A stretch of 44,195 nt of DNA. Origin: an uncultured Candidatus Saccharibacteria bacterium (GTDB lineage Bacteria > Patescibacteriota > Minisyncoccia > Phycocordibacterales > UBA2100). The position numbers and the translations under genes are program-made. Every line of letters begins with the position of its first letter. The stretch's first letter is position 1. The DNA is taken from contig CAYIDY010000004.1 of the NCBI GenBank assembly GCA_964362305.1, positions 1-44,195 of the forward strand, given 5' to 3'. The notes under the pieces were generated by a model. It saw nothing but the letters and a program-made list of their open reading frames with translations, made no database searches and had not been told where the DNA came from. Positions 1 to 44,195 of this stretch are shown piece by piece.

Positions 1-117
1 AATGGTGCACAGCAATCGGGCGGAGGCGCGGGTGGTGGCGGAGGTGGTGAAGGCGGGGGCGGGGGCGGCAAACAAGGTGGTGGAGGCTCTGGCGGTGGAG
101 GAGGCGATAGTGGATAA
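1..117 (+). CDS. 3' end of a CDS truncated by the window edge; glycine-rich C-terminal tail
   Basis: Frame 1 is open from nt 1 to TAA 115-117 and reads NGAQQSGGGAGGGGGGEGGGGGGKQGGGGSGGGGGDSG*. The frame-2 track ORF 2..208 overlaps the next gene and looks like a shadow of this GGN-rich stretch. Confidence 0.35.
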   Translation, partial: NGAQQSGGGAGGGGGGEGGGGGGKQGGGGSGGGGGDSG

Positions 118-125
118 TCACGCTC

Positions 126-1151
126 ATGAAAATTTCGCTTGTAACAATTGGAATTTTTGTCGCAGGCTTTTTGGCCGGTGGTCTCATTGTGTTTTTCGTG
201 CCACTTGAAGGCGAAGTACCTCACATTCATTCGCACTCCATATTCACTATGTCTACAGAGAGAGGGGGTAACTATCTCTTTACGAGCCCACTTCTCGACT
301 GCGAAATAAACGAAGAAGGAATGCTTCAAGTTGGTATCGTTCCTTTCGGCAGTAAAATCGAAGCCGTTGTTGACTCTCTTGTTTCTCAAGGGCGGGCTAA
401 TTCTATCGCCGTGTACTACCGCGACCTTAGCAACGGTCCGTGGTTCGGTGTGCAGGAGGAAAAGGCGTACCTCCCCGCAAGCCTTTTAAAGGTTCCGGTC
501 ATGATTGCGTACCTCAAAGCTTCTGAAAAGGACCCTGCCATACTTTCAACACAGATAACGTTTGAAAAAGAAGCCGTCGCACCGGATGGTGGAATACAAA
601 TGATTCCTCCGTCAAAAACACTCGAACTCGGTAAACAATATACTGCCCTCGAGCTTATTGAGTACTCGATTATCTACTCGGACAATCAGGCGGTGCAACT
701 CTTGTATGAAAACATTGATGGTGAGCACATCTTTGATGTGTATCGTCGAATTGGCATAGACACCATGTCTATAGAGCGTCCGGGGGCAGTCTTGTCGCCA
801 CGTGATTATGCCGCCTTCTTCCGCGTGCTTCACAACGCATCATATTTGAGCCGAGAGAATTCGGAGCGTGCACTAGAGATTTTGAGTCGTGTCGAGCAAA
901 AGGCTGGGATTGTCGCGGGCGTGCCTTCAAACACGTTGGTCGCGCACAAATTTGGCGAGGCGGGTTCGCGCGAGGAACTTCTGCAATTTCATGACTGTGG
1001 GATTATCTATCACCCCAAACGTCACTACCTCTTGTGCGTCATGTCGCAAGGGGAAGAGCGGGAACCGCTGATTGAGGCAATCGCTCAGATATCTAAAGCG
1101 GTATGGGATGAAATTGACTCGCAAACACGCGAGGAAGAAAAATCAAAATGA
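126..1151 (+). CDS. Membrane-anchored class A beta-lactamase-like serine hydrolase (penicillin-binding fold)
   Basis: 341-aa ORF with an N-terminal TM helix (ISLVTIGIFVAGFLAGGLIVFF). Motifs by eye: S-x-x-K (ASLLK), S-D-N (YSDNQA) and a KTG-like box (HKFGEAG). Confidence 0.7.
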   Translation: MKISLVTIGIFVAGFLAGGLIVFFVPLEGEVPHIHSHSIFTMSTERGGNYLFTSPLLDCEINEEGMLQVGIVPFGSKIEAVVDSLVSQGRANSIAVYYRDLSNGPWFGVQEEKAYLPASLLKVPVMIAYLKASEKDPAILSTQITFEKEAVAPDGGIQMIPPSKTLELGKQYTALELIEYSIIYSDNQAVQLLYENIDGEHIFDVYRRIGIDTMSIERPGAVLSPRDYAAFFRVLHNASYLSRENSERALEILSRVEQKAGIVAGVPSNTLVAHKFGEAGSREELLQFHDCGIIYHPKRHYLLCVMSQGEEREPLIEAIAQISKAVWDEIDSQTREEEKSK

Positions 1152-1161
1152 CAGCACAAAT

Positions 1162-1746
1162 ATGAGGATGTTCTATAATACACGTATGCGATTTCTTGCT
1201 CTCGGTGGAATAGTGGCAGCACTCGGTTTTAGCGCGTGGTTTTTTTTGGGAGCATCTGAACCCGTAACTCCTTTGATAGTCGCCTCGCAGAGCGCTGCGG
1301 TAAATACACTTACTGATATCGTCACCGAGCCTGCGCCGCCCTTGGGCCCTTTGTATCGCAATCGCCAGTATGGATTCTCGCTGAACATGCCGGAAGGATT
1401 CGTCGCGGCGGAATTGCCGTTCGACGGCACGGGGCAGGCGACCACGCTCCAAGACCAACAAGGCAACGGCATTCAAATTTACATCACGCCGGACGTGGGC
1501 AAAGCGCGCTCAATCTCCGCGCGCGACGTCTCGAGTCAGATTCCCGACATGCAGGTCGTGAACGCGCAGGATGTGGAAATCGGCGACGATTATCGCGGCG
1601 TCGCGTTCATGAGCGACAACGAAGCCTTTGCGGGCGCATCGCGCGAAGTCTGGTTCGTCTTCCGCGGCAACCTGTATCAGATTTCCACCTACGCCCGCCT
1701 CGACCCGCTCCTCCAAGCGATGTTCGGCACGTGGAAATTCGAGTGA
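1162..1746 (+). CDS. Hypothetical membrane-anchored/secreted protein
   Basis: Track ORF 1072..1746 trimmed to the first ATG after the upstream stop (1151). It has an N-terminal hydrophobic segment (FLALGGIVAALGFSAWFFLGA). No family recognised. Confidence 0.55.
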   Translation: MRMFYNTRMRFLALGGIVAALGFSAWFFLGASEPVTPLIVASQSAAVNTLTDIVTEPAPPLGPLYRNRQYGFSLNMPEGFVAAELPFDGTGQATTLQDQQGNGIQIYITPDVGKARSISARDVSSQIPDMQVVNAQDVEIGDDYRGVAFMSDNEAFAGASREVWFVFRGNLYQISTYARLDPLLQAMFGTWKFE

Positions 1747-1747
1747 T

Positions 1748-3880
1748 ATGAGAGGCATAGCCATTCTCACACTTGTACTCACTGGCGGTTTTTCCGGAGT
1801 CCTATTGATGCCACACGCCGCGCATGCCGATATCACCACCGACCTCGTCGCGCGGTGGAAATTCGACGAAGGAACTGGGACAGCCGTAGTTGATTCAACT
1901 GGACATGGCAATGACGCCACATTCGGAAACACTCCGACCTGGGCAGCGGGACAAATCGGCGCAAGTGCCCTCGATTTCGTCCCTTTCGCGCATCTCTTCA
2001 CTACGTATTCAGACACTCCAAACCTACTGACGCTCTCAGCGTGGATATATCCGAGGACGGCAGGCACGAATGACCGAGGCGATATCTTTCATAAGCCAAA
2101 TACATATTATTTTTCCATATGCGATGGAAATGCAGAGTGTAACAGTCTCGCAAACTCGCTCGTGTTTGGTGTTCCGGTATGGGAGGGAACTCCTGGAGGG
2201 TGGTACACCAATGCCGACACTATCGTGATGAACGCATGGAATCATGTCGTCGTCACGTACGATATCACTTCGACGTCCAACGATCCCGTCATGTATATCA
2301 ATGGTGTCGCCGTCACTGTGAACGAATATTCGGCACCAACCGGCACGACATTTCTAATCCCGTATGACATGCGAATAGCAGGCGGTTCCGGCGAATTCAT
2401 CGACGGCACCATAGACGACCTGCGCATCTACCATCGAATTCTAACTGCGGCCGATGTCGCGGAACTGTACGAATACAGGCCGCAAGTCGCCCTCTCCCGC
2501 CCGCCGAACAACCTCGGGCTTCTGGGGTATTGGTCGTTTGATGACGGCACCGGCCTTCTCGCGACTGATTTTTCGGGACGAGGAAATCACGGCACGCTTC
2601 TGAACGACGGGTCCGGCCTTCCGACATGGACAAATGGCAAGAGAAGCAGAGCGCTTCAATTTGCGGCTAGTCAAGTCGATATGGGCGACATCAATGCGAT
2701 GGATGGTCTCTCACGGGTGACTGTCTCTGCCTGGATTAAATCGCCTTCAAGCGGAGCAAATAACGGAGATTACGCGAACATCGCTTCGAAAGCTAGGTGC
2801 GATGGCGATGGGCCATTTGCGCTATTTATCACGGATGGTGGCATCCCTGGATTCGAAGTGCAGGACAATGACGGTGGTGGCGGTGGTGGGGGCTTTGTCA
2901 GCGATTTCGCGACGTTTGTCGATGATGGCAACTGGCATTTCCTTGTGGGCACCTACGATGGGACAGACGCCACAATCTGGATCGATGGCGTTGCAGCGGC
3001 CTCGGCAGGGTTCGTGTTCACGCTCGGGAGCACAGCGTATACCTTTGAGATCGGTGGTGATTGTAACGGGGCATTCCGGTATTACGATGGCACGATAGAT
3101 GAGGTTCGTGTTTATAACCGCGCGCTCGGTGCAACCGAAATCGCCGCGCTTGCACGCGCGGGAGCCGCGCGCATCGGCGCATCATCCGTCGATCTCGCCC
3201 GCGGCTCGTCGCTCGAACAAGGCCTCGTCGGGCATTGGACGATGGACGGCACAGATACGCTCGCGACGATTACCGATCGATCCGGCCAAGGTAATCACGG
3301 ATACTTCATCGGCGGAGCGACGTCGAGCGCGAAGACTATCGGCGTTCTTGGGCAGGCGTTGGATTTTGATGGCAGTTCCAATCATGTCGCACTTGGCGAC
3401 CCTTCACCCCTCAATTTTCAAGGTGATTCGGCACTTTCCGTGACGGGTTGGGTCAAGTTGGATGACACGCAAAACTGGCCAGTTTTAATTGCGAAGCAGG
3501 CCGGTGCTGACCCTACGGGTCAGTACGCTGTTCAGGTTGGAAGCGGCAGCAACAACAAGCCCTCGCTATACTTGAATACAGGATCTTGGAATATGACCGT
3601 AGAGGCCAATGAGGTACTTGCCGCAGGCTCCTGGTACCACATTGCAGCGACGTACGACGGTACGAATTCCCGTATTTATATCAATGGAGCTCTTGATAAC
3701 TCTGCTTCATCGCAGACAGGTCCAATTGACGGCGATGAGTTTGATCCTATTCAGATCGGATTCGCAAATGGCGTCAGAATGAACGGTCTCATCGATGACC
3801 TCCGCGTCTACAACCGCACCCTCACCGCCGCAGAAGTGAAGCAGCTCTACAACCTCGGGCAGGTGAAAATAACGCAATGA
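1748..3880 (+). CDS. Secreted LamG (concanavalin A-like lectin/glucanase) repeat protein, three LamG modules
   Basis: Start trimmed to ATG 1748, giving signal peptide MRGIAILTLVLTGGFSGVLLMPHAAHA. There are three modules, each ending in the LamG-type motif D[DE][LV]R[IV]Y[HN]R.L...E...L. It contains an internal Gly run (DNDGGGGGGGF). Confidence 0.85.
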   Translation: MRGIAILTLVLTGGFSGVLLMPHAAHADITTDLVARWKFDEGTGTAVVDSTGHGNDATFGNTPTWAAGQIGASALDFVPFAHLFTTYSDTPNLLTLSAWIYPRTAGTNDRGDIFHKPNTYYFSICDGNAECNSLANSLVFGVPVWEGTPGGWYTNADTIVMNAWNHVVVTYDITSTSNDPVMYINGVAVTVNEYSAPTGTTFLIPYDMRIAGGSGEFIDGTIDDLRIYHRILTAADVAELYEYRPQVALSRPPNNLGLLGYWSFDDGTGLLATDFSGRGNHGTLLNDGSGLPTWTNGKRSRALQFAASQVDMGDINAMDGLSRVTVSAWIKSPSSGANNGDYANIASKARCDGDGPFALFITDGGIPGFEVQDNDGGGGGGGFVSDFATFVDDGNWHFLVGTYDGTDATIWIDGVAAASAGFVFTLGSTAYTFEIGGDCNGAFRYYDGTIDEVRVYNRALGATEIAALARAGAARIGASSVDLARGSSLEQGLVGHWTMDGTDTLATITDRSGQGNHGYFIGGATSSAKTIGVLGQALDFDGSSNHVALGDPSPLNFQGDSALSVTGWVKLDDTQNWPVLIAKQAGADPTGQYAVQVGSGSNNKPSLYLNTGSWNMTVEANEVLAAGSWYHIAATYDGTNSRIYINGALDNSASSQTGPIDGDEFDPIQIGFANGVRMNGLIDDLRVYNRTLTAAEVKQLYNLGQVKITQ

Positions 3881-3881
3881 T

Positions 3882-6029
3882 ATGAACTTTCTCCGAAATA
3901 CAATGGTGCCCATTGTCACGCTCGCCGCAGCGCTCGTATTCTCGAGCGCCCTCCTCCTCGTGCCGCAGACAGCTGCAGCAGCATACCCGACCGTCGAAGC
4001 GACCGTTGGAGGCGCCGATGAGGATGCCAATACAACGGTCGTCGTCGATTTGCCGGCAGGCATCACCGCCGGCGAGCTTCTCATCATTCATATCGCCTGC
4101 GATTGCTGGGCGGGACAGACTTTGACCACTCCAGCTGGTTGGACAGAAATATTGGGTACCGGCGTATCTGACCTATTTTCGTACACCTACACTAAGACAG
4201 CGTCCGGAAGCGAAGGAAGCTCAGTCAATATTACGGCAAGCGCAATCAATGCGAGTTTTGCACATGTCGCGATGCGTATCAGCGGTTGGACGGGCACGCC
4301 GACGGCAGCCGAGGCAACCGGAGGTCTCACGGTACTAAATCCTCCAAACGTGACTGCGAGCTGGGGTTCCGACGAGAATCTCTTCATCGCGCTCGGATCG
4401 GCGCAAAACAGCACTGATAGCAGTTTCGTCATCACGGCAGCACCGACGAATTATTCTGGCCTTGTCGTCAGTGACACAGCAGTCACGGTCGCTGCCGGGG
4501 CGGCATTCCGTGAACTGACCTCGGCAAGCGACAATCCGGGGACGATGGCCTATTCAGGCGGAAGCCCGAACGAATGGGTCGGAGCCACTATCGTCGTGCA
4601 ACCGGCTGCAGCGGCTGTCGCCCTCTCCCGCCCACCAAACAACCTCGGGCTCGTGGGGTATTGGCCGATGGATGAAGGAAGAGGAACAACTGCCGGCGAT
4701 TTTTCCGGCAATCGGTACGACGCACCATTTGAAGACGAGAGTTCACCGATTTGGACGAACGGCAAGCGTGGCGGGGCGCTGAATTTCACATCGTCATACG
4801 GTCTGATTTCAAGCTACACGAGCGGCGTAAACCGCATTACGGTGTCCGCGTGGATCAACCAGGATTCGGTAGGAAACTTCGGATACGGACGGGTCATAAG
4901 AAAGGGGAGTGAGTTTAGTGTACGCACCTGCGATGGAGCTGCCGAATGTGGGAGCGTGTCCAACTCACTCATATTTACCGCAGGCTTTGACTCCGATTTT
5001 AACAACGGCCATTGGTATACCGATGCGAATACAGTCCCATATGACACTTGGGTCCATGTAGCCGTGACCTTTGATTTTTCAAGCAGCAGCAATGTCCCTA
5101 TTCTTTATATCAACGGAGTCGCCGCGAACCTGAATACCTATGCGGCACCATCTGGCAATCAGAATGGGGCAATCGGGGACCCGCTAACTTTCGGATCGGG
5201 TGGGGGAAGTTCTTTTCCGGGGATCATGGATGAAGTCCGACTGTACAATCGCATACTCGGCCCCACGGAAATCGCCGCGCTCGCACGCGGCGGAGCCGCG
5301 CGCATCGGCGCATCATCCGCCGATCTCGACTCCGGTTCGTCGCTCGAGCAAGGCCTCGTCGGGCACTGGACCTTCGACGGCAAGGATACGAATTGGACAT
5401 CCGACACCGCAGGGACGGTGACGGATATGAGCGGCAGCGGCAACACGGGCACGATGACGAATATGAATCGCAAATTCGCTGTCGATGGCGGCGTCCTCGG
5501 GCAAGGATTGGATTTCGATGGTTCAGATGATTTCATTGATGCGGGCGCCGATGGTTCTTTGGACATCACGGGACAGTTCACACTTGCCGGTTGGATCAAT
5601 TGGGAAGGTACAGGAACTGGTTTCTACCAGACAATAGTCTCTAAAGAAACCAGTGGTGCAGGAACCGACGGATACTATACGTGGTTGGGAAATGATGTTT
5701 CCAATGTTGTAGGATGCGGCGTCAACTCCGGAGCGAGCGAAATAAACTCAGTTACTCCGTTGGTGGCGGGTCGGTGGTACCATGTCGTCTGTATCCACAC
5801 TGCCACGGGTTTGGAACTTTATATAAACGGCGCACTGGCGAATAGCGGCGGGAGTGCAACTGATCCGGCATCGACAGGTGCTTCGTTGCGAATAGGAAAG
5901 ACATTTAATCCGGGATCAGGAACGCACTTCAATGGAAAAGTGGACGATATTCGCGTCTATAACCGTGCGCTCACTCCCGCCGAAGCTAAGCAGCTCTTCA
6001 ACCTCGGGCAGGTGACCATAACGCAATGA
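3882..6029 (+). CDS. Secreted LamG repeat protein (unique ~230-aa N-terminal domain plus two LamG modules)
   Basis: ATG lies 1 nt after the upstream stop. Signal peptide: MNFLRNTMVPIVTLAAALVFSSALLLVPQTAAA. It shares linker and C-terminal cassettes with the flanking paralogues. Confidence 0.85.
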   Translation: MNFLRNTMVPIVTLAAALVFSSALLLVPQTAAAAYPTVEATVGGADEDANTTVVVDLPAGITAGELLIIHIACDCWAGQTLTTPAGWTEILGTGVSDLFSYTYTKTASGSEGSSVNITASAINASFAHVAMRISGWTGTPTAAEATGGLTVLNPPNVTASWGSDENLFIALGSAQNSTDSSFVITAAPTNYSGLVVSDTAVTVAAGAAFRELTSASDNPGTMAYSGGSPNEWVGATIVVQPAAAAVALSRPPNNLGLVGYWPMDEGRGTTAGDFSGNRYDAPFEDESSPIWTNGKRGGALNFTSSYGLISSYTSGVNRITVSAWINQDSVGNFGYGRVIRKGSEFSVRTCDGAAECGSVSNSLIFTAGFDSDFNNGHWYTDANTVPYDTWVHVAVTFDFSSSSNVPILYINGVAANLNTYAAPSGNQNGAIGDPLTFGSGGGSSFPGIMDEVRLYNRILGPTEIAALARGGAARIGASSADLDSGSSLEQGLVGHWTFDGKDTNWTSDTAGTVTDMSGSGNTGTMTNMNRKFAVDGGVLGQGLDFDGSDDFIDAGADGSLDITGQFTLAGWINWEGTGTGFYQTIVSKETSGAGTDGYYTWLGNDVSNVVGCGVNSGASEINSVTPLVAGRWYHVVCIHTATGLELYINGALANSGGSATDPASTGASLRIGKTFNPGSGTHFNGKVDDIRVYNRALTPAEAKQLFNLGQVTITQ

Positions 6030-8578
6030 TTCATATGCGCTCATCTATCATTCTCGCGCTCGGCATCTGGCTCCTCGCTGCCAATCACGTCGCGACGTCT
6101 GATTCGCTGAAAATCGTCGACAGCATCCAAATAGGTGACACGGTGCGCTACGCTTATGTCGGCGAGAAAATGCCCGAGCTGCTGGAAGAGGGCGAGGTAA
6201 AAGAAAAGCGGACTGAATCCTCGTACACGGTCTATCTCGGCAAAGACGAAAACGGCAACGATATGTATCGCACTCGCACCTACTCTCAGCCCACGTTCGT
6301 GCGCGACGGCCCTGCGCTCGCCGTGAGCGGAGGCGAACGATGGCACACAGTGGAATACGGCGAGGATACTCAGGAGAATTTTCTTGCGAAGACGCGGCCG
6401 TCCGTCGCATCGCGCATTGCTCGGGCTATCATCCCGCCGACCTATGCGGTCACCATTTACAGCCACTCGGGCGATGGACATATCGGCGCGTTCGCTGAAG
6501 ATTGGTTCGACACGCGTAATTCCGTCGACGGCATCGTGAACGATGAGGCCGACTGTGTTCCGTCGCCGTGTACAGTCGTCGGTGCGTTCGATGAATTCCC
6601 CCCATACGGCGTCTTCCGAGCATTCGTCCCGTTCGATACTTCATCTATCCCGAGCGGCGCGACGATTGCCGCCGCGAGCCTCAATGTGTACATCACTTTT
6701 CTGCAGAATGACGACAATGACGGCAACGATTTCCTTACCATCGTGCGATCATCACAGGTTAATTACGCTTCGCTCGCGACGACCGATTTCAACAACATAG
6801 CATTCTCCGAAGGTATCGACAGCGGCCAACGCAAGGATCTCACGGGGTTAGCTACGAGCGCCTACCTCTCATTCTCGCTCAATTCGACAGGCATGGGATG
6901 GATCGCGAAGAGCGGACAAGCGAGCAATTGTCATGCATCGACGCTAGGTATCACCTGCCTCGCCGTGCTCGGCGGGAATGATTTCCTCGATCATGCCCCT
7001 GCGCCGGGAGCATTCAACTCGACCGGTTGGTACCCGAGCGAACGCACTGGCACATCGGAAGACCCGTATCTCGATATAACCTACACGGAAGCTGGAGGCG
7101 TCACCCTCGTCCGCCCGCCGAACAACCTCGGGCTCGTGGGGTATTGGAGTTTTGATGATGGGCGGGGAACCATCGCGACGGATTTTTCGGGGAATGGGCA
7201 TACGGGGACACTTGTCGGTTCGCCCGTACCTAGTTGGACTAGTGGCAAACGAGGAAAGGCACTGCGCTTCGACGGCTACAGCGGCAGCAACGATTACGTC
7301 ACGATGGGTGATATAAATGCAACAGACGGGCTCACAACACTATCTATCGCGCACTGGATAAAATCTGCTTCAGTCGGCGCGAATTCTGGTGGTTCGGATT
7401 ATCCGACAACTGTTACAAATAGTAGCTGTAGCGCCGGAGCTGACGGCTCATACGGTTTTCATATAGAATCGAGCGGCGGCAGCGCGAGCCCAGTGTGGTT
7501 CAATGTTGATACGTCAAATGGCGGCAACACAGTATCTAGTGCTACCAACGTCGATGACGGCAACTGGCATCATGTTGTCGGGACGTACGATGGTAGTGAT
7601 ATAAGGCTTTGGATAGACGGAGTTCAAGTTAATTCGACCGTCGTAACAGGTACACTTTCGCCTTCTGTGAATCATCTCGAAGTAGGGGGACATTGCAACG
7701 ATTTTAACGGAAAATTTTACGAAGGTTCTATCGATGAAGTGCGCATCTACAGCCGTGTACTTGGCCAGACCGAAATCGGAGCGCTCATGCGCGGCGGAGC
7801 TGCGCGTCTCGGAGCATCATCTTCCGATCTCGCCCGCGGCTCATCGCTCGAGAGCGGCCTCGTCGGGCACTGGACCTTCGACGGCGGCGATACGAATTGG
7901 ACTTCTGGTACCACAGGAACCACGCTCGATAGGAGCGGCAACGGCAACACCGGCACGATGACCAACATGAGCCAACAGAGCTCGATAACGAGAGGAATCC
8001 TCGGGCAAGGACTCGATTTCGAGCGTGATGCTAACTCACAGCGAGTCCATTTCCCGCTGTTCGGCAGTCTTGTCGATGGCACGAATGACTTGAGTATGTC
8101 GTATTGGATAAATCTCGAGTCATATCAATCCTCAGGAGATTGGGCGAGCGCACCCGAGTTCTTTGGATTTCGCGGGGAAAGGAATTTAGGATGGACTGGT
8201 TCCGAAAGTCCATTTAATCAACTTGCGCTTTGGGTCGAATACACAGTTGGTGGTTGGGTCAACGTTTTCGCTGGGAGTCCCGTCTTTAATCTCGACACGT
8301 GGTACCACATCGTCGCCACATATGACGCATCTTCTGGCTGGGTAATATACGTGAACGGACAGCAGACGGATACGGACAGCTCGTTCGGCGCTATCGATGG
8401 GCCGACCGATGATGACGGAATCGGCGTCTACAACACTCTCGGCGGTACGAGTGGTACCGGCTACGTCAATCGTCATCTCGATGGCAAGATGGACGACGTC
8501 CGCATCTACAACCGCACTCTCACCCCGGCGGAAGCAAAGCAGCTCTACAACCTCGGCAAAGTCCGCATCGTTCAGTAG
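6026..8578 (+). CDS. Secreted LamG repeat protein (unique ~370-aa N-terminal domain plus two LamG modules)
   Basis: ATGA start/stop overlap with the upstream gene; an alternative start is ATG 6035. It has a hydrophobic leader (SSIILALGIWLLAANHVA) and the same linker and C-terminal motifs as the two upstream paralogues. Confidence 0.85.
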   Translation: MIHMRSSIILALGIWLLAANHVATSDSLKIVDSIQIGDTVRYAYVGEKMPELLEEGEVKEKRTESSYTVYLGKDENGNDMYRTRTYSQPTFVRDGPALAVSGGERWHTVEYGEDTQENFLAKTRPSVASRIARAIIPPTYAVTIYSHSGDGHIGAFAEDWFDTRNSVDGIVNDEADCVPSPCTVVGAFDEFPPYGVFRAFVPFDTSSIPSGATIAAASLNVYITFLQNDDNDGNDFLTIVRSSQVNYASLATTDFNNIAFSEGIDSGQRKDLTGLATSAYLSFSLNSTGMGWIAKSGQASNCHASTLGITCLAVLGGNDFLDHAPAPGAFNSTGWYPSERTGTSEDPYLDITYTEAGGVTLVRPPNNLGLVGYWSFDDGRGTIATDFSGNGHTGTLVGSPVPSWTSGKRGKALRFDGYSGSNDYVTMGDINATDGLTTLSIAHWIKSASVGANSGGSDYPTTVTNSSCSAGADGSYGFHIESSGGSASPVWFNVDTSNGGNTVSSATNVDDGNWHHVVGTYDGSDIRLWIDGVQVNSTVVTGTLSPSVNHLEVGGHCNDFNGKFYEGSIDEVRIYSRVLGQTEIGALMRGGAARLGASSSDLARGSSLESGLVGHWTFDGGDTNWTSGTTGTTLDRSGNGNTGTMTNMSQQSSITRGILGQGLDFERDANSQRVHFPLFGSLVDGTNDLSMSYWINLESYQSSGDWASAPEFFGFRGERNLGWTGSESPFNQLALWVEYTVGGWVNVFAGSPVFNLDTWYHIVATYDASSGWVIYVNGQQTDTDSSFGAIDGPTDDDGIGVYNTLGGTSGTGYVNRHLDGKMDDVRIYNRTLTPAEAKQLYNLGKVRIVQ

Positions 8579-9020
8579 GGAAGAGGCGCGTGCTCACACT
8601 GCTTGATTTTCAAAAAAATTGTTAACGCACGTATCCAGTTCAGAGAGAGTTAGTACTTACAAATAACACGCGTCCGGCAGCGCGATTGAGGCGAGTGCAA
8701 AGCAGTGCCGCGCAATGAATCCAAGCAGACCGAACCTTCGCTGCATACATACGCACGGCATCTACAAAGTCTCCGTATGTGAAAAGGAAAGAAAGCCTTG
8801 CAGCTCCAAAGTGCGCATCAGGGGCAAATCCTGTACCTAAAAGAGTCGACAGCCTGAAAGCAACAAAATGGTCGCCAAAAGACCCAACATAGGGGCAGAA
8901 AAAGGCCTTTCCTCGATGAAAAATCAAGGAAACCACAGTAAACACCCCATCCTTGTCAAAAAAATAACATGCGCCTAGCGCCCATAAATACCCAAATACC
9001 CCCAAAACCCCCATCCTATT

Positions 9021-9056
9021 CAAGGCTAAGCCTTGCTTTTGCAAGGCTTAGCCTTG
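9021..9056. repeat. Two tandem 15-bp palindromes (CAAGGCTAAGCCTTG / CAAGGCTTAGCCTTG) separated by 6 bp; together they also form a perfect 15-bp-stem hairpin
   Basis: Read directly from the sequence. Each unit is self-complementary around a central A/T, and the units are reverse complements of each other. Centre-to-centre spacing is 21 bp. Confidence 0.8.
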
Positions 9057-9285
9057 GAAAATAAGCCAAAAAATGGCTATCCACAGAATAAATGAAAAAT
9101 GTGCGGCAAAAAGTGCTAAAAGTACGTAGAATGAGAATGTTCCGGAAGGGAGTAAGGGACCTAAAATTAAGAAAAGGGCCGAAATCGCAAAAAAGACATG
9201 AAAAGGGAACAGAAGACACAAGATTTTTCTAGAAATTTGGGCGTAGTTTTTATTGTCTTGCGGAAATTTCGGAAAAAAAGTATGT

Positions 9286-9954
9286 ATGCGTAAAATTAAA
9301 TTTGCGGACGGAGAGTTCTACCACTTATACAATCGCGGCGTTGATAAACGAATTGTGTTTAACACGAAAGCGGATCACGAACGCTTTCAAGCATATCTGT
9401 ATGTACTCAACGATTCACACAACGACCGCTCGGCAATTCGCTTTACCTCAGAAGAAAGTAAGAAAGCATTTTTTTCGCGCGAAAGAATTGAACCGCTCGT
9501 TGCGATTGGCGCGTACTGCTTGATGCCAAATCATTTTCATATTCTCGCGACACCACTTGTCGAAAATGGTATCTCAAAATTTATGCACAAATTGCAAACG
9601 GCGTACACGATGCATTTCAACGAACGAATGTCACGAACAGGAAGCTTGTTTCAAGGAACGTTTAAAGCTACGCATGTAGATGACGATGCGTACTTGCATT
9701 ACTTGTATGCATACATTCATCTTAATCCTGCAAAACTTTTAACCGATGACTGGAAAAATGCAAGCGCAGAAGAACTGCGGCAGCTGGGATCAAAGATTTT
9801 GGCGTATCCCTTTTCTAGCGCCGGTGAATACAATCTCAACACGTTTGTCATCACTAACCCGCAGCCGTTTCCAAAGTACTTTCAAAAGACCAGGGATATG
9901 CGAGCGCACCTCCAATTCTGGCTAAAGTATAAAAACGCGGAGACGGCCGCGTGA
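9286..9954 (+). CDS. IS200/IS605-type Y1 (HUH) transposase-like protein, RAYT/COG1943-like
   Basis: Motifs: N-terminal GEFYHLYNRG, HUH motif in CLMPNHFHILATP, and catalytic Tyr region LHYLYAYIHLNPAK. Start trimmed from TTG 9253 to ATG 9286. Confidence 0.8.
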   Translation: MRKIKFADGEFYHLYNRGVDKRIVFNTKADHERFQAYLYVLNDSHNDRSAIRFTSEESKKAFFSRERIEPLVAIGAYCLMPNHFHILATPLVENGISKFMHKLQTAYTMHFNERMSRTGSLFQGTFKATHVDDDAYLHYLYAYIHLNPAKLLTDDWKNASAEELRQLGSKILAYPFSSAGEYNLNTFVITNPQPFPKYFQKTRDMRAHLQFWLKYKNAETAA

Positions 9955-9966
9955 TTGGATTCGCTA

Positions 9967-9985
9967 CCCCCCCCCGGGGGGGGGG
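9967..9985. repeat. C9G10 homopolymer palindrome 12 nt downstream of the transposase stop
   Basis: Sequence cccccccccgggggggggg read directly. It could be a hairpin or an assembly artefact. Confidence 0.7.
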
Positions 9986-10364
9986 ACGAAAGCACTACTT
10001 ATGGTAGTAGTCGAGGTCCGCGTCAGTCGGCTTGAAATAAAGCCATAAACCGAGTGGCAATGCAGTGTTAGGCACACGACTCCGTACCATTTATGTACTC
10101 GCAATTTCATTACACGCTTTAAGACGCTTGTACGAAATCTGCGCGAGAATGCATGCTAAAGGACAAAATATGGCGTAAAAAGGAAACTCGGAAATCCGAT
10201 TCCTGCCAAATATGTACAGTACTATTTTCCGGGTGCTATGAATAATTTTCAAAACCGCATCGTTTTCGCTTGAAGCAAATCATCCGGATTTGGGACTGCC
10301 TGGAGGCACTTATCCCTGGGTTCACGGCAACAAACGACGGTATTTGGCGTGGTATATTTCGTGC

Positions 10365-11375
10365 ATGAAAAAAATGAAAATAGGAATTAATGGATTTGGA
10401 CGTATCGGTCGAGGTTTTATGCGCGCGATACATGGCCGTGAGGATATGACCGTTGTCGCGATCAACGACTTGGGAGCCGCCGCTAATCTTGCGTATCTTC
10501 TTAAGTACGACACCGTCTATGGTCGCACTCCTTTCAGTGTCACTGCCGCGGACAAAGCAATTGTCGTTGATGGCGTGTCCATTCCCGTTTTTGCCGAAAA
10601 GGAACTTTCGAATCTGCCGTGGAAAAATTTTGACGTTGACATAGCGCTTGAAGCGACGGGACTATTTACGGATGCAGAGAAAGCAAAAACACATTTAACT
10701 GCGGGTGCGAAGCGCGTCGTGATTACTGCTCCTGGAAAAGGCGATGGTGTGGAAACGATTTTGATTGGTGCGAATGAAGAAAAGTTTGGCACGTGTGACA
10801 TTACTTCCAACGCGTCGTGTACAACAAACGCAGCTTCGCCGCTCATTGGCGTACTTCTTGAAACTATCGGCATTGAGCGAGCACTTTTGAATACGACGCA
10901 TGCGTACACCGCGAGTCAAAGTCTTGTTGATGGTGGAAAAGCAAAAGATATGCGCGAGCAGCGCGCTGCGGCGCAAAACATGGTTCCTACTTCAACGGGA
11001 GCTGCGAAAGCAACGACAATCGCGTATCCATCGCTCAAAGACAAGTTCGACGGAATTTCTGTTCGCGTGCCGGTACCGGCAGGCTCTATTGTGGATGTGA
11101 CGTTTGTGGCAAGTCGCCCAACCAGTGTTGAGGAAGTGAACGCTGCTTTGAAAACCGCTGCGGCATCTGAAAAGTGGAAGCGCGTGTTTGCGGTGAGCGA
11201 GGAGCCCCTGGTGTCATCTGACATCCTTGGTCTTCCGTACGGCTCAATTGCAGATTTAACCATGACGCGTGTTGTGGATGGAACGCTTGTGAAAGTTATG
11301 GCGTGGTACGATAACGAAATGGGATACGTGCATACGTTAGTTGAGCACGTTGCTGAAGTAGGAAAACGCATTTAA
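10365..11375 (+). CDS. gap: Glyceraldehyde-3-phosphate dehydrogenase, type I
   Basis: Motifs: MKKMKIGINGFGRIGR Rossmann N-terminus, SNASCTTN active-site Cys motif, and WYDNEMGY C-terminal motif. The track ORF start 10290 is an upstream extension; ATG 10374 is also possible. Confidence 0.92.
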   Translation: MKKMKIGINGFGRIGRGFMRAIHGREDMTVVAINDLGAAANLAYLLKYDTVYGRTPFSVTAADKAIVVDGVSIPVFAEKELSNLPWKNFDVDIALEATGLFTDAEKAKTHLTAGAKRVVITAPGKGDGVETILIGANEEKFGTCDITSNASCTTNAASPLIGVLLETIGIERALLNTTHAYTASQSLVDGGKAKDMREQRAAAQNMVPTSTGAAKATTIAYPSLKDKFDGISVRVPVPAGSIVDVTFVASRPTSVEEVNAALKTAAASEKWKRVFAVSEEPLVSSDILGLPYGSIADLTMTRVVDGTLVKVMAWYDNEMGYVHTLVEHVAEVGKRI

Positions 11376-11385
11376 CGCACATCAC

Positions 11386-11877
11386 ATGTCAACGATTTAT
11401 ATCGCAACCGATCACGCAGGTTTCGAATTAAAGAATCTTCTCGTCGAGTACGTGAAGTCGCTCGGGCACGACGTGGTTGATTGTGGTGCTCACCTGTTTG
11501 ATGTTGCCGACGACTATCCGCCGATTATCGCCGGCGCCGCGAGAAAACTTTCGGAAGACGCGAGTGCGGGGCGCGATAGCCGAGCGATTGTCATTGGTGC
11601 ATCCGGTCAGGGCGAGGCAATGGTAGCGAATCGTTTCAAAAATGTTCGCTGCGCGCTCTACTATGGTGTGCCACAGAGCTCGCAAATTGATGCGGCGGGA
11701 AAAGAACTGAACATGTTGCAATCGACTCGAATTCACAACAATGCAAACGCACTATCGCTTGGCGCACGTTTTTTGACAGAACAGGAAGCGAAAGACGCAG
11801 TGCGACAATGGCTTGAAACATCGTTCTCCGGGGAGGAACGTCATGCGCGGCGAGTCCAACAAATTGATACGCAATGA
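11386..11877 (+). CDS. rpiB: Ribose-5-phosphate isomerase B (RpiB/LacA/LacB family)
   Basis: The N-terminus IYIATDHAGFELKNLLVEYVKSLGHDVVDCG and a length of 163 aa are typical of RpiB. Confidence 0.88.
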   Translation: MSTIYIATDHAGFELKNLLVEYVKSLGHDVVDCGAHLFDVADDYPPIIAGAARKLSEDASAGRDSRAIVIGASGQGEAMVANRFKNVRCALYYGVPQSSQIDAAGKELNMLQSTRIHNNANALSLGARFLTEQEAKDAVRQWLETSFSGEERHARRVQQIDTQ

Positions 11878-12593
11878 TTTCTTCACAACAAACGAAGCGT
11901 GCCGAAATAATCCCGACGAATACCTGTCCAAAGACTCTTGAAGAATTAACAGCGCGCTCGTCTGCATTTAGCGCGTATACTCCCGTCGTTCACCTTGATG
12001 TGAGCGATAACAAATTCGCCCCCACGCAATCGTGGCCCTTTTTTGATGGGCAATGGAATGAGCTTGAAGCAATGGGGGTCGGGCAAAACAAAATGCCGCT
12101 TTTGAATGCGCCGCTGCACTATGAAGTGCATTTGATGATTGAAAATCCGCTTTCTGCGGGCGTTGCGTTTGCTCGCGCGGGAGTATCGCGCATCATTGCG
12201 CATGTAGAGGCATTTCGACACGCCGACGGGGCGCTCGATGCCTTTAAGATGTGGCGCGTCTCTGGTGCAAAAGAAGTCGGCCTCGCGATTCTCATGGATA
12301 CGCCGCTCGATACGCTTCGCCCGTTTGCCGGCATTTGCGATGAGTTTTTAGTGATGACTATCGCCACCGTCGGAAAACAAGGGATTCCGTTTGATGAACG
12401 CGGCGTCGAACGTATCAAAGAGCTTCACAAGCGACATCCGGAGATTGCGATTGCAGCAGATGGCGGCGTCTCGGATAAAAACATTAAACAGTTGGCGAAA
12501 GCAGGCGCGACTCGTTTCTGTGTTGGCTCGGCAATTGAAAAACAGCCCGACCCGGCAGTGGCGTACCAGCATTTACTTGAAATAGTGAACTAG
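11874..12593 (+). CDS. rpe: Ribulose-phosphate 3-epimerase family protein (divergent)
   Basis: ATGA overlap with rpiB. Motifs match the Rpe TIM-barrel layout: VHLDVSDNKFAP, EVHLMIENP, AHVEAF, TVGKQGIPF, ADGGV and VGSAI. Confidence 0.7.
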   Translation: MISSQQTKRAEIIPTNTCPKTLEELTARSSAFSAYTPVVHLDVSDNKFAPTQSWPFFDGQWNELEAMGVGQNKMPLLNAPLHYEVHLMIENPLSAGVAFARAGVSRIIAHVEAFRHADGALDAFKMWRVSGAKEVGLAILMDTPLDTLRPFAGICDEFLVMTIATVGKQGIPFDERGVERIKELHKRHPEIAIAADGGVSDKNIKQLAKAGATRFCVGSAIEKQPDPAVAYQHLLEIVN

Positions 12594-12649
12594 AAGACTA
12601 TTAACACGTCTTGACGCGACACTTCCACTCGGTGCGCTACACTATTGAT

Positions 12650-12856
12650 ATGGCGCTATGGAACGGTAACGGGAGCACTCCGCTCGTGGAGTTTATTCTG
12701 AAGTCCGGCGTTGTTTCGGACCGAAAACAGGCTGAGAGAATACTTATCGCAGTCGCGGCGCTATGTTTCGTTGCGATTGCGTGGATGCTTTGGCCTGAGC
12801 CAAGTCTCCCAGAAAATGTTCAAGAAAACCCTAATTACGAGCCAGTAACTCGCTAG
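12650..12856 (+). CDS. Small single-pass membrane protein, hypothetical
   Basis: 68 aa from ATG 12650; the track ORF begins at TTG 12611. TM helix: ILIAVAALCFVAIAWMLW. A -10-like TACACT lies 6 nt upstream of the ATG. Confidence 0.45.
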   Translation: MALWNGNGSTPLVEFILKSGVVSDRKQAERILIAVAALCFVAIAWMLWPEPSLPENVQENPNYEPVTR

Positions 12857-12861
12857 TAGTC

Positions 12862-13428
12862 ATGCGTATTTCTCCTGCTCGCGGATTTACTCTCATAGAA
12901 TTGTTGGTTGTTATCGGTATTATCGGAATTCTCGCGAGCACGGTTACCGCGAGTATTGCCCCTGCACGTGAAAAAGCGCGCGATGCGAAGCGCATGCAAG
13001 ACCTCAACCAGATACGCAACGCCATCGAGCTGTACTACGAAAACAATGGTTCGTATCCGCAATTTCGCGCATACACCGACGCAACGAACTGCGGGTTCAA
13101 TTGGTGCTCGCTTGAAACAGCGCTCGACCCGTACATCACAGATTTGCCGCGCGACCCTGTGGGCGGCACCACGTATGTCTATTATTACGATGCAAATTCC
13201 GGTGACAGTTTTCAATCGTATGGCCTGATGATGCGACCGGAGAGCCCCTTGAATGCGTGGCGCGCCTCGTCGGATGGCGGTTTTTATACCGTATTTTATG
13301 AAATCGGTTCTCAACCTTTATATTGCATGAGAAAGTACGACGATACGGGAACGCCCGACCCGGAAATTCAAGCACGGTGGTGGCCGACGACCCCTTCGTC
13401 AGCTTCAGTGTGTTTTGGTGGAGACTGA
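12862..13428 (+). CDS. Type IV pilin / type II secretion pseudopilin-like protein (prepilin N-terminal methylation domain)
   Basis: Canonical prepilin leader and hydrophobic helix: MRISPARG/FTLIELLVVIGIIGILAS. This is followed by a GspG-like segment (AREKARDAKRMQDLNQIRNAIELYY). Confidence 0.88.
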   Translation: MRISPARGFTLIELLVVIGIIGILASTVTASIAPAREKARDAKRMQDLNQIRNAIELYYENNGSYPQFRAYTDATNCGFNWCSLETALDPYITDLPRDPVGGTTYVYYYDANSGDSFQSYGLMMRPESPLNAWRASSDGGFYTVFYEIGSQPLYCMRKYDDTGTPDPEIQARWWPTTPSSASVCFGGD

Positions 13429-13577
13429 TATCGCGCACGCATGATGAGATTGGCCTGAAGTTACTGGACTTGTAGCATCTCAGTTATCGAATCTCTGCAT
13501 CGCAACTATCCACATCAGGGTCGCTCCTAAAAAGTGGCGCTGTGCCATGATGAACGCATATCCTAACCACTTTCTCC

Positions 13578-15818
13578 ATGCCCCGCACAATCGCATCCGG
13601 AATCGCACTTCTGTTTCTGGTCAGTCCCGTCTTTGTCTCCGCACAGAGCGTTGCCGACTTGTGGGCACAAATCACCGAACTCATGAACCGTGTCGGAGCG
13701 CTCCGCTCTCAAGCGGCAGCAGCTGCTTCATCCACATTAGCAATAGCGAACCCGTGTCCCGTACTGAACCGTACGCTCTCCTACGCAGCCCGTTCAAGTT
13801 CCCGCGGTGCAGATGTGAAAGATTTGCAGCGTTGGTTAATCGGCGAAGGCTATCTCGCAGCCGGAAACGACACTGGCTACTTTGGCCTCCTCACCGAAAA
13901 AGCAGTCAAAGACTTCCAATGCAAAGAAGGCGTCGTCTGTAGTGGCACCGCCGCTACAACCGGCTATGGCTCTGTAGGACCGGCGACGCGCGCGGCGATT
14001 GCGAAGACCTGTGCGACACCAATTACGCCACCTCCACCACCTCCACCACCTCCGCCGCCACCACCTCCGCCTCCACCACCTCCAGGGACGTCATGCGTAT
14101 TTAACGGCCAGACGATTACACACGGCACCTCCATCACCGCATACCAAGCAAGCAGCGTACCGGCAGGGCAGTCGTGCATTTCAGAGCGGCGGACGTGCTC
14201 GAACGGAACGTTGTCGGGGACATTTGCGTTTACGACGTGTACGGTTGCTCTTCAGCAAGCCGCACATCGCATCTCGGTGAGTGGCGGAACGTTCCGCGAT
14301 TCGGTCACTGGCAGTATTTTCACCCCGCGCGGCAATAACTACTCACGCCTCACGAACGACTGGCATTCGACCTTCGATCCGGGAGCCTATGACAGCGCAC
14401 GCGTTGAGACAGCGCTCGCGCGGATGCAGGCCGGCGGCTACAACAGCGTGCGCGTATTCCTGAATGTGCAGAAGATTGGCCTTGAAGGCTCGACTCCTGG
14501 TCTCAATCCGGCGTACATGAATAATCTCTTGGACTTCCTGCGCCGGGCGAAAAGTCACAACATCTACGTGATTGTGGCCGGCCAATGGTTTCCGAACAAT
14601 TATGCGCCAATAGCGTACGCATTACCGACGCCAGCGAACGTCGGCGGGGTCATGAATATCACCTTCCTCCATCCGGGTTTTATTCAAGCATACGCTGCGT
14701 ATTGGAAAGATGTTGTCGGATACATCAAGAACGCTGACGCGGGATTGCTTGCGACCGTCTTAGGATATGACCCATGGAACGAGGGTGCATATGACACCAC
14801 CGAATTACCGTTTTCCAGCATGTCGGGAACGGTGAAGCCCGCATCCGGCGGAAGCTACGACCTCTCCAGCACGGCCTCGCGCCAAGCGCTCGCGGATGAT
14901 TCCGCGACCTATTGGGTGAATCAGCTCTCAAGCGCGATAAAAAGCGTTGATCCTTCCGCGCTCGTGACTCTCAGCGTGTTTTCACCGTATGCCGTCGGAA
15001 AAAATATTGACGGAGTCATGCCAGGAGGGGCAAGTCCTTTCGTTCCTTTCCGATGGAAAGCGCTTGAACAATCGGCCCTCGATTATATTGATTTACATGC
15101 CTATCCCCTCAGCACCGCGTGGACTTTTGCCGTCGAAGTCAATTCAGCGCAGATTCCATTGCAAGGGCAGAAGTCGCGGATGCTCGGCGAATACGGCGCG
15201 TTCAAACAATTCTTCGGTACGCTATCAAGCGCGGAGTCAATGCTAATTGCCGCACAATCCGCGAGCTGCCCGTACAACTTCTCTGGATGGCTCTTGTGGA
15301 CGTGGGACACTACGGAGCAAGTGCGTCTCTGGAATGCGCTTGATGGCGGGGGACAGCTTGAGCGCGGTCTTTCACCGAATGTTCGGCCGAATCCGTGCCT
15401 AGCACCAATTCCGACGGTTTCGAATCTCGCGCTGAACGCGAGTGTGACGGCGTCGAACACGCTTGTCGGCTCTTCGGCAAGCAGTGTGGTTGATGGAAAT
15501 AATTCCACGATTTGGAATTCTGGTGGGTCCGCGCCGCAGTGGATTCAGATTGATCTCGGTGCGCTAAGAGAAGTAACTTCCATCAAGCTCACCACAGCGC
15601 AGACTCCGGCGGGGCAGACAACTCATTCTGTCTACGGAAGCGTAACGGGGAATGACAATTGGCAGCTCGTGGCGACATTCAATGGCAGTACGACGGACGG
15701 GCAGGAACTGAGCGCTGATGTGCCGAATGGATTCCCTAATGTTCGGTATGTAAAAATCGAGACAACAGTGAGTCCGTCGTGGATTGCATGGAGTGAGATA
15801 CAAGTCTTGGGACGGTAG
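13578..15818 (+). CDS. Secreted multidomain protein: PG-binding domain, poly-Pro linker, Cys-rich module, GH5-like (clan GH-A) glycosidase, C-terminal F5/8 type C (discoidin/CBM32-like) domain
   Basis: Signal peptide is present. PG_binding_1-like segment: GADVKDLQRWLIGEGYL...GYFGLLTEKAVKDFQ. GH-A signatures: SVRVFLN, WNEG (acid/base NE), DLHAYP and LGEYG (nucleophile). Discoidin-like tail: VVDGNNSTIWNSGG..QWIQIDLG...VRYVKIET...WSEIQVLG. Confidence 0.75.
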   Translation: MPRTIASGIALLFLVSPVFVSAQSVADLWAQITELMNRVGALRSQAAAAASSTLAIANPCPVLNRTLSYAARSSSRGADVKDLQRWLIGEGYLAAGNDTGYFGLLTEKAVKDFQCKEGVVCSGTAATTGYGSVGPATRAAIAKTCATPITPPPPPPPPPPPPPPPPPPPGTSCVFNGQTITHGTSITAYQASSVPAGQSCISERRTCSNGTLSGTFAFTTCTVALQQAAHRISVSGGTFRDSVTGSIFTPRGNNYSRLTNDWHSTFDPGAYDSARVETALARMQAGGYNSVRVFLNVQKIGLEGSTPGLNPAYMNNLLDFLRRAKSHNIYVIVAGQWFPNNYAPIAYALPTPANVGGVMNITFLHPGFIQAYAAYWKDVVGYIKNADAGLLATVLGYDPWNEGAYDTTELPFSSMSGTVKPASGGSYDLSSTASRQALADDSATYWVNQLSSAIKSVDPSALVTLSVFSPYAVGKNIDGVMPGGASPFVPFRWKALEQSALDYIDLHAYPLSTAWTFAVEVNSAQIPLQGQKSRMLGEYGAFKQFFGTLSSAESMLIAAQSASCPYNFSGWLLWTWDTTEQVRLWNALDGGGQLERGLSPNVRPNPCLAPIPTVSNLALNASVTASNTLVGSSASSVVDGNNSTIWNSGGSAPQWIQIDLGALREVTSIKLTTAQTPAGQTTHSVYGSVTGNDNWQLVATFNGSTTDGQELSADVPNGFPNVRYVKIETTVSPSWIAWSEIQVLGR
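14028..14084 (+). repeat. Run of 19 consecutive proline codons (CCN) forming an interdomain linker
   Basis: Codons counted directly from 14028 to 14084. The antisense poly-Gly ORF 13964..14179 in the track is its shadow. Confidence 0.9.
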
Positions 15819-15852
15819 TCCTCGAGAAAGTGAAGGTATTGTTGAAGATGCG

Positions 15853-15881
15853 TTGACAGTGCTTCACATACACGATATTTT
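15853..15881 (+). promoter_or_regulatory. sigma70-like promoter TTGACA-N17-TATTTT upstream of the aro leader
   Basis: The -35 box is at 15853-15858, the spacer is 17 nt, and the -10 box is at 15876-15881. An ATG follows 6 nt after the -10. Confidence 0.5.
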
Positions 15882-15887
15882 GTTGGT

Positions 15888-15959
15888 ATGGATTGCGCGC
15901 AGTATTTTAGTTTCTGGTTTACGAAGCTCTCCTTCGAGAGTTCGTTTGCGCGTTTGTAA
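15888..15959 (+). CDS. Candidate 23-codon leader peptide MDCAQYFSFWFTKLSFESSFARL (aromatic-rich)
   Basis: ORF translated manually from ATG 15888 to TAA 15957-15959. Codons 6-11 encode Tyr-Phe-Ser-Phe-Trp-Phe. It lies between a promoter-like site and a terminator hairpin, upstream of aroQ. Confidence 0.45.
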   Translation: MDCAQYFSFWFTKLSFESSFARL

Positions 15960-15981
15960 GAAACAGAAACTTACGAAAACG

Positions 15982-16010
15982 AAAACGAGCCCTCGAAAGG
16001 GGCTCGTTTT
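15982..16010 (+). terminator. Intrinsic terminator-like hairpin (candidate attenuator terminator)
   Basis: AAAACGAGCCC (15982-15992) pairs with GGGCTCGTTTT (16000-16010), giving an 11-bp stem and a 7-nt loop. The T4 run is short and is followed by an A run, so this could also be the bidirectional terminator of the upstream gene. Confidence 0.5.
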
Positions 16011-16034
16011 AAAAACAAGTACGAATTGTTTCCC

Positions 16035-16086
16035 GGAAAGGGATTTTCGACGGAGGAGTGGCTCATACCGCCAAAAATCCCTTTCC
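16035..16086. repeat. Perfect 13-bp inverted repeat (GGAAAGGGATTTT ... AAAATCCCTTTCC) with a 26-nt loop, just upstream of the aroQ RBS
   Basis: Arms are at 16035-16047 and 16074-16086. The loop contains GACGGAGG. It resembles the 19662-19759 element. Confidence 0.75.
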
Positions 16087-16104
16087 AGGAAACACAAAAT
16101 CTCT

Positions 16105-16542
16105 ATGAAAAAAATAGTACTAATTCATGGTCCGAATTTGAATATGCTCGGGAGTCGGGCGCATGAATATTACGGGACGCTGACCCTGCGAGATATTGAA
16201 ACGCTGGTTGCTGAAGAAGGCAAAAAGCTCGGATTTGTCACCGAAGCATTTCAATCCAATCACGAAGGCGCGCTCATTGATTTTTTACAGAAAGAAAGGG
16301 AAGCCGCAGCGGGAATTATCATTAACCCGGGCGCATTCACGCACTATAGTTATGCGCTTCATGACGCCATTGTTGATACGAGACTGCCGTGCGTCGAGGT
16401 ACATCTTTCTAATATTAAAGAGCGAGAGGAGTGGAGGCAGAAATCGGTGACGGCCGCGGCGTGTATTGCACAGGTTTCCGGAAAAAAAGAGAAAGGATAT
16501 GTTGAAGCTCTCGAAATACTCGCGAAACATTTGAAAAAATAA
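16105..16542 (+). CDS. aroQ: 3-dehydroquinate dehydratase, type II
   Basis: Motifs: MKKIVLIHGPNLNMLG, QSNHEGALID, INPGAFTHYSYALHDA and VEVHLSNI. The track ORF 15784..16542 is an N-terminal over-extension. Confidence 0.92.
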   Translation: MKKIVLIHGPNLNMLGSRAHEYYGTLTLRDIETLVAEEGKKLGFVTEAFQSNHEGALIDFLQKEREAAAGIIINPGAFTHYSYALHDAIVDTRLPCVEVHLSNIKEREEWRQKSVTAAACIAQVSGKKEKGYVEALEILAKHLKK

Positions 16543-16543
16543 T

Positions 16544-17347
16544 ATGGCGTTGCTCAAAACAGCAGTCGTTGGCCATCCGATAGCGCATAGCTTGAGCCCA
16601 CTGCTTCACAATGCGATTTATAGGAACGAAGGCGTTGATGCAGAAATGACGGCGATTGATAATGAGCACGTTGAGCCATTAGTTGAAATGATGCGAACGG
16701 TGCCACTGGGGCTTACTGCAATAACATTGCCGCACAAACAGGCGGTCATGCCGTTACTTGATGAGATTGATGACACGGCGCGTGAAATTGGCGCGGTGAA
16801 TACCGTGATTAATCGTGATGGGAAATTGATTGGGTATAACACCGATATAGTGGGAATTGCCGCAGCTTTGGAAGGCGTGGAGCTTCGGGGAAAGAATATT
16901 CTCGTAATTGGCGCCGGCGGCGCAGCGCAGCCGCTCGCATTTTTTTTGCACAAGCAGAATATTGAGTGGAAGTGTGTAAGCCGGAACGTGGCGAAAACGA
17001 AAGCGGCATGCGAAAAGTTTGGCGGGAATGCGCTTGATGCGATGCCCGAAGACGGCGTGTTCGACATTATAGTGAATACAACGCCGGTGGGGCTCGCAAA
17101 AAGCGACGAACTACCATGCCCGGAAAATCTACTTCAGCCGGGTGTCACTGTTTTTGACCTCATCTATACGCCGACGAAATTACAGCACGTAGCGAAGCAA
17201 AAAGGCGTACGCGTCATCACGGGGTTATCTATGTTTGTCGCACAGGGCTTGGAGCAAGAAAGGCTCTGGCTCGGTAGAAAAATCCCTGATTCCGGGTATA
17301 GTGCGCTACTTCTGGACCACCTACGAGAAACTTCAAAAAACCTATGA
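16544..17347 (+). CDS. aroE: Shikimate dehydrogenase
   Basis: Motifs: VGHPIAHSLSPLLHNA, LTAITLPHK, GAVNTV, GYNTD and GAGGAA. The ATG lies 1 nt after the aroQ stop. Confidence 0.9.
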   Translation: MALLKTAVVGHPIAHSLSPLLHNAIYRNEGVDAEMTAIDNEHVEPLVEMMRTVPLGLTAITLPHKQAVMPLLDEIDDTAREIGAVNTVINRDGKLIGYNTDIVGIAAALEGVELRGKNILVIGAGGAAQPLAFFLHKQNIEWKCVSRNVAKTKAACEKFGGNALDAMPEDGVFDIIVNTTPVGLAKSDELPCPENLLQPGVTVFDLIYTPTKLQHVAKQKGVRVITGLSMFVAQGLEQERLWLGRKIPDSGYSALLLDHLRETSKNL

Positions 17348-18393
17348 CCGACAAATTAATGAATGTGCGTGTAATAAAAAAGATGCCGACGGCCGACGAC
17401 ATAATTGCGGCGACGCCGATTTCGGATAAAGACCTTGCACGCGTTGCCAAAGACCGACAAGAAATTTCTGACATTCTTGCAGGTCGTGACGACAGGCTTC
17501 TCTGTATTGTGGGGCCGTGCTCGGCGTGGCCCTCGCCCGCGGTTTTGAAATACGCGGAACGTCTCAAAAAAGTTTCTGACAAAATAAAGAAGAAGGTAAA
17601 GGTTGTGATGCGCATTTACATTCAAAAGCCGCGCACGATTCGCGGCTGGCTTGGGCCGGTGAATCAGCCAAATCCGTATCAATCTCCCGACATTGCGCTC
17701 GGCGCACAGTATTGTCGCGACATGATGGTGAAATGCATCGAAATGGGACTCCCCGTTGCGGACGAAGCCCTCTTTACCCACAACGCGCGCGGATTCGCAG
17801 AACTGTTGTCATGGATTGCAATCGGTGCGCGAAGTGTTGAAGACCAAGAACATCGCATTTTTGCTTCCGGCATGCACTGCCCGGTCGGCATGAAGAACGG
17901 GACGTCGGGTTCTATTGAAGTTGCCGTGAATGGCATCGTCGCGGCGCAGCACAAACATCACGCGGTTTTTGACGGGCATCAAGTGGAAACTCTCGGTAAT
18001 CAATACGCACACTTGGTTTTGCGCGGCGGCGCGCAGGGACCCAATTATGGACCGGAACACGTTCACGAAGCGGCGCTGTTGTTCCAAAAACACAAAGTAA
18101 AGAATCCGGCGATTATCATCGACGTAAGTCACGACAACTGCAAAGTGAATGGCTCAAAAGCGACACTGAGACAGGTGGAAGTGATGCGTGAATCTTTGGC
18201 GCTGCGTGGTGTCAGTAACGAATACCGAACGCTCGTGAAGGGATTTATGATTGAAAGCTTTATCAAGGACGGAGCGCAGAAACTTGAAAGCCAGGACGAA
18301 AAAACCATCGACCGCGGGGGCCTTTCAATTACTGACCCATGCGTCGGCTGGGACGCGACCGAGGCGGCGCTTAAGGAGATGGCGTCGGCGTAA
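17344..18393 (+). CDS. aroG: 3-deoxy-7-phosphoheptulonate (DAHP) synthase, class I (AroF/G/H type; isozyme specificity unknown)
   Basis: ATGA overlap with aroE. Motifs: RLLCIVGPCS, IQKPRTIRGW, and a DVSHDNC-type metal site. Length is 349 aa. Confidence 0.88.
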   Translation: MTDKLMNVRVIKKMPTADDIIAATPISDKDLARVAKDRQEISDILAGRDDRLLCIVGPCSAWPSPAVLKYAERLKKVSDKIKKKVKVVMRIYIQKPRTIRGWLGPVNQPNPYQSPDIALGAQYCRDMMVKCIEMGLPVADEALFTHNARGFAELLSWIAIGARSVEDQEHRIFASGMHCPVGMKNGTSGSIEVAVNGIVAAQHKHHAVFDGHQVETLGNQYAHLVLRGGAQGPNYGPEHVHEAALLFQKHKVKNPAIIIDVSHDNCKVNGSKATLRQVEVMRESLALRGVSNEYRTLVKGFMIESFIKDGAQKLESQDEKTIDRGGLSITDPCVGWDATEAALKEMASA

Positions 18394-18425
18394 TATGATT
18401 ACTAACTCTCGCTCGAGCGCATGTA

Positions 18426-18500
18426 TTTTTGCCGTCGCTGTCTGCCGCTACTGCGGCAGCGCTGCCTCTCGGCCCGTCGGCCTGCGAGACACGGCAAAAA
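18426..18500. other. Structured intergenic element between the DAHP synthase gene and aroB
   Basis: TTTTTGCCGT (18426-18435) pairs with ACGGCAAAAA (18491-18500). This stem encloses the inner hairpins CTGCCG/CGGCAG (18442-18447 with 18454-18459) and GGCC/GGCC (18471-18474 with 18479-18482). Confidence 0.6.
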
Positions 18501-18531
18501 CACATACGCTCTCGCTTTCGTTCCAATCTTT

Positions 18532-19638
18532 ATGAAGACTAAAAAAATTCTAGTAGAGGTAGGGAAGTCGTATCCGATGTATATCGGCACGAATCTTGAA
18601 AAGGAATTAGTGCATGCGGTTCTTGCCGAGAAAGCGACGCGCGTTGCCATCATCACCGATTCAACGGTCGGCAAACAGCATGGCACGCGCGTGTTAAAAA
18701 TTTTCAAGGATGCGGAAATGGCAGTAGAAATTTTTACGTTCAAGGCGGGGGAGTCAAATAAAAATCAAAAGACGGTGACTTCCCTTCAGCACGAACTTTT
18801 GAAGCGCGGCTACGGTCGCGACACGCTTATTGTCGCACTCGGCGGTGGTGTAGTTGGTGATGTTGCGGGGTTTGTTGCGGCGACGTACCTGCGGGGTGTG
18901 CCATATATTCACGTGCCGACGTCGCTGCTTGCGATGGTGGACAGTTCTGTCGGCGGCAAAGTGGGAATTGATACTGCGTACGGAAAAAATACGATTGGGG
19001 CGTTCTGGCAGCCGCAGGCGGTGATTATGGATTTCCAGTTTCTTAAGACGTTGCCGCTGCACGAATTCGTGAATGGCTATTTTGAGGCGATAAAAACGTT
19101 CATAACGTCCGACGCGCGTATGTTTGCGCGCGCAAAAACACTGCACATTGAATCGCCTCTCGCTGATATGGAATTGGTCGCCGATATCATTCATCGGTCC
19201 GTTGAGATTAAGGCGGAGATAGTCGCCCGCGACGAGCGCGAACAGAATGAGCGTCGTGTCGTGAATTTTGGGCACACCATCGGCCACGCGATTGAGCTTC
19301 TTTCGAAATTCAAAATTCCGCACGGATTTTCAGTTGGCTACGGCATGCTTGTCGAAACGGAAATCGCACGCTCTCTCAAGATTCTTTCCCAAAAAGATGC
19401 CGATGCGATTCGCGAATATCTCGCAACGCTTGGCATAACAGCACGGCCACTATCTAAATTCCCCGTAAAAAAAATTCTCGAGATGACCCGCGCCGACAAA
19501 AAGTCCAAGGGTGGCATGCCGCACTATGTACTCGTGAACGGAATTGGGTCGGTGTATACCCACAAAGGCCAGTTTGCGCACGCCGTATCGGACGCCGTTG
19601 TCACCACCGCACTCCTTGAACTTGTAAGAGTCCATTAA
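18532..19638 (+). CDS. aroB: 3-dehydroquinate synthase
   Basis: Start trimmed to ATG 18532. Motifs: ALGGGVVGDVAGFVAATYLRG, PTSLLAMVDSSVGGK, and the NFGHTIGHA metal site. Confidence 0.9.
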   Translation: MKTKKILVEVGKSYPMYIGTNLEKELVHAVLAEKATRVAIITDSTVGKQHGTRVLKIFKDAEMAVEIFTFKAGESNKNQKTVTSLQHELLKRGYGRDTLIVALGGGVVGDVAGFVAATYLRGVPYIHVPTSLLAMVDSSVGGKVGIDTAYGKNTIGAFWQPQAVIMDFQFLKTLPLHEFVNGYFEAIKTFITSDARMFARAKTLHIESPLADMELVADIIHRSVEIKAEIVARDEREQNERRVVNFGHTIGHAIELLSKFKIPHGFSVGYGMLVETEIARSLKILSQKDADAIREYLATLGITARPLSKFPVKKILEMTRADKKSKGGMPHYVLVNGIGSVYTHKGQFAHAVSDAVVTTALLELVRVH

Positions 19639-19780
19639 ATAACCCGGGTACCCACGGCGAAAAGCGGATTTTTCGAGGCACGAAACGAGACGGAGGCCGA
19701 AGCGTGCCCTGAGGCACGTTGAGGTCGAGGCGAAGATTTGTGACCGAAAAATCCGCTTTGCAGCCAGGGTGGGGTTATTT
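19638..19780 (+). other. ~140-nt highly structured intergenic element (candidate cis-regulatory RNA or REP-like palindrome)
   Basis: Outer helix: AAATAACCC (19638-19646) pairs with GGGTTATTT (19772-19780). A perfect 15-bp helix joins 19662-19676 and 19745-19759. In the core, CGTGCC (19703-19708) can pair with either of two GGCACG copies (19678-19683 or 19713-19718). Confidence 0.6.
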
Positions 19781-19824
19781 GATGGGCTCTAAGAAAAACT
19801 AGGGTATAATCAGCGCACTCTCTT

Positions 19825-20694
19825 ATGACGCTGACCGATAAGCAGCAACAAGACCTTTCGCGACGTGCATATCAGGTCCGCCGGACCATCATAGAAATGC
19901 TCGCCGAATCCAGTGTAAAGACTAAAAGTGGCCACACCGCCGGTCCCATGGGCATGGCGGACATTTTTACCGCACTCTACTTTCATGTGATGAAGCACGA
20001 CCCAAAAAAATGGGATTGGGACGAGCGCGACCGCCTCTTTCTTTCAAATGGGCACATTACGCCGGTGCGCTACGCCGTAATGGCACATGCCGGCTATTTT
20101 CCTATTGAAGAATGCCTCACTCTGCGCCAGTTCGGCTCGCGGCTTCAAGGACACCCCGAGCGGGACATGTTGCCGTGTGTTGAATCTACTTCCGGGCCTT
20201 TGGGAAGCGGGCTTTCGCAAGCGGCCGGATACGCGTATGCCGGTAGGATGGATGGCAAGAAGTTCCGAGTCTTTTGTGCGACGTCTGATGGCGAACATCA
20301 GGAAGGAAATACATGGGAAGGCGTGATGTTTGCGGGCAAATATCGTCTCAACCATCTTGTGCAAATAATGGACCGCAACAATATTCAGATTGAAGGTGAC
20401 ACCGAAGATGTGATGCCACTCGAACCACTTGCCGACAAGTACCGTGCATTCAATTGGCACGTCATCGAAATCGATGGCCACAATATCAGGGCGTTTGTTG
20501 ATGCGTGTGACGAAGCCGCTGCGATACAAGAAAAGCCGACACTCATTCTCGCGAATACGATTCCCGGAAAAGGTGTGAAAGAAATGGAGAATGATTACAA
20601 ATGGCATGGCAAACCGCCGACGAAAGACGAGGCGGCCAAATTCTTAGCCGAACTTGACGCAACATTTGCAGAAACCGAAAAGTCATATGCTTAA
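19825..20694 (+). CDS. tkt: Transketolase, N-terminal (TPP pyrophosphate-binding) subunit
   Basis: 289 aa with SGHTAGPMGMADIFTALYFH, SNGH and GSGLSQAAG motifs. A perfect TATAAT lies at 19805-19810. Confidence 0.9.
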   Translation: MTLTDKQQQDLSRRAYQVRRTIIEMLAESSVKTKSGHTAGPMGMADIFTALYFHVMKHDPKKWDWDERDRLFLSNGHITPVRYAVMAHAGYFPIEECLTLRQFGSRLQGHPERDMLPCVESTSGPLGSGLSQAAGYAYAGRMDGKKFRVFCATSDGEHQEGNTWEGVMFAGKYRLNHLVQIMDRNNIQIEGDTEDVMPLEPLADKYRAFNWHVIEIDGHNIRAFVDACDEAAAIQEKPTLILANTIPGKGVKEMENDYKWHGKPPTKDEAAKFLAELDATFAETEKSYA

Positions 20695-21679
20695 TCCAGA
20701 AATGAAATTGCGGGAAGATTTGTGGGACGGCAAAGAGCTTGCGCCCACGCGCCAGGGTTTTGGCGAAGGCCTCGTTGAGGCGGGAGAAAAAGACGAGCGT
20801 GTCGTGGCGCTTTCTGCCGATTTAACCGAGTCAACAAAAATGGACCTTTTCGAGAAAAAGTTTCCCTCTCGATTCGTACAAATAGGTGTAGCTGAACAAA
20901 ATCTTGTGACCGTTGCGAGCGGCATGGCGGCATATGGAAAAATTCCGTTTGTCACTTCCTACGCTGCATTTTCTCCCGGGAGAAATTGGGAACAGATACG
21001 AACGACGATTGCGCTCAATGACGTGCCAGTGAAGGTGGTCGGCTCTCATGCAGGGCTTCTCACGGGGCCCGACGGCGCGACGCACCAAATGCTCGAAGAC
21101 ATCGCCCTCATGCGCGTTCTGCCGAATATGACCGTGTTTTCTCCCTGCGATGCTGAAGAGGCACGAAAAGTGACGCTTGCCGCAGCCGTTTCCGGTAAGC
21201 CTGCGTACATCCGTGTAGAGCGAGAAAAAATGCCGCGCATGACGACGAAAGACACGCCATTTGCGATTGGAAAGGCGAATGTGATGTGGCAGACTGATAC
21301 GCCGGTCGTCGCGATTTTTGCGACAGGCTCACTCCTCCACAACGCACTGAAAGCGGCGCGTGATTTGGAAAAAGAAGGGATTCAGGTGACCGTCACCAAC
21401 ATTCACACGATAAAACCAATTGACGACGAATCAATTGTGCGTGAAGCACGTCGCGCTCAGGCTGTTGTTACCGTCGAGGAGCACCAAGTACAAGGTGGGC
21501 TTGGAAGCGCTGTTGCAGAAGTATTGGGACGAGAAGCGCCGACACCGATGGAATTCATTGGCGTCCAGAATAGGTTTGGTCAATCTGGAACCGCGACGGA
21601 ACTAATAGAGTACTATGGACTTGGCGTCTCGCACATTATTGGCGCCGTTAGAAAAGTTTTAACCAGAAAAGGGAAGTAA
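20687..21679 (+). CDS. tkt: Transketolase, C-terminal (pyrimidine-binding and C-terminal domains) subunit
   Basis: Start trimmed to ATG 20687, overlapping the upstream TAA (ATGCTTAA). Motifs: TRQGFGEGL, FVQIGVAEQN and GPDGATHQMLEDIA. Confidence 0.9.
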   Translation: MLNPEMKLREDLWDGKELAPTRQGFGEGLVEAGEKDERVVALSADLTESTKMDLFEKKFPSRFVQIGVAEQNLVTVASGMAAYGKIPFVTSYAAFSPGRNWEQIRTTIALNDVPVKVVGSHAGLLTGPDGATHQMLEDIALMRVLPNMTVFSPCDAEEARKVTLAAAVSGKPAYIRVEREKMPRMTTKDTPFAIGKANVMWQTDTPVVAIFATGSLLHNALKAARDLEKEGIQVTVTNIHTIKPIDDESIVREARRAQAVVTVEEHQVQGGLGSAVAEVLGREAPTPMEFIGVQNRFGQSGTATELIEYYGLGVSHIIGAVRKVLTRKGK

Positions 21680-21680
21680 T

Positions 21681-21845
21681 ATGGGAAAAAGTAACCCCCT
21701 CACGCAGGAAGTTAATTTTATAATCTCAGTCATTTTTCTTGGCTCCGCAGCGCTTCTTGCAATCGTGGTAATTTTGGAGGCGTCAGAAATGGAGAACCCT
21801 ATCGCCACACACATGGCGGCAATCATCGTTCAGCAGGAACTCTAA
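21681..21845 (+). CDS. Candidate 54-aa single-pass membrane protein (below the ORF-track cutoff)
   Basis: Manual translation: MGKSNPLTQEVNFIISVIFLGSAALLAIVVILEASEMENPIATHMAAIIVQQEL*. The ATG lies 1 nt after the tkt stop, and an SD-like AAGGGAAG lies 4 nt upstream. Confidence 0.35.
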   Translation: MGKSNPLTQEVNFIISVIFLGSAALLAIVVILEASEMENPIATHMAAIIVQQEL

Positions 21846-21914
21846 ACGTATTTTATTCGTTGCGCTTAAGAGCAATATACAGACGGGTCCGAATTGGTTC
21901 AATGGCAACAGCCG

Positions 21915-22589
21915 TCACCGAGACGACTCGCTCACAATCACCGCGCGCAGCAGTGCGCTTCGGTAGAAATCCGGATTGAGTGTAAGTTTCCCGCCGTTTT
22001 CACGAAGACTTTCTGAGTGAAATACGCGAGTTCCTATTCCCGATAGGAGGTCTTGAGGGAACACTAACCGTTTTGCGGAAAAGGGGAGAAGATCAGTATC
22101 GACGTGGTGATATGCGCCACACACCAGCTTAGTGCAAAACCACTCTTCACGACTCGATGTATTAAAGTCATAATCAAAGGGAAGTCCAAGCTTATTGCGC
22201 ATCCATGCAACGGCCCTCGCCTTGCAGTCTTCTGACGTATTAATTCGTATCACAATGAGGGTGTCATACACGTCGAAAAGTTCTCGATACGCGATGCGCT
22301 CGACACCCTCCCCATGAGCATGAATACATTCGCCATTTCCCACATAGAGGAGTGAGTGAGTCACAATCCCCCGCATATAAAAAGCTACTAATTTGTGGTG
22401 ATTTCCAACCAGAACGATATCGCCCGCCCGGATGATAGTGACGGAATCTTTGTAATCCTTCTCGGTTAAAAATGGGGGCCGTCGCCAGAAACGAAAAGAA
22501 CCAATATTGAAGAGAGCGGTTGCTTTTATTCTTTTGAAGATTGTCGGATGCTTTCCCAAGTTACGAATCACGTGGTGCGTGTACGTCAT
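21915..22589 (-). CDS. Permuted papain-like (NlpC/P60 superfamily, YiiX/C92-like) hydrolase
   Basis: Start trimmed to ATG 22589 to avoid overlap with the upstream gene. The order His (THSLLYVG) ... GEGVERI ... PFDYDF ... Cys (WFCTKLV) matches the circularly permuted YiiX layout. Confidence 0.55.
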   Translation of the reverse strand: MTYTHHVIRNLGKHPTIFKRIKATALFNIGSFRFWRRPPFLTEKDYKDSVTIIRAGDIVLVGNHHKLVAFYMRGIVTHSLLYVGNGECIHAHGEGVERIAYRELFDVYDTLIVIRINTSEDCKARAVAWMRNKLGLPFDYDFNTSSREEWFCTKLVCGAYHHVDTDLLPFSAKRLVFPQDLLSGIGTRVFHSESLRENGGKLTLNPDFYRSALLRAVIVSESSR

Positions 22590-22614
22590 GCTCTGAAGTG
22601 TCCCCACGAAAAAA

Positions 22615-23610
22615 TCAGAGCGATTGCAACTGGAAGTCCGAAGGACGCTTTGCGTACCATGCTTCAATCGTATCTTTCGACATGAGGCCGCGTTGTGCGC
22701 CGATTTCTTGGACTACGTTTGCAGAATTAATCATTCCGCGGAGCATTGCTTCTTGCGGAGACATGCCTTGAATCATATAGGCAACTGTCGTTGAAGCCGC
22801 TGCGTCCCCGGCGCCCGTTCTTTCAAGCGGCGGCTTTGGGTCGGGGTACATTGGTGCGTGCCACGCACCTTCGTCGGTCATGATGGAAGAGCCTTCGCGG
22901 CCGTCAGTAATCACAGCAACTTTCACGCCCATAGCACGAATCCCCTGCAGCAATTCTTTTTTATCTGAACTTGTTGAGCCCAAAATCATTTGTGCCTCTT
23001 CTTTGTTGCAGAAAAAGACTTCGGTGCGCGGATAAATAAGGTCCAAGATGTCTTTGTCCATCTTCATTTGGAACGTGCCCGGCTGGAAGGCAAGTTTTAC
23101 ATTCGGGTGCGCGGCGAGGTATGCACCGATTTCGCGGTGATACTGTTTCGCGACGTCACCCTCGCTCATCGAAGAAAGATACAGCCATTTTGGTTCTTCA
23201 ATATCCGCGGGGAACGAATAGGGAAAGTGTTCGTGTTTGATGAGAATGGTGCGCTCTGCTTCGTACCAAAGCACGTAGTGGTAGTTTGTTTTGTTCGTCG
23301 GGTCTTTTACGACGAGCGAGGTATCAACGCCTTCTTTTTTGAGTGCGGTTAGACAATCTTCACCGTTCTGGTCGGTGCCAATGTAAGCGCGAAGGCTCGC
23401 TTTCAGCCCCAAACGTGCAGCAGAAACCGCAGCATTTGCGGAATTGCCGACAGCAGGCAAGACCTCGACAAAATCGTAAGGAATTTTGCTCGCGTATTTT
23501 ACGCACAGCTCGCAAGCCTCATTATTGATATTGCAGTGAACCGCAGCGTCTTTGAGCCTAATAAACGCATCTATCGTTGTGTCGCCTATGGCGAGAAAAT
23601 CGTGTTGCAT
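22615..23610 (-). CDS. PfkB-family carbohydrate/nucleoside kinase
   Basis: Motifs: N-terminal FLAIGDTTID, GNSANAAV, and the C-terminal signature ERTGAGDAAASTTV. Start trimmed from TTG 23634 to ATG 23610. Confidence 0.85.
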   Translation of the reverse strand: MQHDFLAIGDTTIDAFIRLKDAAVHCNINNEACELCVKYASKIPYDFVEVLPAVGNSANAAVSAARLGLKASLRAYIGTDQNGEDCLTALKKEGVDTSLVVKDPTNKTNYHYVLWYEAERTILIKHEHFPYSFPADIEEPKWLYLSSMSEGDVAKQYHREIGAYLAAHPNVKLAFQPGTFQMKMDKDILDLIYPRTEVFFCNKEEAQMILGSTSSDKKELLQGIRAMGVKVAVITDGREGSSIMTDEGAWHAPMYPDPKPPLERTGAGDAAASTTVAYMIQGMSPQEAMLRGMINSANVVQEIGAQRGLMSKDTIEAWYAKRPSDFQLQSL

Positions 23611-23626
23611 GGGAAATAGTATAACA

Positions 23627-24817
23627 CTACTCAAAACGGGACAGGCGGGGCTTTTTCATCTCGGTATTATACGCGAGCGTGAACAGGGCTTCTAAGGCTT
23701 TAAGATTGACTGCTACCTGTAAATGCTCCCCTTCTTTTTTGCGAATAAGCTTATGCCAAAGACTCACGATTTCCAACATAAGCATCCTCGTGTCATATTC
23801 CTTACGAGCTCCGAATGTATTCGGAAACATGGACGTGTCGCGAAGTTTAGAATTGTCGCCAAGTTTTTCACGAGTTGAGCCATAATCTTCTGGGCCTGTC
23901 ACCGAGTCAAGATCAATAAAGGTGCCATCAGCAAGCACGTTGTGGTCGCTCAAATATTTATGTGTGCAACCGAGCTTATGCATTATTGCAGCATTCGTTG
24001 CTGCTTGCTTTGCAAACCAGTAGCAATAATCACGCGCAGTTCGTAGCTTGCACCCGAACCTCTCGTTGAGGCGGGTCAGAACGGGCGCCAATTCGCCGCT
24101 TAGCAGTGAATCCAAGCGCACCTCAGAAAAGATTCGTAGAGCTGCAACGGGCTCATCGTGCAGCTTGTTGCGAGCATCATTCCGCAAACCGCGAAGTCTG
24201 CTCACTTTTGCTAATGTAACATTCTGGCCAACCTGACCGACTGGTAGTTCTTTATACTCCAACATGGCAACCACTCGATGCCCGCCAACTCCCGCGTGTG
24301 CAAATCGTTCAGAAAAATCGAGATCATTTTCTGCCAACGAGCGAGAAAGAATTCCTAATGGGTCGCGATTTCCATTTCTATGCCACTGAAGCCCTGTTCC
24401 ACCATAATGTTTTCGATGAATACTTTGCCCCACACCTTTCACATCCATGTAGATGTATCTATTCTCTCCGTCGGTTACTTGGCATGTGCCGAGGTATGCG
24501 GAGCGGTTGTGCCTGTTTCGTGTAGCAAAGCGCAGACTGTTAGAGTCTTCAGTGTGCTGTGATCTGACAAGGAATGGAAATGTTCCTACTCTGCCTTTTT
24601 TTGGCACTAAGTCGCGCAGCGTCTCCGGGAGCAGCTTTTCGTTTAGGTAGATACCTTTTACGGGGAGCTCGACCGCGTTGAGGCGCGATAGTTTCTCTTG
24701 AATGGGGTCGGCAGATAGAGCGCTGGAATTTTCTCTCGGCTTGCTTGAAATTTCTGGTCGAACAGACTTTGCTCGCCCTATGTCCTCTTTTGACATGAAG
24801 CTCATTATAGCCGGCAT
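23627..24817 (-). CDS. Uncharacterised protein-kinase-like fold protein, possibly a distant SelO/YdiU-like enzyme
   Basis: 396 aa. Motifs: YIYMDVKGVG (Lys-Gly-x-Gly), a catalytic-loop-like HKYLSDHNVL, and a metal-binding-like FIDLDS. An SD-like GGGAAG lies 7 nt upstream of ATG 24817. Confidence 0.55.
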   Translation of the reverse strand: MPAIMSFMSKEDIGRAKSVRPEISSKPRENSSALSADPIQEKLSRLNAVELPVKGIYLNEKLLPETLRDLVPKKGRVGTFPFLVRSQHTEDSNSLRFATRNRHNRSAYLGTCQVTDGENRYIYMDVKGVGQSIHRKHYGGTGLQWHRNGNRDPLGILSRSLAENDLDFSERFAHAGVGGHRVVAMLEYKELPVGQVGQNVTLAKVSRLRGLRNDARNKLHDEPVAALRIFSEVRLDSLLSGELAPVLTRLNERFGCKLRTARDYCYWFAKQAATNAAIMHKLGCTHKYLSDHNVLADGTFIDLDSVTGPEDYGSTREKLGDNSKLRDTSMFPNTFGARKEYDTRMLMLEIVSLWHKLIRKKEGEHLQVAVNLKALEALFTLAYNTEMKKPRLSRFE

Positions 24818-24820
24818 TTT

Positions 24821-24849
24821 TTGACTTCCCGCCGTTAATTAGGTATTGT
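24821..24849 (+). promoter_or_regulatory. sigma70-like promoter TTGACT-N17-TATTGT for rplY
   Basis: The -35 box is at 24821-24826 and the -10 box at 24844-24849. ATG 24857 follows 7 nt after the -10. Confidence 0.45.
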
Positions 24850-24856
24850 GCTCGGC

Positions 24857-25483
24857 ATGTTGTCACTTGCAGTCACAGCTCGAGACTCGAATGAGTCCCT
24901 TGAGGCGCTTCGCGCCAAGGGCGCTGTTCCTGCTGTTTTGTACGGCCCAAAAGAGGGTTCGATGCCGATTTCCTTTGACGCACGTACGTTCCAGAAAGTC
25001 TGGCGCGAAGCAGGGGAAACAACCATCGTTAAATTGACGGGCGTGGGCGAAGATAAAGACACCCTCATCCACGACGTGCAATTCCACCCGGTTACGGACG
25101 CCGCTATCCACGCGGACTTCCTCGTTCTCGAAAAAGGAAAGAAACTTACCCTCAACATTCCTCTCGAATTCGTAGGGACTTCACCAGCTGAAAAAGCGGG
25201 CCACATTTTGGTTAAAGCGCTCCACGAGGTTGAAATCGAAGTTGCGCCGGCTGAACTGCCGAAGCACTTGGAGGTTGACGTTACAACGCTTGTAAACGTC
25301 GGCGACCACATCGTTGCAAGCCAGATTAAGCTCCCTGCATCCGGCGTTTTGAAGACGAACGCAGACGAAATCGTTGCCTCGGTCACCGCCTTTGTTGAAG
25401 AAAAAGTTGAAGCTCCGGCTCCTGCCGTAGAAGGCGCTGCTCCTGCAGCGGCTCCAGCCACTGAAGAAAAGAAAGAGGCCTAA
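24857..25483 (+). CDS. rplY: Ribosomal protein bL25 (Ctc form)
   Basis: Motifs: LRAKGAVPAVLYGPKEG, DVQFHPVTDAAIHADF, and an Ala/Glu/Lys-rich tail. Start moved from GTG 24848 to ATG 24857. Confidence 0.85.
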   Translation: MLSLAVTARDSNESLEALRAKGAVPAVLYGPKEGSMPISFDARTFQKVWREAGETTIVKLTGVGEDKDTLIHDVQFHPVTDAAIHADFLVLEKGKKLTLNIPLEFVGTSPAEKAGHILVKALHEVEIEVAPAELPKHLEVDVTTLVNVGDHIVASQIKLPASGVLKTNADEIVASVTAFVEEKVEAPAPAVEGAAPAAAPATEEKKEA

Positions 25484-25509
25484 AGCCCGTCTGATATACT
25501 GTGAGGACT

Positions 25510-26820
25510 ATGACGTGCTCTCGTGCACAGGGGATTTTGTTCGTACTTATTTTCGCGCTGATTCTATTTTGCGTACCGCTTTTTACTTTTGCTGAGACGA
25601 ATGAGGAGCGGCGAACGCGGCTTGAATCGGAACTTGCTGCAATTGAGGCAGATATTCAAGCGAAGCGTGGCGACCTTACCGAACTTCAAAAAGAGCGCAC
25701 CTCGCTCGAGCGCGACGTTGCAATTCTGGACAATAAAATTAATGCAGCAAAACTTTCCATCAAACAGCGCGATCTGACCATTGAAAAAATTGTCGACGAT
25801 ATTACCGACAAACATGCGGCGATTGTGCAGGTGGATATGCGGGTATCTAAAAGCGCGGAATCACTGGCGCAGTTGATTCGTCGCACGCGGGAAATTGATG
25901 AGTTGTCGCTTGTGGAATTAGCCCTCGGCCAAGGAAATGTAACGACGTTTATAGACGAAGTAGACGAGTTTGGGCAGATTCAGGCGGCACTCGATCTCTC
26001 CTTTAAAGAAATGGCGGCGCTTCGCGCCGAACTTGCCTCGCGCAAAGAAGTGCTTGAAGAGCGTCAGAGCGAAGAAGAGGAAATGCGTAAAATTCAGGTT
26101 CTGCAAAAGCAAGCCATCGAGCGAGATGAGAAGGCAAAAATGAGCGTTTTAAAACTAACAAAAGGGCAAGAAAAAGAGTACCAAAAACTTATATCGGAGA
26201 GGGAAAAACAGGCTGCAACAATTCGCACGGCGCTTTTTGGTTTGCGCGATTCGAAGGCAATTCCGTTTGGGACGGCGCTCGAGTATGCGAAAGAGGCGTC
26301 CGCGAAAACAGGCGTTCGTCCGGCAGTGATTTTGGGAATCTTGCGTGAGGAAACAGGTCTCGGTGAGAATGTGGGAACAGGCACCTGGACAAAAGACATG
26401 CACCCGACGCGCGACAAGCCAGTGTTTGAAAAACTCATGGCGGAATTGGGCCTTAACCCGGACTCTGTGCCCGTCTCTCGCAAGCCAAGTTATGGCTGGG
26501 GCGGTGCCATGGGCCCGTCACAATTCATTCCATCGACCTGGGTGATGTACAAAGACCGCATCGCAAAAGTGACGGGAGAGAGCCCGCCAAATCCATGGAA
26601 TGCGCGAACCGCTATTTTCGCGACGGCCCTCCTTATGATGGATAATGGCGCGGATGGCGGTACCTATGCGACCGAGCGCAAGGCAGCCCTCAAATACTTT
26701 GCCGGAGGGAACTGGAGTAAGCCTGCGTACGCCTTTTATGGCGACGACGTGATGGAATTTGCGGCGGAATTCCAGAAAGATATTGATATTTTGGAGGGGA
26801 AAGTAAGTGTGGTGCGATAA
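25510..26820 (+). CDS. Secreted coiled-coil protein with a C-terminal lytic transglycosylase (SLT_2/MltB-like) domain
   Basis: It has a signal/TM segment, then ~230 aa of heptad-like Glu/Lys/Leu-rich sequence. The C-terminal part carries ILREETGLGEN and GGAMGPSQFIPSTW, typical of lytic murein transglycosylases. Confidence 0.72.
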   Translation: MTCSRAQGILFVLIFALILFCVPLFTFAETNEERRTRLESELAAIEADIQAKRGDLTELQKERTSLERDVAILDNKINAAKLSIKQRDLTIEKIVDDITDKHAAIVQVDMRVSKSAESLAQLIRRTREIDELSLVELALGQGNVTTFIDEVDEFGQIQAALDLSFKEMAALRAELASRKEVLEERQSEEEEMRKIQVLQKQAIERDEKAKMSVLKLTKGQEKEYQKLISEREKQAATIRTALFGLRDSKAIPFGTALEYAKEASAKTGVRPAVILGILREETGLGENVGTGTWTKDMHPTRDKPVFEKLMAELGLNPDSVPVSRKPSYGWGGAMGPSQFIPSTWVMYKDRIAKVTGESPPNPWNARTAIFATALLMMDNGADGGTYATERKAALKYFAGGNWSKPAYAFYGDDVMEFAAEFQKDIDILEGKVSVVR

Positions 26821-26841
26821 AAAATACGGTACAATTTTGGC

Positions 26842-27552
26842 ATGGCGGAGTCACCTCGCGCACAAATGATTTCGGACCGTGTGGAATCAGAGCTTTCGGT
26901 GGGCACTGCGACGACACTTCGTGAAATAGCCACATTACCTGAAGACGTTATTGTAGTTGAAGGTGATGCTGTCGCCGAATCGTTCTATGACATTCAAAAG
27001 AAGGTGATGGAACTACGGAATCAGGAGCAGTCGGATAAAGGGATTATCCTTGTTTTCAGAACGCGTGGAAAGTTCAAAGATATTTCTTTGGAAGAAGCCG
27101 ACATACTGGCTCATGAATCTGGCGCTGATGCATTTGTATTCGATGAGAGACCAGCGATATTGAAAAAGAAGCAAGCGCTGGCAATACAGATGGTTAGCAA
27201 TAGGATGCGTCGTGGAGCGCATTTTCAGAAGGAGGCATCCGAAGAGAAGCCCGATGGAGAAAAATGCGGTTGTAAAATCTGGATATCAAAACATCTCGTA
27301 ACAGTGAACGGAATACCGCTGAAAAACTTGAGGCCAAAACGATTCGCATTTATGGAGATGCTGATTTCGTCTCGACGAGACTATGTGCCCTTTGAAAGCC
27401 TCCAGAAGATCACTGAATCATCAAACGAAAACAGGCACCAGAATTATTTGACCGCATCAATGGTTAAGGAGTTGAATAGACTTCTTCGACCACTTGGAGT
27501 GGAGATTAAGAATGTGTACAGCCTGGGCTATCGGCTCGCCAAAATAAAATAA
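26842..27552 (+). CDS. OmpR/PhoB-type winged-helix DNA-binding protein with a degenerate receiver-like N-terminal domain
   Basis: The C-terminus LKNLRPKRFAFMEMLISSRRDYVPFESL...VKELNRLLRPLGVEIKNVYSLGYRL matches the trans_reg_C layout. The N-terminal part has an alternating beta/alpha-like pattern (VIVVEGD, IILVF, GADAFVF) but no obvious phospho-acceptor Asp. Confidence 0.55.
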   Translation: MAESPRAQMISDRVESELSVGTATTLREIATLPEDVIVVEGDAVAESFYDIQKKVMELRNQEQSDKGIILVFRTRGKFKDISLEEADILAHESGADAFVFDERPAILKKKQALAIQMVSNRMRRGAHFQKEASEEKPDGEKCGCKIWISKHLVTVNGIPLKNLRPKRFAFMEMLISSRRDYVPFESLQKITESSNENRHQNYLTASMVKELNRLLRPLGVEIKNVYSLGYRLAKIK

Positions 27553-27583
27553 GTGCGCCATACGAAGGCTCGCCAGCCACCAG

Positions 27584-27612
27584 TTGCCTAGTTGGACCTA
27601 ATCTTGTATAGT
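27584..27612 (+). promoter_or_regulatory. sigma70-like promoter TTGCCT-N17-TATAGT for rpmE
   Basis: The -35 box is at 27584-27589 and the -10 box at 27607-27612. ATG 27622 follows 9 nt after the -10. Confidence 0.5.
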
Positions 27613-27621
27613 GCGCGGGCT

Positions 27622-27897
27622 ATGAAAAAGGACTTGCACCCAGACACATACCGCATGGTCATCTTCGAGGACGTCACCTCGAGCCAGCGTTTTTTGATTG
27701 GTTCGACCATACAGACGGCTAAAAAGTCGAAATGGGAAGATGGCAAAGAGTACGACACGCATCAGGTGGAAATCTCCAGCGCTTCACACCCGTTTTACAC
27801 GGGCACATCCAAGACTATCGACATTGCAGGTCGCGTTGAGCGCTTCAAAACGCGCGCATCGAAAGCTGCTGCAAAGCCTGCAAAGGCAAAAAAGTAA
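27622..27897 (+). CDS. rpmE: Ribosomal protein bL31, type B (no CxxC zinc motif)
   Basis: Motifs: MKKDLHPDTYRMVIFED and EISSASHPFYTG. Start trimmed from TTG 27592. Confidence 0.9.
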   Translation: MKKDLHPDTYRMVIFEDVTSSQRFLIGSTIQTAKKSKWEDGKEYDTHQVEISSASHPFYTGTSKTIDIAGRVERFKTRASKAAAKPAKAKK

Positions 27898-27907
27898 CGT
27901 TGTTGGT

Positions 27908-27941
27908 ATAGCGCGCCCCGCTTTTCTGCGGGGCGCGCTAT
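27908..27941 (+). terminator. GC-rich 14-bp hairpin downstream of rpmE
   Basis: TATAGCGCGCCCCGC and GCGGGGCGCGCTAT flank the loop TTTTCT. No long T tract follows, and the 3' arm overlaps the -10-like TATTAT of prfA. Confidence 0.5.
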
Positions 27942-27951
27942 TATATGAACT

Positions 27952-28938
27952 ATGTCTGACGCGCATGTAAATCCTCTTGATTACGAAAACGACCACCGCG
28001 TGTCTTTTTTGGTACCTGAATGGAAGCGTCTTACTCAGGCGGAAAAAGATGCGGAAGAACTGATGCAGGTAGATCCCTCGATGAAAGAATTGGCGGAGAA
28101 AGAGCTCGAAGACATTGAGGTCCAAAAGAACAATCTCTTACAGCAGATGGAACAGATAGTGGGAAATCCGAACGAGCGTGAGTGGCCGAATGAAATCGTG
28201 CTTGAAGTGCGCGCGGGCGTTGGCGGTGAAGAGGCGTCGCTGTTTGCGGAAGAACTAGCACAGATGTACATCAAGTACGCGCAGACCAAAGGTTGGCGTG
28301 CAAAAAATATCGACGAAAGCCGCTCGGAATTGGGTGGTATTAAAGAAGTGCAGATTGAAATGAAAGGCGAGAACGCGTACCGCGAATTGCAATACGAAAC
28401 GGGCGTGCATCGCGTACAGCGAATTCCGGCGACGGAAAAACAGGGACGCATCCACACCTCGACTGCCTCGGTTGCCATTATGCCAATTTATACGCGAACG
28501 AAGGTTGTGATAAATCCATCGGATTTGGAAGTTGAAACTTCCCGCTCTGGCGGTGCGGGCGGGCAAAACGTAAATAAGGTTGAGACAGCGGTGCGCCTCA
28601 TCCACAAGCCCACGGGCATAGACGTGCGATGCACGGTGGAGCGCTCGCAACAGGCAAACAAAGAGCGCGCGATGAAGCTTCTTCTTTCGCGGCTCCAGCA
28701 GAAACAAGACGAAGAGCACGACCGAGAGCGCGCCGCCAACCGAAAATCACAAGTTGGCACCGGCGATCGCTCCGAAAAAATTCGTACCTACAATTTCCCC
28801 CAAGACCGCGTCACCGACCACCGACTCAAAGAGTCATGGTCGAATATTCCGAAGATTATGGGCGGCGCGGTAGGGCCAATTCTTGAAGCTCTGGAGAAGG
28901 GGGGTGGGGGGACGGAGGATGTTGCCTCGGAGGACTAA
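27952..28938 (+). CDS. prfA: Peptide chain release factor 1
   Basis: It has the RF1 tripeptide P-A-T ([17 protein letters not shown]) and a GGQ motif ([17 protein letters not shown]). At 328 aa it is shorter than typical RF1. Confidence 0.9.
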
Positions 28939-28962
28939 TCTCCTCCGTGATATATTTTCTCT

Positions 28963-29931
28963 GTGACCAATACGTTTCCAGAGAGACCAACGCGTGAACA
29001 TTTCGACACATTGACAGAAGGCCTTGGAGGCACGCCCGCGCACCTCAATGGCGTTATAAAAATAGCGCGAGAATTTTTCGGAGACCCAAGAGAGACTTCA
29101 GAGCATGCTGCCGAGCATGTACGTACGTTGCTTGAGACGCATCCGGATTTTACAAACCCTGAAACCGGAGGACGCACAAAATTATATTTTTGCTTTTGGG
29201 CAATTACAGAATTCTTCTTGCGCGACAAAAGTGCGCATACACGCCTAAGACAATTCCTCGCTTCGAAAGATTTTCCGAATTTGAGTAACCGAGATGACTA
29301 CGTAAGTGATTTACTCGCATCGTTTCTGCCGGAGGAATGTACCGACGAGATGCTCATCGCGACCGTTGAAGAAGGATATGGAGAAGCGGCAGGCCACCTC
29401 ATAAACGTGTTGCTCACGAGTTTTAATGAGAACTATAGCCATGGTCTTCAGCGAAGACGGGCGACGGAAAATAACAGTTACAAAAAATTTTTGACACGGA
29501 TGCAAGGCGGGGCGGCCACTATGCATCGTTTTCTTGTCAATACTTCACTTCTACTGGATTTGGAGAATACCGCGGTCGATAAGTATATTCGGGTTACTCA
29601 TCCGGACATGACGCCTGAAGATGCGAGGAAGAATATCGCGAAGCGCTCTTTGCGTCTTGCTCAACAGATAGCGATGAATCACATAATTTTTTCAGAAGAA
29701 CTACTTTTCAAAGGGGTGCTGCATTTGTACGAAATTCCCCAGTCGGGTGGTGGATATGACGTCATAGTCGCGACCGAGTCACTTTATAATCTGTATCGCA
29801 ATAAGCAGGTATCACAAGACATCAAAGACAATGTGAGCGACGGCCCTTCTACAGGCTGCCCGATGGCATTTTCAGGCGTCTTTTTGGAAGTTGGGAACGC
29901 AATGATAGGGCAGTTGTACCCGAAAAAGTAA
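28963..29931 (+). CDS. Hypothetical protein
   Basis: 322-aa ORF starting at GTG 28963. An extended -10 (TGATATATT, 28948-28956) lies 6 nt upstream. No family recognised. Confidence 0.5.
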   Translation: MTNTFPERPTREHFDTLTEGLGGTPAHLNGVIKIAREFFGDPRETSEHAAEHVRTLLETHPDFTNPETGGRTKLYFCFWAITEFFLRDKSAHTRLRQFLASKDFPNLSNRDDYVSDLLASFLPEECTDEMLIATVEEGYGEAAGHLINVLLTSFNENYSHGLQRRRATENNSYKKFLTRMQGGAATMHRFLVNTSLLLDLENTAVDKYIRVTHPDMTPEDARKNIAKRSLRLAQQIAMNHIIFSEELLFKGVLHLYEIPQSGGGYDVIVATESLYNLYRNKQVSQDIKDNVSDGPSTGCPMAFSGVFLEVGNAMIGQLYPKK

Positions 29932-29975
29932 CGTCACATCGCCGTTCCCCTCCCTCGCGCTTGCGCCAGGGGGTG

Positions 29976-30004
29976 TTGCCACCCATGGGTATTCCTGCTA
30001 TATT
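29976..30004 (+). promoter_or_regulatory. sigma70-like promoter TTGCCA-N17-TATATT for rpsB-tsf
   Basis: The -35 box is at 29976-29981 and the -10 box at 29999-30004. The short predicted 5' UTR contains a CCCC-GAAA-GGGG hairpin next to ATG 30032. Confidence 0.5.
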
Positions 30005-30031
30005 CCCCTGACCCCGAAAGGGGCTCATTTC

Positions 30032-30727
30032 ATGACAACAGTGACCGATATCAAAAAACTCTACGACGCAGGTGCGCATTTTGCGCTTCCTCGCGCACGC
30101 CGTCACCCGACATCCGCACCATTCATTTTTTCAACCAAGGACCGAACCGATATTTTTGACCTCGAGGAGACCGTGCGTCGCATTACGAAGGCAGAAGAAT
30201 TTGTTCGTGAGCTCGCAAAAAGCGGTAAATCACTTCTGTTCGTAGGTGGCAAGAACGAGGTTATCGCACCCGTTAAAGATGCTGCAGTCCGTGTAGCGCA
30301 GCCGCACGTTGCTGGCCGCTGGATTGGCGGAACGCTCACCAATTTCAAGATTATTCGAAAGCGTATCGACCGCTTGGAGAAATTGACGGCGGACCGCGAA
30401 TCAGGAGAATTGGACAAGTACACCAAGCGCGAGCGCTTGATGATTGACCGCGAGATTGAAGAATTGCTTGCTCGCTTTGGCGGTATCGTTTCTCTTCGCG
30501 AACTTCCTGGCGCAATCTTTATCGTTGACACTCGTCACGAACACACTGCTGTCCGCGAAGCAAACCAGATGGGCGTTCCCGTAATTGGGCTCGCGAGCTC
30601 CGACTGCGATTTCGCTCGAATTAAGTTCCCAATCCCTGCAAACGACACGTCGGTAAAAAGTGTTCGTTTTGTGACGGAATTGATTGCGGACGCGTATCAA
30701 GAAGGGAAGAAGCCAGCGGCTCACTAA
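30032..30727 (+). CDS. rpsB: Ribosomal protein uS2
   Basis: The segments LYDAGAHFALPRARRHP, DIFDLEET, LFVGGK and VDTRHEHTAVREANQMGVPVIGL match the uS2 layout. Confidence 0.88.
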   Translation: MTTVTDIKKLYDAGAHFALPRARRHPTSAPFIFSTKDRTDIFDLEETVRRITKAEEFVRELAKSGKSLLFVGGKNEVIAPVKDAAVRVAQPHVAGRWIGGTLTNFKIIRKRIDRLEKLTADRESGELDKYTKRERLMIDREIEELLARFGGIVSLRELPGAIFIVDTRHEHTAVREANQMGVPVIGLASSDCDFARIKFPIPANDTSVKSVRFVTELIADAYQEGKKPAAH

Positions 30728-30781
30728 TTTTCCCCGGCTCCAACTTTTGTTTTTACTTTTATCACGTAGAATTATTTTCTT

Positions 30782-31363
30782 ATGGCATCAACAGATGAAA
30801 TTAAGGCATTGCGAGATGAGACCGGAGTGTCGGTCATGCAGTGTAAAAAAGCACTCGAAGAAGCGGGGGGTGATATTGAAAAGGCAAAAGTCATTTTGCG
30901 AAAAATCAGCGCGCAAGCATCAGCGAAAAAGGCCGATCGCACTCTTGGTGCGGGTACTGTCGCTGCATACACGCACGCGGGAGGAGCGGTGGTGGGCGCA
31001 GTTGTTCTCGGATGTGAGACAGACTTTGTTGCCCGCAATCCCGAGTTTCCAAAATTAGCGTACGATATCGCGATGCATGTTGCGGCAATGGCACCGCAGT
31101 TTAAATCACGCGATGATGTGAAAGACGCAGATTTGAAAGCGGCGCGTGAAGTTTTCGAGAAAGAGGTTGAGAATATTCCCGAGGCAATGCGGTCGAAGGC
31201 GCTCGAGGGAAAGTTGGAGAGCTTCGTGAAGGAGAAGGTTCTTTTAGACCAGCCGTTCGTGAAAGACGGCAGCGTGACCATTCGAGGACTCATCGACACC
31301 GCGGTACAAAAATTTGGCGAGAAAATCGAGATTGTGCGTTTTGAGCGTTTGTCGGTAAAATAG
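30782..31363 (+). CDS. tsf: Elongation factor Ts (short form)
   Basis: N-terminal UBA-like IKALRDETGVSVMQCKKALEEAGGDIEKA. It lies immediately downstream of rpsB and is 193 aa long. Confidence 0.9.
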   Translation: MASTDEIKALRDETGVSVMQCKKALEEAGGDIEKAKVILRKISAQASAKKADRTLGAGTVAAYTHAGGAVVGAVVLGCETDFVARNPEFPKLAYDIAMHVAAMAPQFKSRDDVKDADLKAAREVFEKEVENIPEAMRSKALEGKLESFVKEKVLLDQPFVKDGSVTIRGLIDTAVQKFGEKIEIVRFERLSVK

Positions 31364-31368
31364 TTCTC

Positions 31369-31839
31369 ATGGTAGGAACGATATCGATTTTTGGAGTTTC
31401 GCTCATAAGCATCGTTGTCTTATTGTCGGTGAAAGCATGGGAGATGCGCCGTGAGCGAGTGCTTGCACCACGTTTTCGGGCGCGCCTTGATGCGGGAGCA
31501 CTCGCGCTCAAAGCACAGATTCAAAGAGGCGAGATGTTTCTCTCCCGACTTCCTTCGCTCGCTAGTTTTGCCGCTTTAAAAATGCTCGCTTTGGCTTCGG
31601 TACGGCTCGCGCGTCTTGCGCGAAGTATGTCGGAATCCGCGTATCGCCTCGCCGACTTCATTTCCCACAAGCACAATTTTGAACGTCGAGAGACACGCTC
31701 TGAGTTTTTGAAGACAATGATAGAGCATAAAAATGGCTTGGCGCAGCCCCTTATGAATGCGGTGAAAAAGCGAAGGGCTCGAAAGACGAGTGCGAAACCA
31801 TCTGATACGACAGAAACCATTTCCGAGGTGCAGTCCTAA
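31369..31839 (+). CDS. Hypothetical membrane protein
   Basis: 156-aa ORF with N-terminal TM helix ISIFGVSLISIVVLLSV. A -10-like TAAAAT (31356-31361) lies 7 nt upstream of the ATG. Confidence 0.5.
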   Translation: MVGTISIFGVSLISIVVLLSVKAWEMRRERVLAPRFRARLDAGALALKAQIQRGEMFLSRLPSLASFAALKMLALASVRLARLARSMSESAYRLADFISHKHNFERRETRSEFLKTMIEHKNGLAQPLMNAVKKRRARKTSAKPSDTTETISEVQS

Positions 31840-31866
31840 TTAAATAATGTTAGGATGCCGCTTGTC

Positions 31867-31939
31867 GCCGCCTTAGCTCAGTTGGTAGAGCAACTCTTTT
31901 GTAAAGAGAAGGTCCCCAGTTCAAGTCTGGGAGGCGGCT
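31867..31939 (+). tRNA. tRNA-Thr (anticodon UGU)
   Basis: Cloverleaf folded manually. The acceptor stem GCCGCCT/AGGCGGC has 7 bp; the D arm is GCTC/GAGC; the anticodon loop is TTTGTAA (U33, UGU, A37); the variable loop is 5 nt; the T arm is CCCAG-TTCAAGT-CTGGG. CCA is not encoded. Confidence 0.9.
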
Positions 31940-31966
31940 CATGAACGAAGTGAATGAGACGCCGAC

Positions 31967-31988
31967 GATGCCGCGCTTGCGCGGCATC
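31967..31988. repeat. Perfect 22-bp palindrome GATGCCGCGCTTGCGCGGCATC downstream of the tRNA
   Basis: Read directly from the sequence. It is flanked by direct ATGAGACG repeats (31954-31961 and 31993-32000) and by a second palindrome, TAGCGCGCTA (32014-32023). Confidence 0.7.
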
Positions 31989-32095
31989 TACAGATGAGAC
32001 GGCGCTGCGCGCGTAGCGCGCTATGGTGTGGTGGCATTGCATCAACATAAGTCGGCTCTGCGGCGAAGCAATCAGTAGTATATGATTACCTAAAC

Positions 32096-33646
32096 ATGAA
32101 CCTTCCTCCAGAATACTGGTATCTTCACGTAGCGCGAGCCACCGACCTCAAAGGGAGCGACTATGTCATGTATCGTTTTTTCGAAATGCTCCCCGGGTTG
32201 CTTTCTATCGGAACACTCGCTGCGTTTGTGGCGCTCGCATTCTGGCAGCCAGTCTTCGCAGCGTACCTTACGATTTTTTTTGCTGCCTACTGGCTTTTTA
32301 AGACCACGTATCTTTCCATCCATCTTCGTCATAATTTCAGACGCCTGCAGCACAACATGCAGGTAGACTGGAACCAGCGGCTCGTGCAGTACATGAGTGA
32401 AAGTGGAAAAGTAAACAACTACGTGCACATGATAATGCTTCCGTTTTACGACGAGAGCTACGACGTGCTTTCGGAGAGCGTACGCTCCTACGTGAATTCA
32501 AAATGGACGACGAAGAATATGATTCTGGTTCTCGCGGCAGAAGAGCGCGCAGAGAGTGGAAAGGAGACTGCCGCGCGCATACAAAAAGAATTTGGCCATC
32601 TTTTTCTCGCATGTGTCGTAAGCGTGCACCCCGCAGGGCTTCCCAAAGAAATTCCCGGGAAAGGCTCAAACCTTTCGTATGCCGCTGAAAAAGCGCGCAC
32701 GGAAGTTTTAGATACACTGAACATTCCGTATGAGAGCGTAATTGTTTCTGCGTTTGATTCTGACACCGTGGTATATCCCGACTATTTTGCGTGCCTCTCG
32801 TGGCATGTTTTACACGATGAAAATCCGCTTCGTACTTCATTTCAACCGGTTCCGCTTTTCAATAACAATATTTGGGAGGCTCCGATGCTCTCTCGCGTGA
32901 TGGCGTACTCCAGTTCATTTTGGCAAATGATTCAACAAGAACGACCAGAGAAGCTCGCGACATTCTCTTCGCACGCGGTGATTTTCAAGACGCTCGTGGA
33001 TGCTGATTTCTGGCAGCGAAATGTCGTTTCTGAAGACTCCAGAATTTTCTGGAACCTCTTTGCGCGCTTTGATGGCGATTACCGTGTCGTCCCCATTGCG
33101 TACCCTGTCTCAATGGATGCAAATGCGGCTCCGACGTTATGGCGTACCGCCATCAATATTTACAAACAACACCGCCGCTGGACCTATGGGGCAGAAAATA
33201 TCGCGTACATTTTATTTTCATGCATAAAGAACCCGCGTATTCCTTTTGGAAAAAAAGTGCGCGCCAGTGTCGTTCAGATTGAGGGTTTCTGGTCACTCGT
33301 CACGCACCCGCTCATACTTTTTGCTATAGGCTGGCTTCCCTTATTGGTCGGCGGGGCGGCATTTCACTCCACCGTTCTCTCGTATAATCTCCCCCTGATT
33401 GCCGAAGGATTTCTAACGTTGTCGATGCTCGGTCTCGTCGTTTCTGCTGCAATCTGTATGTCCTTAATTCCAGACAATCCGGCAAAGCAAACGCCACAAA
33501 GCCGCGCCATTATGATTGTGCAATGGCTTCTCGTGCCGTTCACGATGGTGGTTTTTAGTTCGGTTCCAGGACTCGAGTCGCAGCTTCGGCTCATGTTCGG
33601 CCGCTATCTTGGCTTTTGGGTGACGCCGAAGTTGAGAAATAAATAG
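32096..33646 (+). CDS. Integral-membrane family 2 glycosyltransferase, processive beta-glycan synthase type
   Basis: There are N- and C-terminal TM segments. Signature set: D (PFYDES), DxD (FDSDT), ED (VSEDSR) and Q-x-x-R-W (KQHRRW). Confidence 0.82.
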   Translation: MNLPPEYWYLHVARATDLKGSDYVMYRFFEMLPGLLSIGTLAAFVALAFWQPVFAAYLTIFFAAYWLFKTTYLSIHLRHNFRRLQHNMQVDWNQRLVQYMSESGKVNNYVHMIMLPFYDESYDVLSESVRSYVNSKWTTKNMILVLAAEERAESGKETAARIQKEFGHLFLACVVSVHPAGLPKEIPGKGSNLSYAAEKARTEVLDTLNIPYESVIVSAFDSDTVVYPDYFACLSWHVLHDENPLRTSFQPVPLFNNNIWEAPMLSRVMAYSSSFWQMIQQERPEKLATFSSHAVIFKTLVDADFWQRNVVSEDSRIFWNLFARFDGDYRVVPIAYPVSMDANAAPTLWRTAINIYKQHRRWTYGAENIAYILFSCIKNPRIPFGKKVRASVVQIEGFWSLVTHPLILFAIGWLPLLVGGAAFHSTVLSYNLPLIAEGFLTLSMLGLVVSAAICMSLIPDNPAKQTPQSRAIMIVQWLLVPFTMVVFSSVPGLESQLRLMFGRYLGFWVTPKLRNK

Positions 33647-33725
33647 CTATAAATAGAGAACAAAGAGTCGCGTATCCGCCCTTTCTACTGTTCACTGTTC
33701 GTGGTTCGCTGTACACTAGTCGGGC

Positions 33726-34559
33726 ATGCAGCCCCTGTCTCGCCAAACGCGCTTAATCGTATTTTTCTCGCTTACCGCGCTGTTTGTCGCGATAGTGCCG
33801 TTTGTCATGCTTTACGCGAATGGATGGCGGTTTTCACCGGCACTTGGAATGTATAAAACAGGCGGCGTATTCGTTTCCATTCCGTATTCGGGCGTTACTG
33901 TTTCGATAAATGGCGAGGTCGTTGGAACAACTGGTCTTCTGCAAAGAAGTTTCTACATCGACAACCTCGCGCCTTCGACGTACGTTTTGCGTGTATCGGG
34001 CGGCGAATATTATCCGTGGGAGCGCATGGTGGTTGTGGAGCCACAGATAGTGACTGACACACGCGCATTTCTGGTATCAACGCAGTTAGAGTCGGTACGA
34101 CTTGTAGCAACGTCGAGCGAAGCCACCACAACTGACCGCGTTATTTCTAATGCGCTCATGGCGGAATACCGAGCGCTTTTTGCGGCGCCGCATACTGCCT
34201 CTTCGACGCTTCCTGTCGATGAGGACGAAAGCACCAGTCTCTTTGTCGAAGCAGGCGATCTTATCGCGAAATGGACCAATCCCGATTCACCTATTCCATC
34301 GTTCTTCTGTGCGCGTCCGTCGGTCTGTGCTACGGAATTTCCAATTGAGCGCAGTTCGGACACCGTCTTAGACGCGGCATTTTTTGGAGGAGGTGTCGTC
34401 TATTCAACGAAAGAACGTGGCATTTATTTCACCGAAGCCGATGCGCGCCCAACCCCTCGCATCATTCCACTGTATGAAAAATCTGACGTTGATTTCCGTA
34501 TCATAAATGGCGCACTTATCGTGAAAGATGGAACCGATTTTTATCAGGTTGAGCTCTAG
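33726..34559 (+). CDS. Membrane-anchored PEGA-domain protein
   Basis: It has an N-terminal TM helix and a PEGA-like module: VSIPYSGVTVSINGEVVGTT...LAPSTYVLRVSGGEYYPWERMVVV. Confidence 0.62.
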   Translation: MQPLSRQTRLIVFFSLTALFVAIVPFVMLYANGWRFSPALGMYKTGGVFVSIPYSGVTVSINGEVVGTTGLLQRSFYIDNLAPSTYVLRVSGGEYYPWERMVVVEPQIVTDTRAFLVSTQLESVRLVATSSEATTTDRVISNALMAEYRALFAAPHTASSTLPVDEDESTSLFVEAGDLIAKWTNPDSPIPSFFCARPSVCATEFPIERSSDTVLDAAFFGGGVVYSTKERGIYFTEADARPTPRIIPLYEKSDVDFRIINGALIVKDGTDFYQVEL

Positions 34560-34576
34560 GACCTCTACGCTATACT
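34549..34576 (+). promoter_or_regulatory. sigma70-like promoter TTGAGC-N16-TATACT for pheST
   Basis: The -35-like box is at 34549-34554 and the -10 box at 34571-34576. ATG 34584 follows 7 nt after the -10. Confidence 0.4.
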
Positions 34577-34583
34577 GACCACC

Positions 34584-35315
34584 ATGCAGAAAGGGCACAT
34601 CCATCCCATTTCAAGTCTCATTCGCGAGGCGAACCAGATTTTCGGTCGCATGGGCTTTGCGTTTGCCGAAGGGCCACTTCTTGAAGACGAATGGCACAAT
34701 TTCGATGCCTTAAATGTTCCGAAAGACCATCCAGCGCGTGACATGCAAGACACTTTTTTCATTAAAGACGAGCCGGGCTACGTGTTACGCACTCACACAT
34801 CTCCAGTCCAGTTGCGCTACATGCAGGCGCAAGTCGAAAAGGGAATTACCCCGCCGTACCGTGTCATCGTGCCGGGAAAGGTATTCCGCAACGAAGCGAC
34901 CGACATGACACACGAAGCGGAATTCTTTCAACTTGAAGGTCTTGCTATCGGCGAAGACGTGACGCTCGCTCATCTCAAAGGAACACTTGCACGATTCTTC
35001 AAAGAGTTATTCAAAAACGCGGAAGTCGAAATCCGTTTCCGCCCCAGTTTCTTTCCATTCGTCGAGCCGGGCGTTGAGGTAGACATGCGCCTCGTCGGCA
35101 ATGACGTACCGGAAAAGCTTAAAGACAAATGGATTGAAATGATGGGCGCGGGGATGGTGCATCCGAGCGTGATTGAAAACGCTGGGCTCGATTCGAAAAA
35201 GTACCAAGGCTTCGCATTCGGTATGGGCCTCGACCGCCTTGCCATGCTCCGTTGGGGCATCGATGATGTGCGCCTCATGCATTCGGCGGACCTGCGATTC
35301 ATCAATCAATTTTGA
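34584..35315 (+). CDS. pheS: Phenylalanine-tRNA ligase alpha subunit, catalytic core only (243 aa)
   Basis: Class II motifs: KDHPARDMQDTFF, LRTHTSPVQ, PGKVFRNE, FFQLEG and GFAFGMGLDRLAM. The N-terminal coiled-coil arm found in typical ~340-aa bacterial PheS is absent. Confidence 0.9.
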   Translation: MQKGHIHPISSLIREANQIFGRMGFAFAEGPLLEDEWHNFDALNVPKDHPARDMQDTFFIKDEPGYVLRTHTSPVQLRYMQAQVEKGITPPYRVIVPGKVFRNEATDMTHEAEFFQLEGLAIGEDVTLAHLKGTLARFFKELFKNAEVEIRFRPSFFPFVEPGVEVDMRLVGNDVPEKLKDKWIEMMGAGMVHPSVIENAGLDSKKYQGFAFGMGLDRLAMLRWGIDDVRLMHSADLRFINQF

Positions 35316-35316
35316 T

Positions 35317-37125
35317 ATGAAAATTTCACGAGAATGGCTACAGACTTTCTTTGAAACTCCTTTGCCGAGTGCAAAGGAACTTTCGCACGTGCTTACATTC
35401 CATGCTTTTGAGATTGATGGTGTCGAGACACATCAAGATGACGACATTTTGGACGTGAAGGTGACCCCAAACCGTGGACACGACTGCTTATCGTATCGAG
35501 GCGTTGCTAAGGAAATTTCGGCGATTCTCAATATTCCACTAATCGAAAAGTACGAGTTTCGGAATACCGTATCTCTGGAGCCGAAAACCAACAAAGTCGC
35601 GGTGGAGGTGAACGAGCAAGATTTATGTCCTCGCTACGTCGCGGGTCACATCACTGGAGTGAAAGTCGGTCCGTCGCCTGAATGGCTGCAAAAGCGCCTG
35701 CGTGCAATGGGTCAACAGAGCATCAATAACATCGTCGACGCCACGAATTTTGTGATGTTCGAGACTGGGCAACCTTTGCATGCATTTGATGCGGGCAAAC
35801 TTACGCGAAAAGATGGAACGTATGCGATTCAGGTACGACGCGCCCAGCCAGGAGAAAAAATGGTCGCACTCGACCAGAAAGAGTACGAGTTCAAAGACTC
35901 GATGCTTCTTATCGTCGACAAACATATCAATGAAGCCGTTGGTATTGCAGGAGTAAAAGGTGGCATGGCGAGTGGCATCGACGCGACGACAACGGATATC
36001 ATCATCGAATCCGCAAATTTCAACGGCGTTTCTGCACGACGGACCGCGCAGGCGCTGAAGTTGCGCACCGATGCTTCACAGCGGTTTGAACAGGGAATTT
36101 CACCCGAACTTGCTGCCTTCGGCATGCAATCTGCCGTCGAGATAATTTGCAAACTCGCGGGCGGTACCCTTGTCGGATATACCGATGTGTATCCCAAAAA
36201 GCAGGAGGAGCGTGCGGTATCCGTGACGCTCGAACACATAAACCGACTTCTCGGCACGTCGCTTGATAAGAATGTCGTTGGTGACGTATTAAAGCGGCTG
36301 AACCTCACCTTTTCTGAATCTGGTTCCACGTTTGAAGTGCATGTTCCTTTCGAGCGGCTAGATATCACGATTCCTGAAGATCTCATCGAAGAAGTTGGAC
36401 GAATGGTAGGGTACGAAACTGTTGCATCGGTTGAGTTGCCGCCGCTTTCTCGAGCCGTCGAAGTGAATCAGAATTTTGCAACTGCAGAAACAATTCGCGA
36501 AGAATTCACTGCGCAAGGATATTCCGAAGTTTTCACATCTGTCTTTGTCGAGAAGGGGAGGCGTGCAGTATCCAACAAAGTAGGTGGAGATAAACCGTTC
36601 CTCCGTGCAAACCTCACTGACAGCCTCACAGAGGCGCTCAAAAGGAATATTCAAAGCAAAGACCTACTTGGCCTCAAAGAGGTGAAATTATTCGAGATTG
36701 GGACCGTCTGGCTTAAAGACTCAGAGGTAATAATGGTCGGCACCGTCGGAGAAAAAGCAAAAGCAACAGAAAAGCCGCTTTCTGAGTATGTTAAAGGTGA
36801 CGTGTCTGCGTATGACTCGTTGCCACTTTCCGAAACAGCGCGCTTCGCGCAATTCTCGCGCTATCCGTACATAGTTCGCGACGTTGCGCTCTGGTGTCCA
36901 AAGGGGACGGCGGCCGCGGAAATACTTGAAGATATTAAGAAGCACTCAGGCTCACTTTTGGTGAGGAGCGAGCTTTTTGACACCTTCGAGAAGGGTGAGC
37001 GGGTCTCGTTCGCATTCCGCCTCGTCTTCCAATCATTCGACCAAACACTGACCGATTTGGACGCAAATGAGCGCATGGAAAGCGTGTATTCTTCGCTTCG
37101 CGAAAAAGGCTTTGAAATCCGCTAA
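35317..37125 (+). CDS. pheT: Phenylalanine-tRNA ligase beta subunit (short, 602 aa)
   Basis: Start trimmed to ATG 35317, 1 nt after the pheS stop. Motifs include MKISREWLQTFF and VTPNRGHDCLSYRGVAKE. The OB-fold tRNA-binding insert after the B1 domain appears to be missing. Confidence 0.88.
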   Translation: MKISREWLQTFFETPLPSAKELSHVLTFHAFEIDGVETHQDDDILDVKVTPNRGHDCLSYRGVAKEISAILNIPLIEKYEFRNTVSLEPKTNKVAVEVNEQDLCPRYVAGHITGVKVGPSPEWLQKRLRAMGQQSINNIVDATNFVMFETGQPLHAFDAGKLTRKDGTYAIQVRRAQPGEKMVALDQKEYEFKDSMLLIVDKHINEAVGIAGVKGGMASGIDATTTDIIIESANFNGVSARRTAQALKLRTDASQRFEQGISPELAAFGMQSAVEIICKLAGGTLVGYTDVYPKKQEERAVSVTLEHINRLLGTSLDKNVVGDVLKRLNLTFSESGSTFEVHVPFERLDITIPEDLIEEVGRMVGYETVASVELPPLSRAVEVNQNFATAETIREEFTAQGYSEVFTSVFVEKGRRAVSNKVGGDKPFLRANLTDSLTEALKRNIQSKDLLGLKEVKLFEIGTVWLKDSEVIMVGTVGEKAKATEKPLSEYVKGDVSAYDSLPLSETARFAQFSRYPYIVRDVALWCPKGTAAAEILEDIKKHSGSLLVRSELFDTFEKGERVSFAFRLVFQSFDQTLTDLDANERMESVYSSLREKGFEIR

Positions 37126-37166
37126 AAGATGGCTTTATTAAGCCACAATTTTACCCACAGAAATCC

Positions 37167-37194
37167 TTGGGAGATGGGTATTTTCTGATATAAT
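37167..37194 (+). promoter_or_regulatory. sigma70-like promoter TTGGGA-N16-(TG)-TATAAT for gyrB
   Basis: A perfect TATAAT lies at 37189-37194 with TG at 37186-37187. gyrB has a ~20-nt leader, unlike most other first genes here. Confidence 0.5.
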
Positions 37195-37220
37195 CAAGGG
37201 ACGCGAAAGAGCGAATAACA

Positions 37221-39266
37221 ATGGCTGAAAAGAAACAGGAAAAGAAAAAAGCTTCATACGGCGCAGAGCAGATTACGGTGCTAGAGGGCCTCGAGGCGGT
37301 ACGAAAACGCCCCGGGATGTACATCGGTACGACCGGTGTTTCTGGTCTGCACCACCTCATATGGGAAGTATTTGATAACTCGCGCGACGAAGCGATGGGT
37401 GGCTATGCCGATGATATCGAAGTCGCTCTCATGCCAGATGGCTCGGTGCGTGTTGCCGACAACGGTCGTGGAATTCCGACAGACATTCACCCAAAAACAA
37501 AAGTTTCCGCACTCGAAACGGTATTGACCGTGTTGCACGCCGGAGGAAAATTTGGCGGTGACGACAGTGGCTACAAAGTTTCTGGCGGACTTCACGGAGT
37601 CGGCGTTTCAGTCGTTAATGCACTTTCATCTCACGTGCGGGCCGAAGTCCACCGAGATGGCGGCAAATTCGAACAAACCTACAAAAATGGCGGAAAGCCA
37701 GTTGGGAAAGTAAAAAAAATTGCCGCGTCCAAATTGCACGGCACGATTATTTCGTTCATTCCTGACGCTGCAATTTTTCCCGATCGTACGTTCAATTGGG
37801 ACACGATTGTCTCGCATTTGCGCCAGCAAGCCTATCTCGTGAAAGGTCTTCGCATCGCCATCGTTGATTTTCGCGAGGTAAAAGATGTCGACGACGTGGG
37901 CGTGTTTTACATGCGCGAAGCGGGCATCGACGCTCCGTCGGTCACCTATTATTTCGAAGGGGGCCTGCGTTCTTTGGTTGAATTCCAAAATCGTCACCAA
38001 GAACCGGTTCACAAAAACGTTTTCTACATTGAAAAAGAAATCGACAACATTAATGTCGAAGTTTCTCTCCAGTACGTCGACGACATTACCGCGCGGCTTA
38101 CGGCGTTTGCAAATAACATTTATAACAACGAAGGTGGCACGCACATCACGGGTTTTAAAACGGCACTCACTCGCACACTGAATGCCGCGAGCAAAAATGG
38201 AAGCGGGAAAGAAGGTGACTCTTTTACCGGCGACGATGTTTTAGAAGGACTCACTGCGGTTGTTTCAATTAAAATGCCCGAAGTCCAGTTTGAAGGTCAG
38301 ACGAAGGGCAAGCTGGGTTCGGTAGAAGCGCGAGGCGCGGTAGAAACGGTATTTGGCGAGGCGTTTGCTGCGTTCCTTGAAGAGCATCCGGATGACATGC
38401 GTGCGATTGTGGGGAAAGCAACGCTCGCGATGAAGGCCCGCAAAGCTGCCAAAGCTGCAAAAGATTCGGTTCTCAGAAAAGGCGCACTCGAAGGACTTTC
38501 ACTTCCCGGAAAATTGGCCGACTGTCAAAGCAAAAGTGCCGAAGAGAGCGAGCTCTTCATCGTGGAGGGAGACTCTGCAGGTGGATCGGGCAAAATGGGT
38601 CGCGACCGACGCACACAGGCGGTTCTTCCGCTTCGTGGAAAGATTCTCAACGTCGAGCGAGCCCGTCTCGATCGTATGCTCGGCTCCGAACAGATTCGAA
38701 ACCTCGTCATAGCCATGGGAACGGCGATTGGTGACGTGTTTGATATTTCGAAGCTCCGCTATCACAAAATTATCATCGCAACCGACGCCGACGTAGATGG
38801 AGCGCACATTCGTACCTTGCTTCTTACGGTGTTGTACCGCCACTTCCGCCCCATTATCGACGGCGGGTTTATCTACATCGCGCAGCCGCCCTTGTACAAA
38901 ATCAAAAAGGGCAAAGAGGTTTTCTATGCCTACACTGACGAGCAGAAGGTGAAGATTGCCGGCAAAGACGCGCCGCTCGAAACAGAAGAATTGATAGAAG
39001 AAGTTCCCGAAGAAGGCGAGGGCGAAGAAGTGAAAGCGAAACGCGCTGCAAAGATTTCCATTCAGCGCTACAAAGGTCTTGGAGAGATGAACCCGGAAGA
39101 ATTGTGGGAAACAACGATGGATCCGGCACGTCGCATTTTGAAACAGGTAAAGGTAGAAGACGGCCAAGAAGCCGACCGCACCTTCGACATCCTCATGGGC
39201 ACCGATGTCATGTCACGCAAGTCATTCATTCAATCGCACGCAAAAGAGGCGACGCTCGATATATAA
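37221..39266 (+). CDS. gyrB: DNA gyrase subunit B
   Basis: Motifs: YGAEQITVLEGLEAVRKRPGMYIG, GGLHGVG, the EGDSAGG Toprim motif, PLRGKILNVE, DADVDGAHI and QRYKGLGEMNPEELWETTM. Confidence 0.95.
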   Translation: MAEKKQEKKKASYGAEQITVLEGLEAVRKRPGMYIGTTGVSGLHHLIWEVFDNSRDEAMGGYADDIEVALMPDGSVRVADNGRGIPTDIHPKTKVSALETVLTVLHAGGKFGGDDSGYKVSGGLHGVGVSVVNALSSHVRAEVHRDGGKFEQTYKNGGKPVGKVKKIAASKLHGTIISFIPDAAIFPDRTFNWDTIVSHLRQQAYLVKGLRIAIVDFREVKDVDDVGVFYMREAGIDAPSVTYYFEGGLRSLVEFQNRHQEPVHKNVFYIEKEIDNINVEVSLQYVDDITARLTAFANNIYNNEGGTHITGFKTALTRTLNAASKNGSGKEGDSFTGDDVLEGLTAVVSIKMPEVQFEGQTKGKLGSVEARGAVETVFGEAFAAFLEEHPDDMRAIVGKATLAMKARKAAKAAKDSVLRKGALEGLSLPGKLADCQSKSAEESELFIVEGDSAGGSGKMGRDRRTQAVLPLRGKILNVERARLDRMLGSEQIRNLVIAMGTAIGDVFDISKLRYHKIIIATDADVDGAHIRTLLLTVLYRHFRPIIDGGFIYIAQPPLYKIKKGKEVFYAYTDEQKVKIAGKDAPLETEELIEEVPEEGEGEEVKAKRAAKISIQRYKGLGEMNPEELWETTMDPARRILKQVKVEDGQEADRTFDILMGTDVMSRKSFIQSHAKEATLDI

Positions 39267-39273
39267 TACGGGA

Positions 39274-40323
39274 ATGAACGAAAAGTTTCCTCATCGTCGC
39301 GATGTGCTCCGCGGCGCATTATCGGCAGCAGGAGCGCTGCTACTACCGAATCAGGCTCAGGCAAAGGGTGGAGAAGAATTGCGAACATTTCTCTCGGATT
39401 TAAGATTGGTTTCTGAGGAGATGCGCAGTGATAGAATACGTCGCGATTTAGCGGAGGGTTATGAGAATGTAATCCGCAGAATTCTTGTCGAGAACACTAT
39501 TCAACTACCGCCCGTTCAGGCGCTGCGTAATTCTCCCCTCAATCCGGAGCGACTATTTCGGTACCCACTCCTTGTGGGAAGTGCGCCTCCACGAAAGGGC
39601 GAGACACAAAGTCGTTTAAGCATTGTCGGCGCAGGCACTCCCCAAAGGCAAGTCTATGACCTCGCGGAAGCAGTGAATGGTCGCCTGGCCCATGGAAACG
39701 CAACTCCGATTGCATCACAAATGGTTATTACCGCAGGACATGTGAGACCTGCGCTTGAACGTGCCCCTGAGGTCACGATGCTCTCTGCAGCAAACACTGA
39801 CCTCGCTGTTGCTTTTATCGCGGGGCAGACGTTTGCAGCAGAAAATATGGTGGCACTGCCAAGTGCAATGCGCGATACCGATGTGCATGGGCAATTTGTC
39901 GTCATTCCCGGAATAGACCCTGATGCAACGGCAGCGCATCGCGGTATGTACAAAGCATACAACGGTCTCGCATTTCAAATGACTCCGGCGATGACCGAAG
40001 ACCTCATTACTATCGACCCAAACATCGCGGAGGATGTACATATGATGAAATGGGCCAGCGAGTCGCTGTGTCTTATTATTCCTAAAGGAGAGGGGGAGCC
40101 TTACGAGCGCAGAAGTAGCACGCCTCGTGGTGCGGGGATGTCGGGCTCACCAGTCTTCATGCTCAACAACGGCGAGTATGTTTTTGTTGGCGTCTTATGG
40201 GGCGTGTCGAACTTTTTGTATAAAGGGAAATCGTACTCGCTCGCTTTCTTTTCTGGCCCCGATACCATTAACAGCGTCACGCGCTCGTTCATTAACGATT
40301 CTCGGAAACTGAAGCAACCTTAG
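39274..40323 (+). CDS. Trypsin-like (S1 family) serine peptidase with a twin-arginine-like signal peptide
   Basis: Start trimmed to ATG 39274. Leader: MNEKFPHRRDVLRGALSAAGALLLPNQAQA. Catalytic triad candidates are His (ITAGHV), Asp (NTDLAVAF) and Ser (GAGMSGSPVF). Confidence 0.68.
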   Translation: MNEKFPHRRDVLRGALSAAGALLLPNQAQAKGGEELRTFLSDLRLVSEEMRSDRIRRDLAEGYENVIRRILVENTIQLPPVQALRNSPLNPERLFRYPLLVGSAPPRKGETQSRLSIVGAGTPQRQVYDLAEAVNGRLAHGNATPIASQMVITAGHVRPALERAPEVTMLSAANTDLAVAFIAGQTFAAENMVALPSAMRDTDVHGQFVVIPGIDPDATAAHRGMYKAYNGLAFQMTPAMTEDLITIDPNIAEDVHMMKWASESLCLIIPKGEGEPYERRSSTPRGAGMSGSPVFMLNNGEYVFVGVLWGVSNFLYKGKSYSLAFFSGPDTINSVTRSFINDSRKLKQP

Positions 40324-41357
40324 TACCCGTATTGGTAGCCAGTGGTTGGGCCCGAGACCCAAATAGCTGCGTCATTGTTTTTCTCGTTCGATTCGGACAC
40401 TGCATTCGAAGAGTCGGCTGAGACTGCAAATCGTCCACCACCTACTGCGACGTGATTAAAGCGAAGCGTGCTCTCGATGTGAGCGCCCGGTGCGAGCGGT
40501 GCCTGCTTTGGTGAGTTGTACGGAGTGAGAGGGTAGGTAGGTAGTTCCGCGCTGAAGTACCAGCTTCCCGATGTACCCGTGCCACGGTTTGTGACATCGA
40601 ACTTCACCGCGACGGTTTCTTCTGGAGAGATTGGGTTGCGTGAGACGAAACTGCCTGTGTATGCATCAATTACGCCAACAGCGATGATGCGGATCTCAAG
40701 GTCGGGTGTTCCAGACGACGTAGATGGAGTTGTGGTAACAGGCTTCGTTGTCGGTTTGGTTGTCGTGACCGGCTGCTTCGTGTTTGTAGGTGTAGGCGTT
40801 TCCACAACAGTAGTTGGAGGCGCAATCGTAACAGTGGCGCTTCCTTGTGGGCGAGGCGCCGCGGCCGTTGAGGTACTTGTCGGGTCAACGACAGGGTTAA
40901 AAATTACAGTGAATGCAGATTCAATCGCCTCGCTTCCAGAAATCGAAGGAATGATGCGCGTCGATTTTGTAGACTCGTTTCCAAGAGGGTAGGCTGCGCC
41001 ACAAGGAATTGGCGTGACGACGCCCGCGGTTGTAACCGAACGAAGCTGCAAGCCCTCCTGACATTGATACAAAACCGTAAAGACACCCGCGCCTTCCGGA
41101 GCGTAATCCCATGAAGCGTCAAACGCCTCACCGGAAACCACTGAATCATCGGAAAGAGTGACTTTTATTGCATCAGAGTTGCGCCCAAAGAGGGACGAGA
41201 GACCCGAAGAGGCGAGTTCGAGAAAATGATATGCACCCCAGATGATAATTGCGATTAGTATGATAAAACCGGCGACGGCGAGGATGTTAGAAACCGCACC
41301 CTGGCCCGCTTGGGATGAATTTGTCATAGGCCCGATTTCTATCACAGATAAGGTCAT
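40320..41357 (-). CDS. Membrane-anchored surface protein with a Thr/Pro-rich linker and a C-terminal CARDB-like domain
   Basis: TM helix: ILAVAGFIILIAIIIWGAY. Linker: TPTPTNTKQPVTTTKPTTKPVTTTPSTS. CARDB-like tail: PDLEIRI...VKFDVTNRGTGTSG...VSADSSNAVSESNEKNN. Confidence 0.6.
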   Translation of the reverse strand: MTLSVIEIGPMTNSSQAGQGAVSNILAVAGFIILIAIIIWGAYHFLELASSGLSSLFGRNSDAIKVTLSDDSVVSGEAFDASWDYAPEGAGVFTVLYQCQEGLQLRSVTTAGVVTPIPCGAAYPLGNESTKSTRIIPSISGSEAIESAFTVIFNPVVDPTSTSTAAAPRPQGSATVTIAPPTTVVETPTPTNTKQPVTTTKPTTKPVTTTPSTSSGTPDLEIRIIAVGVIDAYTGSFVSRNPISPEETVAVKFDVTNRGTGTSGSWYFSAELPTYPLTPYNSPKQAPLAPGAHIESTLRFNHVAVGGGRFAVSADSSNAVSESNEKNNDAAIWVSGPTTGYQYGY

Positions 41358-41386
41358 TTGACAAGTACCCGCATATGATGTATGGT
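41358..41386 (+). promoter_or_regulatory. sigma70-like promoter TTGACA-N17-TATGGT in the 17-nt divergent gap
   Basis: The -35 box (41358-41363) abuts the start codon of the minus-strand CARDB gene. The -10 box (41381-41386) lies inside the annotated sortase ORF, which suggests the true sortase start may be ATG 41399. Confidence 0.35.
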
Positions 41387-42076
41387 TTTGCCGATGCTAT
41401 GAACGACTATTCTGCAACAACTCCACAAAAAGCGCCCCCAGGGGTTTTCGTCGCAACTTCCGTATTGCTGTTTTTTGCCACGGTTTCCGCAGCCGATTCT
41501 ATCGGTTTTGTGCCGTATTACGTGGACGGCACCGCTCCGCGCGAGACGGGGGAACGGGTCGTTTCTTCGAGCGACGGGCTCGCGCTCTCAGATCTTCCGC
41601 AGCTTGGCGAATTGGTACAACCAGCACCTGCTGTACTTGCAGGAGTTGCCCCCACGCGCATCGTGGCGGCTTCTATTGGACTTGATTTGAATATCCAAAA
41701 TCCCGCTACGCGCGACATAGGAACTCTCGATGAGATTCTAAAAGACGGACCGGCGCGCTACGTTGATTCTGCGCTTCTCGGTGAGAAGGGGAACGTGCTT
41801 ATCTTCGCGCACAGTTCGCGTTTGCCCGTCGTGCGCAACCAAATGTACAAAGCGTTCAATCGCGTCGCGGAATTAAAGCCCGGCGAAACCATCACGCTCT
41901 CAGGAGGTGGGCGCGAATTTCTCTACACAGTAAAATCAGTCCGCCGCGCAGATGCCGAAGAAGAGCTCATCAGTCTCGCGAAAGATGGAAACAAACTCAC
42001 GCTGGTTACGTGCGACACGCTGACGTCAAAAACATCGCGCTTCATTGTGGAGGCCGAATTGGTGGGGGAGATATAA
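41375..42076 (+). CDS. Sortase-family transpeptidase
   Basis: It has an N-terminal TM anchor, the catalytic His context GNVLIFAHSS, the Cys context LTLVTCD, and the Arg context SRFIVEAE. An alternative start is at 41399. Confidence 0.68.
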   Translation: MMYGFADAMNDYSATTPQKAPPGVFVATSVLLFFATVSAADSIGFVPYYVDGTAPRETGERVVSSSDGLALSDLPQLGELVQPAPAVLAGVAPTRIVAASIGLDLNIQNPATRDIGTLDEILKDGPARYVDSALLGEKGNVLIFAHSSRLPVVRNQMYKAFNRVAELKPGETITLSGGGREFLYTVKSVRRADAEEELISLAKDGNKLTLVTCDTLTSKTSRFIVEAELVGEI

Positions 42077-42079
42077 AAC

Positions 42080-43201
42080 TCACGGACGCTGCAAGCGCCT
42101 CTTTTCCTCTCGAGTAGCTTGCTCTTCATAACCAGGTTGTCCTGGCAATAATCGACGTGGGGGCATGTCCGACCCATACTGGTATTCCTTGTCAGGCGCT
42201 CCTGCCTTAGCAGCTTCCGTTGCATGAATCATGACAAGCGTGCCCGCCTTTCCTTTTGCAGGCAAATGCGTGTACTGAGAAATGCCCAAGTCATATACGT
42301 CTGTATTCGACATGCGAATACAGCCCGTGCTTCGGTGACGACCGCCAAGAAGTGTGACCCATTGGTTAAGCCGCTCGACCCATTTACCAGAACGGTTGCT
42401 GCCATGGATATGTATGCCGCGGACCTCATCGATTGTATATCGTGCCGTAACGACTTCCGATTTATCTCTCTCCACACGTTCTGCAGCACTTTCTGCTCCG
42501 GGTTCACCAAAAGTCTTTGCGAACCATTGTGCCGTTTTTCCGTCCGATATTTTATTAAAGTATTTGTTTAGTATGTCGTGAATTTCCTTCCGTTTCTTTG
42601 GGTCCCCATGATGACGTTCGGCACGCACTACTTCTCCGTATGCCCCAATCTCGCCGCTCAGCACGGGCTTGAGTCCCAGCGGCGTCTTATTCGAATTAAG
42701 TTCGTCACCAAACCCCTTTTCTGACATTGAAACGCGGTATGCCTTTTCAAAGCGTATTGTATTTCCCGAATCTTTCTTCAATACGTATAATCGCTGAAAA
42801 TTTCTACCTTTAGAATCAACGTCAGCAAACAGATACAAGCCTGTTTCGCCCGCTTTGAGTTTTTGCGCAAGCGCCTCGAGCTGTGATTCCCCCTTAGTGT
42901 TCTTGCTTTGTCGTATAACCAGTTCTCGCTCTCCCTGATCGGGTAGATACATTTGCGACTCCTTCTCAAGGTATTGAGCGTGTTTGAAAAGATATTGAAG
43001 CATTGCGATACCTTTTGGAATGCTCGCGCGAAGTTTTTCTGCTGAACGAGATTTATGCTCTTCCAATTCAGCGGGGGAGAGGGAGCTTTCGAGGAAGTCT
43101 GCCGGCATATTCTGCGCTTCGACGTTATTGGGGAGCGCCGCTGCGGCTCCTAATCCCAAAAGTCCGACTCCGAATTCTCGACGGTTCATCTTGCCAGCCA
43201 T
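42080..43201 (-). CDS. L,D-transpeptidase (YkuD domain) protein with a twin-arginine-like signal peptide
   Basis: Leader: MAGKMNRREFGVGLLGLGAAAALPNNVEA. YkuD catalytic signature: IHIHGS...HRSTGCIRMSNTDVYDL. Confidence 0.78.
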   Translation of the reverse strand: MAGKMNRREFGVGLLGLGAAAALPNNVEAQNMPADFLESSLSPAELEEHKSRSAEKLRASIPKGIAMLQYLFKHAQYLEKESQMYLPDQGERELVIRQSKNTKGESQLEALAQKLKAGETGLYLFADVDSKGRNFQRLYVLKKDSGNTIRFEKAYRVSMSEKGFGDELNSNKTPLGLKPVLSGEIGAYGEVVRAERHHGDPKKRKEIHDILNKYFNKISDGKTAQWFAKTFGEPGAESAAERVERDKSEVVTARYTIDEVRGIHIHGSNRSGKWVERLNQWVTLLGGRHRSTGCIRMSNTDVYDLGISQYTHLPAKGKAGTLVMIHATEAAKAGAPDKEYQYGSDMPPRRLLPGQPGYEEQATREEKRRLQRP

Positions 43202-43275
43202 AGGAAAAGGATAGCATGGCTTCCCGGCTCAAAAAGTGAGGTTTTAAGCCACTAAATTACTCTATGCAACTACAC

Positions 43276-43304
43276 TTGACAGATGTCTAACATCATGATA
43301 CAAA
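43276..43304 (+). promoter_or_regulatory. sigma70-like promoter TTGACA-N17-TACAAA with an extended -10 TG
   Basis: The -35 box is at 43276-43281, TG at 43296-43297 and the -10 box at 43299-43304. It overlaps the ATG of track ORF 43283, which argues against that start. Confidence 0.4.
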
Positions 43305-43462
43305 TTATCCCGAAAGGAAGTGACTATCTAGGACTGCCAAAGCACTCGCGCTTTGGCGCAGGGCATCTGTACATAGCACGTATGTGCATATGCCCCGCAC
43401 TTGTTCTTCAAACCCGTGATGCTGGGCGAGGGCCAGCATTGATCAACAGAAGGATTTGGGCC

Positions 43463-43726
43463 GTGAAAACGCTCATCTGGATCCCCATTTTCGCAGTGAT
43501 TGGGTCAACAACAACTGCGGTCGCCAGCGAAGCTGAGCGTCGGAACACGTATCAAAAGGTGGTCGAGCTGTGTCTCAAAAAACACAACATCGGCGCCCAG
43601 TGCTACGTTACCGGAACGATGAGCATCCATTGTTCTGGGAACATCGACTCGAACAAGTCGATCCGGCGCATCTGCAACGATGAAGGCAATGCTGCAAATC
43701 GCCCCGAACGGAGGGTGATGAAGTAG
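43463..43726 (+). CDS. Small secreted Cys-containing protein, hypothetical
   Basis: GTG 43463 is preceded by AGGA 8 nt upstream and yields a classical signal peptide (MKTLIWIPIFAVIGSTTTAVA/SEA). The mature part has 4 Cys. The longer track ORF from 43283 is unlikely to be correct. Confidence 0.4.
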   Translation: MKTLIWIPIFAVIGSTTTAVASEAERRNTYQKVVELCLKKHNIGAQCYVTGTMSIHCSGNIDSNKSIRRICNDEGNAANRPERRVMK

Positions 43727-43728
43727 CG

Positions 43729-43769
43729 GGCAGGGGGACGCACGATGCAACCGTGCTCGTCCCCCCGCC
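43729..43769 (+). terminator. GC-rich imperfect hairpin after the small secreted-protein gene
   Basis: GGCAGGGGGACGCACG pairs with CGTG(ct)CGTCCCCCCGCC around a 7-nt loop. There is no T tract. Confidence 0.3.
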
Positions 43770-43801
43770 TGACTTCCTAAATTAAGCAAGACCAGGATTA
43801 C

Positions 43802-43830
43802 TTGACATCGGTCAATTTAAGTGATAGAAA
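43802..43830 (+). promoter_or_regulatory. sigma70-like promoter TTGACA-N17-TAGAAA with an extended -10 TG
   Basis: The -35 box is at 43802-43807, TG at 43822-43823 and the -10 box at 43825-43830. Its architecture is nearly the same as the 43276 promoter. Confidence 0.4.
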
Positions 43831-43858
43831 ATGTTCCTCTGAATTATTAAAAATTAAC

Positions 43859-44195
43859 ATGTTTAGTAGCAAAAAAGTCATACATATGAATAAAAATACA
43901 TTAACGTTCGCTAGTTTGGTGCTCGGGGCAATCCTCGTGTCATGCAGTTTAGCCGCGACGGTCTCCGCTTCTGACGGCAGTGAGTTCTACGGATACGATG
44001 AAGGAGGTTCTGACTTCTTTGGCTACGATGGGGGCTCTGACTTCTACGGCTACGGTGGCGGAAGTGACTACCTCGGTTATGACAACGGTTCCGATTTCTA
44101 CGGTTACGGTGGAGGCAGTGACTTCTACGGCTTTGACGAAGGCTCTGACTTCTACGGCTACGGTGGCGGAAGTGACTACCTCGGTTATGACAACG
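43859..44195 (+). CDS. 5' part of a secreted or lipoprotein repeat protein with 9-aa Gly/Ser/Asp/Tyr repeats (SDFYGYGGG-like); truncated by the window edge
   Basis: Not in the ORF track because it has no stop. Manual translation: MFSSKKVIHMNKNTLTFASLVLGAILVSCSLAATVSASDGSEFYGYDEGGSDFFGYDGGSDFYGYGGGSDYLGYDNGSDFYGYGGGSDFYGFDEGSDFYGYGGGSDYLGYDN... It has a lipobox-like LVSC. An alternative start is ATG 43886. Confidence 0.6.
   Translation, partial: MFSSKKVIHMNKNTLTFASLVLGAILVSCSLAATVSASDGSEFYGYDEGGSDFFGYDGGSDFYGYGGGSDYLGYDNGSDFYGYGGGSDFYGFDEGSDFYGYGGGSDYLGYDN
44033..44195 (+). repeat. Tandem coding repeat: 27-nt units with a 108-nt higher-order period
   Basis: The 55-nt string ggctctgacttctacggctacggtggcggaagtgactacctcggttatgacaacg occurs identically at 44033-44087 and 44141-44195, the window end. 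Confidence 0.85.

Follow-up and report, generated by a model that had tools for sequence, protein, structure and literature searches.

A conserved candidate transcription attenuator with a mixed aromatic leader peptide precedes the shikimate genes of a Patescibacteria clade

The stretch of DNA analysed here (44,195 nt, referred to as the window) carries, directly in front of the common aromatic pathway genes aroQ-aroE-DAHP synthase-aroB, a compact unit which we read as a ribosome-mediated transcription attenuator of the trpL/pheL type, with a probability of roughly 0.78. To judge from its sequence and its modeled folds, the unit most likely turns on the shikimate genes when aromatic amino acids are scarce. 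An attenuator sensing the supply of aromatic aminoacyl-tRNAs had been proposed in an initial annotation of this DNA, and this proposal is now supported by conservation among orthologous loci and by constrained folding. The data consist of the sequence elements themselves, their conservation at ten loci, and the alternative structures predicted for the RNA along with the calculated energies; from these we infer where transcription starts, that the leader is translated, that transcripts terminate at a short U-tract and that the unit responds to the supply of aromatic amino acids. In our analysis the host group is placed in a Kaiserbacteria-like clade of the Patescibacteria (CPR), uncultured bacteria with small genomes that are usually seen as amino acid auxotrophs and on whose gene regulation, to our knowledge, almost nothing is known. 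The features of the locus are as follows.

13578-15818, gene upstream of the unit, with PG_binding_1 and F5/8 type C domains (Pfam)
15819-16104, intergenic gap before aroQ, 286 bp, read from the sequence
15853-15858, + strand, -35 box TTGACA, from sequence and promoter scan; identical in all nine complete loci
15876-15881, + strand, -10 box TATTTT (TAnnnT class), 17-nt spacer from the -35 box, 6 nt to the ATG
15888-15959, + strand, leader ORF of 23 codons plus TAA, MDCAQYFSFWFTKLSFESSFARL, predicted to be leaderless
15895-15953, + strand, region 1:2, an outer GC helix (15895-15902/15946-15953) around hairpin A (15921-15945)
15903-15920, + strand, aromatic codon run Tyr6 Phe7 Ser8 Phe9 Trp10 Phe11, conserved by codon class
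15931-16000, + strand, predicted antiterminator 2:3, a long hairpin with its 5' half at 15931-15960 and its 3' half at 15970-16000
15954-15976, + strand, hairpin B, the top of the antiterminator, which includes the UAA stop codon; -4.4 kcal/mol
15982-16010, + strand, predicted terminator hairpin 3:4, AAAACGAGCCCC/GGGGCUCGUUUU, followed by UUUU; -19.0 kcal/mol
16028-16093, + strand, second long 5' UTR hairpin with the invariant apical sequence ACGGAGGAGUGGCUCAUACCG and compensatory changes
16105-16542, + strand, aroQ (Pfam)
16544-17347, + strand, aroE (Pfam)
17344-18393, + strand, DAHP synthase gene (Pfam)
18421-19638, + strand, aroB (Pfam)
19825-21679, split transketolase genes, after aroB in the gene order

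The gap in front of aroQ, its promoter boxes, and the ATG at 15888 that lies six nucleotides past the -10 box and opens an ORF with seven aromatic residues out of 23 were all borne out as the initial annotation had described them. Within the 9 kb scanned, this promoter is the best sigma-70-type match, agreeing at 10 of 12 positions. The arrangement is the same in all nine complete copies of the unit, in which TTGACA is followed by a spacer of 16-17 nt, a TAnnnT box (TACTCT, TACGCT, TACTTT, TAGGCT, TAGTAT or TAGCCT in the orthologues) and, after 6-8 nt, an ATG. As the start codon is located so close to the -10 box, the transcript is predicted to be leaderless, and ATG 15888 is its predicted 5' end. 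A Shine-Dalgarno motif was found in none of the 35 ORFs of the window that were checked, and a TAnnnT box resides 5-9 nt in front of 10 of 36 start codons, compared to 4% at random positions; thus, on sequence grounds, the genome fits leaderless translation. The start codon of aroQ itself is ATG 16105, and reading from 16106 runs into stop codons.

Nine further copies of the unit, one of them lacking the 5' end, were identified on related Patescibacteria contigs (loci L081, L161-L166, L085 and L172) whose aroQ is 69-85% identical; the ten loci, nine of them complete, represent fairly close relatives. Each copy is positioned directly 5' of aroQ, and the gene order aroQ-aroE-DAHP synthase-aroB is common to the window and the related loci, while the upstream neighbor varies among the relatives and may be a PCC-domain protein, an unknown protein or rpe. 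The initial annotation had called for a comparison of orthologous upstream regions, and this comparison revealed that the small ORF and its aromatic run are conserved, with the order of the aromatic residues varying. In all nine complete loci the ORF comprises 23-25 codons from ATG to TAA or TAG; insertions are multiples of three (two additional codons in L085, one in L172), and the frame is kept. The best stretch of eight codons contains five to eight codons for Phe, Tyr or Trp in every complete locus, the runs reading YFSFWF or YYFSFWF, YYFSFLF, YNFWFYF, WFRWFTY and YFFWFFFY, and aromatic residues account for 24-38% of the leader peptide as opposed to 8.3% in the genes of the window. Trp codons occur in the leader of eight of the nine loci and have been lost in L081. 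While the aromatic order and the neighboring nucleotides vary, the ORF, its frame, start, stop and aromatic class are retained; judged from the alignment, the run is conserved as a codon class and not as a nucleotide sequence. The C-terminal part of the peptide, LSLESSFAR(L/S), is also conserved, and its codons coincide with paired RNA segments. As the whole unit recurs at nine other loci, the arrangement is, by sequence comparison, far beyond chance.

The RNA elements described in the initial annotation, i.e. the 1:2 hairpin with the arms CGAAGCUCUC and GAGAGUUCG and the terminator hairpin ending in TTTT, are present, and reading the sequence confirmed that GAGAGUUCGUUU (15936-15947) can alternatively pair with AAACGAGCCCUC (15983-15994) by 10 Watson-Crick pairs and one G-U pair over 12 positions. 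The 5' half of the antiterminator contains the 3' arm of hairpin A together with the stop codon, and its 3' half includes the 5' terminator arm. In the window, the predicted energies are -21.1 kcal/mol for 1:2 (-10.8 kcal/mol for hairpin A alone), -29.6 kcal/mol for 2:3 and -19.0 kcal/mol for 3:4, and compared to shuffled controls the leader RNA folds far more stably (z = -4.2 and -6.0). Free RNA has its energy minimum in a combination of 1:2, the small hairpin B and the terminator, with a total of -44.5 kcal/mol. Stalling was modeled by masking the RNA to 12 nt beyond the A-site codon prior to constrained folding, so that masks of nt 1-31, 1-37, 1-40 and 1-43 correspond to the A site being on F7, F9, W10 and F11, respectively. 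With each of these four masks the antiterminator is the minimum-energy fold of the window; at nt 1-43 it reaches -29.6 kcal/mol, compared to -26.6 kcal/mol for the best fold containing the terminator, and this comparison of free energies, which had been suggested along with the initial annotation, indicates that the 2:3 pairing can compete. With a mask that models a stall late in the aromatic run, the terminator gives way to the antiterminator as the fold of lowest energy in eight of the nine loci, and a mask that reaches the stop codon leaves the terminator alone in nine out of nine. In L081, the locus without a Trp codon, the terminator is the equilibrium fold at each stall position tested. 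At all loci the aromatic run stops one or two codons 5' of hairpin A. In ribosome-free nascent RNA, the antiterminator is predicted to be thermodynamically favored after region 3 has emerged, and the default 'off' state would thus depend on kinetics, that is, on a preformed 1:2 structure.

The alternative structures are retained among the relatives. Over the 10 sequences, 92.7% of the antiterminator cells are paired, a value which drops to 34-52% upon shifting the 3' partners by one to three columns, and none of 500 shuffles matched the observed pairing or the covariation score. One antiterminator pair has changed from UA to AU in a compensatory manner in four sequences; the lower stem gives no covariation signal because it is invariant, and for hairpin A no covariation was statistically detectable in the alignment. 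Hairpin A is retained with a different sequence in L172 (GACCUC/GAGGUC), and hairpin B is retained despite sequence changes in L163, L165, L085 and L172. The terminator core GAGCCC/GGGCUC is followed by UUUU at all ten loci, L172 having GGGCCC as the 5' arm, and the GC-rich stem ranges from -12.7 to -19.8 kcal/mol. On the + strand the U-tract is limited to four U residues with A or C as the next base, and the scan tool, whose rule requires at least five T in eight, calls the hairpin terminator-like on the - strand only. Within the window, no hairpin with a U-tract was seen after other genes. The distance to aroQ can be very small: one C is all that separates the U-tract from the aroQ ATG in L085, and 13-15 nt lie in between in L161 and L163-L165, so that aroQ could hardly, if at all, have a promoter of its own there. 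No second promoter between terminator and aroQ is conserved among the loci.

Based on these elements, the unit may be envisioned to function as follows. Transcription would begin with the A of ATG 15888 or at most 1-2 nt away, and a 70S ribosome would load straight onto the leaderless 5' AUG and translate the 23-codon leader. Given an ample supply of Phe-, Tyr- and Trp-tRNAs, translation would proceed to the UAA at 15957, where the ribosome would cover region 2, upon which the hairpin at 15982-16010 with its UUUU would form and transcription would end 5' of aroQ. If no ribosome has loaded, region 1 would pair with region 2 and the terminator would again form. Scarcity of an aromatic aminoacyl-tRNA would stall the ribosome at Phe9, Trp10 or Phe11, the last codons of the run, where it would mask region 1; region 2 would then pair with the 5' arm of the terminator to give the long antiterminator hairpin (15931-16000), and RNA polymerase would read into aroQ-aroE-DAHP synthase-aroB.

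Several other explanations of the locus were considered. The initial annotation had offered as a fallback that the hairpin at 15982-16010 simply terminates the upstream gene (13578-15818), the ORF and the alternative pairings then having arisen by chance. The hairpin does lie 3' of that gene, which had been taken to be GH5-like, an assignment that Pfam replaces by the domains given above, and its symmetrical pairing could work in both directions. However, it is located 164 nt beyond the stop codon of the gene and behind the best promoter in 9 kb, and the ORF frame and aromatic codons are kept in nine loci. As the upstream gene differs between loci while promoter, ORF and hairpins always stay with aroQ, we reject the fallback as extremely improbable. 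Promoter, a transcript of about 125 nt and terminator would also make up a self-contained unit, and this, the conservation of LSLESSFAR(L/S) at the peptide level as well, and the example of rnTrpL (PMC6614838), by which attenuator RNAs can also act in trans, would suit an independent small gene for either a small RNA acting in trans or a functional peptide of 23 residues, without control over aroQ. We regard such a gene as quite unlikely, as the unit is found directly 5' of aroQ at ten loci whichever gene lies upstream, a conserved second promoter is missing, and the L085 U-tract ends 1 nt from the aroQ ATG; moreover, the conserved C-terminal codons are those within paired RNA, and in the variable part of the peptide only the aromatic identity of codons is kept, a pattern more in keeping with a sensor than with a folded peptide.

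It is also conceivable, if unlikely, that the leader ORF acts by another route, namely occlusion of aroQ translation, Rho-dependent termination, or a TnaC-like peptide arrest that senses free aromatic amino acids. The short U-tract, the L085 hairpin, which abuts the aroQ start and would occlude the ribosome binding site, and the conserved peptide tail, which could in principle be an arrest motif, point in this direction. In contrast, an architecture of mutually exclusive 1:2, 2:3 and 3:4 pairings, in which UUUU is retained behind the 3:4 stem at ten loci, is the signature of terminator control, the hairpin is too distant for occlusion in four loci (about 95-170 nt from the aroQ start), and no known arrest motif was recognized by eye in the leader peptide. 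Finally, the RNA might be regulated by binding a ligand or a protein, in the manner of a riboswitch, a T-box or a TRAP-like site, with the ORF being incidental. Such a riboregulator would account for the high degree of structure and conservation of the RNA and for the second covarying hairpin with an invariant loop in four loci, but is very unlikely: within the sensor part, the only conserved feature that is unpaired is the in-frame aromatic run, the nucleotides of which are variable, and neither the window nor eight orthologous loci matched an Rfam family at its gathering score. The single related match, Phe_leader (RF01859), is itself a leader-peptide model and scored 21.5 bits (E = 0.39, 15887-16013) against a gathering score of 55 bits. 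At gathering thresholds, Rfam identified only a tRNA in the whole window. Permissive searches of 15700-16250 and the eight orthologous loci gave, besides this sub-threshold match, spurious miRNA and sRNA hits on the long hairpins; at E <= 10, Phe_leader did not recur in the eight orthologous loci, and neither Trp_leader (RF00513) nor T-box (RF00230) matched in 15700-16250 or the orthologous loci.

At the Kaiserbacteria-type loci L167-L171 and L082 rpe adjoins aroQ and the leader is absent, which indicates that the unit is restricted to a sub-clade. In GTDB representative genomes, the closest aroQ shares 66% identity and has no leader before it; an ORF identified by eye as shikimate-kinase-like directly precedes this gene. 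A search of about 170 loci with an nhmmer profile of the leader yielded no additional copies. The profile also gave a weak reverse-strand match to itself, which stems from the palindromic antiterminator.

Downstream of the terminator, the second long hairpin (16028-16093) was found in the window, L081, L162 and L166, and is absent from the other six loci. It shows compensatory changes at 12 of 28 predicted pairs among three loci. This hairpin is not needed for the attenuator model; that it provides, with its invariant GGAGGAGUGGCUCAUACC loop, a further regulatory layer is a tentative part of the joint reading given below, to which we assign slightly less than an even chance. A small ORF within this hairpin (GGAGG, GTG 16058), coupled to aroQ by ATGA, was considered and rejected as unsupported: the ATGA overlap occurs in three of four loci, an early stop is present in L166, and just 1 nt separates GGAGG and GTG, in a genome where no Shine-Dalgarno use is seen. 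Likewise, the hairpin was dismissed as a repeated mobile element, since its loop is found at a single site in the window and in no viral contig.

The proposed logic of alternative 1:2, 2:3 and 3:4 hairpins is that of Escherichia coli pheL-pheA and trpL-trpE, with which the unit also shares regulatory codons just 5' of region 1 and a stop codon within region 2; the likeness to the pheL type is further reflected by the weak full-length Phe_leader match, which spans exactly 15887-16013. In E. coli, these leaders possess a Shine-Dalgarno site, respond to one amino acid and control a terminal branch, whereas the present leader is predicted to be leaderless, mixes three amino acids and precedes the common trunk, and its antiterminator is unusually long (about 26 pairs). 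Multivalent attenuators with a Shine-Dalgarno site are known from E. coli ilvGMEDA (Leu/Val/Ile) and thr (Thr/Ile), and, similarly, one leader with mixed codons there serves several end products of a branched pathway, yet amino acids and operon are different ones. The closest functional counterpart, according to the literature, is Corynebacterium glutamicum aroR, a Phe-Tyr-Phe leader in front of aroF (Neshat et al. 2014, summarized in PMC11802643; first mentioned in PMC4046766). Both are leader-peptide attenuators of the common aromatic pathway with a mixed aromatic run, the controlled operon includes DAHP synthase in both cases, and leaderless mRNAs are common in both hosts. In contrast, aroR-aroF belongs to Actinobacteria with aroF as first gene and is experimentally supported, while the present unit is from Patescibacteria with aroQ as first gene, is known from sequence and predicted folds, and has in addition Trp codons (eight of nine loci) and a longer run of five to eight aromatic codons. 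Leaderless leader peptides have been described for C. glutamicum ilvB (Morbach 2000, reference 42 in PMC4046766) and for trpL, leuL and ilvL in Streptomyces lividans (PMC8079986), and 14 were predicted in Deinococcus deserti (PMC4007540). As predicted for our unit, their start codon is at or beside the transcript 5' end behind a TAnnnT -10 box, but none of them combines codons for Phe, Tyr and Trp in front of shikimate trunk genes, and none is from CPR.

The initial annotation had considered a mixed Y/F/W leader on the common pathway, driven from a leaderless transcript in a CPR-like genome, to be undescribed. With regard to the mixed run and the leaderless start this view does not hold, given aroR and the leaderless leaders of three genera, which make this a known kind of system; with regard to the host group it does, as a search of the literature on attenuators, leader peptides and leaderless translation in Patescibacteria/CPR found no report. 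Since the design is a textbook one with a close precedent in aroR, the finding extends the reach of a known principle and does not reveal a new one. It might be speculated, at somewhat below even odds, that the loci jointly represent the first amino-acid-sensing ribosome-mediated attenuator family from CPR, in which a leaderless leader integrates the charging of Phe-, Tyr- and Trp-tRNA and the second hairpin contributes an additional layer.

The unit constitutes a new sequence family absent from Rfam, which could be used for the annotation of similar loci. It also offers a concrete, testable case in which transcription and translation would be coupled on a leaderless mRNA, in a lineage where no Shine-Dalgarno use is seen; if our reading is true, these bacteria would couple the two processes. 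The conserved attenuator further argues that the shikimate genes of the Kaiserbacteria-like clade truly serve aromatic supply under feedback from tRNA charging. Thus, if the reading is correct, reduced and supposedly auxotrophic bacteria would make their own aromatic amino acids and control them homeostatically.

The region directly 5' of the aroQ-aroE-DAHP synthase-aroB operon had been proposed in the initial annotation to form a leaderless trpL/pheL-type attenuator with a Tyr/Phe/Trp run, and both the comparison of loci and the folding energies support this interpretation. Based on the conserved sequences and the folding models, the aroQ leader is quite probably (about 0.78) a functional ribosome-mediated attenuator that senses the supply of aromatic aminoacyl-tRNAs, with transcript ends, termination efficiency and physiological response being features which we infer. 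Reading of 15600-16400 bore out the coordinates of every element, including the 1:2 hairpin on the + strand and the pairing of GAGAGUUCGUUU (15936-47) with AAACGAGCCCUC (15983-94) by 10 Watson-Crick pairs and 1 G-U pair in 12 positions.

Elements of the aroQ leader and operon in the window (promoter, ORF and terminator read from the sequence; genes assigned by Pfam; energies for the window RNA)
15853-58, + strand, -35 box TTGACA
15876-81, + strand, -10 box TATTTT, after a 17-nt spacer
15888, + strand, leader ATG, 6 nt past the -10 box
15888 to TAA at 15957-59, + strand, leader ORF MDCAQYFSFWFTKLSFESSFARL, 23 codons, 7 aromatic residues
15903-15920, + strand, aromatic run Tyr6-Phe7-Ser8-Phe9-Trp10-Phe11
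15895-15902/15946-15953, outer GC helix around hairpin A (15921-15945), together region 1:2 of the free-RNA fold, -21.1 kcal/mol (hairpin A alone -10.8 kcal/mol)
15954-15976, hairpin B of the free-RNA fold, small, carries the stop codon, -4.4 kcal/mol
15982-16010, + strand, terminator (3:4), ends in UUUU, -19.0 kcal/mol
15931-16000, antiterminator (2:3), one long hairpin, minimum-energy fold under the stall mask, -29.6 kcal/mol
16028-16093, second hairpin, 66 nt, between terminator and aroQ start
16105-16542, + strand, aroQ
16544-17347, + strand, aroE
17344-18393, + strand, type I DAHP synthase
18421-19638, + strand, aroB
19825-21679, split transketolase genes (N, C)

In a promoter scan of 13000-22000, the leader promoter was the top sigma-70-type match (10/12 positions). 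None of the 35 larger ORFs of the window is preceded by a Shine-Dalgarno motif, and a TAnnnT box lies 5-9 nt 5' of 10 of 36 start codons, versus 4% of random positions; starts examined for such leaderless signals include those at 26842, 27952, 28963, 31369, 33726 and 34584. Leaderless mRNAs thus appear to be common in this genome, and translation of the leader from a 5'-terminal AUG fits its apparent general habit of translation start. Ribosomal protein S2 of the window shares 81% identity with a Candidatus Kaiserbacteria protein and 80% with one from Parcubacteria, the named aroQ relatives are from Kaiserbacteria, Parcubacteria or Patescibacteria, and TGA serves as a stop codon, which together indicate a Kaiserbacteria-like CPR member with the standard genetic code.

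Searches of metagenome and assembly collections with aroQ revealed a homologous upstream unit in nine more loci (L081, L161-L165, L085, L172 and the 5'-truncated L166), the aroQ products of which are 69-85% identical to that of the window. In all complete copies TTGACA is followed after 16-17 nt by TAnnnT and, 6-8 nt further on, by an ATG opening an ORF of 23-25 codons that ends in TAA or TAG. The small ORF and its aromatic codons are retained in these orthologous regions, the leader peptides being MSARYYFSFLFTELSLESSFARL (L081), MTARYYFSFWFTKLSLESSFARL (L161), MTRARYFSFWFTTLSLESSFARL (L162), MTRARYFSFWFTTLSFESSFARL (L164), MNRARYFSFWFTTLSLESSFARL (L165), MTARYNFWFYFTGLSLESSFARS (L163), MQLVIARWFRWFTYELSLESSFARL (L085) and MTRAQYFFWFFFYDLKLEVSFARS (L172). 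Among the nine leader peptides the codon class of the aromatic run is kept while order and nucleotide sequence vary, Phe, Tyr and Trp occur together in eight, the best eight residues comprise 5-8 aromatic ones (versus 8.3% in window genes), and lengths differ by whole codons. Such a pattern of variation would be expected for codons read by a ribosome, unlike a U-rich RNA motif. The flanks have diverged, in the spacer of the promoter and the N-terminal codons as well as 3' of the terminator. In more distant relatives the unit is absent: Kaiserbacteria-type loci (L167-L171) have rpe directly next to aroQ with no leader, and in the nearest GTDB representatives aroQ is preceded by an ORF judged shikimate-kinase-like by visual inspection alone. 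This distribution makes the unit an innovation of a sub-clade.

The RNA of 15888-16015 in the full terminated state folds with -44.5 kcal/mol (z = -4.2 versus shuffled controls; z = -6.0 for 15882-16110), and the predicted free leader RNA consists of 1:2, hairpin B and the terminator. A stalled ribosome was mimicked by placing the A site on a late aromatic codon and masking the RNA to 12 nt past this codon, which converted the minimum-energy fold to the antiterminator in eight of nine loci; in this fold the terminator's 5' arm is paired to hairpin A's 3' arm and to the GC segment after it, and hairpin B forms the top. In the exception, L081, the Trp codon is lost and the terminator stem is longer. 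When the mask reached the stop codon, the terminator alone was left in all nine loci. Constrained folding further indicated that 2:3 can compete, since with nt 1-43 masked it reaches -29.6 kcal/mol versus -26.6 kcal/mol for the best terminator-containing fold. In ribosome-free nascent RNA, 1:2 plus hairpin B is optimal only before region 3 emerges, after which 2:3 is thermodynamically better; default termination would therefore require that the 1:2 helix, already formed, poses a kinetic barrier, as likewise in classical attenuators. A scan scored the hairpin at 15982-16010 as terminator-like on the - strand only, because just four U follow it on the + strand.

Across an alignment of 10 sequences, pairing in the antiterminator amounts to 92.7%, versus 34-52% after a shift of the 3' partners by 1-3 columns; its pairing or covariation score was reached by none of 500 shuffles, four sequences have AU in place of UA at one pair, and a 9-sequence alignment gave a similar result. 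The lower antiterminator stem is uninformative on covariation because it is invariant. Hairpin A displays no covariation at the alignment level; L172 forms it from other sequence (GACCUC/GAGGUC). Covariation thus lends moderate support to the alternative structures, and the stronger argument is that the architecture is kept as a whole while its flanks have diverged. The gene preceding the unit, labeled GH5-like in the initial annotation, has no GH5 match in Pfam and carries PG_binding_1 and F5/8 type C domains; at this position L164 and L165 have a PCC-domain protein, L161 and L162 an unknown protein itself downstream of a PCC-domain gene, and L172 has rpe. As the upstream gene differs between loci, the unit belongs to aroQ rather than to its 5' neighbour. 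The U-tract is separated from the aroQ ATG by one nucleotide in L085 and by 13-15 nt in L161 and L163-L165, and the compared loci have no conserved second promoter in between. The public gene call starts aroQ at Met14 (132 aa, P0001). ATG 16105 is the better start because the alignment with homologues of 143-147 aa begins at residue 1; the frame is open upstream to 15784, and relatives have accordingly been called too long, at 158 and 198 aa (P0003, P0005).

The second hairpin occurs in four of ten loci (window; L081, 3816-3881; L166, ~108-173; L162, ~1920-2055, with a nested extra hairpin and similar CGGAG..ACCG loop) and is absent from the other six. Compensatory changes affect 12 of 28 pairs in three sequences, and the apical ACGGAGGAGUGGCUCAUACCG, including GGAGG, is invariant; the arms may, alternatively, be homogenised at the DNA level. 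It has one copy in the window, none in viral contigs and no matching Rfam family. A small ORF from GTG 16058, overlapping aroQ by ATGA in three loci, has an early stop in L166 and is regarded as unsupported. Directly 5' of the rpsB ATG, a hairpin at 30007-30031 (CCCCGAAAGGGG, then CUCAUUUC) resembles the leader terminator in its GC stem, GAAA loop and short U-rich tail; apart from it, no hairpin with a U-tract was seen 3' of genes elsewhere in the window. L172 (JACRFI010000023, Kaiserbacteria) has a long-range inverted repeat, CCGGTAGTAGAATTTCGGCT ... AGCCGAAATTTCACTAACCGG, at 2262-2392 between rpe and the leader promoter. Such long hairpins between genes may recur in these genomes.

In the window, gap, rpiB and rpe lie upstream of aroQ, and 10290-21679 forms a pentose-phosphate and shikimate supercluster (gap, rpiB, rpe, aroQ, aroE, DAHP synthase, aroB, transketolase N and C), with a pilin-like gene (12862-13428) and the PG_binding/F5_F8 type C gene (13578-15818) between rpe and aroQ. 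An IS200-like Y1 transposase ORF (9253-9954) is located just upstream of gap-rpiB-rpe, and a Y1_Tnp gene also flanks this cluster in L169. Three successive large ORFs at 1628-8578 (750, 715 and 850 aa), each with Laminin_G_3 (concanavalin A-like lectin) domains, probably encode surface proteins.

At gathering thresholds no Rfam family matches the unit, which therefore lies outside all curated RNA families; the only related sub-threshold match, Phe_leader (21.5 bits versus a threshold of 55), covers exactly 15887-16013 and has no counterpart in the orthologous loci. As modeled, the aroQ leader belongs to the trpL/pheL class by mechanism. The novelty suggested for a mixed aromatic leader on the common pathway did not hold: the Corynebacterium glutamicum aroR leader peptide (Phe-Tyr-Phe) attenuates an operon with aroF, encoding DAHP synthase (PMC11802643; PMC4046766). 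Leaderless leader peptides likewise have documented precedents, in C. glutamicum ilvB (Morbach 2000, as cited in PMC4046766), in several Streptomyces lividans operons (PMC8079986) and, as 14 predictions, in Deinococcus deserti (PMC4007540). By 2010, leader-peptide systems had been described for Proteobacteria, Actinobacteria and, newly, Firmicutes (PMC2965389), and our literature searches for leader peptides, attenuation or leaderless translation in Patescibacteria or CPR found no paper. New here are the sequence family and its phylogenetic and operon context; the mechanism is well known, with a close actinobacterial precedent. The main value of the attenuator is the view it offers into the regulation and aromatic amino acid autonomy of CPR bacteria.
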